From positions 1,638,749-1,702,748 of the forward strand of contig NW_003314263.1 in assembly GCF_000143415.4 (NCBI RefSeq): a stretch of DNA of 64,000 nucleotides. Reading direction: 5' to 3'. Made by a program: the position numbers and the translations under genes. The notes under the pieces were generated by a model, which had not been told where the DNA came from, did no database searches, and saw only the letters and a program-made list of their open reading frames with translations. Shown piece after piece: positions 1-64,000 of this stretch (positions within the stretch are counted from its first letter, which is position 1; every line of letters begins with the position of its first letter). This DNA is from Selaginella moellendorffii. Lineage: Eukaryota; Plantae; Lycopodiophyta.

Positions 1-284
1 CGTTAGGGGTTAGTTTCTCTAACCCAATTTTGCGTTGATGTCAAGTAAAAAATCATGCAACCTTATCCATTATGAATTCAGTAAGTGAGCCAGGTTTATG
101 CATTGCATCTATGTATACCATGATGTATCCTTAACAGGCTGTGGCTCGCCCGTTAACTTGATCCAACTGTTGGCAACCGTCGGATTGAGTCAGGTTCTCT
201 GCCAGAACGTGGTTGACAACTGCCAAGTTCTCTAGAACCCAGCTGCCAACTACCAGGTTTTGGAGAACCAGGCTACTAGCTGCC

Positions 285-797
285 TGTGAGACACAAAATC
301 TCTAGGCCCCAAAGTGGAGCCGGAAAGGGTGCCACGTGGTAGTGGCTGAAGTGAGAGCTAAACGAGCGTAACACGTTTGGACCAAAAGCTCCAACTTGAA
401 AAGTCAAGAGCGGGAGTGGAACTCCCAAAGAAGTGCTTGAGGAACGAGCACGAAGCGAGCAAAAAGCGAGGCTCCAAAAAGGGACTCGAGATGGAGTTTG
501 AGGTGGACCCGAGATGGACCCGAAATGGAGTCTGAGATGGAGTTTGAGGTGGACCCGAGATGGACCCGAAATGGAGTCTGAGATGGAGTCCGAGATAGAC
601 CCGAGATGGAGTCCGAGATGGACCCGAAATGGAGTCCGAGATGGAGTCCGAGATAGACCCGAGATGGAGTCCGAGATGGACCCGAAATGGAGTCTGAGAT
701 GGAGTCCGAGATGGACCCGAGATGGAGTCCGAGATGGACCCGAGATGGAGTCCGAGATGGAGTCCGAGATGGAGTCCAAAGTCGAGACTGAGACCGG

Positions 798-829
<32 letters not shown>

Positions 830-1930
830 TCGGGACCGAGAACGAGACCGAGGCCGAGGCCGAGACCGAGCCCGAGCCCGAGTTTGAGTTTGAGTCCGAG
901 TTCGAGTCCGAGTCCGAGTCCGAGTTCGAGTCTGAGAGGGTGAAAGCCCAAAGCGTTCGTCTCCCAGACCCTGGGGGGTTTGGTGAGCTCCAAAAGTATA
1001 GTAGGGGGAGGACTGCAGTGGAGCCAGTTTGGCCAGGAAAGGCCAGTTTGGCCCAGGAAGGCCAGACCCAGTGTTGGGTGATGAGCTGCCCACTAGGAAG
1101 TCCAAGACTAGGGTGAACACGGACCGGCAAGCGGGGTAGCTTGGTGAAGTGTTCAAGAGCCGGCTCTAGTTCCCCCGGGAGATCGACTGGCCGATGCTCC
1201 CAATCCAAGTGTGGGTGGCACTACCTACTTGGATACCTGGTGTGGCTCAACGGAACCCGCTCTAAGCCCATGGCTAGAGCACCCAAGGGCAGAAGGCGAG
1301 GAGAGTACCCAGGTGGCTCGCGTAAGGCCACGGTGTTCCGAAATGTTGTCCCAAAGGCCCAGACTGTGGAAAGGAAAAGGAGCAGTCCTTTGGGGTGGTG
1401 ACCAAGGACATAGTCGTGTGGTGAGGAAGTCCCAGAGGACTGTGGGACTTAGTGGTCGGGCCTGTGGGTCTCGATCCAGTGGTAATGTTGGCAAACACGA
1501 CTAGGGGCAGAAAGGGATTTAGTGGGGACTGACAGAGGGATATTGGGGAAGGCTATTCCCCTTGTCGGTGGGCATCCTAAGGATGCTAAGGAGTGGATCT
1601 GAAATGACCACTCACGGATGGTTTGCCTAGTCTTGAAGAGCCAAGACGGTGATGCAAGTGGTATTGGACTACCAGTGTGGCAAAGGTGATTGGGCATGGG
1701 CTTAGCATAACGGGTTGCTATGTCGGTGGTACCTTTGAGTGTCGGTCATGGGATCGGACACGTGGGGCACTTGGACCAAGTGCAAATGTTGAGTGGCATG
1801 GATGCCATTCTCGGGGCTAGCAAGTCCCAAGTCCTGGATTGGACTTATGGAGGTTGTGAATGAGACTCCTCCAAGTGGTCAGAGGTGTGGTTAAGTGACT
1901 AAAGTAGAATGGAAAATTTAGTCGCTCACA
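285..1930 (+). repeat. 5' LTR (1646 bp)
   Basis: Begins TGTGAG, ends CTCACA; near-identical to 6040-7603. Confidence 0.95.
484..930. repeat. Minisatellite in 5' LTR: GATGGAGTCCGA/GATGGACCCGA units, then (GAGACC)n and (GAGTCC)n
   Basis: Visible tandem units; they generate the low-complexity ORFs in the track. Confidence 0.95.
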
Positions 1931-1933
1931 ATT

Positions 1934-1945
1934 TGGTATTGGAGC
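1934..1945 (+). other. Primer-binding site (tRNA-iMet-like)
   Basis: TGGTATTGGAGC 3 nt after the LTR end versus canonical TGGTATCAGAGC. Confidence 0.75.
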
Positions 1946-4900
1946 TGTTCCTTAGTCCGACTTTTATTGGTGCTCAAGTATATCACCACTAGTGTTGGCA
2001 TCGGAAGGTCCGAGGAGTGGGCCTATCTTTGAGGAGTAGCAAGTCGGGAAGACATGGCTCTCCATTACAGTTCATGTGTGAACTTGTAGACAAGGTGGTG
2101 GATAGAAAAGGGCCAATAATGGAACGACTTTGGGATCTTAGGAATAGTGCAAGGGTTTCCTCATTGAGTTGAGGATGTGATCCGGATGAGCATTTGTCTC
2201 AGCAAATTGGCTAAGGTTGTTGTGGTAAACAACTAAAGTTGGGATCACGGGAAAGATAGAGACTCCAAAACAATAAAGGAGTCATAAGATTATCCTCATA
2301 TAGTTGAGGTTGGTGCTCATGAATGTGAGACCAAAGGTAATGACTGTGGAAGGTCAAATACGGAAGAGGACTCAAGTCCTTGAAATGGTAGTCGGGGCTA
2401 CCTTTAATAAATGCTGGAACAACCCAAGGAGTTGGGGGGTGTACTTAGAGATGAGTGGTATTCTCATCGCATGGACAAGTAGTCCTAAGGGGCAAAAGTT
2501 GCCCCCAGAGAACAAAATTAAGTGTCGGAGTAACACTTGTGAAAATATTCCTTTTGAGTAGGACAAGAATGCAAGAAGTGTATTCCAGTGAGCTAATGCC
2601 TCACAAGTAGGACCTTACGGGTCTGTGGATTAACCAAGTCCAAAACTGCTAGATGACTCAAGTAGAGTCAAGGGATGGTCCTAAAAGGACTGATGGAAGC
2701 ATTTGGACTGAGGTGTGTTGTACCCCACAAAGGATGGGGGGGGATCATAGGATCCAAGGATGAGAACAGAGGGTATCTCATCGATGGCAAAATGTGCCAT
2801 GCTAAAGTTATGGGAAAGGTGTTCCCAGAAGAAAACAACTTTGACATAAAGTTGTGTGTGACCTCTATGGGGCAGTGCTAACGGATGGTTGGCATGAGAA
2901 ACAGTGGTGTTGGTCTTGGCAAAGACTTAGACACGAAGGAGAAATGTCATAGAGGTAGGCTCGTGGAGCCGATGGTGTGGAGACACCAAATGTGCCAAGG
3001 TGTGATACCTTGAGGCTATGTTGGTGGGTTCATGAGAACCCCTTGCCAAATGAATCCCAATGGAAATGGGAATGGCATAGCCTAAGCTGCAGAGCATGTA
3101 GTTGGAGTGTGGTGACCCAGATAATGATGGAGGTGTGAAAGCACCAAGCAATGAGTTGTAGGACTTGACAACTATGAGGCAACTAAGCAAGAGGTGCAAA
3201 ATAATTGGTTAAACGGGTAGAAGGTAGCTACCCAAGCCTTCTTAATGGCATAAGGAAGTTGGATATACCCTTACGGGGGATAAGTTGCTTATGTTGCGAT
3301 ATAGTAAGTCAATGTCATAAAAGGAAATACTCATTGTCAAGGAAGCCATCATGGGGACACCCGAACACTCTAGAACAACAGGAGGTGGTGTTTGATGTCG
3401 CGAGGGCAATAGATAAGGCCCAAGGGACTAAGTCCCTAGCAAATGATGGATAGAAGGTGCTATCCAAATGTCCAAGGTGGAGAAGACACGAGAAGACTGT
3501 CTACTCGAATTGGACAAAGCCAAAAATGGAATTTTGGCAAGATTAGTGATGGGCATGTAAAGGCCCATAAGCAACAACGTAATCCCGGTGTGTGGGATTA
3601 TAAGGTGAGCATACCCGGATTGAGGAACCACTCCCTAGGCTATTGGGTAGGTTTATCCCTAAGAATGCTTGTTAAGGCATGATAGAAAGTGCAAAGCTAT
3701 CCTCCTGGTCTGGAGGAGAATGACCAAAGGAAAGGTGTGAAGCCAAAAGCAAAAAGTATGGGGGTAGAACCAAACCATAGGAATCGAAGGGCATAACCAA
3801 GGTTGGTTATGCCGGCTGGGAGTGGAGAATCAAGTGGGGGCTCGAGGGTGTTGCCGCTAGCAACCGTGATGCCATGGAGAGTCCAAAATATGGAATTGTC
3901 CATGTTAGACTATATGGTAATTGGAAAGCTTGCAAAAAGGGAGGCATTAGCAAGCTAAGGGACAGAGTTCCTTCAAGGTTCCCAAAGATGATTCTAGGTA
4001 GCTTAGTACCTAGAAAGGCCAAGTGTAAATGGTTTAAAGCACGCGTGAAATCAGAGTGGCGCAGTAGAAGCGTGGTCTTGAAGCTTGCCATGAGGCAAGG
4101 CTATCAAGGTTAGGGAAGTAGTTCCCGAGTGTTCAAAGAGAGGGCTTTGAACGAAAGTCGATGATCAAGGGCTTTCACGCTTGTGCAGGAACCATGTTAT
4201 AGTGGTCGGAGGACTTGCCAAAGCGAGATTGGCAAGTCAGGGGAACAAATACCCTAGTTGAAGGTGATAACTTCAAAAAGGGTGGGCCATGGGGCCAAGC
4301 ATGGAGGAGTCCATGCATGATCACAGACTTGTCAAGTGAGAGGACTTGGCAGTGTGGAGGAACTAGGTTCCTAAGCTGTGATTTATAGTGCGCTTTGAGT
4401 ATAAGTTGGTGCACCGGCGTGGGGAGTCACGCTAGGCATCCAGGGTGATGCCGTCCGTAGATGCATATACGAAGGTTGGGTTCGAGTCCCGACCCTCTAG
4501 TGCTTGGGTTCGAGTCCCAAATCACTAGGGCGTGGTGATGGTTTGGAATATGAGGACACTCATATTTCGGTGGTCATGGACTCTCAGTGAGGAGACTGGT
4601 TTGGGCACACTGCCAAGCGAGGGATGCCTCGGAGTCGTGATGCACGGTTAGATTGCTTAGAGTGAAAGCTCAGCATATCTAACTTGAACACTTTGGTGCA
4701 AAAGGCACCAAGGACGTGGTGAATGAGATGGGGACACCCAGTCTCAGTTGCTATGGACCCTTGGCCGGAAGGGCTGGCTTGGGCGCACCGCCAAGTGTGG
4801 GGGATGCCCCCGGGGTCGTAGTTAACAAGTTAAAGGTCTGGAAGACTTAGTACCTATTGGCAAACCTGTTAAGGTGCCGAGGTGAGATCACTAGGTGATC

Positions 4901-6039
4901 TTGTGGCTAAATAAGGACAAGGTCCTTGTTTGGGTTAAGGAATAAGGTTCCTAGTTCAAAGTGTTGATTTGAACTATTGATAATGGTGTGGCTTGGTCAA
5001 GGTGACCAAGTGGGAAAAGCACCTTAGGGAAATGAGCTATGTCATTGCGATGGCATAGTGTGTCCAAGGAAAGTAGTCTCTAAAGAGACCCATGAGAGGG
5101 TCACAAAGTTGGGCCGAGGATAGAGCCCACAGCAGAAGATGCTAAAAGAGACTTACTAGGGGTGAACACCCTAGTCTTGGCAAAGCGGAGCCTTTGCTAT
5201 GGAATCAAAAGAATACCTCAAGGAGGGAGGTAGAGATTCGATGTTGCTTGGTGCAACAATCAATGGATAGGAGCAAAAGATGAGTGGCCAAGATAGGGCC
5301 GTGGAATCCCTGGGAAGGAATCCAAGTGACAAAGTTAGGCGAGGAACACTAATGTGTTGGACGCTAACAAATTGCGGGAAAGGAAGTGTGTTTCCAAGGA
5401 TGGATTTCGAATTGCTCCGATTTGGCGAAAGTGGAAGCTCCAAGGGAGGGAGTGGTAAAGTAGCCAAATGATAAGGCGATGGACAACCCTAGCACAAAGT
5501 GTGATAAATGGAACTTAGTGCCCAAGGTGGCACGAAATAGAAGAGAGGATGATAGTGCCCTCAAGGAATGAACTTCCTAGGATAGGGAAGTGGAGTTGCA
5601 CAATCTGTGCAATGCAAGGTGTTGGAGACACCTAGGAAATTGACTTCCAAAAGTCAAAAGAGTAAAAGTTCCAAGGTGCAAACATTCAATAGATGGAAAT
5701 TGAGACTACTCAAGAAGGAGTAGTGGGATTGACTTAGAGAAGGGTCTCTAAGAGGTTGAGCAAGAACTAAACCAATAAAAGGAGAGAACCACTACATGTG
5801 GTCCAATCAATCTCTAAGTTGGAGAGACTACCCTCCTTAGAGGATAGGCAAGGCATGGTGAGCCTTTGGTGTCAAACCATTGAGGCATATGCAAAAGGCA
5901 TGGTGAGCCTTCAATGTCAAACCATTGACAAATATTGGCTAGGTGCCAAGGATGGAAATGGTAACACATGCGAGTGTTACTTTACAAAATGGTTTACCGT
6001 TCGATGAGGACATCGAACTTCGTCTATGGGTGGTGGAGT

Positions 6040-7603
6040 TGTGAGACACAAAATCCCTAGGCCCCAAAGTGGAGCCGGAAAGGGTGCCACGTGGTAGTGG
6101 CTGAAGCGAGAGCCAAACGAGCGTAACACGTTTGGACCAAAAGCTCCGACTTGAAAAGTCAAGAGCGGGAGTGGAACTCCCAAAGAAGTGCTCGAGGAAC
6201 GAGCACGAAGCGAGCAAAAAGCGAGGCTCCAAAAAGGGACCCGAGATGGAGTCCGAGGTGGACCCGAGATGGACCCGAAATGGAGTCCGAGATGGAATCC
6301 GAGGTGGACCCGAGATGGACCCGAAATGGAGTCCGAGATGGAGTCCGAGATGGACCCGAGATGGAGTCCGAGATGGACCCGACATGGAGTCCGAGATGGA
6401 CCCGAGATGGAGTCCGAGATGGACCCGAGATGGAGTCCGAGATGGAGTCCGAAGTCGAGACCGAGACCGGGACCGAGACTGAGACCGAGACCGAGACCGA
6501 GATCGGGACCGAGAACGAGATCGAGGCCGAGACTGAGCCCAAGCCCGAGTTTGAGTCCGAGTCCGAGTCCGAGTCCGAGTCCGAGTCCGAGTCCGAGTTC
6601 GAGTCTGAGAGGGTGAAAGCCCAAAGCGTTCGTCTCCCAGACCCTGGGGGGTTTGGTGAGCTCCAAAAGTATAGTAGGGGGAGGACTGCAGTGGAGCCAG
6701 TTTGGCCAAGAAAGGCCAGTTTGGCCCAGGAAGGCCGGACCCAGTGTTGGGTGATGAGCTGCCCACTAGGAAGTCCAAGACTAGGGTGAACACGGACCGG
6801 CAAGCGGGGTAGCTTGGTGAAGTGTTCAAGAGCCGGCTTTAGTTCCTCCGGGAGATCGACTGGCCGATGCTCCCAGTCCAAGTGTGGGTGGCACTACCTA
6901 CTTGGATACCTGGTGTGGCTCAACGGAACCAGCTCTAAGCCCATGGCTAGAGCACCCAAGGGCAGAAGGCGAGGAGAGTACCCAGGTGGCTCGCGTAAGG
7001 CCACGGTGTTCCGAAATGTTGTCCCAAAGGCCCAGACTGTGGAAAGGAAGAGGAGCAGTCCTTTGGGGTGGTGACCAAGGACACAGTCGTGTGGTGAGGA
7101 AGTCCCAGAGGACTGTGGGACTTAGTGGTCGGGCCTGTGGGTCTCGATCCAGTGGCAGTGTTGGCAAACACGACCAGGGGCAGAAAGGGACTTAGTGGGG
7201 ACTGACAGAGGGATATTGGGGAAGGCTATTCCCCTTGTCGGTGGGCATCCTAAGGATGCTAAGGAGTGGATCTGAGATGACCACTCACGGATGGTTTGCC
7301 TAGTCTTGGAGAGCCAAGACTATGATGCAAGTGGTATTGGACTACCAGTGTGGCAAAGGTGATTGGGCATGGGCTTAGCGTAACGGGTTGCTATGTCGGT
7401 GGTACCTTTGAGTGTCGGTCATGGGATCGGACACGTGGGGCACTTGGACCAAGTGCAAATGTTGAGTGGCATGGATGCCATTCTCGGGGCTAGCAAGTCC
7501 CAAGTCCTGGATTGGACTTATGGAGGTTGTGAATGAGACTCCTCCAAGTGGTCAGAGGTGTGGTTAAGTGACTAAAGTAGAATGGAAAATTTAGTCGCTT
7601 ACA
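6040..7603 (+). repeat. 3' LTR (1564 bp) with shorter minisatellite (~6239-6603)
   Basis: Begins TGTGAG, ends CTTACA; preceded by GGGTGGTGGAG PPT-like tract. Confidence 0.95.
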
Positions 7604-8415
7604 CTGCCAGGTTCTGGAGAACCCTCTCATCCTCGAATAATATTCTTCCACGTGTCTGTTAATAGTCTTGCCACAGCCTGTTAAGGTTGTTCCCGGGCAC
7701 GGGCTCACTCGTTCCCTCCAGAACGCACTCGCTGGGCTAATGCTCAGCTCGCCCATTCTGGGCGGGAACGTGCTCGCCCTACCTAGGAACTACCTCATAA
7801 CCAATCAAAAGCATTGTACAAACAATGACAATGTGCCACTTTTCATGGTATTTTGAAATATAAAGTTGTTATCTTTTCTTTATCAAATAAACAGGCGATA
7901 GTAAGTTTCTACATTATGAATAGTTTATTGATATATATAAAACCTAGACACTGACATGTGTTGTCATAGAAAATACTTCCTTTGATTTTAAAATTAAAAT
8001 TCAGAACAGACATTTTGTCGTGTGGAATATAAACATATCTTATCTAAGGATGGGATTTCAACAATGTTTTTCTTAGACAATGCATGAAATTATACTTTAT
8101 GGTCAGTATAGTGAAGGTTTTGTCACAGCTATTAGAGTTTTTGGTCACAAAGACAGGTTTTAGATGAGAATGCACTTATATATATATTAGATCATCCTCC
8201 TTTATGATGATCTAATTGTCTTTTGTGCTTAGATTTAGCTAAGCAATTGTTATATTAATCAATAAAAACTAATACTTTATAAATAGAAGTCTCAAACTAG
8301 ACAAACATATAACAATTTTAACAAATATTGAAACTAAAAGTTCCTAGAGTTTCAAGAAGCTCACAAAATATCAATATCTGTTTATATATTATATATGTAT
8401 GATATTAAAAGGTAC

Positions 8416-8850
8416 TTATAGGCAAATATTTGTATTTATATATGACAATGGTTTGATGCAATTTTTCCAGCCAGGACATACTGTGTAAAAGCTGTGTTGC
8501 AAGTTATTGTAGTCTCTATTGTTATAGCTTAGTGTTAAATCAGTATATCGACTAGATTGGAGTCTCACATGTAATAAATCATTATCTAAATAAACAAATC
8601 CTCCTTGACCAAAAGGAATTATACATTCATTCCATATAATATCAAATGCCTCAACAATATCATCCATAATCTTTGGATAATACGAATCAACAAAAACAGT
8701 CAGTGATAAATTATTCTGAATAAAATTTTGACGACCTGTAAGATTTTGACGGACAAAATCTAAAACATCATATTTAAGTTCACAAACATCTTTCTCATTA
8801 TATATGGAATTAGTTCTAGGAATACAAGCTTTTATAAATGGAGAGCTCAT
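8416..8850 (-). CDS. Hypothetical AT-rich intronless ORF (MSSPFIKAC...; open from 8907)
   Basis: 163-codon open frame in very AT-rich DNA where stops should be frequent; no family recognised. Confidence 0.35.
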   Translation of the reverse strand: MSSPFIKACIPRTNSIYNEKDVCELKYDVLDFVRQNLTGRQNFIQNNLSLTVFVDSYYPKIMDDIVEAFDIIWNECIIPFGQGGFVYLDNDLLHVRLQSSRYTDLTLSYNNRDYNNLQHSFYTVCPGWKNCIKPLSYINTNICL

Positions 8851-9244
8851 TCCAGATATTTTATCAATTACTAAATAAATTATAAATAAAAAAAATTTAA
8901 TTGTCATACTTAGAAATGTTAAACTTAACTTTGCAATTTCAATTATTCCTTGCTAAAAATTTCATCAAGCTTAAATATCCTTGATGGAAGGAATATACTA
9001 GGATAAAAATTGCCAAGAACCCTATCTTGTTTCAAAATAAAATAGGTTTATATGATTTTAAAATTTGCAAAAGAATGTTTACTGAGATATGTCATAAGGC
9101 TGTTTAAAGAATTACAAGAGGATAAAAGACTGACAAGGAGAGAAAAGAAAACCATAATCATTAAAATAAGGTTAATAGAAACTATTTTTGGTAAAACTTG
9201 TCTAGAAGTATCATTTAGGCATCCAATCCTAAATGCCTATGTAC

Positions 9245-10303
9245 TGTAGCGCACGTGGTTTTGACCCTTCATCCTATGGTGATTTACCATAGGATAACAC
9301 CACGAAGCAGAACCTAAACCCTCTTTATGCCACGTGACACATGCCACGTGTCCATAGTAACTAGAGGTTCAGGGCCTTGGGCCACTGAACGAAGGAACAG
9401 TGCCAAACTCCCAAGCACGAAGCCAAGGAGTGACGAAACCGAACCACAGAGCAACTCCTGAGCATAAAGCCCAAGGAGCAAAGGGACAGGAGCCCGGAGC
9501 GACTTGGAATAGTTCTAGAGTAACCAGCATCCCAATGCCAGGACCAGCATGCAAAACGGAGCCAAACGGAGTTTGGTGCTATTTCGGCATACCGGTGGCC
9601 TAACGCGAGGACATAGGTACTCCACCAGCTAGCATGGTGTGGAACTTGGGCTTAGACCCAAGCCAGATGCAAAACAAGGACAGGCACGCAAGCGGGAGCT
9701 AGACTATGCCTCAGATTGGTCAGCCATGCTCAACCTACCCACTATCCCTACTATACATTTGGAACCCCCCATAGTAGTCTTTGGGACAAGCAAGCTCAAA
9801 ACTTACTAAATATGGAATGTCCTTAAATTGTGAATTTGGACACGAGACGAACACCATTGTGTTCAGACCGATATTTACATTCCGTAGATATGCCAAATGA
9901 GCAAATCTGGACACTTTCCATAAATAGCATTTGAGACCGAAATGAGACTAACATAAAGGGCATGATAGTGAGGGTGTTTGGCAGACACGGTAAGCTATCA
10001 TGTAGCGATATTGAGGGACCAATCTTAATACGTGAGGGTTCTTGTCAAGCCAGTGCAAAACAGAGCAAAAGAAAACTAACAAGCCGGGCTGAGTATGCTC
10101 AGTTAAATAGACACTTAGGAATTCATTCCTTATGCTCATCCGGCCAAGTACAGATGCAAAGTCCAGTTTACTAACACTTGAACAAGAGGGACTAATAAAG
10201 GGTCCAGCAATACTGACTTCCTGCCATCGTGGCAGCAAGGTAAGAGTGTCCGTAAGGACTAGCCGACAGGTAACTTTCGATACCCGAAGTCACATTCGTG
10301 ACA
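9245..10303. mobile_element. Solo LTR (1059 bp), unrelated to the first element
   Basis: Starts TGTAGCG, ends CGTGACA; 5-bp TSD TGTAC at 9240-9244 and 10304-10308; more GC-rich than its flanks. Confidence 0.85.
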
Positions 10304-11669
10304 TGTACACATTAGAGGTTTTGGGTTCAAATCTTTTTTTTTTTTATAAAATAAATCTAGTTAAACTATCATTACTTTTATCTGGTTTGCAGAGTTATCA
10401 ATTAATTTATAATTATTTTTACTTTATTTGTAATAAATTTTCACAAAATAATAATAATAATATATTAATTTGCTAGGAGTTTGTTGTCAAGAAAAGGGGA
10501 AATGATGAAATTACTAAAATACTAAAAAAATGAGAAGAAAAGATGGATTTTTATGGAACACCTTGAATATAAAATCTTCAAACCCTTACTTTTATAAAGG
10601 CTTTCGAAACTAATTTGGTTCAACTCTAAGTTAATCCAAAAATTTAATCTAGGTATGGATCCACATTAATCCTAGATGCCCATCCATGTATATTGCAAAT
10701 CTTAAATTCAAATATGATGAACAAAGTTTTAGGGTTTAATCTTTATTGTGACCAAAAGCGGTAAATATACTTTTTCGTAAAGATAAAGGTATAGCAAATA
10801 CACAATAATATCCTCCTTTAATATCAAGTATCAAGCTGTATAACTAGGTTTAAAAGGTGAAAAGTATGAGTAAAGTGAAAAGTAAACCCAAAAAAGTATG
10901 AGTAAAATAAGAAGTAAACCCCCAAGTATAAAACCAATTGCTAAAGGACATGAATATAATTAAAAAAGATGAAAAGCATAGTTGATGAATAATGAAGAGT
11001 TATGTGTTGAAAAGTGTTAAGAATTATCATAAGCAAACTTCGCAAAAGGAAGGAGATCAACCCAAATATTTTGTTAATAAAATAAAGCATTAAAGATACT
11101 AATCAAGAGTATCTCATAGATATTATATATAATGCCCAGCCCTTTCTATTACAAAATAACACCCAAAGCCAAATCTAAAGCATTTATTTTAACAAAATAC
11201 AACTTTATATTGTCAAGATAAATGAAAACTAAAGTAAAAGTGAATATAGAGTTTAGGGGATTAAAAAAAGTTTGGGCATTAATGGGCATTAATCATTGAA
11301 GGAATAAGAACAGAAGTTTTTGGTAGTAATAATATCTCATAAATACATTATATCTACTTGACATATATTGTATAAAAACTACAATTTTGTCATTTTGTCA
11401 ATTTTGAATATTTCTTTCTTTGATAACAGATGTAGCATGAGAATAATACTTCGTGGGGTGAATCAAAACATAATAAATGTTTTGTCACAGTTATTGGAAT
11501 TTGCAAGAAGTGCAAAGATCATGCGAGCTGATCCGAGTAAGTTTCGTTAAAAACACGCTTACTAGAGTGTTGGTGTAACTCTAGGTTGACAATGTTGATC
11601 CGTTTTCTCTCAGGACCTATGCACGAGGAGCTCGATCGAAAAGAGTGCTGCTCATTAGCTGGGGGTAGA

Positions 11670-13703
11670 CTATCTGGAGTTGGCTCCCACTGCAAAAAAA
11701 TCTGGTAAGCTCCAAGCTAAACTAGCAAAATGGTACCTCGTCATTTGTCTGTATGGCACACGAAACTCTCCTCGGCGGGCCTGCATTGTCGAGGTCATTA
11801 GTGTCGACTTGGAATGCGAGGATATCCTCGACTGAAATCCTTGGTTTGTCTTCTTGGCCTGGAAGGAAAATTCATTCTTTAAGTGTACCACCAAAGGAAT
11901 CATGCATTCTCTCACCCTCGTATAAAACATGGGACCATGATCCAAAAACCGAAGGTTGTCCTTTCGGGGCAGTGTCCGATGAGATTGCCTTTTGCATCAT
12001 CACGCGCAAGGATATTGCGGTCCTAAGCAAGTGCCTGTGATTAAAAGACACGACGATATCAGAACGTGATGGAAAGCTCAAAAAGCTCACTTCAAAAAGT
12101 CCTGGCGCTGCTGAATTGGTAGCAGATCGAGATGGTTGGTTGGAGTGTTTAAGTCGACGCCGTCCTCGGGTATAAGACTGTAAGATGAGTTTAGGCGCGC
12201 GCTAGCTTTGTCAAACAAGTGTACCTGGTGTCTTCGTCGACATTCGCAAGCTCTTCCAACTCGACGTCTTCAAGAGCAAGATAAAGGAACTTCACGGCTT
12301 CCTCTGCTGCTCCAACCGATTCAGCGCATTTTGTTTTCTCCTCTATCGCTGCTTTTAGTTTCTCTAGATCCTGACCAATACAAACGAAGATAATGCACAG
12401 GTTTTGCCTTGAGACATACTTGGTGTTCTTTCTGAATTTCGGCTTTGAGCTGCTCATTACGGTTGATGAGATGCTTCAGCTCGTCCATCTCTTCAATGGC
12501 CTCGATATTAGCGGCCAGATGTTGCTCTAAAAGACGGCAAAAACGTCAGAAGGAAAATCTGGAAACAAGGGAAGACAAGACCTTGAAGTTTGAACAGCAG
12601 GATCCGCGAAGCCTTTTGATAACTGTGGTTTTTCCTCGCAAGTTCTTCTTCTAGCTTCACAAGAACATAGCCATCCTTTTAATTTAAGAAGAATGTAGCA
12701 ATAGTACCTCTTTTGCTGCAAGCATCTTGTCTTCAAGCTCGTTGTTCTCGTGCTGAAGTTGTCCATTTTTCAGAACCAGCAGCTCCGTCTGTCTGATATG
12801 ATAGGCAACCTCTTTCGCTAGCTGCTCATTCTCCAAAATCGTTCTTTTTGTTTTCTGCGTACAAAAGAATCAGAATCGCAATGATATCAGCTGACAAACT
12901 CCAGAGAAAGAATCAAGTTTACTTCTTCTTTTTGTCTCCTTATGCAGCAGCCCGATTGAGAAACATACGACGTGGAGCTGCTCCTCCGTTTGTTTGATCA
13001 TCAAGAGCTTTGTCTCTTCGATTTTAACCGCCATCTCTTTGCGCAATCTCTCCCGCTCTTGTTGTGCCACTCGTTCCACGTCGTTCAAGGCCTCTTGGTG
13101 TTGCTTCTTTTCCTTGGAAAGCTGGTTCTTCAAGCTGCCAACAAGAAAAAAAAAGAAAACACTTAGTTTGGCCTGAAATAACTTGAAGCACAAAGGAGAG
13201 AAGTCCATACTTTTGGATCTCTTTTTCGATAGCGGCCCTTCGTAGCGTAAACTCCTTCACTGCTTGGATCAAATTGTGTGCATCATCCAGCTCTTTCTGG
13301 ATTGCTTCGACTTGGATCCTGTGAGTGGTTTTCAATTCGTTGAGCTCCGCCAGAAGCGCGGCATGAGACTCAGCCCTCTCCTTCTTGAGCGTTTCGATAA
13401 TTTGTTCCATCTCCTCGCTTCGCCGATCAAATTCCTTTGCATCTCTGCATTGGAAAAACACAGTCTCGAAACACAGTCTCGCGAGAAAGAAGGATACCTG
13501 GTGAGCGCGGCGATCTGATCCTCCAGAATCTTGTCCCTGTCCTCAGCTTGCCTGCGCGTCTCCTTGATGACGCTCCCAAGATTGAACGCCCGCTCCTCAA
13601 GCCTGGCGATCTTGTCATTGCTGCACAGGATTTGCAAGTCCTTGGCCTGGATCTCGCCCTTGACAACATCTAGCTCGTCCTTCTCTCCCTCCTTGGGCGG
13701 CAT
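11670..13703 (-). CDS. Coiled-coil cilia/flagella-associated protein, CFAP157-like (multi-exon; 3' end approximate)
   Basis: MPPK start; spliced exons give EFTLRRAAIEKE...QQERERLRKEM...KTKRTILENEQL, resembling CFAP157; short GT-AG introns. Confidence 0.6.
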
Positions 13704-13937
13704 TCTTCTCTTACCTTCTCACCGCCATTCTGAAACTCAAAAATAAAACAAATGCCCTAATCGCGAGCCGTCCACGTGGCAAAATCCTAGTCGTTGTTGG
13801 CAACTCCGCCAGACGATTCGTTGAATATTCCGGCTTAGCCGGAATATGAAACGGCTGAGCGGAATGTGCGGGCTTTTGGCACTATATGTCCCAGAATATC
13901 CTCACATTTTTCAGGGCTTAGTCGAGGCTCTTGAGCT

Positions 13938-14874
13938 ATGGCGACGACGATGATGCAGCCGATCACCTCTCCCGCCGCGGCGACCATGTCTCCCGGATGC
14001 AGCCCCTTCCAGTCCTCGATCGGTAAGCTCCCTGTCCGATTTCTTGCTCGAAATTCTCATGCTGCATGCCTAGATTTCGATGCTGCGGCTGTCGATCTGC
14101 ATTTGACTGATCACAGCGCTCGCATTTCTTGCCACTTCCAGGTGAAATTCGATTTGGATCGTTGAGAATCTCCCCGGCACAGCAATCGAAGCGTTTGAAG
14201 CAAACAAGGCGAACAGTCGTAGCGGCGGAATACAGGTACTTTTTTTAAGTCACAGAGCCAAGAATTTTTTTCTCTTTGATGTTCTTCCATCGGACTTAAG
14301 TCTTTGCTTTTTTTTCTCCAGACGAAGTGGTGGTGGATCAGGAGATTTTGTTGCTGGATTTCTACTCGGTGGTGTTGTTTTCGGTGCTCTTGGCTACCTT
14401 CTAGCACCTCAGGTAACTATTTCTTTTCGCTTTTCTTCCAGAGAAACGTTCTTACAGTTTCGTGCCTGCCTATGCATGCGAGAAGTTAAATCGATCGCTC
14501 GACAAAGTGAGTAGTGAGAACGGAGCGGCGCTGCCAACAAAACCAAACAAGTATTTGGAAGACGAAGGGATCGAGGTAAGCTCATCCTCCGAATCCCTCC
14601 CGTGGGTGTTAACAATTCCAGTAAAGTTCCACGAACTCGAGGAAGAGAATGGAATCGAGGTAGTGCGAACGGAGCATCGTTGTTCTTGAGTTTCCCATGT
14701 CGAGCTTTTCTAGGAACTTTGGTTTTCATCGTCAAGAGCTAATGCTATCTTCGCTTGCAGACGACGAGAAAGAGCTTGAGCGCCAAGATCGATGAGCTCA
14801 ACGCCGCGATCGAGAACGTCTCCGCGCAGCTTAAAGAAGGCGAATCCATGAAAGAGATCGAAGTTTCCGCATAG
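13938..14874 (+). CDS. Chloroplast inner-membrane small protein (At1g42960/YtxH-like)
   Basis: Transit-peptide-like N-terminus; GGSGDFVAGFLLGGVVFGALGYLLAPQ membrane segment; TRKSLSAKIDELNAAIENVSAQL coiled coil; stop 14872-14874. Confidence 0.8.
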
Positions 14875-15112
14875 AAAAGGGAAGAACAAACGAGAAGAAG
14901 AGAAGAGAGCGAGAAAGCGAGAATTTAGAGCTCGTTGGCTTGTAAGGAATAAATTTTTTTTTGTTTATCAAATATATAAATTGTATTTCTTATCTCCTTA
15001 AAGTTTTTCTACACCAAGTACCGAGTTTTCTGTGCCGTCAGATCTCTTGTTCCATCTCGACCGTTGTTTCATTGTCTCTCATCTTGACCGTTCAATTACT
15101 TGAGCGTTCAAG

Positions 15113-15137
15113 AACCCTAAGAACCATCCTAGGGTTT
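15113..15137. promoter_or_regulatory. Telo-boxes upstream of RPL13
   Basis: AACCCTAA and TAGGGTTT just before the ATG; more copies at ~16075-16130 before REX4 and ~54942-54966 before SPB1, typical of plant translation/ribosome-biogenesis genes. Confidence 0.6.
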
Positions 15138-15160
15138 TTGGTCAGGGCGGCGGCTTAGCG

Positions 15161-15991
15161 ATGGTGAAGGGAAACAATGTCATTCCCAATCAGCATTTCA
15201 AGAAGGATTGGGAGAAGCTGGTGAGGACATGGTTCAATCAGCCGGCGCGCAAGGTCCGCAGAAGAAAGGGTGAGTAGAATTCGCGATTTCTTCTTTTCTC
15301 TCTCGCCATTCTTAGTTTTTGGGCGATTCTTCCTGCAGCCCGGTCGATCAAGGCTGCCAAGATCTTCCCTCGCCCGCCATCCGGCCCTCTGCGCCCGGTG
15401 GTCCACTGCCCGACCGTCAAGTACAACAGCAAGGTAAAATACGGCCGAGGGTTCTCGCTGGAGGAGCTCAAGGTAGGAATTTCTCTTCTCTTCTTTGCTT
15501 GTAGCTCAGTGTTGGAGATCCAGGAAGCTGGGATCTCCAAGAATCTCGCTCGCACGATTGGAATCGCCCTGGATCACAGGAGGAAGAACCGGAGCCTCGA
15601 GAGCTTGCAGACGAATGTCCAGCGATTGAACACGTACAAGACGAAGCTCATCGTCTTCCCACGCAAAGCTAAGAAAACAAAGGTAAAGATGGATGCCTTT
15701 CGAGTTCTTGGGAGCGGAGCTTTGCATTTTTTGGATTCGCGACACTCAAATCGTCGTGTTTTTCAGATGGGCGATTCGCAACCCGAGGTTCTGAGCACCG
15801 CGACGCAGTTCCAAGGGCCAGTGCTGCCAATTGTTCCAAAGAAACCCGAGGTCGGCATTGTCACAGTGACCGACGAGATGAAGGCCGTGAAAGCTTATCA
15901 GAAGCTCCGGATCGAGCAGACCAACAAGCGTCTCGTTGGAATCCGCGCGAAGAAGGCTGCCGAGGCCGAGAAGGAAGAAGGGAAGAAGTAA
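15161..15991 (+). CDS. RPL13: 60S ribosomal protein L13 (eL13)
   Basis: [17 protein letters not shown]...[52 protein letters not shown]; 3 short introns. Confidence 0.97.
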
Positions 15992-16135
15992 ACAAACCAG
16001 AGCTATCCATCAAAAATGGTTTTTTTGTTGTCTCAAAGTAATCGACCTCGTACGACTTTTTTCATTGTTAAAATTTTAGGGTTCTTGGGTTAACAATCTA
16101 AAACCCTAAAGGAGAAAGGGTTTAGGGTTCTTGGG

Positions 16136-17374
16136 ATGAAGCGAGAGCGCGAGAATGCGGTAGAGGCTGCGGGCTCGAGGAAGCGGTCGAAATTCGCTTC
16201 TGTGGATCGATCGAGTGGCAAAGCGGTGGCTGTGAGCCAGAATTGGATGGAGCTGCGATCAGTTGGTGTGGCAGCTCCTAGGCTTTTAGCGATGGGAGAT
16301 TTTGGACTCTAAAGCGCTCATTCTTTGATTCTGTGCAGAAGCTGGGGATTTGTGCGAAGAAGCGCAAGGAGATTTCGATCGCGTCAGGTTTGATTCGTGG
16401 ATCGTGCTTGTTTTATTTCCCTGACATTGTTGCGCTTTGTAGAGAAGAAAGAAACCACGCTCCAAAAGCTCCCAGAGCCTTCCAGCACTGATTCCAGGTA
16501 CTGGCACGAACGTATGGGATTTTTCTTATAACTTTTGGTGTGTTATAGCGTAACAAAGGTCCTTGCGATGGATTGCGAAATGGTGGGAGTTGGATTTGAG
16601 GGAAAGAAAAGCGTTCTTGCTAGAATCAGCCTGGTAACGAATTTCTCGTAGTGTTTTTTTCCTTGCTTCTTATTTTGCTTGGACCTTGTCGAAAGGTGAA
16701 TGAGCATGGGAACATAGTGTACGATGAATATGTGAAACCCATGGAATTTGTCACGGATTTTCGCACTCACGTAAGCGGGATTCGCTACAAAGATATAAAG
16801 AATGGTAAGTGGTGTGGTCCAAGCATTAGTTTTTCGTTTCGTTTCGATTGTTTTGGTGTTCTTTGCCTGTAGGGAAAGCTTTTGCAACCGTGCAACAAGA
16901 AGTATCCGACTTGTTATCCGGGCGTATACTAGTCGGGCACGCTTTACATTATGATTTTAAGGTAGACTCATTCTTTTGAAGTAGACGATTTGATTTATTT
17001 CACGCACTTTGCAGGTTCTCTTGTTGAACCATCCGAAAGCTGATACTCGGGATACTAGTCTCTATGCTCCATTTCGCAGGTTTGTATAGAGGAAGAGCTT
17101 GTGGAACTTATGGTGTTTCTTTCTCGGTTTTTTAGTGAGCATGGGCGACCGAGATCCCTCCAGCATTTAGCTGCGCTGTTTCTCGACGCTAAAGTTCAAG
17201 ATGGCGCTCATTCTTCGGTAAGCTGTAGAAAAAATCACCAGACATCGAAGGATTGTATGCTGTTTTTTCTTTCAGGTGGAGGATGCCCGAAGTGCAATGC
17301 TACTATATCAAAAGTTTAGATCGGAATGGGAGAAAAGCGTGTGGAAACGACACAAGAAATCGGTTAAGCAGTAA
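16136..17374 (+). CDS. REX4: RNA exonuclease 4 (DEDDh)
   Basis: [47 protein letters not shown] motifs across short exons. Confidence 0.9.
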
Positions 17375-17418
17375 GTTTCTTTCAGGCGATAGAACTATAC
17401 ACAGGTGAGGTTTCGTTT

Positions 17419-18363
17419 CTATGACGAGCTGTCCTTGACGTCGTCGTCATCTTCATCATCTGGCCGTGTAGAGCTTTGTCCCGCAGGTGTCAAGAGGGAT
17501 GTAAATCCCTTCCATAGCCGGGAGCTAAACGAGCTCTCTCCCGGGAAAGAATTGTTAATACTGTCACCGGACATTAGTTCCAGTGGAACTGCCGACTGGA
17601 GCTCGAGGTTGCCGAGCCTCACAGCCCCAAGGATTCTCTCCGGAAGCTCGTCCGGATGCTGGCTCTCGATGAGAAACGCGAGATCCACAGTGAGGCTGGT
17701 GATGTATCCGATCGCTAAGTGGACGATGGCGTTGGCAACCATGGAGGAGCCGATATCAACATCAACTTCCAGGAAGTTTGGAGCGGTGGAGTACTTGCAA
17801 GTGAGAGTTCTTCCGAGAACGCAGATGGCTTGCTCGCCAACGGCGGTCTTGACGATCCAGGGCCCCTGGACGACGTTGGCAATGAGCTTGAGCCTCGAGT
17901 TCTTGAAGGCGTCGTCTCCCCGGAGGAAGCGGTCGATCAGAGAGTTCTCCGGGAAGCGATGGTGGCTGACGAAGTAGATGATGGCACTGTAGTTCTCCTT
18001 GCTGGGGACTTGGAGATTAAAAGCCCACACGAATGGAGAGGTAGGAGAATTCGAAAGAATAGAGGAAGAGTTGCCAGGAATTGGATCCAAATTGCCTAGA
18101 GCTGCCGTGATTCTCGACTGGGGATGCCTAAGGACGTCGTAGATCTTGGAGGAGCTCTTGATCCAGTCGACGGCGAGCGGCTCTAGAAGCCAATCCCCTG
18201 CGGCAATTTTGGCCTTGGTAGCGAAATAATCCGGGCCGCGCACTCTGAAGCAATCACCTGGAGGCGAGCACCAGCCGTTGAAGCAGGAATCGAGGCCTGT
18301 GAGCGGCAGCGCGCCACCGCGCTTGAGCTGCTCGATCCAAGCCGGATCTGCCGCATTGCCCAT
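17419..18363 (-). CDS. EDR2-like C-terminal domain protein (DUF1336)
   Basis: GWCSPPGDCFRVRGPDYF, FKNSRLKLIANVVQGPWIV, EVDVDIGSS, ELPERILGAVR; intronless, 314 aa. Confidence 0.9.
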   Translation of the reverse strand: MGNAADPAWIEQLKRGGALPLTGLDSCFNGWCSPPGDCFRVRGPDYFATKAKIAAGDWLLEPLAVDWIKSSSKIYDVLRHPQSRITAALGNLDPIPGNSSSILSNSPTSPFVWAFNLQVPSKENYSAIIYFVSHHRFPENSLIDRFLRGDDAFKNSRLKLIANVVQGPWIVKTAVGEQAICVLGRTLTCKYSTAPNFLEVDVDIGSSMVANAIVHLAIGYITSLTVDLAFLIESQHPDELPERILGAVRLGNLELQSAVPLELMSGDSINNSFPGESSFSSRLWKGFTSLLTPAGQSSTRPDDEDDDDVKDSSS

Positions 18364-19029
18364 TTTTCCCTCCCCAGTAAACCCTAATTAGGGTTCTTAC
18401 GATTGTCACTCTGTTTTTACGCATTTAGAATATTCCCGTAGCTTTGGGAATGGATTTTGCCCCTCTCGGAGAACAGAGTTTTCCCGTTGCTAGTGCTTTG
18501 ATCGCGCTCCAGTGGTGTAGGTCTTTCCTTTCTTACTGTGACGCTGGAATAGGAGGGAATGTGGCGCGGAGAACAGGGGAAGAGCTATCGATCGCATTGA
18601 TTCTTCGAGCGAGGGCAACAGCTCGAGGGTAGCACGACGCTCCCATTCGATCGATCGCTGGGTAGGGTTTGAGGCGGGTGCGCTTGCTCTTTTCTTCCCT
18701 CGGTTTCTTGAATTAGGGCTTGGGCAAAGCATCACGCTCTGCGCGAGCAGGGCTTTAGGCGGCAAGGTGCTGGGCGCGCTAGGGTTTAGATCGGCCAGGA
18801 ATACCAACAGTTCTTACCGAAATCCGGTAAGCTCTCGATCGATTCAGCTGCGCTGCGAAATATTCCGCTCCAGGATTGATCCGCGCGCTAACATCCTCTG
18901 TTTTTCCCTGTTCTTGCAGGAGAGAGGAGCAAGAAGAGGGCGAAATCTCTCTCTCTCTTGCTCGTAAGCAGGGCATGCTCTGTTTGGCATCGATCAATGC
19001 GGTGAAATTTGGGAAAGATTCTGAGTGAC

Positions 19030-22000
19030 ATGGTGGAGGTGGAAGTAGCGCCGTGGATCAAGGGGCTTCCTGTAGCTCCAGAGTATCGCCCCAGCGAGGC
19101 CGATTTTGTGGATCCCATCTCCTTCGTGCTGAGGATCGAGGAGGAAGCTGGGCAGTTTGGGATTTGCAAGATCGTCCCGCCCACCGTGAAGCCGCGCCGG
19201 AAGTCGCTCCTTCCAAACCTCTACAGGTCCATAGCCGCGGCCGGGAAATCGTCGGGGAAGAAGGCATCGATTGGGCTCGACGCGAATTCTCTAGCGGGAT
19301 CCAAGTTTACCACTCGCAAGCAAGAGCTGGGCGATCAGACTCACGCTCAAACTCGGCACAGCAAGGGGGCAAGCTATACCTTGGACCAGTTTGAGATCAA
19401 GGCCAAGGCTTTTACTCGAGCACAGGTTGGAACTTCCAGGGATGTTGTTCCGGTTGTCTTGGAGGCTCTGTTCTGGAAGACAATCGAGGAGGATAAGCCA
19501 GTGACTGTGGAATATGCGGACTATATTCCAGGCTCCGCGTTCCCGGAGAGTGATAGCGAGCAGGGCGATGGCAAGAAAAGGAAGAAGAGTGCTGTGGACA
19601 GGGAAGGGTGGAAGCTCGTCAATAGTCCCTGGAACATGAGATACTTGGCGAAGTTACAGGGGTCTTTGCTGAGATTCATGCCTGGCGAGGTCCAAGGCGT
19701 GACGTCTCCGCTGTTATACATAGCCATGCTCTTCAGCCACTGGTCATGGAGAACCGAGAGCCACGACCTCCACTTTGTGGACTATTTGCATCTGGGTGCT
19801 CCGAAGACGTGGTATGTGGTGCCACCCGGCGCGGCTCCTGCTTTCGAGGACGTTTTAAGAAACCAAGGTTAGTGATGGTTTGCTAAGGATTTTTTCTTGA
19901 TACTCGCGATGTGTTTTTGTCTCTAGACGATAACTCCGTCGTCAGCCCGGAAGTGCTCGTGATCAATGGCGTTCCCTGCTGCAGGTGTTTCTTTTGATTT
20001 TCGATCGTTTGCATGTATGTGACAAGCGCATCTCAGACTTGTGCAGAACCCTGGAGAGTACGTCATCGTTTTTCCGAGGGCGTATAATTTCAGCTTCAGC
20101 CATAGTAGGCGCGCTTTGCTTGTGGTTTATTACTTACATTACATTTTCCAGGTTTCAATTGCGGTGAAACCAGCAGTTTAGCAAGTCCAGGCTGGTTGAA
20201 AGCTGCCAAGCAAGCAGCTGCTCGCAAAGAATTATTATGCCGTCCTCCGATGGTTTGCCATGAGAAATTATTATACCAAACAGCACTAGCGTTTGCGAAA
20301 AGGTAACAAAACCAAGCTATCCATTTATGATTGATTGAATTGACGAATTTTCTTTGCTAGTTCGAACGCACAGGATGTCCGAAGTTCGAGACTAAAGCAC
20401 AAAATGAAAGTCGGCGCAGAGGAAGCAGTAAGAACAGAGTTCGTCAACGACATGGCCAAGAATCAACAGGTGCTCGACAAACTCGTTAGCATGACACAGG
20501 CAAGGCGGGTTATTTTCAAGGGCGATGACGGGAAGGAGAGTCTCTCCAACCTGGTGAACTTAGGCACAATTGACTCTATCTCGCTGCTATCATTTGTGTG
20601 CGAAACCATGGAAGGCGCCGACGAGAAGGTTGGCGATGATGAGACCCTCGGTAAAAACAGTCCTCCTCGAATTGATTGGGGGAATGTATCCTGTTCCATT
20701 TGCGGTATTCTGTGCTACTCCTGCATAGTGATTGTTCAGCCGACGTCCAAAGCCAGTGAGAGTATTCGGGAAGGAAGATTGACAGTCACAGATGAGAACC
20801 ACGTACAGGAAGATGAGAATGGATCGTCTCGGAAGGTTCTACCTCCGAATGGGAGCAGGAAAGCAGGCCGGGATAACTTACAGCGTCCATATATCATGTG
20901 CTCGGAGCACGCGTTACAGGTATCCTTGCTGCTCCAAGGTTGCGGGGGAAGCCTCGTTCTGGTTGTTTATCATCCAGGTAAATGCTTCGCTGTTTTTCAG
21001 CTGCTTTGTGGAACTGATTCCTTTGTTTTCTTTTCTTTTCATGTGCTTACAGAGTATGAGATGTTCGATAAGAATGCGAAGGACTTTGCAATGGATATGA
21101 GCATGCGGTGTCGCTTCAGAGATACCACGTATGACGAGGAGAACCAGCAGGATTTGCAACTCATCAGCGCTGCAATCGAAGCGGCTGAGAGACCTGACAA
21201 CGGTTGGATTGATCATGTTCAGGCAAGGCTTCCAGCGACAGCATCCTTTTTAGAAAACAGCAGGGCAGAAACAGACGAAGATGACACTGAATTGGTGGTA
21301 GAGAAGACATCGAAGGAGAAGAAAGTAGTCGGGCGTTGGTGTGGTCGGGTCTGGAGACATGATCAGACGCACGCCATTTTAGGAGGGTGCCGAACAGCTT
21401 CCAAAGTAGAAGATAACCAGGATGAGTTAGCGGATAGTAAGACCAGGAAAAGTAAAGGCGGCCACGACGAGGACATACTTAAGAGTGAGGACTATGCAAG
21501 CCTCAGGAAAAACTGTAGGAAAAGGAAACGGACACAAATGGTTGCAGTATGGCGGGTTGAATCCGAGCCTCAGCCTTGCTCCACGCAAATAAGTGAAAGT
21601 CTTCCTTCTGAACTGGAGGCCAACGATGTCAAGACCGAGAAGGTTGCTTCTCTTGACGAGGATGTCAAAGTGTCAGAGCCAGAGCTTCGAACGGAGAATC
21701 GCTCGTCTGAAGAAGGCCGGCCTCTACCTCCTCTAGTTTGCAAGGAAGAAAAGGAAGAAAACGGGAAGTTGGAGCTGCCGTGTCCTGAGGAAACGACCAA
21801 GCCGCTAGTTATCGTGGACTGCAAGGAGGAGCCTGAGATTCATCGTGAAGCTGTGGTTTTGGACGAAGAGGCCCCTCAGGAGAATGTTGCGGCATATAAG
21901 GAAGTGTTACCAGCTCCTCCGGAGGAACCTGAGCAGCAATCCAAGGAGAAGGAGCCTGACCCGGTAGCTGCTGAAAATGAGCCTGTTTCGGTGGTGATCA

Positions 22001-22926
22001 CTGAAGACGATGGTCAGCATGGTGCAGGATCGACGCTCTGTTTCTCAAACAGCGTATGGCATGACGTGCCTATCTCGTTTTCTCCAACTTTTCATTCATC
22101 GTACATGGATGAGAAGCCAAAGGCATGGCCGACGGCTCACAGGACGCCATTGAAGATAGGAATCCCAAAGAGGAAAAGGACTCAAATAGCTTCATCTTTG
22201 GAGGCTAGCGACGAAGAGAAACAGCTAACAGACGAGGACCTGGAAGAAGATTATGATGAAGAAGAAGAAGCAGAGGAAGACGAGGAGGAGCAGAATTATA
22301 GCAATGTGTCAGCTTCGTCTGTTGAGGATGACGAACGCGCTGTGGATGAAGCCGCAGAGTATGGTCTGGAATCCAGAGCTAAGAGGACCAAGCGCAAGAG
22401 CTGGAAAGCTCAAGCAGCAGAAGAACAAGAGAAAGCTCCTAGACGAGGTACGTTTCCTATGCGTGAAGCAACCAACATGAAACTTTTGTCCCTTGCAGGA
22501 GGAGCGAAGAAGGCCTCGACGTCGACAAAAAGGCCTGGCAGCGAGGCGACGAAGCGCAAGCTTGCTCCCGGCATGGTGCACTCTCATGGACTACACACTT
22601 GCGACTTCGATGGATGCACGATGAGCTTCCGAACAGCGAGCGAGCTAGCTCTGCACAAGCGCAACATCTGCACCATCAAGGAGTGCTCCAAGCGCCTCTG
22701 CTCGCACAGCTACCTGATGCAGCACTACCGCGTCCATGCCGACGACCGGCCTCTCAAGTGTCCCTGGAAAGGCTGCAAGAAGACGTTCAAATGGTCCTGG
22801 GCCCGAACGGAGCACATCCGAGTCCACACCGGCGAGAGGCCCTACGCCTGCACCGAGTGCGGCAAGAGCTACAGGTTTGTCTCGGATTTCAGTCGCCACA
22901 AGCGTACAACGGGTCACAGTACGTGA
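19030..22926 (+). CDS. REF6/ELF6-type JmjN-JmjC protein with four C-terminal C2H2 fingers; Fe-binding His residues substituted
   Basis: JmjN APEYRPSEADFVDPI...FGICKIVPP; JmjC LYIAMLFS, PKTWY, VQNPGEY; fingers CPWKGCKKTFKWSWARTEHIRVHTGERPY and FVSDFSRHKRTTGH. Confidence 0.93.
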
Positions 22927-24168
22927 AGAGCTGGCAAGGGAAGAGCAGGAATGCAACAGGCAGGGAAGGAATCCAGGATCAGCCAACCATCGGACAGTCA
23001 GACGAGGAACTTGAAAGCTTTGATGGAGAAAGGTTGGATGACGCCAGTGCTTGGAACGAGGACTGGGACTGTGAGACTGAGACTCCGGGAAGACTTGTCT
23101 GAATAGAGCATGCACGGAACGGCACAGGGACAGGGCTTGGAAAAGCTTGGATTTTGATGAACAGGCATACAGGGCTGGAAGGATGGAAAGTTTTGTGGAG
23201 GCTGAAGTTTGGATTTTGAGGTTGGATATGCTATAGGAAAACGGGCAACCGGCACAGGCACAGGGATGAAAGGATGGAAGGTTTTGTGGAGGATCTCTTT
23301 TTCTCTGGAAGAAAGGAAGTTTGGATTTTGATGGGACTGAGGTGGAAGTGGTGATGGAAAGCTTTGGGAATAGTGGCGAAACGTGTAGAGCTTGATCATC
23401 GGGCATCTCTCGCACTCACGCGAAAAGTTGGGAAGTTTTTTGGAAGTTCTTTCTACCTGGGAAAGCTTTTATAGTCGCTGGAAAAGTCTGTGGACTTGGG
23501 GAGAGATCTACTGTGAAGCCGTTTATACTGACAGCGACGCAGAGCGAAGAAGATGGACTCTGGAAAGTCCAGTCGTGGAGGTGAAATTGTAAATGAATTT
23601 GGTGGCTGTGCCGTGCGGCCGGATTATATATCTTTAGCCGGGTCAATCGCGCGCCTGGCACAAGTTCTAGTCAGGCTTTGGTTCCGCGCAGCAAAGCCAC
23701 AGGGAAAGCAGTGGAATCGAATCTAATCCGCGCCAGCGCCAGTGAATGGATCGATCGTTGGAAAGGAATTTTCTCTCTTTAAGCCGAGCCGAGAGGAAGG
23801 AGGAGGAGTGAATGGATCCAAGGAATTTTTTCTCTTAAGGTCGAGAGGAAGGAGGAAGAAGAAAGAGCTACCGTTGCGTGCGTGTGAGAGAGAGGAGAGG
23901 AGAGAGTTTTCGTGGAAGACCCGCACGAACGAACGAATCGCCGCGAGTAAAACCCGGTCAATGTGAGAGGAAGGGTGGTCGCGATTTTAACTCTTCGTCT
24001 CTCGTGTGGGCGACTTTGCGCGAGAGAAAAGAGTGGGAGGAGAGGAAAAAAGGGCGAGAGACTCTTTCCGGGGGCGCTGGAAGTGGCGAGGCTCGACTTT
24101 GGTTTCCTGGGCTGGAAGGAGTGGTCGATAATCGATCGCTGGTGTTCCTCGCCAATTGCGATCGATCG

Positions 24169-25455
24169 ATGATCATGGCGGCAGCGGCGACTTGCCCATC
24201 GCCCACGCGATTGCTGTGCTCGCTGGCATCGTCGCCGGGCAAATTCGCGTCGCCCTCTTCGCCGCTCTCGCCCAGGTCGTCGGCGGCGGCGGCGGTCAAG
24301 GAAGAGCTGCTCATCGCGTCGATCGGAGGCGGCGGCGACGGCGATCCCGCGCCGCCGGCGAGCTTGAAGAGGAAGCGGCCGCCCAGGCTCACCATTCCCG
24401 CGTCGGAGAGGGAATCTTCCACGGCGGCGGAGTGCGTGGACGACGAATATTCCGACCTCACGCACGCTGGCCATGGCTATGGCGTCGCGTGTAAGAAGGG
24501 GCGGCGCCAGATCATGGAGGACAGCTTCACGGCACTGCCCAAGCAGGTGATACCTCGTTCCATCTCTTCTTCTTCCTGGAATTTTAGGGTTCTTGGGCTT
24601 TTTCTTCCATGGAATTTTAGGGTTCTTGGCTCAATGGATCGATCTGTGGTTATAGGGATTCTTTGGCGTCTTCGATGGCCATGGCGGGCGCGAGGCGGCG
24701 AGATTCGCAGCGCACAATCTCCTGGACAACATCGTCAAGGCGGCTTGCCCTACCGACGAGGCCGGCGCGATGCAAATCGGTGCGCAGGAGATCCGGATGG
24801 GATACCACACCACGGATTACGAATTCTTGCGCCAGGTAACGATCGATCGCGATCGATCGAGCTCTATCGATCCTCACGCTTGACATTTTCTTGGTTTTCT
24901 AGGGTTCTAGCAGTGGCGCGAGCTGCGTCTCGGCGCTAATCGCCCGGAACGAGCTCCTCGTCGCCAATGCGGGGGATTGCCGGGCGCTGCTCGTGAAATC
25001 CGGCGGCGCGGCCGTCCAGCTTACGCAGGATCATCGATTCAGCTCCGAGTCGGAGCGCCGGAGAGTAGAAAGTCTCGTAAGTTCCATCCATATCTTCTAG
25101 AATTCGATCACCAACGCGTTCTTCCAGGGTGGAATCGTGGATCGCTACACGGGGACGTGGAGGGTCCAGGGCGTGCTGGCAGTGTCGAGAGGGATTGGAG
25201 ACATAGATTTGAAGCAATTCATCTCGTGCGATCCACACGTTGTGAGTTTGCCGCTGACCAGCGACTGCGAGTTCCTCATCTTGGCGTCCGATGGACTCTG
25301 GGACCTGGTGAGAGCGCCATAGCCATCTCTCTCTCTCTCTCTGAGCTCCTTTCTCCTGTCATCTCTGGAAGCTTTCCTTGTGGAAAACATCTCCATCTTT
25401 CTCTCTCTCTGAGCTCCTTTCTCCTGTCATCTTTGGAAACTTTCTTTGTGGAAAA

Positions 25456-25489
<34 letters not shown>

Positions 25490-25883
25490 CTCCTTTCTCC
25501 AGTCATCTCTGGAAGCTTTCCTTGTGGAAAACATCTCTCTCTCTCTCTCTCTCTCTCTCTCCTTTTCTTCTCTCACGTTTTCCTTGTGAAAAGCAAGTCT
25601 TCTCTTTTTTTCTTACTTCTTCTCCGTAATGTGCTGACCTTCGCTTTCCTAGGTGTCAAACCAGGAAGCCGCGGAGTGCGCATTGCTGGCCCTCAAGGTG
25701 GGAGCGAAGCGTGAATCGGTCCAACTAGATTCTCGTGGTGCTGCTTCAACTCCCGGATTGTCGAGCTTAGGTGCTGCGTGCCGACGATTGTTAGATCTGA
25801 CACTCAAGCGAGGGTGCCTCGACGATGTAACCGTCATGATCGTGGAGCTTGGGAAGTTCTCCACACCAGAGCGAAGCTCCTGA
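24169..25883 (+). CDS. Protein phosphatase 2C, clade B (AP2C-like MAPK phosphatase)
   Basis: Kinase-interaction motif [12 protein letters not shown]; [26 protein letters not shown] and DDVT all intact. Confidence 0.92.
25325..25562. repeat. Intronic tandem repeat: ~3 copies of (CT)n-GAGCTCCTTTCTCCTGTCATCTCTGGAAGCTTTCCTTGTGGAAAACAT
   Basis: Visible in the last PP2C intron. Confidence 0.9.
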
Positions 25884-26454
25884 CTGGAAACCTGACGACG
25901 AAGCTGGAAATTTGTACATTCATTCTTTTTGTTTTCTCATAACTTGACTGTAAATTCATCTCTAGAGCTTAGATTTGTTTTGATTTTCTTGAATTCTGTT
26001 AAGGCTTGATGAGAGACCAAACTTTGAAACCTTTTCACCATGAGAAACCCCATAAGATTGTCATTTTTATGTCTTTCCGGTGAGCATAAATGTGCCCTTC
26101 TAGTATCTCAAGCTTCTTGGCACACAACCTGCAGATGTCAAACGGTGTATTTGAATCTGGAAGCAATACACCCAAACTTGTTGTCAAGAAAATACTACTC
26201 AGATAATTCTTTTGTCCCAGGCTGGTTGTTATGGCTAATGCTGAGGTGGTCTGAAATTCCTTTGCTTTAAAATATGTTTTGGCGTTGTGCGTGATGTGTG
26301 GGCTGCTCTTCTAGACAAGTGTCTTGTTTGATAAGATGCAAGCTACAGAAATGGTTGAGGTGGAATGCCACGCAATTTGTTTGCTACTGATAATTTTGTC
26401 TAGTGGTTGCAATTTGAATTTATATACGGCAGAGAATCTGAGACTTTTTGAGTA

Positions 26455-26898
26455 ATGGCTTCTTCCAGTTCTTCCCATTGGTGCTGTCTCCTGCTCTTCA
26501 CTGTGATCCTCACTCAATCTACTGCTTCTCTCAAGAATCAAAATGCTTGTTCCAATCAAAATGCTTTGGTCCTACCCAATCACCATCACAAGCACCAGCT
26601 CCTTCACCTTCACCTTCACCATCACCACCACCACCCTCCCCTCCACCTCCACCACCACCCCTACCCCCACCACCTTCACCTTCACCCCCACCTCCACCAC
26701 CACCCCTACCCCCACCACCTTCACCCTCACCCCCACCACCGCCACCACCACCACCATCGCCACTTTGCCCACCATGTGGGTATGGCCAGAAATGCTGCTG
26801 TATGTTTCCATCCTGCTTGTTTTTGTTCAAATGCTGCCCCGTCACAACCGTTTGTGGATATGGCCCCCATTGCTAAAATGTATTCGCTTAAGATATAA
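26455..26898 (+). CDS. Secreted low-complexity protein: the ATG frame is signal peptide plus His-rich; the overlapping frame is Pro-rich plus Cys-rich (possible frameshifted gene)
   Basis: MASSSSSHWCCLLLFTVILTQSTA signal-like segment; (CCA/CAC)n repeats; frame 26448-26876 has no ATG and encodes SPPPP repeats and CCCMFPSCLFLFKCCP. Confidence 0.55.
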   Translation: MASSSSSHWCCLLLFTVILTQSTASLKNQNACSNQNALVLPNHHHKHQLLHLHLHHHHHHPPLHLHHHPYPHHLHLHPHLHHHPYPHHLHPHPHHRHHHHHRHFAHHVGMARNAAVCFHPACFCSNAAPSQPFVDMAPIAKMYSLKI

Positions 26899-27130
26899 CT
26901 TGTAAAAGAAAAGCTTCCATTAAACAGGCATGGAAGTCCACGACGTCTCGCTTCTGTGACATGTCACTCTTCTAAGACGGACACCTAGCCGAAAAGAAAA
27001 GTTTACCCTGGCGGTACCTTCAAACGATTCGATTTTCTCGCTCCCACGTTATCCATGCCCGCGCAACCTGTCGTAAATATCTCACTATATAACCGAGCAA
27101 ACGTTCTCAAAACTTAAAACTCCAGTAGCG

Positions 27131-28499
27131 ATGGCGTTGTCTCGTCGTCACGTCCTCTTAGCTCTTCTCGCCTGTTGCTTCACACTAGTAGTAGTGGCTA
27201 CTGCATTCCCTCACCATGGTCGTGATGAGGATCGCGAGGGTCCCAACTTCTGGTACCCTCCCGAGGAGCTCGACCCGGATGCTGGCTTTAAGTTCATGTT
27301 TGATCGCTGGAGAGCCGAGCACTCGAGAGTGTATGCCGAGAGAGCCGAGGAGGAGCGTAAGTTTGAGCTCTTCAAGCGTAATGTGAGGATGCTCCACGAC
27401 TACTATAGGAACCTCCGGCTCTACTGGCTGGGCCTGGACCATCTTCCGGACCTGGATCACGAGGAGTTCAAGCCTCGTCTGCCATCTCGGGTTGCTTCGC
27501 CTGTCCTGCGGACCAAAGTCGATCATTCTGATGAGCGTCCTGAGCCGAGGAGGCCTCCGTTTCCTCACGTTCCAGAAGCTGTCGACTGGAGGAAGGAGGG
27601 GGCTGTGACGTCCGTGAAAGATGTTGGTAACTGCACTGGTAAGAATGTAGCTTCGCCCTGCCCTGTTGCCGGTTTTCCGAGTCTCGAGTTACTTCCCTGG
27701 AGTTCTTTCTTTTCCTGCTTTGTTGAGATGTTGTTCTGAAAGTATTTCTCGTTCTTTCCAGGTGGAGGCTGGGCCTTTGCAACTGCTGGAGCGGTGGAGG
27801 GCCTGAACAAGATCGTCACCGGGAACTTGGTGGAGCTCTCGGCCCAAGAACTCATCGACTGCGATGTCTACAATGGCGGATGCGACTACGGCTTCCCGCA
27901 GGACTCTTTCGCCTACATTCAGAAAACGGGGCTGGAAGCAAGCGCCTCGTATCCTTACATTGGGAAAAACAGCACCTGTCACATCGGGGTGAGTTATAAA
28001 AAATAAGTGGTAACAAAGATGACTCACGCATTTTGCCTGTCAGAATCCATACAAGGTGTTCATCGATGGTTTCGACACACTGCGGGGCTCTCTGTGTGCT
28101 CCCGGAGTTTCAGCTTCCGATATTGAAGAAGAGTTAAAGATGAGGGTCGCACAACAGCCAGTCACGGCTCTCATTGATGGTTCCTCTAAAGATTTTGCAA
28201 AATACACTGGAGTAAGTACTTCCGAAGTAGAAGCTATTTACTGAAAAGAGTTACTTACTTGAGTGTTTGTTTGGCAGGGAATCTTCAAAGGGCCATGCCA
28301 CAGCACTGGAGACACTGGACTCACCGCAGTGTTGATCGTTGGCTATGGAAGCGACAACGGGGACGATTACTGGATCTTAAAGAACTCGAGAGGAACCAAA
28401 TGGGGTGAGCAAGGATACATGAAGATTCAGCGTGGAACTGGACTCTATGGAGGCCGTTGTGGAATCAACAACTATGTTTTCTTCCCTCGCAAGTTCTGA
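27131..28499 (+). CDS. Papain-like (C1A) protease homolog, predicted catalytically inactive
   Basis: Signal peptide, I29-like prodomain, [34 protein letters not shown]; active-site motifs read GGGWAF and [11 protein letters not shown]; 3 introns; TATA near 27086. Confidence 0.92.
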
Positions 28500-28752
28500 A
28501 AGAACAGGAAAAGTAATCGTCAGACCTTTCGTATGTCTATTTGAACTACTTCCTTCAGTCACTGTTGGTCCAATGCCCATGCAAATGAAATATGATCAAC
28601 AATAGTTACCAGTCTTTTGTTGTTTCACGAGTAAGATCGAGATGTCAAAGTTCTGTAGTCTTTCCATTACGAAAAGCGGTTGTTCAACAAAAATTCCCAA
28701 AGATATTGTTAAAATTGCAGCCATAGAGTTCATGGCAAAAGTGTACTAGTGG

Positions 28753-30465
28753 CTATCTGAGCTCCCTTGAGAAGTTTCGGAGCGGAGCTTGCTTCAGCAT
28801 TTCAGTGTCACTGGAAAGAAAAGAGAGCGGCTGAGTATCTATAGATCAATCAGAAGTTCAATTGAAGCTTACATCTTGATGTCTTGACCGCGGGAGAGCC
28901 GAACTTTCAGAGCTGCAGTAGATATTCTGCGATTCCAGCTTCGAGATGCCACACTGCAGTAACTTCATGAAGCAGCGCGGGATGAAATTTTTTGAATATT
29001 ACTGTACCTGGAGAATTCTTCGTCAACGTAGACATCCAGTGCTTCAGTCGACACAGAAGCGGGCCTGGAGGGCCTTTGAGGAATCTGAAAAAAACGCCCT
29101 CAGAGCAAGTGCATGATCATCATCACTAACCTTTGCTTCATTCCATCTAGTCGGCTGTTGAACGTTCTCCTTCGTCCTCTCGGCTTGAGATCCTAAATTG
29201 GTCCAAACAGGTAAGGCGTGGCCTTGAGCACCGTTCTCATGCAGTCCAGGTACTTTCGATGCTGGATTAAGCTCCGAATCGACAAACACAGAGAACCTAC
29301 ATGGGTCGAACCTTAGAACAGCACACATAGAACAGTCACATTTTACGTCTGATTAGAAAGCGGTGGCGCATTGCCCTTCGAAGGCTTTTGTGGAGGCCTG
29401 CTCGGCATGCTTCCTGAGCAGCAGAACATGTTAAGTGAAAACTCAAGTCAGAAAACAAAACAGCCTACCTGTTCTTTTTCCAGATTGTGGAACGACGAGG
29501 GATCCAAATGATCTGGCAAGCCCTTCGTCCACAGTGTCTTCCTCCTACAGTACCAACAGTATAAGCCGCATACACCACATAAACGTTCTGAAACTTACAG
29601 CATCTGGTTTTGGTTTTCTAAGAGTTCGCTCAAGAAAGCTCTTGTATTTGATTTTCAGCTCCTCAACTGGCTCCGCTTCCCTGCCTCACAGAAAGTCGTC
29701 CAGGATTAGCCAAAGCCTGCAAAGTCGAGAAATCATACGAACCTGGCAATACCGATCTGAAAAACTTCGTTAGCCTTGGATAGATTTTTGCACCTTTCCA
29801 GGTACGATGCATACGCTTCGTAAAACTGTGCGTAAGTCTGTCCAATGTCGTTCACCTCCAGAAAGACATAAATGTCCCGCGGGTGAGTGCATCTGTCCGC
29901 CTGGAACATCGCAAGTTAGTTTTCTAGAAGCTAGAGCAAGATAAACAGGAAAAGGAAGAAAAAAAAAGAACGAAAAGCTGAGAAGCTAGAGCTAGATAAA
30001 GAGGGGAAAAAAAAAACCAAGAGCTTACATAGTCCAGCCATAGCTTGAGGTACCGCAAATCCGACTTATACTTTGAATCGTCGCAGAACGTTCGCAGGCA
30101 AAGCTCCAGCATTGGAAGAATCCCAGACTGACTACCGCCGGAAGGGAATGCTTCCTTCGTCCACTCGATGCATCTGGAAAGAAATAGATTCGTAACGGGC
30201 ACGAATCTATAGCGCATTACCTTATCCAGGGCTCCAAGGGATCATCGCCGACGTAGTCATCAATCTTCTCGAGCAAAATCCTGACCGAGAAAGCAAATCA
30301 AAACCAGGAAGCCCGCGGGCGGCAAAGAACTCACCTTCTCTGTTCGATCAGCACGGAGCGCGCAGGAGATTCATGCTTCGCCTTGAGCCCCTGGTTGAGT
30401 AGATCGACATTCTTCCGGCCCTTGCGGAGCGGCTGCACATTCTCCTTGCTCAGCTCCCACTCCAT
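28753..30465 (-). CDS. BUBR1: Spindle checkpoint protein BUBR1/MAD3-like (no kinase domain)
   Basis: MEWELSKENVQPLRKGR KEN box, YVGDDPLEPW, YKSDLRYLKLW, second KEN (TKENVQQP), C-terminal PLRNF. Confidence 0.92.
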
Positions 30466-30616
30466 CGCTAGAAATCGCGTAGAAATCTCTGGGAGAAGCC
30501 TCCGGATCGCGCGCCCGGCCCGATGCTTCGACCGAAAAGCCCTAATACCCCGCAACGGTAATATGAACTAGAAATCCTGGCCATCGATTCAAACCCTTGC
30601 CTTAGAGCTTGAATCG

Positions 30617-30627
30617 TGGCCGTTGAT
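30617..30627 (-). promoter_or_regulatory. MSA-like (AACGG, MYB3R) mitotic element upstream of BUBR1
   Basis: ATCAACGGCCA on the minus strand; a second AACGG core at ~30554-30558. Confidence 0.4.
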
Positions 30628-30636
30628 ATGTACATT

Positions 30637-32280
30637 TTAAATATTCACAGCTTTCTTTCTAGCTATGTCTGTATAGCTCCTGAGCTCGCGAAGAGCTTCG
30701 CGAAGAGTGCCTGTGGGTCGTGAGCATTTGTCACGAGGAGGAGATTTCTCGATTGGAACCGCGGAGACGAGAGCTGTGATGAGAGCACCCGCGGCGGCGT
30801 CTCTCGAGACTTTTCGCTCGTCGTCGCAGGCAAATGGACAGACGAGTTCCTGCTGCTGATCGAGCTCGATTGGATTCATAGGACTGCTGTAAGATCGCTT
30901 CACAGCTGCTACTGCTGCTACTTCAGCCTGCTTGACATCCAAATCGAAAACTTCTTAAGAAATCCAGCAGAAAAGAAGGCAATTCAAACACAGGAACTCG
31001 ATCAACAGCTCTTGATACAAACAAGCAAAAGATCTTAACACTCACTCTTACAAATACTGCAAGCAATCAATCATATACTTTCAAAGAAATCATGAAGAAC
31101 ACGAGAGAAACCAAACGCTGGAGCAAAGCAAGAAAACTATCCAACGAAAGGAAAGAAACCGAACGCTGGAAGAAACCAAAAACTCGAGAGCAAAGCAAGC
31201 AAAGTAGCCACCGAAAACAAAGAACCAAACGCTGGAAGAAACCAAAAGCTCGATAGCAGAGCAAGCAAACTATCCAACGAAAGCAAAGAAAAACCGAAAA
31301 ACAGAAAGACTTACCGCTGGTATGTTGCTCGACATCGTCCGAGTAGCAGCACAGATCCTCCTATCCTTCACAGCAAAGTGTGGATTCTGGGAAGAACCAC
31401 TAGAACCGCCGCCACCATCGCCACCACCACCACCAACGTAGTCCTGGATGATCTCCGAGAAGATGGAGTTGGTTCGCTGAATGGCTCTCTCGACGCTGGC
31501 AGCATCCGAGTACTTGACCGAGATGCACATCCGTCCCAGCTCCGTCTCCACCGGCGTGAGGTTAAACTTGCAAAGGCTCTTGTCGGAGCTTCCATGCCCC
31601 GTCACGCTGAGAGTGCTCCTCACTTTGTATGAGAGATCAAAGTGGCAGCAGCCGGGAGATCCTCGCGAGCTGGACGAGTTGAGCTGCTGGAAGATCCTGT
31701 AAGCCGGGAGGAGCCGCGTGAGATTGTAGAGCGACCGCAGCATGATGCTGAGCATTTTCATCGCCTTCTTCCACGGATTTTTCTTCTCCTCGGCCGAGGG
31801 TGGCGGCGCCGCCACCGATCGCCGTGAGAGCGGCGGCTTCTTGGCGGTGGTGGCGGCGGTCTTGTTCTTCGTGATATGATCGGGGCTTTGGGTGGTCTTC
31901 TCGCTGTTCTTGAGACACGTCCAGGGAACGCAGTGTACCACCCAGCGCTCAAGCAATGACTGGCTTTGCTGGGTCTGCTGGCTTGGACTCCACCGGAAAA
32001 CCTGGTCCTCGATCGCAGCGCAAGCACTGGAGCCGTGATGGAGCAGCAGCACGTCCACCACGATCGGCTCCACGACGCTCAAGTGGCATTTGTTCCTCAT
32101 GGGAGAATTCACCAGCACGAGATTGAAGCTCTTGTTGGCGCTAGCGCTAGCGGCGGAAGAGCTCGTCGCTGGCTGCAAATACTTGGATGGGATCCTCGCG
32201 CCGAGGATCACATTCAAGCTCTTGACGAAGAATTCGGATACCATTCGCCGGCTCTCATCCTGCGATACTTTCCCTTCCAT
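30637..32280 (-). CDS. ATG13: Autophagy protein ATG13 (HORMA domain, short tail)
   Basis: EFFVKSLNVILGARIP, LLERWVV, LRSLYNLTRLLPAY, PVETELGRMCISVKY; tail CPFACDD...DAAAGALI...ALRELRSY; intron donor at 31314. Confidence 0.88.
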
Positions 32281-32617
32281 TGCCCTCTTCTTCCTGTTCT
32301 AAGCCCTGGGATCGAAATACCGCTGGCCGGGCATTTCTCGCAAGAATCTCACCTCTGGATGGAGAATCGCGGCCGAGGGAACAAAATTGTCGCCTCCAAT
32401 CCGCGGAGCTCGCAGCGGGACCTTGTCATAGATGGGGAAAAATCGAAAAACCCTCGCGAGGGCTTTTCTCTGTGTTAACACAGAGAAAGAAGAGAGGCGC
32501 TAGATATGGCGGCAAACCTAGCGGCGCCGCCAAATACAAGCAAATGGCTTCCCAAACCTAGCGGCGCCGCCAGATGGCAAATACGAGATTTTTTCCTTTT
32601 ATTCTCTCCACGACTTC

Positions 32618-34288
32618 TTATATCATATCTCTCGGCTCCAAATTTACAATCTCCTTGACGACTTGCGCTTTGTCCTGATCGAAATGCTTGTCTTCTACAG
32701 AGCCAAATAATCATTGTTTGATCACACCGAAGAATCATAGAAAACATACCTTGCTCTGTCTTGAAATCGCTGAAGAATCGAAGTAGCTTGCTCCGGTTTG
32801 CTACCAGGATGCTCACGATCTCCGGTGGCTTGTTGGTATTGGCTACGAACACCTGAGACAATCGCAGCGAGTGATTTAATCGATCATAGCAGAGCCATTT
32901 TTGCTCACTTTGAAAACGTGGAAGGCTTCGATCTGGATGTTTTTGCTCGGTTCCTGTGAAGGCCAGAACAATTAAAAAAACGTGGAAGAATGTTGCCATG
33001 AAAGCTTACCCGCAGAAGATTCATCATGATTCGAAGGTTCTCTTTTGACACGACATAGCGCATCATCACTGCAGTGTTTGATTTATCCAGGAGCATATCC
33101 CCGAGAAGCTAGCAAACAAAGATTTTGGTGGAGTGAACAAAAAGAAGCGTCTCAAAGTGATTGATACCTTGACAGCTTGTCTCCTTGTGATGTAGTTTGG
33201 AGATTCTAAAAGCCTCGTGTTGTACTCTTGAAAAAACTAGAAAAAGAATGAAACACGTCAGGAAGACTTCAGAAAAAAAAATCGAAGAGGAAAGATACCC
33301 AGTCGTAGTTTCTTGCCAGGTACTCAGCCACAGTAGATTTATGTCTCGTAAGAAGCTCCTAAGGATCAAGGATAGCTCATCGTCAGAAACCAGTGCAAAA
33401 GAGCCTGCAAGTCAATCATGTAAACACATACTGGAGGGCAACAAGCAACATTTGGAATCATCCATGCAGCAGGATCAGTCTAACAAGACCTTGAAACTCG
33501 CAGCGGCATCCGAAGCGACAGCAAAGTTTGCCAGCTCGATGTACTCGAAAAACTTCTTGAAGTGACTGGATTCCAGGACGTACCTGTGAAGCCAACAGTT
33601 ACGAGATAGGAAAAGGAAAACTAAAAACTAAGACTTACCGCGCCATGCTTTGATGCCGGATGCATTCCCGAAACATCGTCCCGTAGTGCAATGCAAGATC
33701 CGCATTCTCATATCTGCAGTATGAAAGAGCAGACAATAAACACAAAGGAACGATAGAATTTTTCTAAAACATACCCAAGGATGAGCATGTCCAGCAAATC
33801 CTTGTTCCTTTCCAGGTATTCGCAAGCCAAGACTTTCGACTGGACTTGCTGCCTCTGTAAGTTCGCAACAATCTGGGTCACATCCTTTCGAGCCTGTTAC
33901 ACTCCTCTAAGTCAAGAAGAAAGTCTCTATACAGCCTAAAGATTTACCTCGAGCTCCAGCTTCGGTAGACAAACTATCATCAATCGAAACGTGTCGTGCT
34001 GGAAAATCTCCTGTGTGATTTGCGCGCACGAGTCCGGCGCAGGATCAAATTCATTGTTCCCATATAGCGAGATTTTGATGTCTCGAATGTTTTTGCACAG
34101 CTCCGCGATCTACAAAAGCACACAGCCATTCACATGTGTATGGCAAGAGCTTTGAAAAAATAAAATACCTTTTCCTCTCTCTTGGAATCCTTGAGGGAGT
34201 TGACATGATCGAGCGCCTGGAGCAGCTCCCTCGCCGACCGCACTAGATCCGCCGGCGACTTGGATTTGTGCTTGAAGAAACCCTTCAT
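32618..34288 (-). CDS. MO25: MO25/CAB39 family protein
   Basis: [66 protein letters not shown]; about 10 exons. Confidence 0.93.
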
Positions 34289-34755
34289 GGCGCCGCTTAT
34301 CCGCTAGAAATCCACCGCCGCGAGCTCCCCTCCGCTATAAATCTCCACGCCAACAGCGACGCCGGGGCCACAATGCGGCGCAATCACGCGCATTCCGTGA
34401 TCCTCACACACCCCGCGATGGACAAATTTCTAGCACCAGAAGCCTGGAAAGATCGAGAGAGGCCAGAATCCTACCTAGCGCGAGGGCAGCGGCAGCGAAC
34501 ACGATCATGCGCTCCCCTCCTCCAAACCCTGATTATCAATCATAGAAGACGCCTAGCCTAGCCTAGCTTCCCTTGGCTTCAAAAGCCCGGATATTCTTGG
34601 GATCCATCCCTGGCCGTCGATTTTTGCTACTATACGACGGCCAGGATGTGGCCACGTGACAAATAGAAAGGTACAAAAAAGAATCTAATTAGGTGTCAGG
34701 TTCGAATCCCAAGAGTCACCGATGATAGATTATGTACAGGAGTAAAAAGCATTGA

Positions 34756-35467
34756 TCAAGGAGAAGTTCTTCGCGTCGTGTCACTGGCGAAGAATGGAAC
34801 TTCGTTGTTTATGGGAGGCTTGCGACGAACTGGAGCGTAGTCTGTCCTCATTGTCTCCTCGAAATCGTCCTCGCTCAGCTCCTTTCTCGTCGATGGAGCG
34901 GTGAATTCGTCGTCCAAAGTCGCAGCGGTGGCGGAAGAAGCGTCACTGAGATTTGTTCGCTTTGGGGGACTGGATTCATACGCTCGATCCGTCACTAGCT
35001 CTTCCTGGAAAGGCGAAAGCGGTGTGAGAGACTTGAAAAAAGAGAACTTTGTGGGGGGCTTAACTGGTTTAGTCGCGAGCAGCAGCCGGGATCTCTCGAT
35101 TGACTCTGTTGAATTGACAAAGCTGGGATTATAAACGCCGTGCTCTTCACAGCATGTATTTACGAACCTGGAAAAGTCTGGTCGCATTTGAGACCGGTGG
35201 AATCGAATTTAAGACAGTTGCTACTAGTCTGCAGCAAAGACTACCCGAAATGAGGGCTAGAAAAACGAAACCAGCCGTGGCTTACCGTCGGGAGTGAAGC
35301 TGTCGAAGAGTCTCCTGCAAGAAGAAAAAACCGCTGTCTGTAAGACTTTGGAGGAAGTTCTTGCTTGAAAAAAACTTACCGTGCTGTTGCTGCTGTTTGA
35401 GCTTCCTACAGTCGGCCAGCTGAAGAAGAAGAGCAATGAGCTGTAGAAGCGATGCGAATTTCGCCAT
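34756..35467 (-). CDS. RGF/GLV/CLEL (root growth factor/GOLVEN) peptide precursor
   Basis: Signal peptide MAKFASLLQLIALLLQLADC; exons 35467-35380, 35314-35286, 35228-35168 and 35105-34756 join in frame; mature motif DYAPVRRKPPINN at 34804-34842; TATA at ~35548-35553. Confidence 0.85.
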
Positions 35468-35699
35468 CGCAGGAGAGGTTTCAGCTGGAGGAGCTCGGAG
35501 GAAGATGACGGAGAGCGTCCTGGTTTGCTGTTCCAGAGATTTTTCCTTTTATACTGCCGTCGTCGACTCAATTGATCTCGAGCATTCCCTGTTGACTGAC
35601 TACTACCGCTACTATTCAACCCGAAGTTCCTGCTTCCTCAGAGATAGAATAAAGGCCCAGTGATGTATACTAAAATACTTTCACCTCGTCCCGCGAGGG

Positions 35700-37216
35700 A
35701 ACTCCTCAATGTCTATCACTTGGCCTCTTACACCACCATGTTGTTCCTCCTGTTCCATTGCGTTGTTCACCGAAACCAAAGACGACGGTGAAGCTCGTCT
35801 CATCGTCCTCCTGCTTTTCTCCTTTTGTTTTTTTTTTTTGTTTTCCCATCCAGTGCTTGCAGTTGGAACTACAAGAGTACCGCAAGCCGCAGAGAAATCT
35901 GTGGCAGCTGCATTAATGGTGCGCTCATATGGGCTGTCTCGTCCTTCCTTTTACGACCAAGAGTGGACCCGATGCCTTGCGTCTCCTCCTGTTTTTTCTT
36001 TTCCTTCCTCCTCCCTGGAAAATTGAATCGTCCAGACTTTCTTCTCAGTGCCAGCCCGGAGTTGCGTCCTCTGCATGGCTCAAGAATCCCACGTCCCCAG
36101 GCCACCTCTGCTCTATTCCTGTGACAAAGCGACACTGACTGCCCAATGTGCCTCGCATTTTCAATGAAATATCTCTCGCCACCCTGCAAGACCAGTTTTA
36201 CATAATCTTATAAAAACCATCAGCATAGAAAAAGAACCTGTCACCGCGTGGAGTGGAAAGAAAACTTGGAAACTTGGAAACTTGGAGTCGGACTCTCTGT
36301 CGCTGTAACAGAAGCGAAGTTACAGGACTCTCACTCAATCAGGGGAGCTTACCGCGGTCTTGGTCCTCACTGACAGATGAAAATCGCCTGGATTCCTCTT
36401 GACTCGGTTGCGACGAGCCTGACAATGATCCGCTGTATGACAAAGCACCGACTTTAGCGATCAGCGGGCAACAACTAAAAGAGAAACAAGAGATGGTAAG
36501 AATTATACTACTTGACCACTGCAAAGGCTGGACGAGAACGCCTGTTGCTGCAGTGCCACACGTGAACTGATGTGAAAGTAATAATAAATAGAACGTGGAA
36601 AAGCGAAATCGTTCCTGGCACACAAACGCAGGACAATGTGATAGTATAGAGAAAAAAAAAAAAAGAGAGAGAGAGCAAAACAACACAGGCAAAAGGAAAG
36701 GATCCAAAGACCGTGGTATGTTTGCGAAAGAAAGAAACAAAGTTTAAAGGCTAGCTAGAAAACTTGCAATGTAGCATGACTCAGAGCTCTAGAAGGAACA
36801 CAAGGAGGAAAAAAAAAAGGATACGTAAAACGAGAGGACAAAAGCAAGAAGGAAAGAACCAAAAAAAAAAAGCTGAGAGGGGAAAGTAGAACCTGTATGA
36901 TCGCCATAGGTCGTAGAAAGCAATCCCAGCTTTGTCTAATTTGATGGAGCTATTCCTCTTCGATCGCCAGGCCTCTCTGATACAACGCATAGAAAATATT
37001 ATAAGAAAGTGATGGAATGCGTTAGAGAGATTCACAGACCCCTGCTGACGAAGGAATGATTTGGAAGCATTCGCGTCATCCCAGATTTCTCAGCGTAAGC
37101 AATCGCGTATAGCATCGAAAGATTCGAGACTAGGAAATACGAGCAAGATTCGAGCCCCATCTGGATCGATGCATCGATCGATTAGGTCGAGAGCTACCTC
37201 TGATCGCCATCGCCAT
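35700..37216 (-). other. Possible multi-exon gene of unknown product
   Basis: Several GT-AG-bounded GC-richer segments between T-rich intron-like stretches; no confident protein could be assembled. Confidence 0.3.
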
Positions 37217-37228
37217 AGCTTCTTGGCG

Positions 37229-38240
37229 CCAAGAAAATATTCTAAAACCCTAAAAAGCATCATGGTTCTTTCTTTCCCACGGGATTCTTCACTCGCAGAT
37301 CGCCAGGGCAGGCCTGGATCGCATCGCGAATCTCGTCATTCGCATGTACAGCGTCTGCGGCAGCCTGCGCGAATGCCGAGATCGACTTCCACAGCGGCAC
37401 CACCCGCCACAACGTCCACTCGCGGACGATCTTGCTTCAAGCATTTGCCCAGACAGGGGATCTTGTCAGAGCCAGGGACGTTTTCACGCGAATGGCTCTG
37501 CGCGATGTGGTCTCCTGGAATGCGCTGATCGCAGGGTGCGCGGGCGCTGGGAATCTCTCGCGGTCTCAGGAGCTCTTCGATTCCATGCCGAAGAGAGATC
37601 TTGTGTCCTGGAACAATCATCTCGGCGTATGCCCAAAACGGGCATTGCAGAGAGGCGCTGCGATTCTACCGGGGCTTGGATGGCGCCGGATTCCATCAGC
37701 TTCGTGACCGTTCTCGATGCCATTGCCGGGATGAGATCTGGGAAGGGCGATCGCCATTTAAGCGATCTGGCTGGGAATTTACACCCAGATCGCTGTAGGG
37801 ACAGCGATCGTTGTGGTTTATGGAAGGACTAGAGCGCGGAGCAGTGCTTTGATCGGATCATTGGCAGGAATGCGATCTTCTGGAACGCGATGCTGTGCAA
37901 AGCGCGAAAGCTCTTCGTTCGAACCCACGATCATAGATGCCACACCTCGCCAAGAAGAGCTCCAGGAGGCAAAGGATCTCTTTGATTGCATGAAACAAAG
38001 AGATTTAGCGGTCTGGAATTTGATGCCCAAAAGGGGGATCTGTTCGAATGACTTCCGATCTTCGCTCCTACCCATGGCTTATACATGGATCCGCTACTTG
38101 AGATCTTTTATCAAACAAGTTACAAGAACGTCACCCTTTGGAACGCGATGGTCACAGTACTTGTCCAGCTTGGTCATTTGCAGGGATCGCTGGGCCTCTT
38201 TGATTCAATGGAAGTAACAAGCTCACGACGTTTGCGGCAG
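37229..38240 (+). pseudogene. Decayed copy of the 5' part of the PPR gene, including its upstream sequence
   Basis: Matches the reverse complement of ~44800-46030 with many deletions and frameshifts. Confidence 0.85.
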
Positions 38241-38589
38241 ATGCAGGGCCATGCTTAAATATTCTTGGATAGAGCAAACCCGCTTCAGCTCTGTTCGCAA
38301 GGTTTGGAAAGAAGTACTTGATTCTCCATGGTTTTCAAAACGCTACGTTCCAGCTTTACCATGTCTTCTCCGGACGTAAGAGTCAAAGACCAGCCGAAAA
38401 TTAGTCGTGCTTCTACACTTGCCACACAAATCCACCATAGGGACATCGTTATTGCCATCGCTTGCGAATGATCGCAAAACCCATAGCAAGTCGTTTGACG
38501 TCAGCTGAAATATACATGGTTGGTGAGTGGGATCTGTTCTCTTTGGCTCAATTTGTCTGCTTTCTCATCATGCAAATTGAGCCCTGCAA

Positions 38590-38997
38590 GTGGACAAATT
38601 GAGCCAAAGAGAACAGATCCCACTCACCATAAGTGACATTGACTTGCATCCCTATACGATTTTGAAATGCTACCGAAAAGCAGAGGTTATTCGGACCAGA
38701 CGATACCATCGATCATTTACTCGGATTTAGCGCAAGCACCTTGTTTAGAATAATAAAAACCGTACTGACAAATCAAATAAAAAGCGATATGCATATCGAT
38801 TTTCACGGATGCCAGATACTTGAGACCAACCATGTATATTTCAGCTGACGTCAAACGACTTGCTATGGGTTTTGTGACTTCCACCTTGGCAAACAGATGG
38901 CAATGAGTTATCACTCAAAAAACCATGACAAATACTTTAGCACGTTATAATCTAAGAAAAAACAATTTTGGGAATCAGAGGAAGATATTTTTGGAAG
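38590..38997 (-). pseudogene. Collapsed SPB1/FTSJ3 fragment
   Basis: Colinear blocks match ~53260-53340, ~53860-53900 and ~54045-54400 ([23 protein letters not shown]). Confidence 0.85.
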
Positions 38998-39094
38998 ATA
39001 TTTTTGGAAGATATTTTTGATGCATGCAGGCGTTCCCCCTTTATAAACAGATGCAAAACCTTGTATTGTCATTTCTGGGTTCAGTTCAAGGAGA

Positions 39095-39699
39095 ATGGCC
39101 AAAGTGTTTCTTCTTTCCGCCCTCCTCGTTGGCCTGCTGCTCTTTGTAGCCGATGCATCTCGCAACACTCAGCGTACGTGTCCGCATTCTTGCAAATCGT
39201 TTGTCTAACCTGCAGATATTGTTCTAGTGACTGACAAGGAGAGCGATGTGACTTACATCGTTGAGGGGTCTCGTGAAGGTAGTAACGAGGCTGCTGGTCT
39301 CAATGTTGTCATCCCCTCCAAACACGGTAACATAGATCATGTTATGATCCCTCTTGTTGTGATCATGAGCTGTCCTTGTGATATTTATTATGCGCCACTA
39401 CTTCTCCGTTTGTTAATGCTGCAGGCCTCCAAGATAAGTACTGCTGCCTGAAGGATGGTTTGGGATCATGTGTTCAGGAGTGCGACTCCAAGATCAAATA
39501 CTACTGCTGCCTCAAGACTGGACTCGGCGGCTGCAAGCAACTCTGCGAGACCAATGTCGAATACTTCTGCTGCCTCAAGAACCCTTTTGGTACCTGCTTT
39601 CAGCTGTGCGACTCGTCCAAGGAACACTACTGCTGCAAGAAGAACGTTTCTGGTTCCTGCGTTGGAATGTGCCCCAAAACGGTGAACCTGATGAAGTGA
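39095..39699 (+). CDS. Secreted cysteine-rich repeat protein, copy A (150 aa)
   Basis: Exons 39095-39173, 39228-39326, 39425-39699 in frame: signal peptide, acidic linker, four CC-x7-C-x3-C repeats; TATA near 39042. Confidence 0.88.
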
Positions 39700-39899
39700 T
39701 CTGCGTTTGATGACAAGTGTAAGCAACATCTAAAAGCTTATAATTGCTGATACTCTCTACAACTTTTATATTTTTACAAGATTTTCGCTATACTTTTACT
39801 TTTTTCAACTGAGTTTGTAAGGTAGCTTGCCATGCCACTGCTGCTGGATCGTCCATTGGGAGACAAGTAGCTTTGAACAAGTCCTCATTCTAGTTCACG

Positions 39900-42039
39900 T
39901 CGCTCAGCACCAGGTCGCCATCGCTGGTAAAGCTGAGGTACGCTCCTTCCGGGACGGTTTTCGCGTAGCTCGCCATGTCAGCGCTGCTAGATAGTAGAGA
40001 TTGAAACTCTCCTTGTCGTCCATGGCGTAGAAGACTGACAAGTAGAACTGGAACTCTTGGGAGGTTTGCTCCCAGCAGCTAAGTAGGAGGCAGGAAGGGG
40101 TGCTAAAGCCAAGGCTAATTCGAAATATCTGGAGTGGATTCGAGAGTGGAGCTTGGAGGAAGATGGCGCTTCCAGTGACATTGGAAGCTTTGTGTGGTCG
40201 ACCAACACAGGAGGATCTGGAGCGCAAGTCTTGGCCCTCGAGAGCTCTGGAAATCTCGTCATCCGGAGCAAAATTGGAGATTTCCTGTGGCAGAGCTTTG
40301 ATCATCCCTGTGATGCTGTGCTCCCTGGGATGAAGTTAGTAGCCAGCATCTCTAAGGAGAACAAAGAGCCAGGGTACTTCTCACTCGAGGTAGCCGCTTC
40401 TCGGTCGCTTTGAACTCCAGTATGTTGAGAATCTTTTGGAGAGGTCTGGAGCTCCGATGAGGAAGAAGAAGAGATATCATTTCTCTTCCTCGTCAATAGC
40501 AGCTTGGAAATCCACGGGACGAAAGGTGTTATGTGGTCCACTCCAACGATCGGTGGTGTTACTGATCAATCAGGGCACCAGTTCCTCAAGATCTACTCGA
40601 ATGGAGAGCCCCGGTTTACCTCGAGATCATTCAGCACCGGCAACAGCACGAAGAGCATCAACTTAAACCCGCTCTTCTTTGGGAAAAGCTCGCTTACTCG
40701 AACCTGTGGGATCTCGTTCGAGACAGCTGAAGGATACCTCTGCATCGTTCACGAAGTACGTTTCTTCCGGGGACAAGGAGGGATGCAAGCACCTGGAAGA
40801 ACCTGCGAGAACTCGCAACATCACTACATGCTCGAAGCCACAGTACGATACTTCTACAAACCTCTAGATTTATCCAGTGCGCTCCACAACGTCACTCCAG
40901 CAGCGTGCATGGCCCTGTGTATCAAAAACTGTTCCTGCAAAGGGGTGCTAAGCCAGGAGAAACAACTACCTGTTTCCAGATGACCGAAGTTTTTTCTCTG
41001 AACAAAACTCGCAACGTCGTCGATGAAGCTTTGCTGTTTTCGATCAAGTTGTACCAAGCTGGAGATCTTCCAAAGCTCTCAACACCAGGCAACTCACAAA
41101 GTCGCCAAGTAGCAAAAACAGGCAAAGCCAGCCATCGTCGCGGTTTTCTCTGTGGCGACCATGGCTATAATCATCATCGCAATGGTGACCTGGAAGAAAC
41201 AGATAAACTCGTACCTCAAACACTACAAACCATCGTTGGTGCGCGTCTTTAATTACCCGGAGCTCCTCACTGCAACCAAAGCCTTCAGTGCGAAAATCGC
41301 AAGTGGAGGCGTTGGCACGGTTTTCGAAGGGATACTCTCCGTTGCCGTGAAACGGCTGGAGAGCTTCTCGAGCCAAGGATACAAACAGTTCAAGGCGGAG
41401 GTGAGAGCGATCGGAATCATCCATCACAAGAACCTTGTAAGACTCAAAGGCTTTTTTTCCCAGGAATCACACTACTTCCTGGTTTACGAGTACGTAGCAA
41501 ACGGGTACAAGCCGCGGGAAGACACGAGATTCAAGATAGTCGAGGAGATTGCTCGAGGGATGTGCTACCTCCACGAGGAATGCAGCACTAGAGTTCTGCA
41601 CTTGGACATCAAGCCGCAAAACCTACTCCTGGACGAAAACTTTGGTGTCAAGATAGCAGAGTTTGGACTGTCGAGGATGGTAGAGCAAGGAGATCTAAGC
41701 GATGTCATGACAATGATCTGAGGAACACCCGGATACATGGCTCCGGAATGGTTGCAGATGCGAGTGAGAGACAAACTGGACATCTACAGCTTTGGGATCC
41801 TTGTGCTGGAAGTGGCGCTTTCCATACCTGTGTGTCTTGCGGGAGGAGCCCAAAGTTCCTGGCGGTTTGAGAAGCTTCGGTCTGGGAAGTTAATGGAGAT
41901 GTTAGAAGAGAAGAGGGCGCGGCAAGAAATGGAGGCTACCTCTAAGGCCGAGAAGCTGCTTCGCATTGGAGTGTGGTGCATCCAACCGGATTCTCAGCCA
42001 AATTGTGGGAATCCACTGACACTCATAGATTTTGTATGA
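39900..42039 (+). pseudogene. S-domain (B-lectin/PAN/kinase) receptor-like kinase pseudogene, copy 1
   Basis: VWSTNT...GNLVI...LWQSFDHPCDAVLPG, CMALCIKNCSC, TM segment, HLDIKPQNLLLD; frameshifts and in-frame TGA at 41719-41721. Confidence 0.9.
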
Positions 42040-42366
42040 GAGGCACCATTCTATCGAGATTTAGTGGCACCAAAGCAGCGCCCGCCCTGCAAGTGCCCTA
42101 AGATTCTTCGAGGATATTATTTATTATTTAGATCCAGGCTTAGTTTGTTATATTTTTGTTTAGTTAAGTAAAAATAAAATAGTTTAATTTTTATTTATTT
42201 ATAAATTATTTATTTTTTAAACGTAAAACCTTTGACAAGCGTTTGAGAGGAATGCCCAAATTTTTATTTCTTTTTAATTTCTATAATATTTCTAAAACAT
42301 TGTTACTCTTTAAATGTCATTTATGAAAATCCAAATTCTATATCAACCAGTTTTAAACATAGAATC

Positions 42367-43001
42367 ATGGGTTTTCTTTTAGACTTATTAAAGACGTAGG
42401 AAGAAAAGATAATTATTACTCAGGATTTTCACTTTCTAAAGTAGTGTTTTCAAAAAATGGTAAATGACAATATCATTATTAAATGCACAACCAAATAGTA
42501 GATAAAATATTTAGGCTTTGATTTACAAGTAGAATCTGGCTGATTTTGTTAGGGATGATTTTGTAAAATATTATATCAATGGACGGTTTAGCATATCGTA
42601 TCAGCTTGATTCAGATTATATTTTTCCAGATAAAATAAAACTTGCTTATTTCACCCTACAAAACCATATAAAAACGATTGCAATATTATAAGGTATGCGA
42701 CCACACCATTCTGTCTTTTCTACTTTCTGCAATCTTTAAATGGTTTATTCATGCTTTACATGCAACTGGACTGCAATCTACAAAGAGTATAATTGTTTGG
42801 AGCACTCACACAAATAGCTTTCTAAGGTTGCAAAAAGATGGAAATATGGTAATCTATGGTGAAAATTACACGGTTGTTTGTTCAGACAGCATTTACTGGA
42901 AAGACAAATGGATTACTAGTGCATTATGTGTTGATAACTCTGGACTTGTTGTAGTATACAACACTGTAGAGCAAACTTGTATATGGCAATCACCAAGATG
43001 A
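42367..43001 (+). pseudogene. AT-rich gene with C-terminal bulb-type (GNA-like) lectin, copy 1
   Basis: VWSTHT, LQKDGNMVIY; deletions relative to the other copies. Confidence 0.7.
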
Positions 43002-43019
43002 GAATTTAAAATCTAGCAT

Positions 43020-45989
43020 TCACTCTACACAAATATGAGATAGAAGGACATAAGTTGATGCTCCAGAAGCTCTTGCGATGGCGCTTGGAGCAGCCATGTT
43101 TCCAAGCCGATTATTGCCATGAGTTTTACAAGCTCCAAGCAGCGTCATGTAGGCAATGGAGCCCGGCTCGATTGGCATGCTATCGATCACCTCTTGGGCC
43201 TCGTCAAGCCGGCCAGTTCGCCCAAACAAATCGATCACACACATGAAATGCTCCAGGTTTGGAGCTATGTGATGATCGAGCACAAGAGACTGGAAACTAT
43301 ACTTACCACTCTCAAAGAGCCCGGCATGGCTACACGCAGAGAGAACACTGACAAACGTGACTTCGTCCGGATCAAGCCCCTCGAGCTTCATCCTCCAGAA
43401 GAGATCAAAAGTTTCCTCAAAATGCCCGTTGTTCGCATACACCGAGATGATTCCATTCCATGAAACCACGTCCTGCCTTGTCGTTGCCTCAAACGCCACC
43501 TTTGCCCCTCGAAGGTATCCACACCTCCCATAAAAGTTGACCACGGCATTGTTTGTCATCACATCGGATTGAAACCTAGAGTGATGGAGCTCACCATGCA
43601 CAAGCTTTCCCTTTTGGAGAGCGGTGATCCTCCCAAGGGCGTCAAGAACAGCCAAGAAACTCACCTTGTCCGCCTGGGTGCCTTCCAGATCCATTTGGTG
43701 GAAGAGCCGAGCAGCACTCTCGCATTCCCCGGCTTGGACGAAGATACAAATCAAGGTGTTCCACGAGACCGTGCTTGGCTCCTCCATTTTCTCAAAGATT
43801 TCCTTCGCTTTGTGGATATGCCCGGCTTGGGCATGCGCCACCATAGCTGTGTTGTGCGAGAAGCTGTCCCAGCAGGGCATCCTTTTCGTGAGAATCTCCA
43901 GAGCCTCGTCCACTCTCCCGTGCTGGATATAAGCCGCCGCGAGCGTGTTAAACGAGACCACGTCTGGAGAAGGAATGGTTTCCTCGAGGAAACTCGCGGC
44001 CTTGGCGAGATGCCCGTTTTGGGCATATGATCTTAGCAAAGAGTTCCACGAGACAGTGGATGGGTGCTCGATGCGATCAAACACTGCCTTGGATTCCTCC
44101 ACTCCCTTGCATTTTCCATAGCTCGCCACCAGTGAAGTCGCCACGGCGAGATCGGAGATCCAGCCAGTGTGATCCGCCGCTGCGTGAACTTGGCGGCAGT
44201 GGGAGAGGCTCGAGAGGCCCGAGCACGCATCGAGAGCTGCGAGGAACGTCGCGCGGTCGGGTGTTGTGTCGATCTGCCAGAACAGCGCGAGTGATTCCTC
44301 GCAGTGACCGAGCTGGGCATAGGCCGCGATGATCGAGCTCCACGAACTCGTGTCTCGCTGCTCCATCCGATCGAATACCCGCCTCGCGCTGGCGAGGTGG
44401 CCTCTCTGGAGATACGCGGTGATCAGCGCGTTGCATGCCGCGATAGTGATCTCTGCCGAGATCTCGAGCAAGAACAGTGCTTGATCGAAGTGTCCCTGCT
44501 GGGCTTGAGCTCTAGCGACGATGCTCCACGAGGAAAGATCTCTCCGGGGCATTGTCTTGAAAAGGAGCATCGCTTCGTCGAGGCATCCATTGTGAGCATA
44601 CGTCGCGATCATGGCGTTCCAGAGCTCTCTCCGCCGCTTCTTCTGCTCGAAGACGAGCTCGGCCCTCTCCACTGCACCGGATCTCCCGAACATCTTGATC
44701 AAGGAGCATGATACTCCGTGATCGCTACGCAAGGATCCGCAGGCTTGGCTCAAGTGGAAGATCCTCTCGCATCGATCAGGATCGCCAAGGCTGCCGCAGG
44801 CGTCGATGGCGATGATGTACGTGAGTTTGTTCTTGAGGACGTCCATTGAATCGAAAAGGTCTAGAGCTTCTAGCAGATGCCCAAGAAGGGCAAGTGCTGT
44901 GATCATCGCGTTCCAGAGAGTGGCGTCCTTGTGGCTTGTTTGATGAAATATCTCAAGCAACAAAACCATGTCACCTTTCGAAGCATAAGCTATGAGAAGT
45001 GATGTTCTTGAACGAAGATCGTGGGCTGGGAGTCTTTCATACAAATCTATGGACTCCAAAAAATGCCCTTTTAGGGCAAATGCTGAGAGTAGAGCGTTCC
45101 AGACAGCCAAATCTCTTTGTTTCATGCAATCAAAGAGATCCTTTGCATCCTGGAGCCGTTCATGGCGAGATGTGGCATCAATTATCGTCGTCCAGGAGAT
45201 CACATCAACGCAAGGCATTCGGTCGAAGAACTCTCGCGCTTTGCAAAGATTCCCTGATTGGGCATACGCGGAAAGCATGGCGTTCCAGCATATCGCATTC
45301 CTGCCAATGATCCGATCAAAGAAATGCTCCGCGCTCTCGGCCTCGCCAATCTTTCCATAAACCACAACGAGCGCCGTCCCGACAGCGATCTGGGTGTGAA
45401 TTCCCAGCTGGATTGCTTCCATGGCAATCGCCCTTGCCAGATCTCTATCCAGCTCTTCGATCCCGGCAATGGCATCGAGAACGCTCACGAAGCTGATGGA
45501 ATCCGGTGCCACGCCCTGGAGATCCAAGCCCCGGAAAAATCCCAGCGCCTCTCTGCAATGCCCATTCTGGGCATACGCCGCGATGATCGTGTTCCAGGAC
45601 ACAAGATCTCTCTCCGGCATGGAATCGAAGAGCTCCTGCGACCGCGAGAGATTCCCAGCGCCGGCGTACCCGCTAATCAGCGCATTCCAGGAGACCACAT
45701 CGCGATGAGCCATTCGCGTGAAAACGTCCCTGGCTCTGGCAAGATCCTCTGTCTGGGCAAATGCTCGAAGCAAGATCGTCCACGAGTAGACGTTGTGGCG
45801 GGCTGCGCCGCTGTGGAAGACGTTCTCGGCATCGCGCAGGCTGCCGCAGACGCTGTACATGTGAATGACAAGATTCGCGACGAATGTGTTGCGATCCAGG
45901 CCTGCCCTGGCGATCTGCGAGTGGAGAATCCGCGCCTCCGTGGGAGATCGGCATTTTCGGAGTAGTGCCGCCGCAGCATCTACGCGCAT
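43020..45989 (-). CDS. PLS-class pentatricopeptide repeat protein with truncated E domain (989 aa)
   Basis: Repeated DVVSWNAL...YAQNG motifs; TFVSVLSACSHAG, HFMCVIDLFGRTGRL, LLGACKTHG; ends YVLLSHICVE. Confidence 0.93.
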   Translation of the reverse strand: MRVDAAAALLRKCRSPTEARILHSQIARAGLDRNTFVANLVIHMYSVCGSLRDAENVFHSGAARHNVYSWTILLRAFAQTEDLARARDVFTRMAHRDVVSWNALISGYAGAGNLSRSQELFDSMPERDLVSWNTIIAAYAQNGHCREALGFFRGLDLQGVAPDSISFVSVLDAIAGIEELDRDLARAIAMEAIQLGIHTQIAVGTALVVVYGKIGEAESAEHFFDRIIGRNAICWNAMLSAYAQSGNLCKAREFFDRMPCVDVISWTTIIDATSRHERLQDAKDLFDCMKQRDLAVWNALLSAFALKGHFLESIDLYERLPAHDLRSRTSLLIAYASKGDMVLLLEIFHQTSHKDATLWNAMITALALLGHLLEALDLFDSMDVLKNKLTYIIAIDACGSLGDPDRCERIFHLSQACGSLRSDHGVSCSLIKMFGRSGAVERAELVFEQKKRRRELWNAMIATYAHNGCLDEAMLLFKTMPRRDLSSWSIVARAQAQQGHFDQALFLLEISAEITIAACNALITAYLQRGHLASARRVFDRMEQRDTSSWSSIIAAYAQLGHCEESLALFWQIDTTPDRATFLAALDACSGLSSLSHCRQVHAAADHTGWISDLAVATSLVASYGKCKGVEESKAVFDRIEHPSTVSWNSLLRSYAQNGHLAKAASFLEETIPSPDVVSFNTLAAAYIQHGRVDEALEILTKRMPCWDSFSHNTAMVAHAQAGHIHKAKEIFEKMEEPSTVSWNTLICIFVQAGECESAARLFHQMDLEGTQADKVSFLAVLDALGRITALQKGKLVHGELHHSRFQSDVMTNNAVVNFYGRCGYLRGAKVAFEATTRQDVVSWNGIISVYANNGHFEETFDLFWRMKLEGLDPDEVTFVSVLSACSHAGLFESGKYSFQSLVLDHHIAPNLEHFMCVIDLFGRTGRLDEAQEVIDSMPIEPGSIAYMTLLGACKTHGNNRLGNMAAPSAIARASGASTYVLLSHICVE

Positions 45990-46029
45990 AGAACCATAAT
46001 GCGTTTTAGGGTTCTAGAATATTTTCTTG

Positions 46030-46480
46030 GGCTGTGCTATGTTTCTTCGAATGCTGTCCTTTGTCAGTTTAAAAACTTAGATTGCTAACCCATTTATGAT
46101 CAATTTTTTGTTCTCGGGAGATAGATTCAGTTTTGATCTGATGTTCGAATTGAAGAACTGTCCAAGCACTGAGCTGAACCATCACACTTTCATTCACACT
46201 AGACATCCAGAATTGTCACATGGTTCACAGTTGAATCAGGTAGCTGAGGTTGACACACATTGTGCAAGCACAATTTCTCAATCTTGAGTATGAATTTGGC
46301 GTTTGGACAAGGATTTCTCCCTTTCCTTGAATCCTTCTACTTTGATTTTTTCACTAGCACTTGGGCACCACTAATTTTCAGGAAGTCTCAAGAGAGAAAT
46401 TCATTGTTTCCATTTAGATTCTTCTTCCAGCTTGGTTTTCTACTCAACACCAAATGCTTAGTGTGGATACCTCGGAGGGG
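46030..46480. repeat. Non-coding block upstream of the PPR gene, repeated inverted at ~59760-60515
   Basis: GCACTGAGCTGAACCATCACACTTTCATTCA and adjacent sequence recur as reverse complements near 60050 and 60375. Confidence 0.8.
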
Positions 46481-46931
46481 CAAGGTTGGCTTTTGAGGCA
46501 ACGACAGGGCAGGACGTGGTTTCATGGAATGGAATCATTGCGAACAACGGTCATTTTGATTAAACTTTTGATCTCTTCTGGAGGATGAAGCACGAGGGGC
46601 TTGATCCGGACGAAGTTACGATTGTCAGTTCTCTGTGCATGTAGCCACGCCCGGCTCTTCGAGAGTGGTAAGCATAGTTTCCATTTGCAGGTTATTGGAT
46701 TTAAGTGCTTAGGGTGTTCTCTAAAATAAACCATGTGAACTGTGAATTGGCCGGCTTGACGAGGTCCAAGAGGTGATCAATAGCATGCCAATCGAGCCGG
46801 GCTCCATTGCCTACAGGAGCTTGTAAAACTCATGGCAATAATCGGCTTGGAAACATGGCTGGTCCAAGCGCCATCGCAGAGCTTATGGAGCATCAACTTA
46901 TGTCCTTCTATCTCATATTTGTGTAGAGTGA
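46480..46931 (+). pseudogene. PPR 3'-end fragment
   Basis: Inverted copy of ~43020-43510 with indels. Confidence 0.85.
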
Positions 46932-46949
46932 ATACTAGATTTTAAATTC

Positions 46950-47612
46950 TCATATTGGTGATTGCCATATACAAGTTTGCTCTACAGTGTTGCATACTAT
47001 AACATGTCCAGAGTTATCAACACATAATGCACTAGTAATACATTTGTCTTTCCGGTAAATGCTGTACGACCAGACAACCATGTAATTTTCATCATAGATT
47101 ACCATATTTCCATCTTTTTGCAACCTTAGAAAGCATCCATTGCCTTTGTTATTTGTGTGAGTACTCCAAACAATTACACTCTTTGTATGTAAAACTAGAT
47201 TGCAGTCCAGTTGCATGTCAAGCATGAATAAACCATTTAGAGATTTCAGAAAGTTCCCATTTGATAATGTGGAAAAGACAGAATGGTGTGGTCCATTTCT
47301 TGCATACCTTATAAAATCGTTTTTATGTGGTTGTAAGTAAGCTTTACTTTATATGTGGAAAAATATAATCTGAATCAAGCTGATATGATATGGTAAATCG
47401 TCCATTGATATATTCTGCCAATTCAAATTTTACAAAATCATCCATAACAAAACCAACCATCATATCAAATCAGGAAAGGTATTCCATCTACTATTTGGTT
47501 GTGCATTTAAAAATGATATTGTCATATTTAAGGATTTAAATTTTTTCAAAAACACTGAGTAATAATTATCTTTTCTTCCTACTTCTTTAATAAGATCTTT
47601 AAGAAAAACCAT
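46950..47612 (-). pseudogene. AT-rich bulb-lectin gene, copy 2 (lectin domain still open)
   Basis: LSNGNFLKSLNGLFMLDMQLDCNLVLH...LQKDGNMVIY...IWQSPI; upstream part frameshifted. Confidence 0.75.
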
Positions 47613-48129
47613 GATTCTAAAGTGGTTTTCATAATTGGCATTTAAAGAACAACAATGTTTTAGTAATAATATTTATGTATTATAGATATTAAAAAGAAAA
47701 AATTAGGCAAATATTCCGTTTTAAACTTTTTGGTTTGCTTAAGCTGGTACTGGATATACCTAGAATATTCTAGAATATTCTACCATTTAACGGTTGTTAT
47801 TCATGTATTTGTAATTTATAAACATGTTTATAATTTATTAAATTTCTTTAAAACTTTCTAATATATTCTTTTTATTTTACCATCTAATGATTGATATGCA
47901 ATACTTAATCTTGTATTTATAAATTATAAACATGTTTATAATTATAAATTTTTATTTGGTCAATTGGATTAATAAGTACTATTAAGAAAATCAAGCATTG
48001 CTACATGCAACACGTAGCAAATTATTTATTTTACTTAACTAAACTAAAATAAATAAATTAAGCTAGACTAAACTAAACTTTATTAACTTCTTAAAATTCT
48101 CATTGCTCAAAGAATTTTAGGGCACTCTT

Positions 48130-48695
48130 GAGTCATTGCAGGGTGCCGCCTTGGATCCGGCTGGATGCACCACACTCCAATGCAAAGTAGCTTCTTGGCC
48201 TTAGAGGTAGCCTCCATTTCCTGCCGCACCTTCTTCCTCTTCTAACATCTCCATTAACTTCCCAGATCGAAGCTTCTCATGCCGCCAGGAACTTTGGGCT
48301 CCTCCCGCAAGACACACAGGTATGGAAAGCTTGTAGTCCGGTAGCCACTTCCAGCACAAGGCAAAGCTGTAGACGTCCAGTTTGTCACTCACTTTCATCT
48401 GCAACCATTCCGGAGCCTCATTGGCATGACATCGCTTAGATCTCCTTGCTCTACCATCCTCCACCTCGACAGTCCAACGTCTGCTATCTTGACACCAAAG
48501 TTCTCAGCCAGGAGTGTGTTTTGGGGATTGATAGCCAAGTGGAGGACTCTAGTGCTGCATTCCTCATGGAGGAAGCAAATTCCACGAGCAATCTCTCGAC
48601 TATCCTGAATCTCGTGTCCCAGTTGTGCTCTTCTCGCGACTTGTAGATCTACTTGTCTAGGGATCCGTACTTGTAAACCAGGAAGTGGTGTGATT
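48130..48695 (-). pseudogene. S-domain RLK kinase fragment
   Basis: LHEECSTRVLHL, APEWLQ; fused directly to a PPR copy at ~48700. Confidence 0.85.
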
Positions 48696-48699
48696 CCTG

Positions 48700-50880
48700 G
48701 GCATTGGGATTTTTCGGCGCTGGGATTTTTCCGGGGCTTGGATCTCGAGGGCGTGGCACCGGATTCCATCAGCTTCGTGAGCGTTCTCGATGCCATTGCC
48801 GGGATCGAGGAGCTGGATAGAGATCTGGCAAGGGCGATTGCCATGGAAGCAATCCAGCTGGGAATTCACACCCAGATCGCTGTCGGGACGGCGCTCGTTG
48901 TGGTTTATGGAAAGATTGGCGAGGCCGAGAGCGCGGAGCATTTCTTTGATCGGATCATTGGCAGGAATGCGATATGCTGGAACACCATGCTGTCCGCGTA
49001 TGCCCAATCAGGGAATCTTTGCAAAGCGCGAGAGTTCTTCGACCGAATGCCTTACGTTGATGTGATCTCCTGGACGACGATAATTGATGCCACATCTCGC
49101 CATGAACGGCCTCAGGAGGCAAAGGATCTCTTTGATTGCATGAAACAAAGAGATTTGGCTGTCTGGAACGCTCTACTTTCAGCATTTGCCAAAAAGGGGC
49201 ATGTTTTGGAGTCTATAGATTTGTATGAAAGACTCCCAGCCCACGATCTTCGTTCAAGAACATCACTGCTCATAGCTTATGCTTCGAAAGGTGACATGGT
49301 TTCGTTGCTTGAGATATTTCATGATAACATTTGATAATGATGACTAATACGCTCATAAGCATTTGTGAAAACTTTAAACCGTCTTTACAACCTTGATTAT
49401 CAGATTGACATCTCATTAGTCGATGGCATCTTTCATATTGTCTCTCTTGTGCATAAGGAGGAAAAACTTAAACCAATCATAGGTTATATTCGAGCCGTTC
49501 ATTAGCTATCTAATTATAAAATTATAGTCTCTAGCATATCCGTTAACAACATTTACTAATTAAAATTTAACGTTACTAATTTAGAGTTAGTCGTTAAACA
49601 TTTAATGTGGGCGTGACTAAACGCGCCAGAGGAAGTGAGGAGTGAAGAGAGGGGAGGAAGTGAGGAGTGAGCATGGCAAAGGGGCAACCACGTAAGAGAG
49701 GAGGGTGCTGTATTATGCATTTCTCCCGAGATCTTTCCTCGTGGAGCATCGTCGCTAGAGCTCAAGCCCAGCAGGGACACTTCGATCAAGCACTGTTCTT
49801 GCTCGAGATCTCGCCAGAGATCTCTATCGCGGCATGCAACGCGCTCCGCGTACCTCCAGAGAGGCCACCTCGCCAGCGCGAGGCGGGTATTCGATCGGAT
49901 GGAGCAGCGAGACACGAGTTCGTGGAGCTCGATCATCGCGGCCTATGCCCAGCTCGGTCACTGCGAGGAATCACTTGCGCTGTTCTGGCAGATCGACACA
50001 ACACCCGGCCGCGCGACGTTCCTCGCAGCTCTCGATGCGTGCTCGGGCCTCTCGAGCCTCTCCCACTGCCGCCAAGTTCACGCAGCGGCGGATCACACTG
50101 GCTGGATCTCCGATCTCGCCGTGGCGACTTCACTGGTGGCGAGCTATGGAAAATGCAAGGGAGTGGAGGAATCCAAGGCAGTGTTTGATCGCATCGAGCA
50201 CCCATCCACTGTCTCGTGGAACTCTTTGCTAAGATCATATGCCCAAAACGGGCATCTCGCCAAGGCCGCGAGTTTCCTCGAGGAAACCATTCCTTCTCCA
50301 GACGTGGTCTCGTTTAACACGCTCGCGGCGGCTTATATCCAGCACGGGAGAGTGAACGAGGCTCTGGAGATTCTCACGAAAAGGATGCCCTGCTGGGACA
50401 GCTTCTCGCACAACACAGCTATGGTGGCGCATGCCCAAGCCGGGCATATCCACAAAGTGAAGGAAGTCTTTGAGAAAATGGAGGAGCCAAGCACGGTCTC
50501 GTGGAACACCTTGATTTGTATCTTCGTCCAAGCCGGGGAATGCGAGAGTGCTGCTCGGCTCTTTCACCAAATGGATCTGGAAGGCACCCAAGCGGACAAG
50601 GTGAGTTTCTTGGCTGTTCTTGACGCCCTTGGGAGGATCACCGCTCTCCAAAAGGGAAAGCTTGTGCATGGTGAGCTCCATCACTCTAGGTTTCAATCCG
50701 ACGTGATGACAAACAATGCCGTCGTCAACTTTTATGGGAGGTGTGGATGCCTTCGAGGGGCAAAGGTGGCGTTTGAGGCAACGACAAGGCAGGACGTGGT
50801 TTCATGGAATGGAATCATCTCGGTGTATGCGAACAATGGTCATTTTGAGGAGACTTTTGATCTCTTCTGGAGGATGAAGG
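48700..50880 (+). pseudogene. Near-identical inverted partial PPR copy, interrupted at ~49325-49725
   Basis: ORFs 48690-49334 and 49899-50966 are almost identical to internal parts of the 989-aa PPR; both ends are missing. Confidence 0.9.
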
Positions 50881-51174
50881 ATTTCTTGTTCAAGCTCCCT
50901 AAGAATACTTTAACTCTGGTCATGCAATCTTGGGTCGTGGGCCGAATGGGATCGCGGCAACATTGATGGTTCATGCTGGATGGATAACACTAACAAGTTT
51001 CATTCAGCGTAGATTTCCATCAGCCTAGTAGTGACATTCCCTTCATTTCTGAATAGTAGCTAATTAGCTTAAGCATGGACGTCCCACGCGATGCATGCAG
51101 GCATTGCCCAGCAGCAGCGCATATAAACCGATGCAAGCTTGAAATTGTAGCTCTCAAGTTTCAGTTCAAGAAAA

Positions 51175-51759
51175 ATGGCGAAATTGCTTGTTCTTTCCTC
51201 CCTCCTCTTCGGCCTGCTGCTCTTGGCGGCCGATGCATCTCAGCGTACGTGCGAACTTCTGCATTGCAATTTCAAGATTCTTGCTCTCTAATCTGTGGAA
51301 TCCATGTGTAGCGGTTGACAAGGAGAGCACCAGTGAGAATTACAATGTCATTGTCGAGGGACCTCGTGAAGGCAGCGAGGCTGGCCCTGGTCTCAACAAC
51401 GTTGTCACCCAGGAGCCCCCTGGAAGCACGGTATGATCAGGAGCTTTTGATTATGCGCCACTGTTTCTCCGTTTGTTAATGCTGTAGGCCTCCAAGATAC
51501 ATACTGCTGCCTGAAGGATGGTTTCGGATCATGTCTTCAGGAGTGCGACTCGGGCGTCAAGTACTACTGCTGCCTCAAGAATGGAGTCGGCAGCTGCCTG
51601 CAACTCTGCGACCCCAAAGTCAATTACTTCTGCTGCCTCAAGAATGCATTTCGCAGCTGTTTGCAGCTGTGCGACTTGTCCAAGAAACACTACTGCTGCA
51701 AGACGAACGTTTCTGGTTCCTGCGTTGGACTGTGCCCCAAAACGGTGAATCTGATGTGA
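51175..51759 (+). pseudogene. Cysteine-rich repeat protein copy B; apparent 1-nt frameshift in exon 2
   Basis: Exons 51175-51244, 51312-51430 (119 nt, versus 99 and 102 in paralogs), 51488-51759; C5 run at 51416-51420; exon 3 keeps all 16 Cys. Confidence 0.7.
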
Positions 51760-51864
51760 TTTTGCTTGATGAACATGTGTGAATGCATTCAAAGAATAAA
51801 TTGCTTCTGTGACAACCTTTCACTTTAACAAAACACCATTTGCCATCAGTGTAAAACAATATAA

Positions 51865-54800
51865 TCATCTTCTGGGCTTGGCGCCACCATTGCCTTTGCT
51901 CGCAGGCTTGCCACCTTTGCCTCTGTTCGCAGGCTTGCCACGTTTGCCTTTGCTCGCACCTTTGCCACCCGTCTTACCACCTTTTCCACCGCCTTTGCCA
52001 GGCTTGCCACTTCCTCGGGATCGTGAGTCCTTCTTCATGCGACGATCCACCACAAGCTTCCCTTTGCCACCCTTGACCCTCACGCCCTTCTTCGCCACAA
52101 CGAGCTCCCGCTTGGGACGCTTATTGGTCGTCGCCGCCGCTTTCTTGTAAACCTTGTCCATCATCCTGTTCTTGGACTTGTTCGAGATGTCCGGCTGATC
52201 GGCAATCGCCGCCGCTCTGCTTCGTGCTTGCTCCATTTTCTTCATCACCCTCCGCTTCTTGCGAGCCTTGGCCTCAGCAACCTTCTTCACGGGCCTGGCG
52301 TCTATCGCTCTAAACTGCGCCCTCATCGCCTGGACCTCTTCCTTGGTGAATGGCTTCTGAATCTTGCAGTGCCGCTTCTCGTCGTCCGCGAACCATTCCG
52401 GGAGCCCCTCGTCGTCGAACATGTACTTGTTGTAGGCGTCGTCGATGATCCTGTCTCTGTCCTTCTTCCGCAGCATCTTCTTGGCGTAAGTGAGGATCTC
52501 TGCCTTGGCGTCGCTGTCGTAGTCCTCCTCTTCGTCCGAGGAAGAGTCGGACGAACCACTCGGCTCGGCTGCTACAACCTCAAAGTCTTCCCGTGCTCTC
52601 TTGAGCTTTCCTGGCGCAACCGTGACATCGCTCGGAGGAGCGTCCTTGGCAGTCTTGTCCTTGTTGGTATCCGTCTCCGGGGTTTGATCTAAACCGGCGA
52701 AGATGTCTTGACTGAACCATTGCTGTGCAATCTGTTCCTTCGAGAGCTTGGCCTTGGGAAGCGACACGACCAGAGGATTGGCCTCCTCCTCCTCCTCTTC
52801 TTCTACTTCGTTTTCTTCTTCCTCAGAAGCATTCTCTTCCACGTCCTCCTAAGGATATTGTCAGCTGCTTGCAAGTTCTAGCACTTTCATTTGGCTTACC
52901 TCCCACAGCTTTTCGTCTCCTGCGTTAGCCATTCTTGCGCGTTTCCGCCGTGCAGTGTTGCTTTCAGTCTTGCTCCGGTAGCGTTCGTATGCACGATCGA
53001 GGAAAGATTCCAGCTCGTCGTTGTATCTGCGAGAGATTACGTTAACACTTCAAGGCGTAGTTCTTACCTTTCGCGCTCGACGTCAGAATCCACATCATTG
53101 TCTTCGTCATCCTTCCGCTCCATGTCCTGCTTACTCGTTTCATCCTTCACATTGTCATCGCTGTCCAACATGTCGTCATCCGCATCTTCCACCCGATCCA
53201 AGCTTTTCTTCGCCTGGAAAAGTGTCCAACATGAGCTCCTAGGCACAGACGAGAAAGCGGACAAACAAACCTTGATTGAGCCCAAAGAGAACAGATCCCG
53301 CTCGCCATAAGTGTCTCCCAAGACATCGACTTGCATCCCTGTTCTATTTCGTGCGTTTAGCTGCAGTGTTGTGGCCCATCAACATACACAACAACAAAAG
53401 ATAGACAAACAATATGTACCTTCTGTTTACGCTTGGCAGCCTTCTTCTTCGCCTGCTTGCTTTTCGAATCCATTAGAGACTTGAGCTCCTCCATTTTCTT
53501 TAGCATATCCTCGTCTTCATCTTCTTTTTCGTCGTCATCCTTTTCAGCAGCCTTATCACCCTCTGTTTCCTCCGAAGCTGACGTTTTCGAAAGAGCTTTT
53601 CGTACATGCAGGCACCACCTGAGAGAACCAAATGAGCATGAAAGACAACAGCCACGAGAAGTAGAACCTACTTCAAAAGTTGCTTGAATTCTTTCTTCCC
53701 CAGAACTCTAAGGTCTTCGCATAATGCTTTTATCTACAAGAAAAAAAGTCCTCCAAATCAAAACAAGCAAACGAGGATTAGATATGAACGTACCTCGTCA
53801 GTTGTTTCAGCGTGGTCTTTGATTGGCGAACTTTTCGGATCCTCAAACGAAATAGACGTGATGCTACCAAGAAGCTCTAGAGGTTTTTCGGACCAGACGA
53901 AGTCTGCTGCCGTGCAGTCTTTACGAAAAGTAGTGTTTGCGTCATCGTATCTGCAGAAAATAAAAAACATAAAACCAAGAGTCTATTTGACGTGAGAACC
54001 CACCCCTCGCGGTGACGTTTCTGTTTACTACTACGAAGAACGTCGATCACCTACACAATTTACTCGGCTTTAGCGCAAGCACCTTGTTTACAATAACAAA
54101 ACCCACCTTTGGGGGCTGAGGAATCTCTTCAAATAAAAAGCGAGGGTCCAAGTTACGCGGATCGATTTTCACGGGTGCCAGATACTTGAGACCAACCACG
54201 TATATTTCAGCTGATGTCGAACGACTTGCTATGGGTTTCGTGACTTCCACCTTGGCAAACAGCTACCAAACGATACAAGAGGCAATGAAATATCACTCAA
54301 AAAACCATGACAAACATACCTGTTCAAATGCATACTTCAGCGCGTTATAATCTTGGGATCGAAAAACCTGCAAGAAAAACCAATTTTGGGAATCAGAGAA
54401 GAAGGAAAAATTCAAAAATGGAGGAAGAAGAAGAATTCTTCGTACCTTGGTGACAAACGTTCCTTTGGGAGCCAGAAACTTGGTAGCCAACTTCAAAGAA
54501 TCCAGGACAAGAGACGACTGCGTCATGGCTTCTTTGGCCCAGGCACCTCCCACATTGGGGGAGCCATCGTGGAGCACAACATCGACCATCCTCAACCCGT
54601 TCTGGTCGAGAATCTTCCCAATATCCGACGCGCATTTTGGAGTGGTGATATCGCCCTGGAGCGACAGCGCCCCTCTCACGGGACGAATCGGCACCAGATC
54701 CACGCCGATTACCACAGACCTCACGGGCATCTTCTCCACGGCCACCTGCATCCATCCCCCGGGCGCCGCGCACAAATCCAGCACCGAGTGCGCCGAGCTG

Positions 54801-54922
54801 AGGAAGCCATACTTGCGATCGAGCTGCACGAGCTTGAATGCGGCACGGGAGCGGTAGCCCTGCTCCTTGGCGAGGTAGTAGAAGCGATCCAAGCGGTGCT
54901 TCCCCTTCTTCGCCTTCCCCAT
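51865..54922 (-). CDS. SPB1: Pre-rRNA 2'-O-ribose methyltransferase SPB1/FTSJ3
   Basis: [56 protein letters not shown]; C-terminal [34 protein letters not shown]. Confidence 0.96.
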
Positions 54923-55087
54923 CCCTGCAAGACCTTCGAGGAACCCTAAAACCCCACTTTAGGTTTACAAGAAATATTCTGGTGGATATTCGAGCGCTTT
55001 TAAAATGAGTCAGTCGACATTGGATACAAGCAAATCACATTCATAAAGTCTTCCCTTCTTGGGTGATATGCTAGTTATTTATCTTAA

Positions 55088-55130
55088 GCATGCATCGCGT
55101 GGGGATGGGGACGCCCACGCGATGCATGCA
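55088..55130. promoter_or_regulatory. Palindromic element with two RY-like CATGCA cores upstream of copy C
   Basis: 16-bp perfect inverted repeat 55088-55103/55114-55129, ~15 nt before TATAAA. Confidence 0.55.
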
Positions 55131-55205
55131 GGCATTCCTCCTTTATAAACAGATGCAAAACCTTGTATTGTCAAGCATAATATTTCTGATTTCAGTTCAA
55201 GGAGA

Positions 55206-55809
55206 ATGGCCAAAGTTCTTCTTTCCGCCCTCCTCTTTGGCCTGCTGCTCTTCGTAGTGGATGCATCTCGCAACACTCAGCGTACGTGCAAACACTTCCG
55301 CATTCTTGCAAATTGTTTCTCTAACCTGTAGAATGGCTCTAGTGACTGGCAGGGAGAGCGATGTGACTTACGTCATCGATGGGCCTCGTGAAGGTAACCA
55401 GGCTGCTGATCTCAATGTTATCATCCAGAACACCCCGAAACACGGTAACTTAAATCACGTTATGATCTTCCTTGTTGTGATCATGAGCTGTCCTTGTGAC
55501 ATTGATTATGCCACTGCTTTTCCGCTTTTGATGCTTGCAGGCCTCCAAGATACATACTGCTGCCTGAGGAACGGCTTTGGATGTGTTCAGGAGTGCGACT
55601 CCAACATCAAATACTACTGCTGCCTGAAGAATGGATTCGGATGCCAACAGTTCTGCGAGGAAAACGTTAATTATTTCTGCTGCCTCAAGAATGGATTTGG
55701 CAGCTGCCAGCAGCTCTGCGACTCGTCCAAGGAACACTACTGCTGCAAAAAGAACGGCTTTGGGAGCTGCACTGGAATGTGCCCCAAAACCGTGGACCTG
55801 ATGAAGTGA
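55206..55809 (+). CDS. Secreted cysteine-rich repeat protein, copy C (148 aa)
   Basis: Exons 55206-55281, 55343-55444, 55541-55809 in frame; four CCxxNGFG(S)CxxxC repeats. Confidence 0.9.
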
Positions 55810-56251
55810 TCTGCGTTTGATGAAAAGTGTATGCAACATCTGGAATCAAAAGCTTATAATTGCTGATACTCTTTACAATTTTTTCGCTAGACATTTACGT
55901 TTTTCAACTGAGTTTGTAAGTTCCCTTTTAGCATAGCTTGCCATGCCACTCCCGCTGGATCGTCCATTGGGAGACAGTAGTAGAACTGGAGACGTTACAG
56001 TCCCCTTTGAACAAGGTCTCAGCGCCTCATTTAAGTAAATCGTAAGAAAAAAAAACTTGGAAGCTGTTATAGTCCCATGTGCTCCACACGTGAAAGGTTC
56101 TAAGAATATCTTATTTTATGAATAATTGTTTAAACTTGAGCTTTAGCTCGATTCATAAGATCGTCCCAACACACCTTGCGCTTTCTTCTCATGTCTTCCA
56201 ATTCCATGCTTATATTCATTGCCGCCTTGTTTCTCAATTGTCTAGCGCATA

Positions 56252-58455
56252 ATGCATCGTAGTTGCGTCTCGATCATACTCGTGATCACCACCCTGCTCG
56301 AAGCTCATCTCGTAAGATCACAGGAATCCACAGCCAAGCCAACACAAGCTGGGTACTCAATGACACTGGAAGCGCCATTGTCCTCCAAGCTCGAATTACA
56401 CTTGGCTTTACCACCCCTAGGAGCAAACCTCGCAAGAGTCTCAGTTCTACTTGTCAGTCTTCCTCCCAATGGACGCCATGGAACTATCCAGCAGCGGTGG
56501 CATGGCGAACTACGCGGAAACCTGTCCGGAAAGGAGCGTACCGCGACCTAGTGCTGAGCGACGTCGATGAAAGCTTTGTGTGGTCGACCAACACGGGCCT
56601 CGAGAGCTCTGGAATCTCGTAATCCGGAGCAAAACTGGAGCTTTGCTGTGGCAGAGCTTTGATCATCCCGGTGATGCTATGCTCCCTGCCAGCCTCTAAA
56701 ACCAGGGATGAAGTTCTTGATCGCTTTGAACTCCAGTATGTTGGGATATTTTGGAGAGCTCTGGAGCTCCGACGAGGAAGGAAGAAGAAGAGATATCTTT
56801 TCTCTTCCTCGTCAATAGCAGCTTGGAAATCCACGGGACGAAAGGTGTTATGTGGTCCACTCCAACGATCGGTGATGTTACTGATCAATACGGATACCAG
56901 TTACTCAAGATCTACTCGAACGGAGAGCTCCATTTTACCTCGAGATCATTCAGCAGCAGCAACAGCACGAAGAGCATCGACTTAAAACCCGCAGTTATTC
57001 GGGAACAGCTTGCTTACTCGAACCTGTGGGATCTCGTTCCAGACAGCTGACAGATGCCTCTGTCCGGAGCTCAAGAACGACACCAGGAGATCGTCATCCA
57101 TGCAGTACGTTTCTTCCGGGGACAAGGAGAGATGCAGGCCCGAAAATGAACCTGGAAGAACCTGCGAAAACTCGCAACATTACTACATGCTCGAAGCCAC
57201 AGTACGATACTTCTACAAACCTCTAGATTTATCCAGTGCGCTCCACAACGTCTCCAGCAGCGTGCATGGCCCTGTGTATCAAAAACGGTTCGTGCAAAGC
57301 AGTGCTAAGCCAGGAGAAAACGAGTACCTGTTTCCAGATGAATGAAGTTTTTGCTTTGAACAGAACTCGCAACGTCGCTGATCAAGCTTTGCTGTTTTCG
57401 ATCAAGTTGTACCAAGCTGGAGATCTTCCAAAGCTCTCAGCACCAGGCAGCTCGCAGAACAAAGTAGCCAAGCAGCAGAAAAAGGCAAAGCCAGCCATCG
57501 TCGCGGCTTTCCCTGTGGCAACCATGGCTATAGTCATCATTGCAATGGTGATCTGGAAGAAACAGATAAACTCGTACCTCAAACACTACAAACCATCGTT
57601 TCCATCCGGTGCTATGGACGTGGTTCGCGTCTTCACGTACCCGGAGCTCCACACTGCAACCAAAGCCTTCAGTAAGAAAATCGGAAGTGGAGGCTTTGGC
57701 ACGGTTTTCAAAGGATACTCTCGGATGGATCCAAGGTTGCCGTCAAGCGTCTGGAAAGCTTCTCGAGCCAAGGATACAAGCAGTTCAAGGCGGAGGTGAG
57801 GGCGATCTGAAGCATCCATCACAAGAACCTGGCAAGACTCAAAGGCTTTTGCTCCCAGGAATCACACCACTTCCTGGTTTACGAGTACGTAGCAAACGGA
57901 TTGCTAGACAAGTGGATCTACAAGCCGCTGGAAGAGCTCAACTGGGACACGAGATTCAGGATAGTCGAGGAGATTGCTCAAGGGAATTGCCGAGGAATGC
58001 AGCACTAGAGTCCTCCACTTGGATATCAAGCCGCAAAACCTACTCCTGGACGAAAACTTTGGTGTCAAGATAGCAGAGTTTGGACAGTCGAGGATGGTAG
58101 AGCAAGGAGATCTAAGCGATGCAATGACAATGATCTGAGGAACACCCGGATACATGGCTCCGGAATGGTGAGAGACAAACTGGACATCTACAGCTTTGGG
58201 ATCCTTGTGCTGGAAGTGGCTAGCGGACTTCAAGCTTTCCATACCTGTGTGTCTTGCGGGAGGAGCCCAAAGTTCCTGGCGGCATGGGCGTTTGAGAAGC
58301 TTCGATCTGGGATGTTAATGGAGATGTTAGAAGAGAAGAGGGCCCGGCACGAAATGGAGGCTACCTCTCAAGCCGAGAAGCTGCTTCGCATTGGAGTGTG
58401 GTGCATGGCAGCGCCCTGCAATGGCTCAAAGGAGTGCCCTAAAATTTATTATTAA
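56252..58455 (+). pseudogene. S-domain RLK pseudogene, copy 2 (retains signal peptide)
   Basis: MHRSCVSIILVITTLLEAHLVRS; EGF/PAN cysteines; TM; KIGSGGFGTVFKG; frameshifts; TGA at 58136-58138. Confidence 0.9.
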
Positions 58456-58592
58456 GGAGTTAAAACTTTTACTTTAATTTGTTAGGTTTTGTTTTACTTT
58501 GAATATTTGCCCAATTTTTTCCTTTTAATATGTATAATACATAAATAATATTACTAAAACATTGCTATTCTTTAAATGTCCACTTTAGAATC

Positions 58593-59252
58593 ATGGTTTT
58601 TTTTTTTAATCTTATTAAAGAAGTAGGAAGAAAAAATAATTATTACTCAGTGTTTTTGAAAAATGGTAAATCCTTAAATATGACAATATCATTTTTAAAT
58701 GCCCAACCAAATAGTAGATGGAATACCTTTCCTGATTTAGTATAACAAGTAGAATTTACAGATATGATGGTTGGTTTTGTTATGGATGATTTTGTAAAAT
58801 TTGGATCGGCAAAATATATCAATGGACAATTTACCTTATCATATCAGCTTGATTCAGATTATTTCCACATGAAGTAAAGCTTACTCACAATCACATAAAA
58901 ACGATTTCAATATTTATAAGGTATGCATAAGAAATGGACCACACCGTTCTGTCTTTTCTACATTGTCAAATGGGAACTTTCTGAAATCTCTAAATGGTTT
59001 ATTCATGCTTGACATGCAACTGGACTGCAATCTAGTTTTACATACAAAGAGTGTAATTGTTTGGAGTACTCACACAAATAACAAAGGCAATGGATGTTTT
59101 CTAAGGTTGCAAAAAGATAGTAATCCCAGTAAATGCTGTACGAACTAAACGACCGTGTACTTTTCATCATAGATTACCATGTTGATAACTCTGGACATGT
59201 TATAGTATACAACACTGTAGAGCAAACTTGTATATGGCAATCACCAAGATGA
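58593..59252 (+). pseudogene. AT-rich bulb-lectin gene, copy 3
   Basis: Same sequence as 46950-47612 with a premature TAA and a short internal inversion at ~59125-59180. Confidence 0.75.
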
Positions 59253-59270
59253 GAATTTAAAATCTAGCAT

Positions 59271-59760
59271 TCACTCTACACAAATATGAGACAGAAGACA
59301 TAAGTTGATGCTCCAGAAGCTCTTGCGATGGCGCTTGGACCAGCCATGTTTCCAAGCCGATTATTGCCATGAGTTTTACAAGCCCCAAGCAGCGTCATGT
59401 AGGCAATGGAGCCCGGCTCGATTGACATGCTATCGATCACCTCTTGGACCTCATCAAGCCGGCCAGTTCGCCCAAGCAAATCGATCACACACATGAAATG
59501 CTCCAAGTTTGGAGCTATGTGATGATCGAGCACAACAGACTGAAACTATGCTTACCACTCTCAAAGAGCCCGGCGTGGCTACATGCACAGAGAACACTGA
59601 CAATCGTAACTTCGTCCGGATCAAGCCCCTCATGCTTCATCCTCCAGAAGAGATCAAAAGTTTCATCAAAATGACCGTTGTTTGCATACGCCGAGATGAT
59701 TCCATTCCATGAAACCACGTCCTGCCCTGTCGTTGCCTCAAAAGCCAACCTTGCCCCTCC
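59271..59760 (-). pseudogene. PPR 3'-end fragment
   Basis: HFMCVIDLLGRTGRL, LLGACKTHG; frameshifted. Confidence 0.85.
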
Positions 59761-60904
59761 GAGGTATCCACACTAAGCATTTGGTGTTGAGTAGAAAACT
59801 AAGCTGAAAGAAGAATCTAAATGCTGAAAAGAATGGAAACAATGAATTTCTCTCTTGAAACTTCCTGAAAATTAGTGGTACCCAATGATGTAAGAAATGT
59901 GCTAGTGAAAAAATCAAAGTAGAAAGATCCAAGGACAAGGAGAAATCCTTGTCCAAAAGCCAAATTCATACTTGAGATTGAGAAATTGTGCTTGCATAAT
60001 GTCTGTCAACCTCAGCTACCTGATTCAATTGTGAACCATGTGACAATGAATGAAAGTGTGATGGTTCAGCTCAGTGCTTGGAAAGTTCTTCAATTCGAAC
60101 ATCAGATCAGAACTGAATATATCTCCCAAGAACAAAAAATTAACACTTTGAATTAAAAATCTTATTTCTTGACTTAACAAAGAGTTTGTCCTTGTTTAGC
60201 CATAGGATTACCTCATCATAAATGGGTTAACAATCTAAATTTTTAACTTCCACCCAAAAAAATCCTTGTCCAAACGCCAACTTCATACTCAAGATTGAGA
60301 AATTATGCTTGCATAATGTCTGCAGCTACCTGATTCAATTGTGAACCATGTGACAATTCTACCGGCAGTGTGAATGAAAGTGTGATGGTTCAGCGCAGTG
60401 CTTGGAAAGTTCTTCAATTTGAACATCTGAATCTATCTCCCAACAACAAAAGCTGATCATAAATATGTTAGCAATCTAAGTTTTTAAACTGACAAAGGAC
60501 AGCATTCGAGGAAACATCTAGTCTGGTTGTGCATTTAAAATGATATTGCCATTTTTTAAAAACACTACTTTAGAAAGTGAAAATCCTGAGTAATAATTAT
60601 CTCTTCTTCAGACTTCTTTAATAAGATCTAAAAGAAAACCCATGATTCTATATCTAAAAATGGTTGGTATAGAATTTGGATTTTCGTAAATGACATTTAA
60701 AGAGTAACAATGTTAGAAATATTATAGAAATTAAAATAAAAAAACTTGGTTATATTAAATATTCCTCTCAAATGGTATACATTTACCAATTAAAATTTTC
60801 TGAAGTAATAATAAAAACTAAAATATACTAAACATTTTAATTTACTTAACTAAACTAAAATATAACAAACTATCTTAAAGGATTTAAATAATAAAAACTA
60901 TCCT

Positions 60905-61357
60905 GGTGCTCCAATGCGAAGCAACTTCTCGACCTTAGAGGTAGCCTCCATTTCTTTCCGTGCCCTCTTCTCTTCTAACATCTCCATTAACTTCCCAGAT
61001 CAAAGCTTCTAAAACGCCCACACCACCAGGATCCCACAAGACACACAGGTATGGAAAGCTTGTAATCCGGTAGCCACTTTCAGCACAAGGATCCCAAAGT
61101 TGTAGATGTCCAGTTTGTCACTCACTCTCATCTGCAACCCTTCTAGAGCCATGTATCTGTATTCCTCAGATCATGGTCATGACATTGCTTAGATCTCCTT
61201 GCTCCACCATCCTTGACAGTCCAAAGTCTGCTATCTTGACTCCAAAGTCTGCTATCTTGACTCCAAAGTCTGCTATCTTGACACCAAAGTTCTTGTCTAG
61301 GAGTATGTTTTACAACTTGATGTCCAAGTGGAGAACTTTAGTGCTGCATTCCTCGTG
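60905..61357 (-). pseudogene. S-domain RLK kinase fragment with triplicated 21-bp VKIADFG unit
   Basis: CCAAAGTCTGCTATCTTGA x3 at ~61221-61281; same TGA before the GTPGY region (61166-61168). Confidence 0.85.
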
Positions 61358-62340
61358 CTGAAAAACTTCTTCCACTATATACGCCCCAATCCATGTGCAC
61401 TTGAGTTTTCTTGGCCTCTTCCAACACTTCAAATCATAAAGTAGCACTTTATCACCCACTGTAAACTCTTTCTTGCAAAGATGATGATCACGCTAGGCTT
61501 TCCTATGTTTTTGCATCACCTTCATGGCTTGGAATGCTAACAACCTCTTCTCATCCAAGTGATCCAACTGCTATAACATGTTTTTTATTGCTCCATTCCA
61601 ATCCAAGTCATGCTCAATAGCTAGCCGAAGAGAGGGAATTTCTAGCTTGATTCGAAGAACTGCTTCTTGACCATACACCAACTGGAATGGTGAATATTGC
61701 ATTGTCACTTTGAAGGCAACTCTATAAGCTCAAACTGCATTTAACAACTGCTTGTCCCAGTCCAATCTACTAGCTGAACATGTCTTAGAAATAATAGTAC
61801 AAAGAGTACCATTTGTCTACTCCATTTGTCCATTGCAACAAGGATAATACAAGAGTAGATTTCCTGTGCTTCAAACTATAAAGTTTAGTGAGTGTAACTA
61901 CCTCTATCACTGACTAAATCTAAAGGACAACCAAACTTAGTAATAACTTGCTTGTACAAAAACTCACTAACTTTTCTGCCTATAGCTTCCTTCAACACTT
62001 TTACATCAACCCACTTAGTCACATAGTCAATACAAACTACCATGTACTTGCAACGAGTATGCTTATTTGTTAGAAAAGGCTTGACAAAACCAATTCCCCA
62101 TTTCTTGGATGGCAAACACTAGCAAAGGTGGTTGCAACTGCATCATATCTCTTCTTGATAGTTTCCCAATCCTTTGACATGGATCACAACCTTTCAAATA
62201 CTTTGAAATATCTTAGTGCATAGTCAGCCACCAATATCCTATCCTCTTTACCAACTCAATCATAGCTTCCTCACTAAATTGTCCCCCAAAAGGTGAGTCA
62301 TGACATGTAGAAATAACTTGAGGTACCTCATGAGCTAGCA
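61358..62340 (-). mobile_element. Ty3/Gypsy integrase fragment (decayed)
   Basis: CHDSPFGGQF...GYWW...CDPCQR zinc finger, IDYVTKWV, FGCPLDLVSDRG, SPFQLVYG; several stops. Confidence 0.9.
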
Positions 62341-62344
62341 CACG

Positions 62345-63650
62345 CAGCCAGTGTGATCTGCCGCTGCATGAATTTGGCGGCAGTGGGAGAGGCTCGAGAG
62401 GCCTAAGCACGCATCAAGAGCTGCGAGGAATGTCGCATGGTCGGGTGTTGTGTCAATCTGCCAGAAAAGCGAGAGTGATTCTTCACAGTGACCAAGCTGG
62501 GCATAGGCCACGATGATCGAGCTCCACACTGCTCCATCTGATTGAAGACACGCCTCCCACTGGCGAGGTGGCCTTGCTGGAGAAAACCGGCGATGAGCAC
62601 GTTGCATGCCGTGACCATGATCTCCGGCGAGATCTCGAGCAAGAACAATGCTTGATCGAAGTGTCTTTGCCGGGCTTGAGCTCTAGCGACGATGCCCACA
62701 AGGAAAGATCTCTCCTGGGCATTGTCTTGAAGAGAAGTATCACTTCGTCGAGGCATCCATTGTGAGCATACGTTTCCAGAGCTCTCTCCGCTGCTTCTTC
62801 TGCTCGAAGATGAGCTCGGCCCTCTCCACCGCACCGGATCTCCCAAACATCTTGATCAAGGAGCTCGTGATCGCTACGCAAGGATCCGCAGGCTTGGCTC
62901 AAGTGGAAGATCCTCTCACGGCACCAAGGCTGCCACAGGCGTCAATGGCAATGATGTACGTAAGCTTGTTCTTGGGAACTTCCATTGAATCGAAAAGGTC
63001 CAGAGCTTCTTGCAGATGCCCAAGCTGGGCAAGTGCTGTGATCATCGCATTCCAGAGCGGCGTCTTTGTGGCTTTTTTGATGAAAGATCTCAAGCAACCA
63101 TGAGCAGTGATGTTTATCGTGAGCTGTCAGACTTTCATACAAATTAATCGATTTCACAAAATGACCCTTTTTGGCAATGTTGAGAGTTGCACGTTCCTGG
63201 AATCAAAGAGATCCTTTGCCTCCTGGAGCTGTTCTTGGCGAGATGTGGCATCAGTTATCGTCGTCCAAGAGATCACATCAGCGCAAGGCATTCGGTCGAA
63301 GAGCTCTTGTGCTTTGCAAGGATCCCCTGATCGGGCATACGCGGACAGCATCGCATTCCAGCAAATTGCATTCCTGCCAATGATCCGTTTAAAGCACTGC
63401 TCCGCGCTCTCGGCCTTGCCAATCTCCATAAACCACAACAATCACTGTCCCCAAGCGATTTGGGTGTGAATTCCAAGCCAGATCTCTATCCAGTTCCTTG
63501 GCAATAGCATCAAGCTGATGGAATCCGGCGCCACGCCCTCAAGATCCAAGCCCCGGAAAAATCCCAGCGCCTCTCTGCAATGCCCATTCTGGGCATTCGC
63601 CGCGATGATCGTGTTCCAGGACACAAGATCTCTCTCTGGCATGGAATTGA
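62345..63650 (-). pseudogene. More diverged PPR pseudogene copy
   Basis: Colinear with ~44160-45625 with many indels. Confidence 0.88.
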
Positions 63651-64000
63651 GGATTGTCCAGGACTAAGTGATGTAGTTGAAAGCTGCAAGAGAGAAGTCA
63701 ATATGCTGAGTTCTTATGTTAGTATTTTTTTTTACATCAAATGGAAAACATGCCATAATCCACACTTGTTAATCCACACTTGTCCTGTTTGTTCTTAACA
63801 TTTTATTTCCAGCTTTTTATCTAATAATTATGGGAACTGGTTCTGGATAGACCATTTCTCAATATGCATCCTTAGAAAAAAACATAACTACTTCCAGATC
63901 TAAGGAAGTTTTCAATTGCCATTAAAAAGTGATTCAATAGAAGAAACTTAAGGACTGTATAAAAGGGATAAAGAACATATAAATTAGGCTAAGTTTTTTT

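What the first reader, a model, noticed from the sequence alone, without database searches (positions are those of the whole stretch)
39095..55809. Unrecognised family of secreted four-repeat cysteine-rich proteins (three copies)
Seen: three paralogs (39095, 51175, 55206) share phase-1 introns separating signal peptide, acidic pro-like linker and a mature region of four ~21-aa repeats [YF]CCxKxGxGxCxQxC with 16 invariant Cys. Inter-Cys loops vary (DGLGS, TGLGG, NPFGT, NAFRS, NGFG). The ORF track shows them only in pieces. The spacing does not match the defensin, thionin, hevein, snakin, LTP or Bowman-Birk patterns I know. Inference: a lineage-specific defence, inhibitor or signalling family, possibly processed into two-disulfide mini-peptides.
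Basis: partly seen in the sequence, partly recalled or inferred. Interest (0 to 1): 0.85.

Follow-up and report, generated by a model that had tools for sequence, protein, structure and literature searches.

The report
Spikemoss secreted cysteine hairpin-repeat genes
Three neighbouring genes of the spikemoss Selaginella moellendorffii (two intact, one broken) belong to an unstudied family of small secreted proteins made of three or four cysteine-rich hairpin units that most likely fold together as one disulfide-locked domain, probably for defence, with no test of function yet.

Summary
Real genes, mostly as described. The window is Selaginella moellendorffii. Copies A (39095) and C (55206) are intact three-exon genes with two phase-1 introns and match uncharacterised public proteins (A = XP_024543959.1). 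Copy B (51175) is one base short in exon 2, so its cysteine exon is out of frame; it is probably a pseudogene. Each unit is CC-x6/7-C-x3-C with an invariant 7-residue linker. About 17 relatives (3 or 4 units) were found, all in this species. There is no significant Pfam, PDB or fold match and no paper naming these genes. A-type sequence is abundant in probable RNA runs, and a paralog is spliced at intron 1. AlphaFold (pLDDT 90) makes every unit a beta-hairpin. First and last units swap hydrophobic for polar residues at opposite positions, as capping repeats do, and the mature exon is under purifying selection (omega about 0.34). This favours one folded domain over release of mini-peptides. The nearest motifs (Ib-AMP CC-x8-C-x3-C, the first half of 8-Cys thionins, the Bowman-Birk loop, Pin-II, granulin) all fail membership tests. 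Defence by binding a target is the best guess and is untested. The scan noted this family before at other loci of this genome.

The parts
39020..39047 (+). Copy A upstream: RY-like 9-mer (39020-39028) and TATA box (39042)
   Evidence: the 9-mer occurs only three times in the window, once before each copy, but is shared by descent and absent from other subfamilies
39095..39173 (+). Copy A exon 1: signal peptide
   Evidence: identical to XP_024543959.1 (P0012)
39174..39227 (+). Copy A intron 1 (54 nt, phase 1)
39228..39326 (+). Copy A exon 2: mildly acidic pro-like spacer
39327..39424 (+). Copy A intron 2 (98 nt, phase 1)
39425..39699 (+). Copy A exon 3: four CC-x7-C-x3-C hairpin units (cores 39442-39483, 39505-39546, 39568-39609, 39631-39672), 16 Cys, stop
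   Evidence: A-type alleles seen in deep RNA contigs
51091..51127 (+). Copy B upstream: RY-like 9-mer and TATA box (51122)
51175..51244 (+). Copy B exon 1: signal peptide
   Evidence: gene model SELMODRAFT_404296 (P0004)
51312..51430 (+). Copy B exon 2: pro-like spacer, one base short near 51420-51425, giving a phase-0 donor at 51431
51488..51759 (+). Copy B exon 3: four units (cores 51505-51546, 51568-51609, 51631-51672, 51694-51735), out of frame with exons 1-2; the public model works round this with a later acceptor (51540) and ends with 13 Cys
55122..55149 (+). Copy C upstream: RY-like 9-mer and TATA box (55144)
55206..55281 (+). Copy C exon 1: signal peptide
   Evidence: identical to P0014 (SELMODRAFT_438190 sequence)
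55282..55342 (+). Copy C intron 1 (61 nt, phase 1)
   Evidence: a paralog's RNA contig joins at the same acceptor, 55343
55343..55444 (+). Copy C exon 2: pro-like spacer
55445..55540 (+). Copy C intron 2 (96 nt, phase 1, no in-frame stop)
55541..55809 (+). Copy C exon 3: four units (cores 55558-55596, 55618-55656, 55678-55719, 55741-55782), 16 Cys, stop

Best explanation
A and C encode prepro-proteins for the secretory pathway. The signal peptide (exon 1) is removed. The weakly constrained acidic spacer (exon 2) is removed or stays disordered. Exon 3 folds as one small, rigid, disulfide-locked domain of three or four beta-hairpins packed side by side, with specialised first and last units acting as caps. 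The conserved Lys-Asn-Gly-aromatic turns are displayed in register and bind an extracellular target, most likely from a microbe or herbivore (an enzyme or a glycan), so the protein acts as an abundant apoplastic defence protein rather than a membrane-lytic peptide. Shown: gene structure, family, purifying selection, capping pattern, presence in probable RNA. Predicted: hairpin fold. Inferred: secretion, pro-region removal, disulfide pattern, target and defence role. B is a frameshifted duplicate. I put about 0.7 on the single-domain part and about 0.5 on defence.
For: AlphaFold on a three-unit window: pLDDT 90.4, pTM 0.70, six strands, two per unit. The residue after the CC pair is hydrophobic in 36/38 first and inner units but 0/15 last units; the residue before the fourth Cys is hydrophobic in 35/38 inner and last units but 0/15 first units; Tyr two before CC in 23/23 inner units. 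All 42 linkers are exactly 7 residues and as constrained as the rest (pN 0.12, pS 0.24). 43 of 44 units are closest to the same-position unit of another gene, none to a unit of the same gene. Omega 0.34 for exon 3 against 0.81 for exon 2. Ten of ten in-frame gene models tested have two phase-1 introns. Family contigs reach depth 10^3-10^4 against about 70-100 for the neighbouring Spb1 gene in two runs (contig depth is a poor measure of expression). Small size, secretion signal, many disulfides, tandem expansion with gains, losses and pseudogenes are the usual profile of plant defence peptides (PMC4695807).
Against: No function was tested. The model comes from a shallow, partly self-shifted alignment and gave no coordinates, so the disulfide pattern is unknown; the four-unit model reached only pLDDT 62. 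Paralogs are related, so the capping counts are not independent events. Each protein has exactly 4n Cys with no end correction, which also fits self-contained units. No excess of non-synonymous change was seen, unlike many arms-race defence genes. No structural relative suggests a target.
Confidence: 0.5

Rival explanations
1. A multi-core precursor like that of the Impatiens Ib-AMPs: a protease (for example an asparaginyl endopeptidase cutting after the Asp or Asn in the linkers) releases each unit as a two-disulfide peptide of about 14-20 residues.
For: The unit CC-x6/7-C-x3-C is one or two residues short of the Ib-AMP motif CC-x8-C-x3-C. Cys number is always four per unit and whole units are gained and lost. 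Asp or Glu follows the fourth Cys in every non-terminal unit.
Against: Ib-AMP cores carry 5-6 Arg and are separated by 16-35 residue acidic spacers; here cores are -1 to +2 and linkers are 7 residues, part of which form the next strand. Capping and position-specific conservation make little sense for freed peptides. No conserved dibasic site (5 of 15 proteins).
Confidence: 0.15
2. A multi-headed canonical serine-protease inhibitor. Either the CII-CIII loop presents Lys as P1 as in Bowman-Birk loops, or the C-x-Q-x-C stretch acts as a Pin-II-type reactive loop. This is a specific version of the defence reading.
For: Lys or Arg sits two residues after the second Cys in 54/59 units, the P1 slot of the nine-residue Bowman-Birk loop; 7-loop units have the same ring size (loop definition in PMC7760496). 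Weak Pfam hits to Prot_inhib_II, best E 0.11, 5 of 25 rows. Non-solanaceous Pin-II loops often have Gln at P1 (PMC8188708) and read C-x3-C-x7-C with Tyr before the last Cys.
Against: The Bowman-Birk motif (Thr, Ser, Pro-Pro) is absent from all 15 proteins and the Pin-II spacing is not met. Half the units have a 6-residue loop. The C-x3-C stretch is modelled as a strand. No structural match to either inhibitor. The Pin-II genes reported for this species are a different family.
Confidence: 0.15
3. A non-defence extracellular protein: a cell-wall, spore-wall or surface scaffold, a sulfur-rich storage protein, or a developmental ligand, using the same single-domain fold.
For: Near-neutral charge (A +3, C +1), purifying rather than diversifying selection, apparently high and variable abundance, and an RY-like element before the TATA box in this subfamily.
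Against: Rapid duplication and loss of copies is more typical of defence families. Very high abundance argues against a signalling ligand. The RY-like element is missing from other subfamilies.
Confidence: 0.2

Closest known systems
Impatiens balsamina Ib-AMP1-4 and their multi-peptide precursor
   Same: Signal peptide, then repeated four-Cys units of about 20 aa with CC and C-x3-C (PMC10136942, PMC4695807).
   Different: Loop of 6-7 not 8; near-neutral not Arg-rich; 7-residue conserved linkers not 16-35 residue acidic spacers; predicted beta-hairpin whereas Ib-AMP1 has no regular secondary structure; no sequence hit.
Granulin fold (stack of disulfide-linked beta-hairpins)
   Same: Repeated CC pairs and a predicted series of short beta-hairpins in one small secreted domain. 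UniProt's automatic name for several members is 'Granulins domain-containing protein'.
   Different: No CC-xn-CC ladder, no single-Cys ends, no Pfam Granulin hit even at E 10, no structural match to granulins in the PDB searches.
8-Cys (class 1) thionins
   Same: The first half of a thionin reads CC-x7-C-x3-C, the same spacing as a 7-loop unit (PMC8279376); both have an acidic pro-region.
   Different: Thionins are helical there, pair these Cys with a different second half, and have a C-terminal acidic domain holding the introns; here the acidic part is N-terminal and the unit repeats.
Bowman-Birk inhibitors and potato type II (Pin-II) inhibitors
   Same: Small disulfide-rich repeat proteins; nine-residue Cys ring with a basic residue at the P1 slot; a C-x-Q-x-C...Tyr-x-x-Cys stretch like non-solanaceous Pin-II.
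   Different: Defining loop residues and Cys spacings are not met; only sub-threshold Pfam scores; the Selaginella Pin-II genes are a separate family.

Membership tests
Ib-AMP | Cys motif CC-x8-C-x3-C | tested here: not met
   0 of 15 proteins; loops are 6 or 7
Ib-AMP | Highly basic cores (5-6 Arg) | tested here: not met
   core net charge -1 to +2
Ib-AMP | Acidic spacers of 16-35 residues between cores | tested here: not met
   42 of 42 linkers are 7 residues
Ib-AMP | Disulfides I-III, II-IV and proteolytic release of single units | not testable with these tools
   needs peptidomics and disulfide mapping
Granulin | 12-Cys ladder with consecutive CC pairs; Pfam Granulin | tested here: not met
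   no CC-x4-9-CC in any member; no Pfam hit at E<=10
Granulin | Stack of beta-hairpins cross-linked by disulfides | tested here: inconclusive
   hairpins predicted, capping suggests stacking, but no fold match and no coordinates for disulfides
8-Cys thionin | Full motif CC-x7-C-x3-C-x8-10-C-x3-C-x-C-x6-8-C and helical fold | tested here: not met
   only the first half matches; model is all-beta
8-Cys thionin | C-terminal acidic domain | tested here: not met
   acidic region lies before the Cys region; tail is 7-12 residues
Bowman-Birk inhibitor | Loop C-T-P1-S-x-P-P-x-C | tested here: not met
   0 of 15; only ring size and a basic P1-slot residue agree
Bowman-Birk inhibitor | Identity with the Selaginella BBI-like proteins of James et al. 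2017 | not testable with these tools
   paper not held
Pin-II (MEROPS I20) | 50-55 aa domain, eight Cys with C-x3-C-x7/8-C-x10-14-C-x1/2-CC spacing; PF02428 above cut-off | tested here: not met
   spacing absent; best 13.2 bits for the first row against cut-off 22.3, best E 0.11
Pin-II (MEROPS I20) | Protease inhibition through the C-x3-C loop | not testable with these tools
   needs an assay
Hevein-like | C-C-S-x-x-G-aromatic-C-G chitin-binding motif | tested here: not met
   0 of 15; no Pfam hit
Alpha-hairpinin | C-x3-C-x9-14-C-x3-C without intervening Cys, helical | tested here: not met
   0 of 15; model is beta
RECK CC domain | Six-Cys helical domain, PF23332 above cut-off | tested here: not met
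   13.7 bits against cut-off 27, only the CC-x7-C-x3-C part aligns; model has no helix

The most novel reading that the evidence does not exclude
A new disulfide-rich repeat fold in plants: a capped, length-variable stack of 20-residue CC-x6/7-C-x3-C beta-hairpins, unrelated to any solved structure, used by a lycophyte as a multivalent defence scaffold with a new target or mode of action.
Probability: 0.3. Interest if true: 0.7.

Novelty: new variant of a known kind. Interest (0 to 1): 0.45.

Why it matters
Cysteine-rich defence and signalling proteins of seed-free vascular plants are poorly catalogued. This is an expressed, expanded family with a Cys pattern outside the described plant classes and a confident predicted fold without a match. 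If the single-domain reading holds, it is a small, modular, probably very stable scaffold. It also shows that a CC...C-x3-C repeat need not be a multi-peptide precursor. The value is moderate: the genes are already in public annotation as uncharacterised, lineage-specific CRP families are common in plants, and no function is shown.

Tried and rejected
Pfam scans of each exon and of 25 three-unit windows: nothing significant. PDB sequence searches, single and profile: nothing. Three homolog searches and one index-free search of 1.84 billion representatives: only S. moellendorffii; three other hits (P0026-P0028) lack the motif and are repeat artefacts. Metagenome scan: none. ESM Atlas by features: none, twice; by shape with the weaker model, TM below 0.4. 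Fold searches with the confident model: best Z 2.5 (gyrase C-terminal pinwheel), no Foldseek hit in PDB or viral libraries. Literature searches by gene id: none. The automatic 'Granulins domain' name was rejected as unsupported. The Selaginella Pin-II proteins in PMC4189545 are another family. The Cys-rich tail at 26790-26873 is unrelated. Assembly error as the cause of B's frameshift is unlikely because a second copy shares it. Deep RNA contigs over B's last exon carry A-type letters, so they do not show that B is expressed.
Full report
Observation. The three loci exist at the stated starts. A six-frame scan finds twelve CC-x6/7-C-x3-C units in the window, four in each locus; shuffled windows give 0.17. 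Gene models: A 39095-39173, 39228-39326, 39425-39699; B 51175-51244, 51312-51430, 51488-51759; C 55206-55281, 55343-55444, 55541-55809. A and C have two phase-1 GT-AG introns and encode 150 and 148 aa with 16 Cys. B does not: its second donor is phase 0 and the cysteine exon falls out of frame. Intact B-type paralogs elsewhere on the scaffold have one more base near the end of exon 2. An inverted, 98.8% identical copy of the whole B-Spb1-C block lies just beyond the window; its B twin has the same lesion plus a shortened first linker. B is therefore most likely a pseudogene, and the public model SELMODRAFT_404296, which uses a later acceptor and ends with 13 Cys, looks like a predictor's way round the break.

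Identity. The window is Selaginella moellendorffii. A is identical to XP_024543959.1 and C to the SELMODRAFT_438190 sequence. Searches with exon 3, with a family profile, with a three-unit profile and against all 50% representatives returned about 17 distinct relatives with three or four units on at least six scaffolds, all from this species. A metagenome scan found none. Other lycophyte genomes may be missing from these collections, so 'species-specific' is not proven. All ten in-frame gene models I rebuilt from DNA, across three subfamilies, have two phase-1 introns separating signal, spacer and cysteine exon. In the window the copies sit in a mosaic of duplicated blocks with Spb1 methyltransferase, PPR and receptor-kinase genes and fragments; these neighbours are passengers of segmental duplication, not partners. 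No paper in the library names these genes.

Expression. Twenty runs hold words of locus A, nineteen of them 0.54-0.76 of the words; by my arithmetic a spliced transcript would hold about 0.7. The runs are only guessed to be RNA, but three of them show the neighbouring Spb1 gene with ten introns removed. In those runs family contigs reach depth 10^3-10^4 in two studies against about 70-100 for Spb1; the tool warns that contig depth measures expression poorly. The deep contigs over B's last exon carry the letters of copy A at 51704 and 51730, and loose ends at 55216 and 55711 are also A-type, so A or a near-identical allele is transcribed. One contig joins exon 1 to the acceptor at 55343; its letters fit the paralog P0001, so it shows splicing of intron 1 in the family, not in C itself. 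Nothing covers exons 1-2 of B. Intron 2 splicing was not seen directly.

Anatomy of the unit. Across 59 units all four Cys are invariant, Lys or Arg is second after the CC pair in 54, Asn third in 53, Gly sixth in 55, and the linker from the fourth Cys to the next CC is 7 residues in 42 of 42 cases. Cores are near neutral (-1 to +2). AlphaFold on the four-unit region was weak (pLDDT 62). On a three-unit window with an alignment of all three-unit windows it was confident (pLDDT 90.4, pTM 0.70): each unit is a two-stranded hairpin with the variable loop as its turn. No solved or predicted structure matched, though small disulfide-rich folds score poorly in such searches.

One domain or many peptides. 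The units are not interchangeable cassettes: 43 of 44 are closest to the same-position unit of another gene and none to a unit of their own gene. The residue after CC is hydrophobic in 36 of 38 first and inner units and in 0 of 15 last units, while the residue before the fourth Cys is hydrophobic in 35 of 38 inner and last units and in 0 of 15 first units. This is what is expected if these two positions pack between neighbouring units and the end units expose a polar face, as capping repeats do (inference; paralogs are not independent, but the pattern holds in all three subfamilies). Exon 3 is under purifying selection (omega 0.34; 0.24 in the second subfamily), linkers included, while the spacer exon is nearly neutral (0.81); no class of sites has pN above pS (pooled pairwise counts, not a site model). 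The disulfide pattern is open. In a regular hairpin the two adjacent Cys point to opposite faces while the C-x3-C pair shares a face, which favours one bond between units; but the strict count of four Cys per unit with no end correction also fits bonds within units.

How it most likely works. Secreted; spacer removed or disordered; a rigid, disulfide-locked row of three or four hairpins whose Lys-Asn-Gly-aromatic turns bind an extracellular target. Defence is the most likely role because of the size, secretion signal, cysteine content, abundance and birth-and-death history, but the low charge argues against membrane lysis and nothing was assayed. A protease-inhibitor role is a testable special case: the basic residue sits where Bowman-Birk loops place P1, and a stretch resembles the Gln-type reactive loop of non-solanaceous Pin-II, yet neither family's defining residues or spacings are present.

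Comparison with known families. The closest motif is that of the Impatiens Ib-AMPs, CC-x8-C-x3-C in a multi-peptide precursor, which differ in loop length, charge, spacer and structure. A 7-loop unit also equals the first half of 8-Cys thionins, and the predicted architecture recalls the granulin hairpin stack, the automatic name UniProt gives some members. All fail on defining features. The paper on Selaginella Bowman-Birk-like proteins could not be read, so overlap with its gene list was not checked beyond the absent loop motif.

Earlier notes of this scan describe the same family at other loci and at the inverted twin beyond the window.

Verdict. A real, expressed, uncharacterised family with an undescribed cysteine repeat and probably an unmatched small fold. 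Two intact copies and one broken copy here. New variant of a known kind (plant secreted cysteine-rich proteins); interest 0.45.

Noticed in passing
window 51657-54935 (-): Spb1/FtsJ rRNA methyltransferase gene between B and C, spliced at ten introns in RNA contigs; its 3' end runs antisense over the last exon of copy B (to 51657 in one run), with several differences from the window.
   Followed up: partly
L001 9824-15165 and 17363-20585: An inverted, 98.8% identical copy of the B-Spb1-C block lies just beyond the window's end; it may be a recent duplication or an uncollapsed haplotype. RefSeq model XP_024544127.1 joins exon 1 of the B twin to exons 2-3 of the C twin across Spb1, probably a mis-join; another model (P0025) fuses part of C to a kinase remnant.
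   Followed up: partly
window 26448-26898 (+): A signal-like start (26455) followed by a Pro-rich repeat and a Cys-rich tail with CCC and CC; no Pfam hit, unrelated to this family by profile comparison. Lies just upstream of a papain-type protease gene (27131, I29 propeptide).
   Followed up: partly
window 39020, 51091, 55122: An RY-like 9-mer occurs only three times in the window, each 20-30 bases before a family TATA box; absent or altered in other paralogs.
   Followed up: partly
window 37282-63653: Mosaic of direct and inverted duplications of PPR and S-domain-like receptor-kinase genes, many in pieces; one long PPR ORF of 989 aa at 43020-45989 (-).
   Followed up: no
window 276-1208 and 5939-6881: Two similar blocks of 6-, 12- and 23-base tandem repeats, probably the ends of one repeated or transposable element.
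   Followed up: no
window 19009-22926 (+): JmjN/JmjC protein with C-terminal zinc fingers (REF6/ELF6-like); noted separately by the scan (s1-419205).
   Followed up: no
P0018, P0019: Family members with a six-residue deletion that removes one Cys from the middle unit; possibly another broken copy.
   Followed up: no
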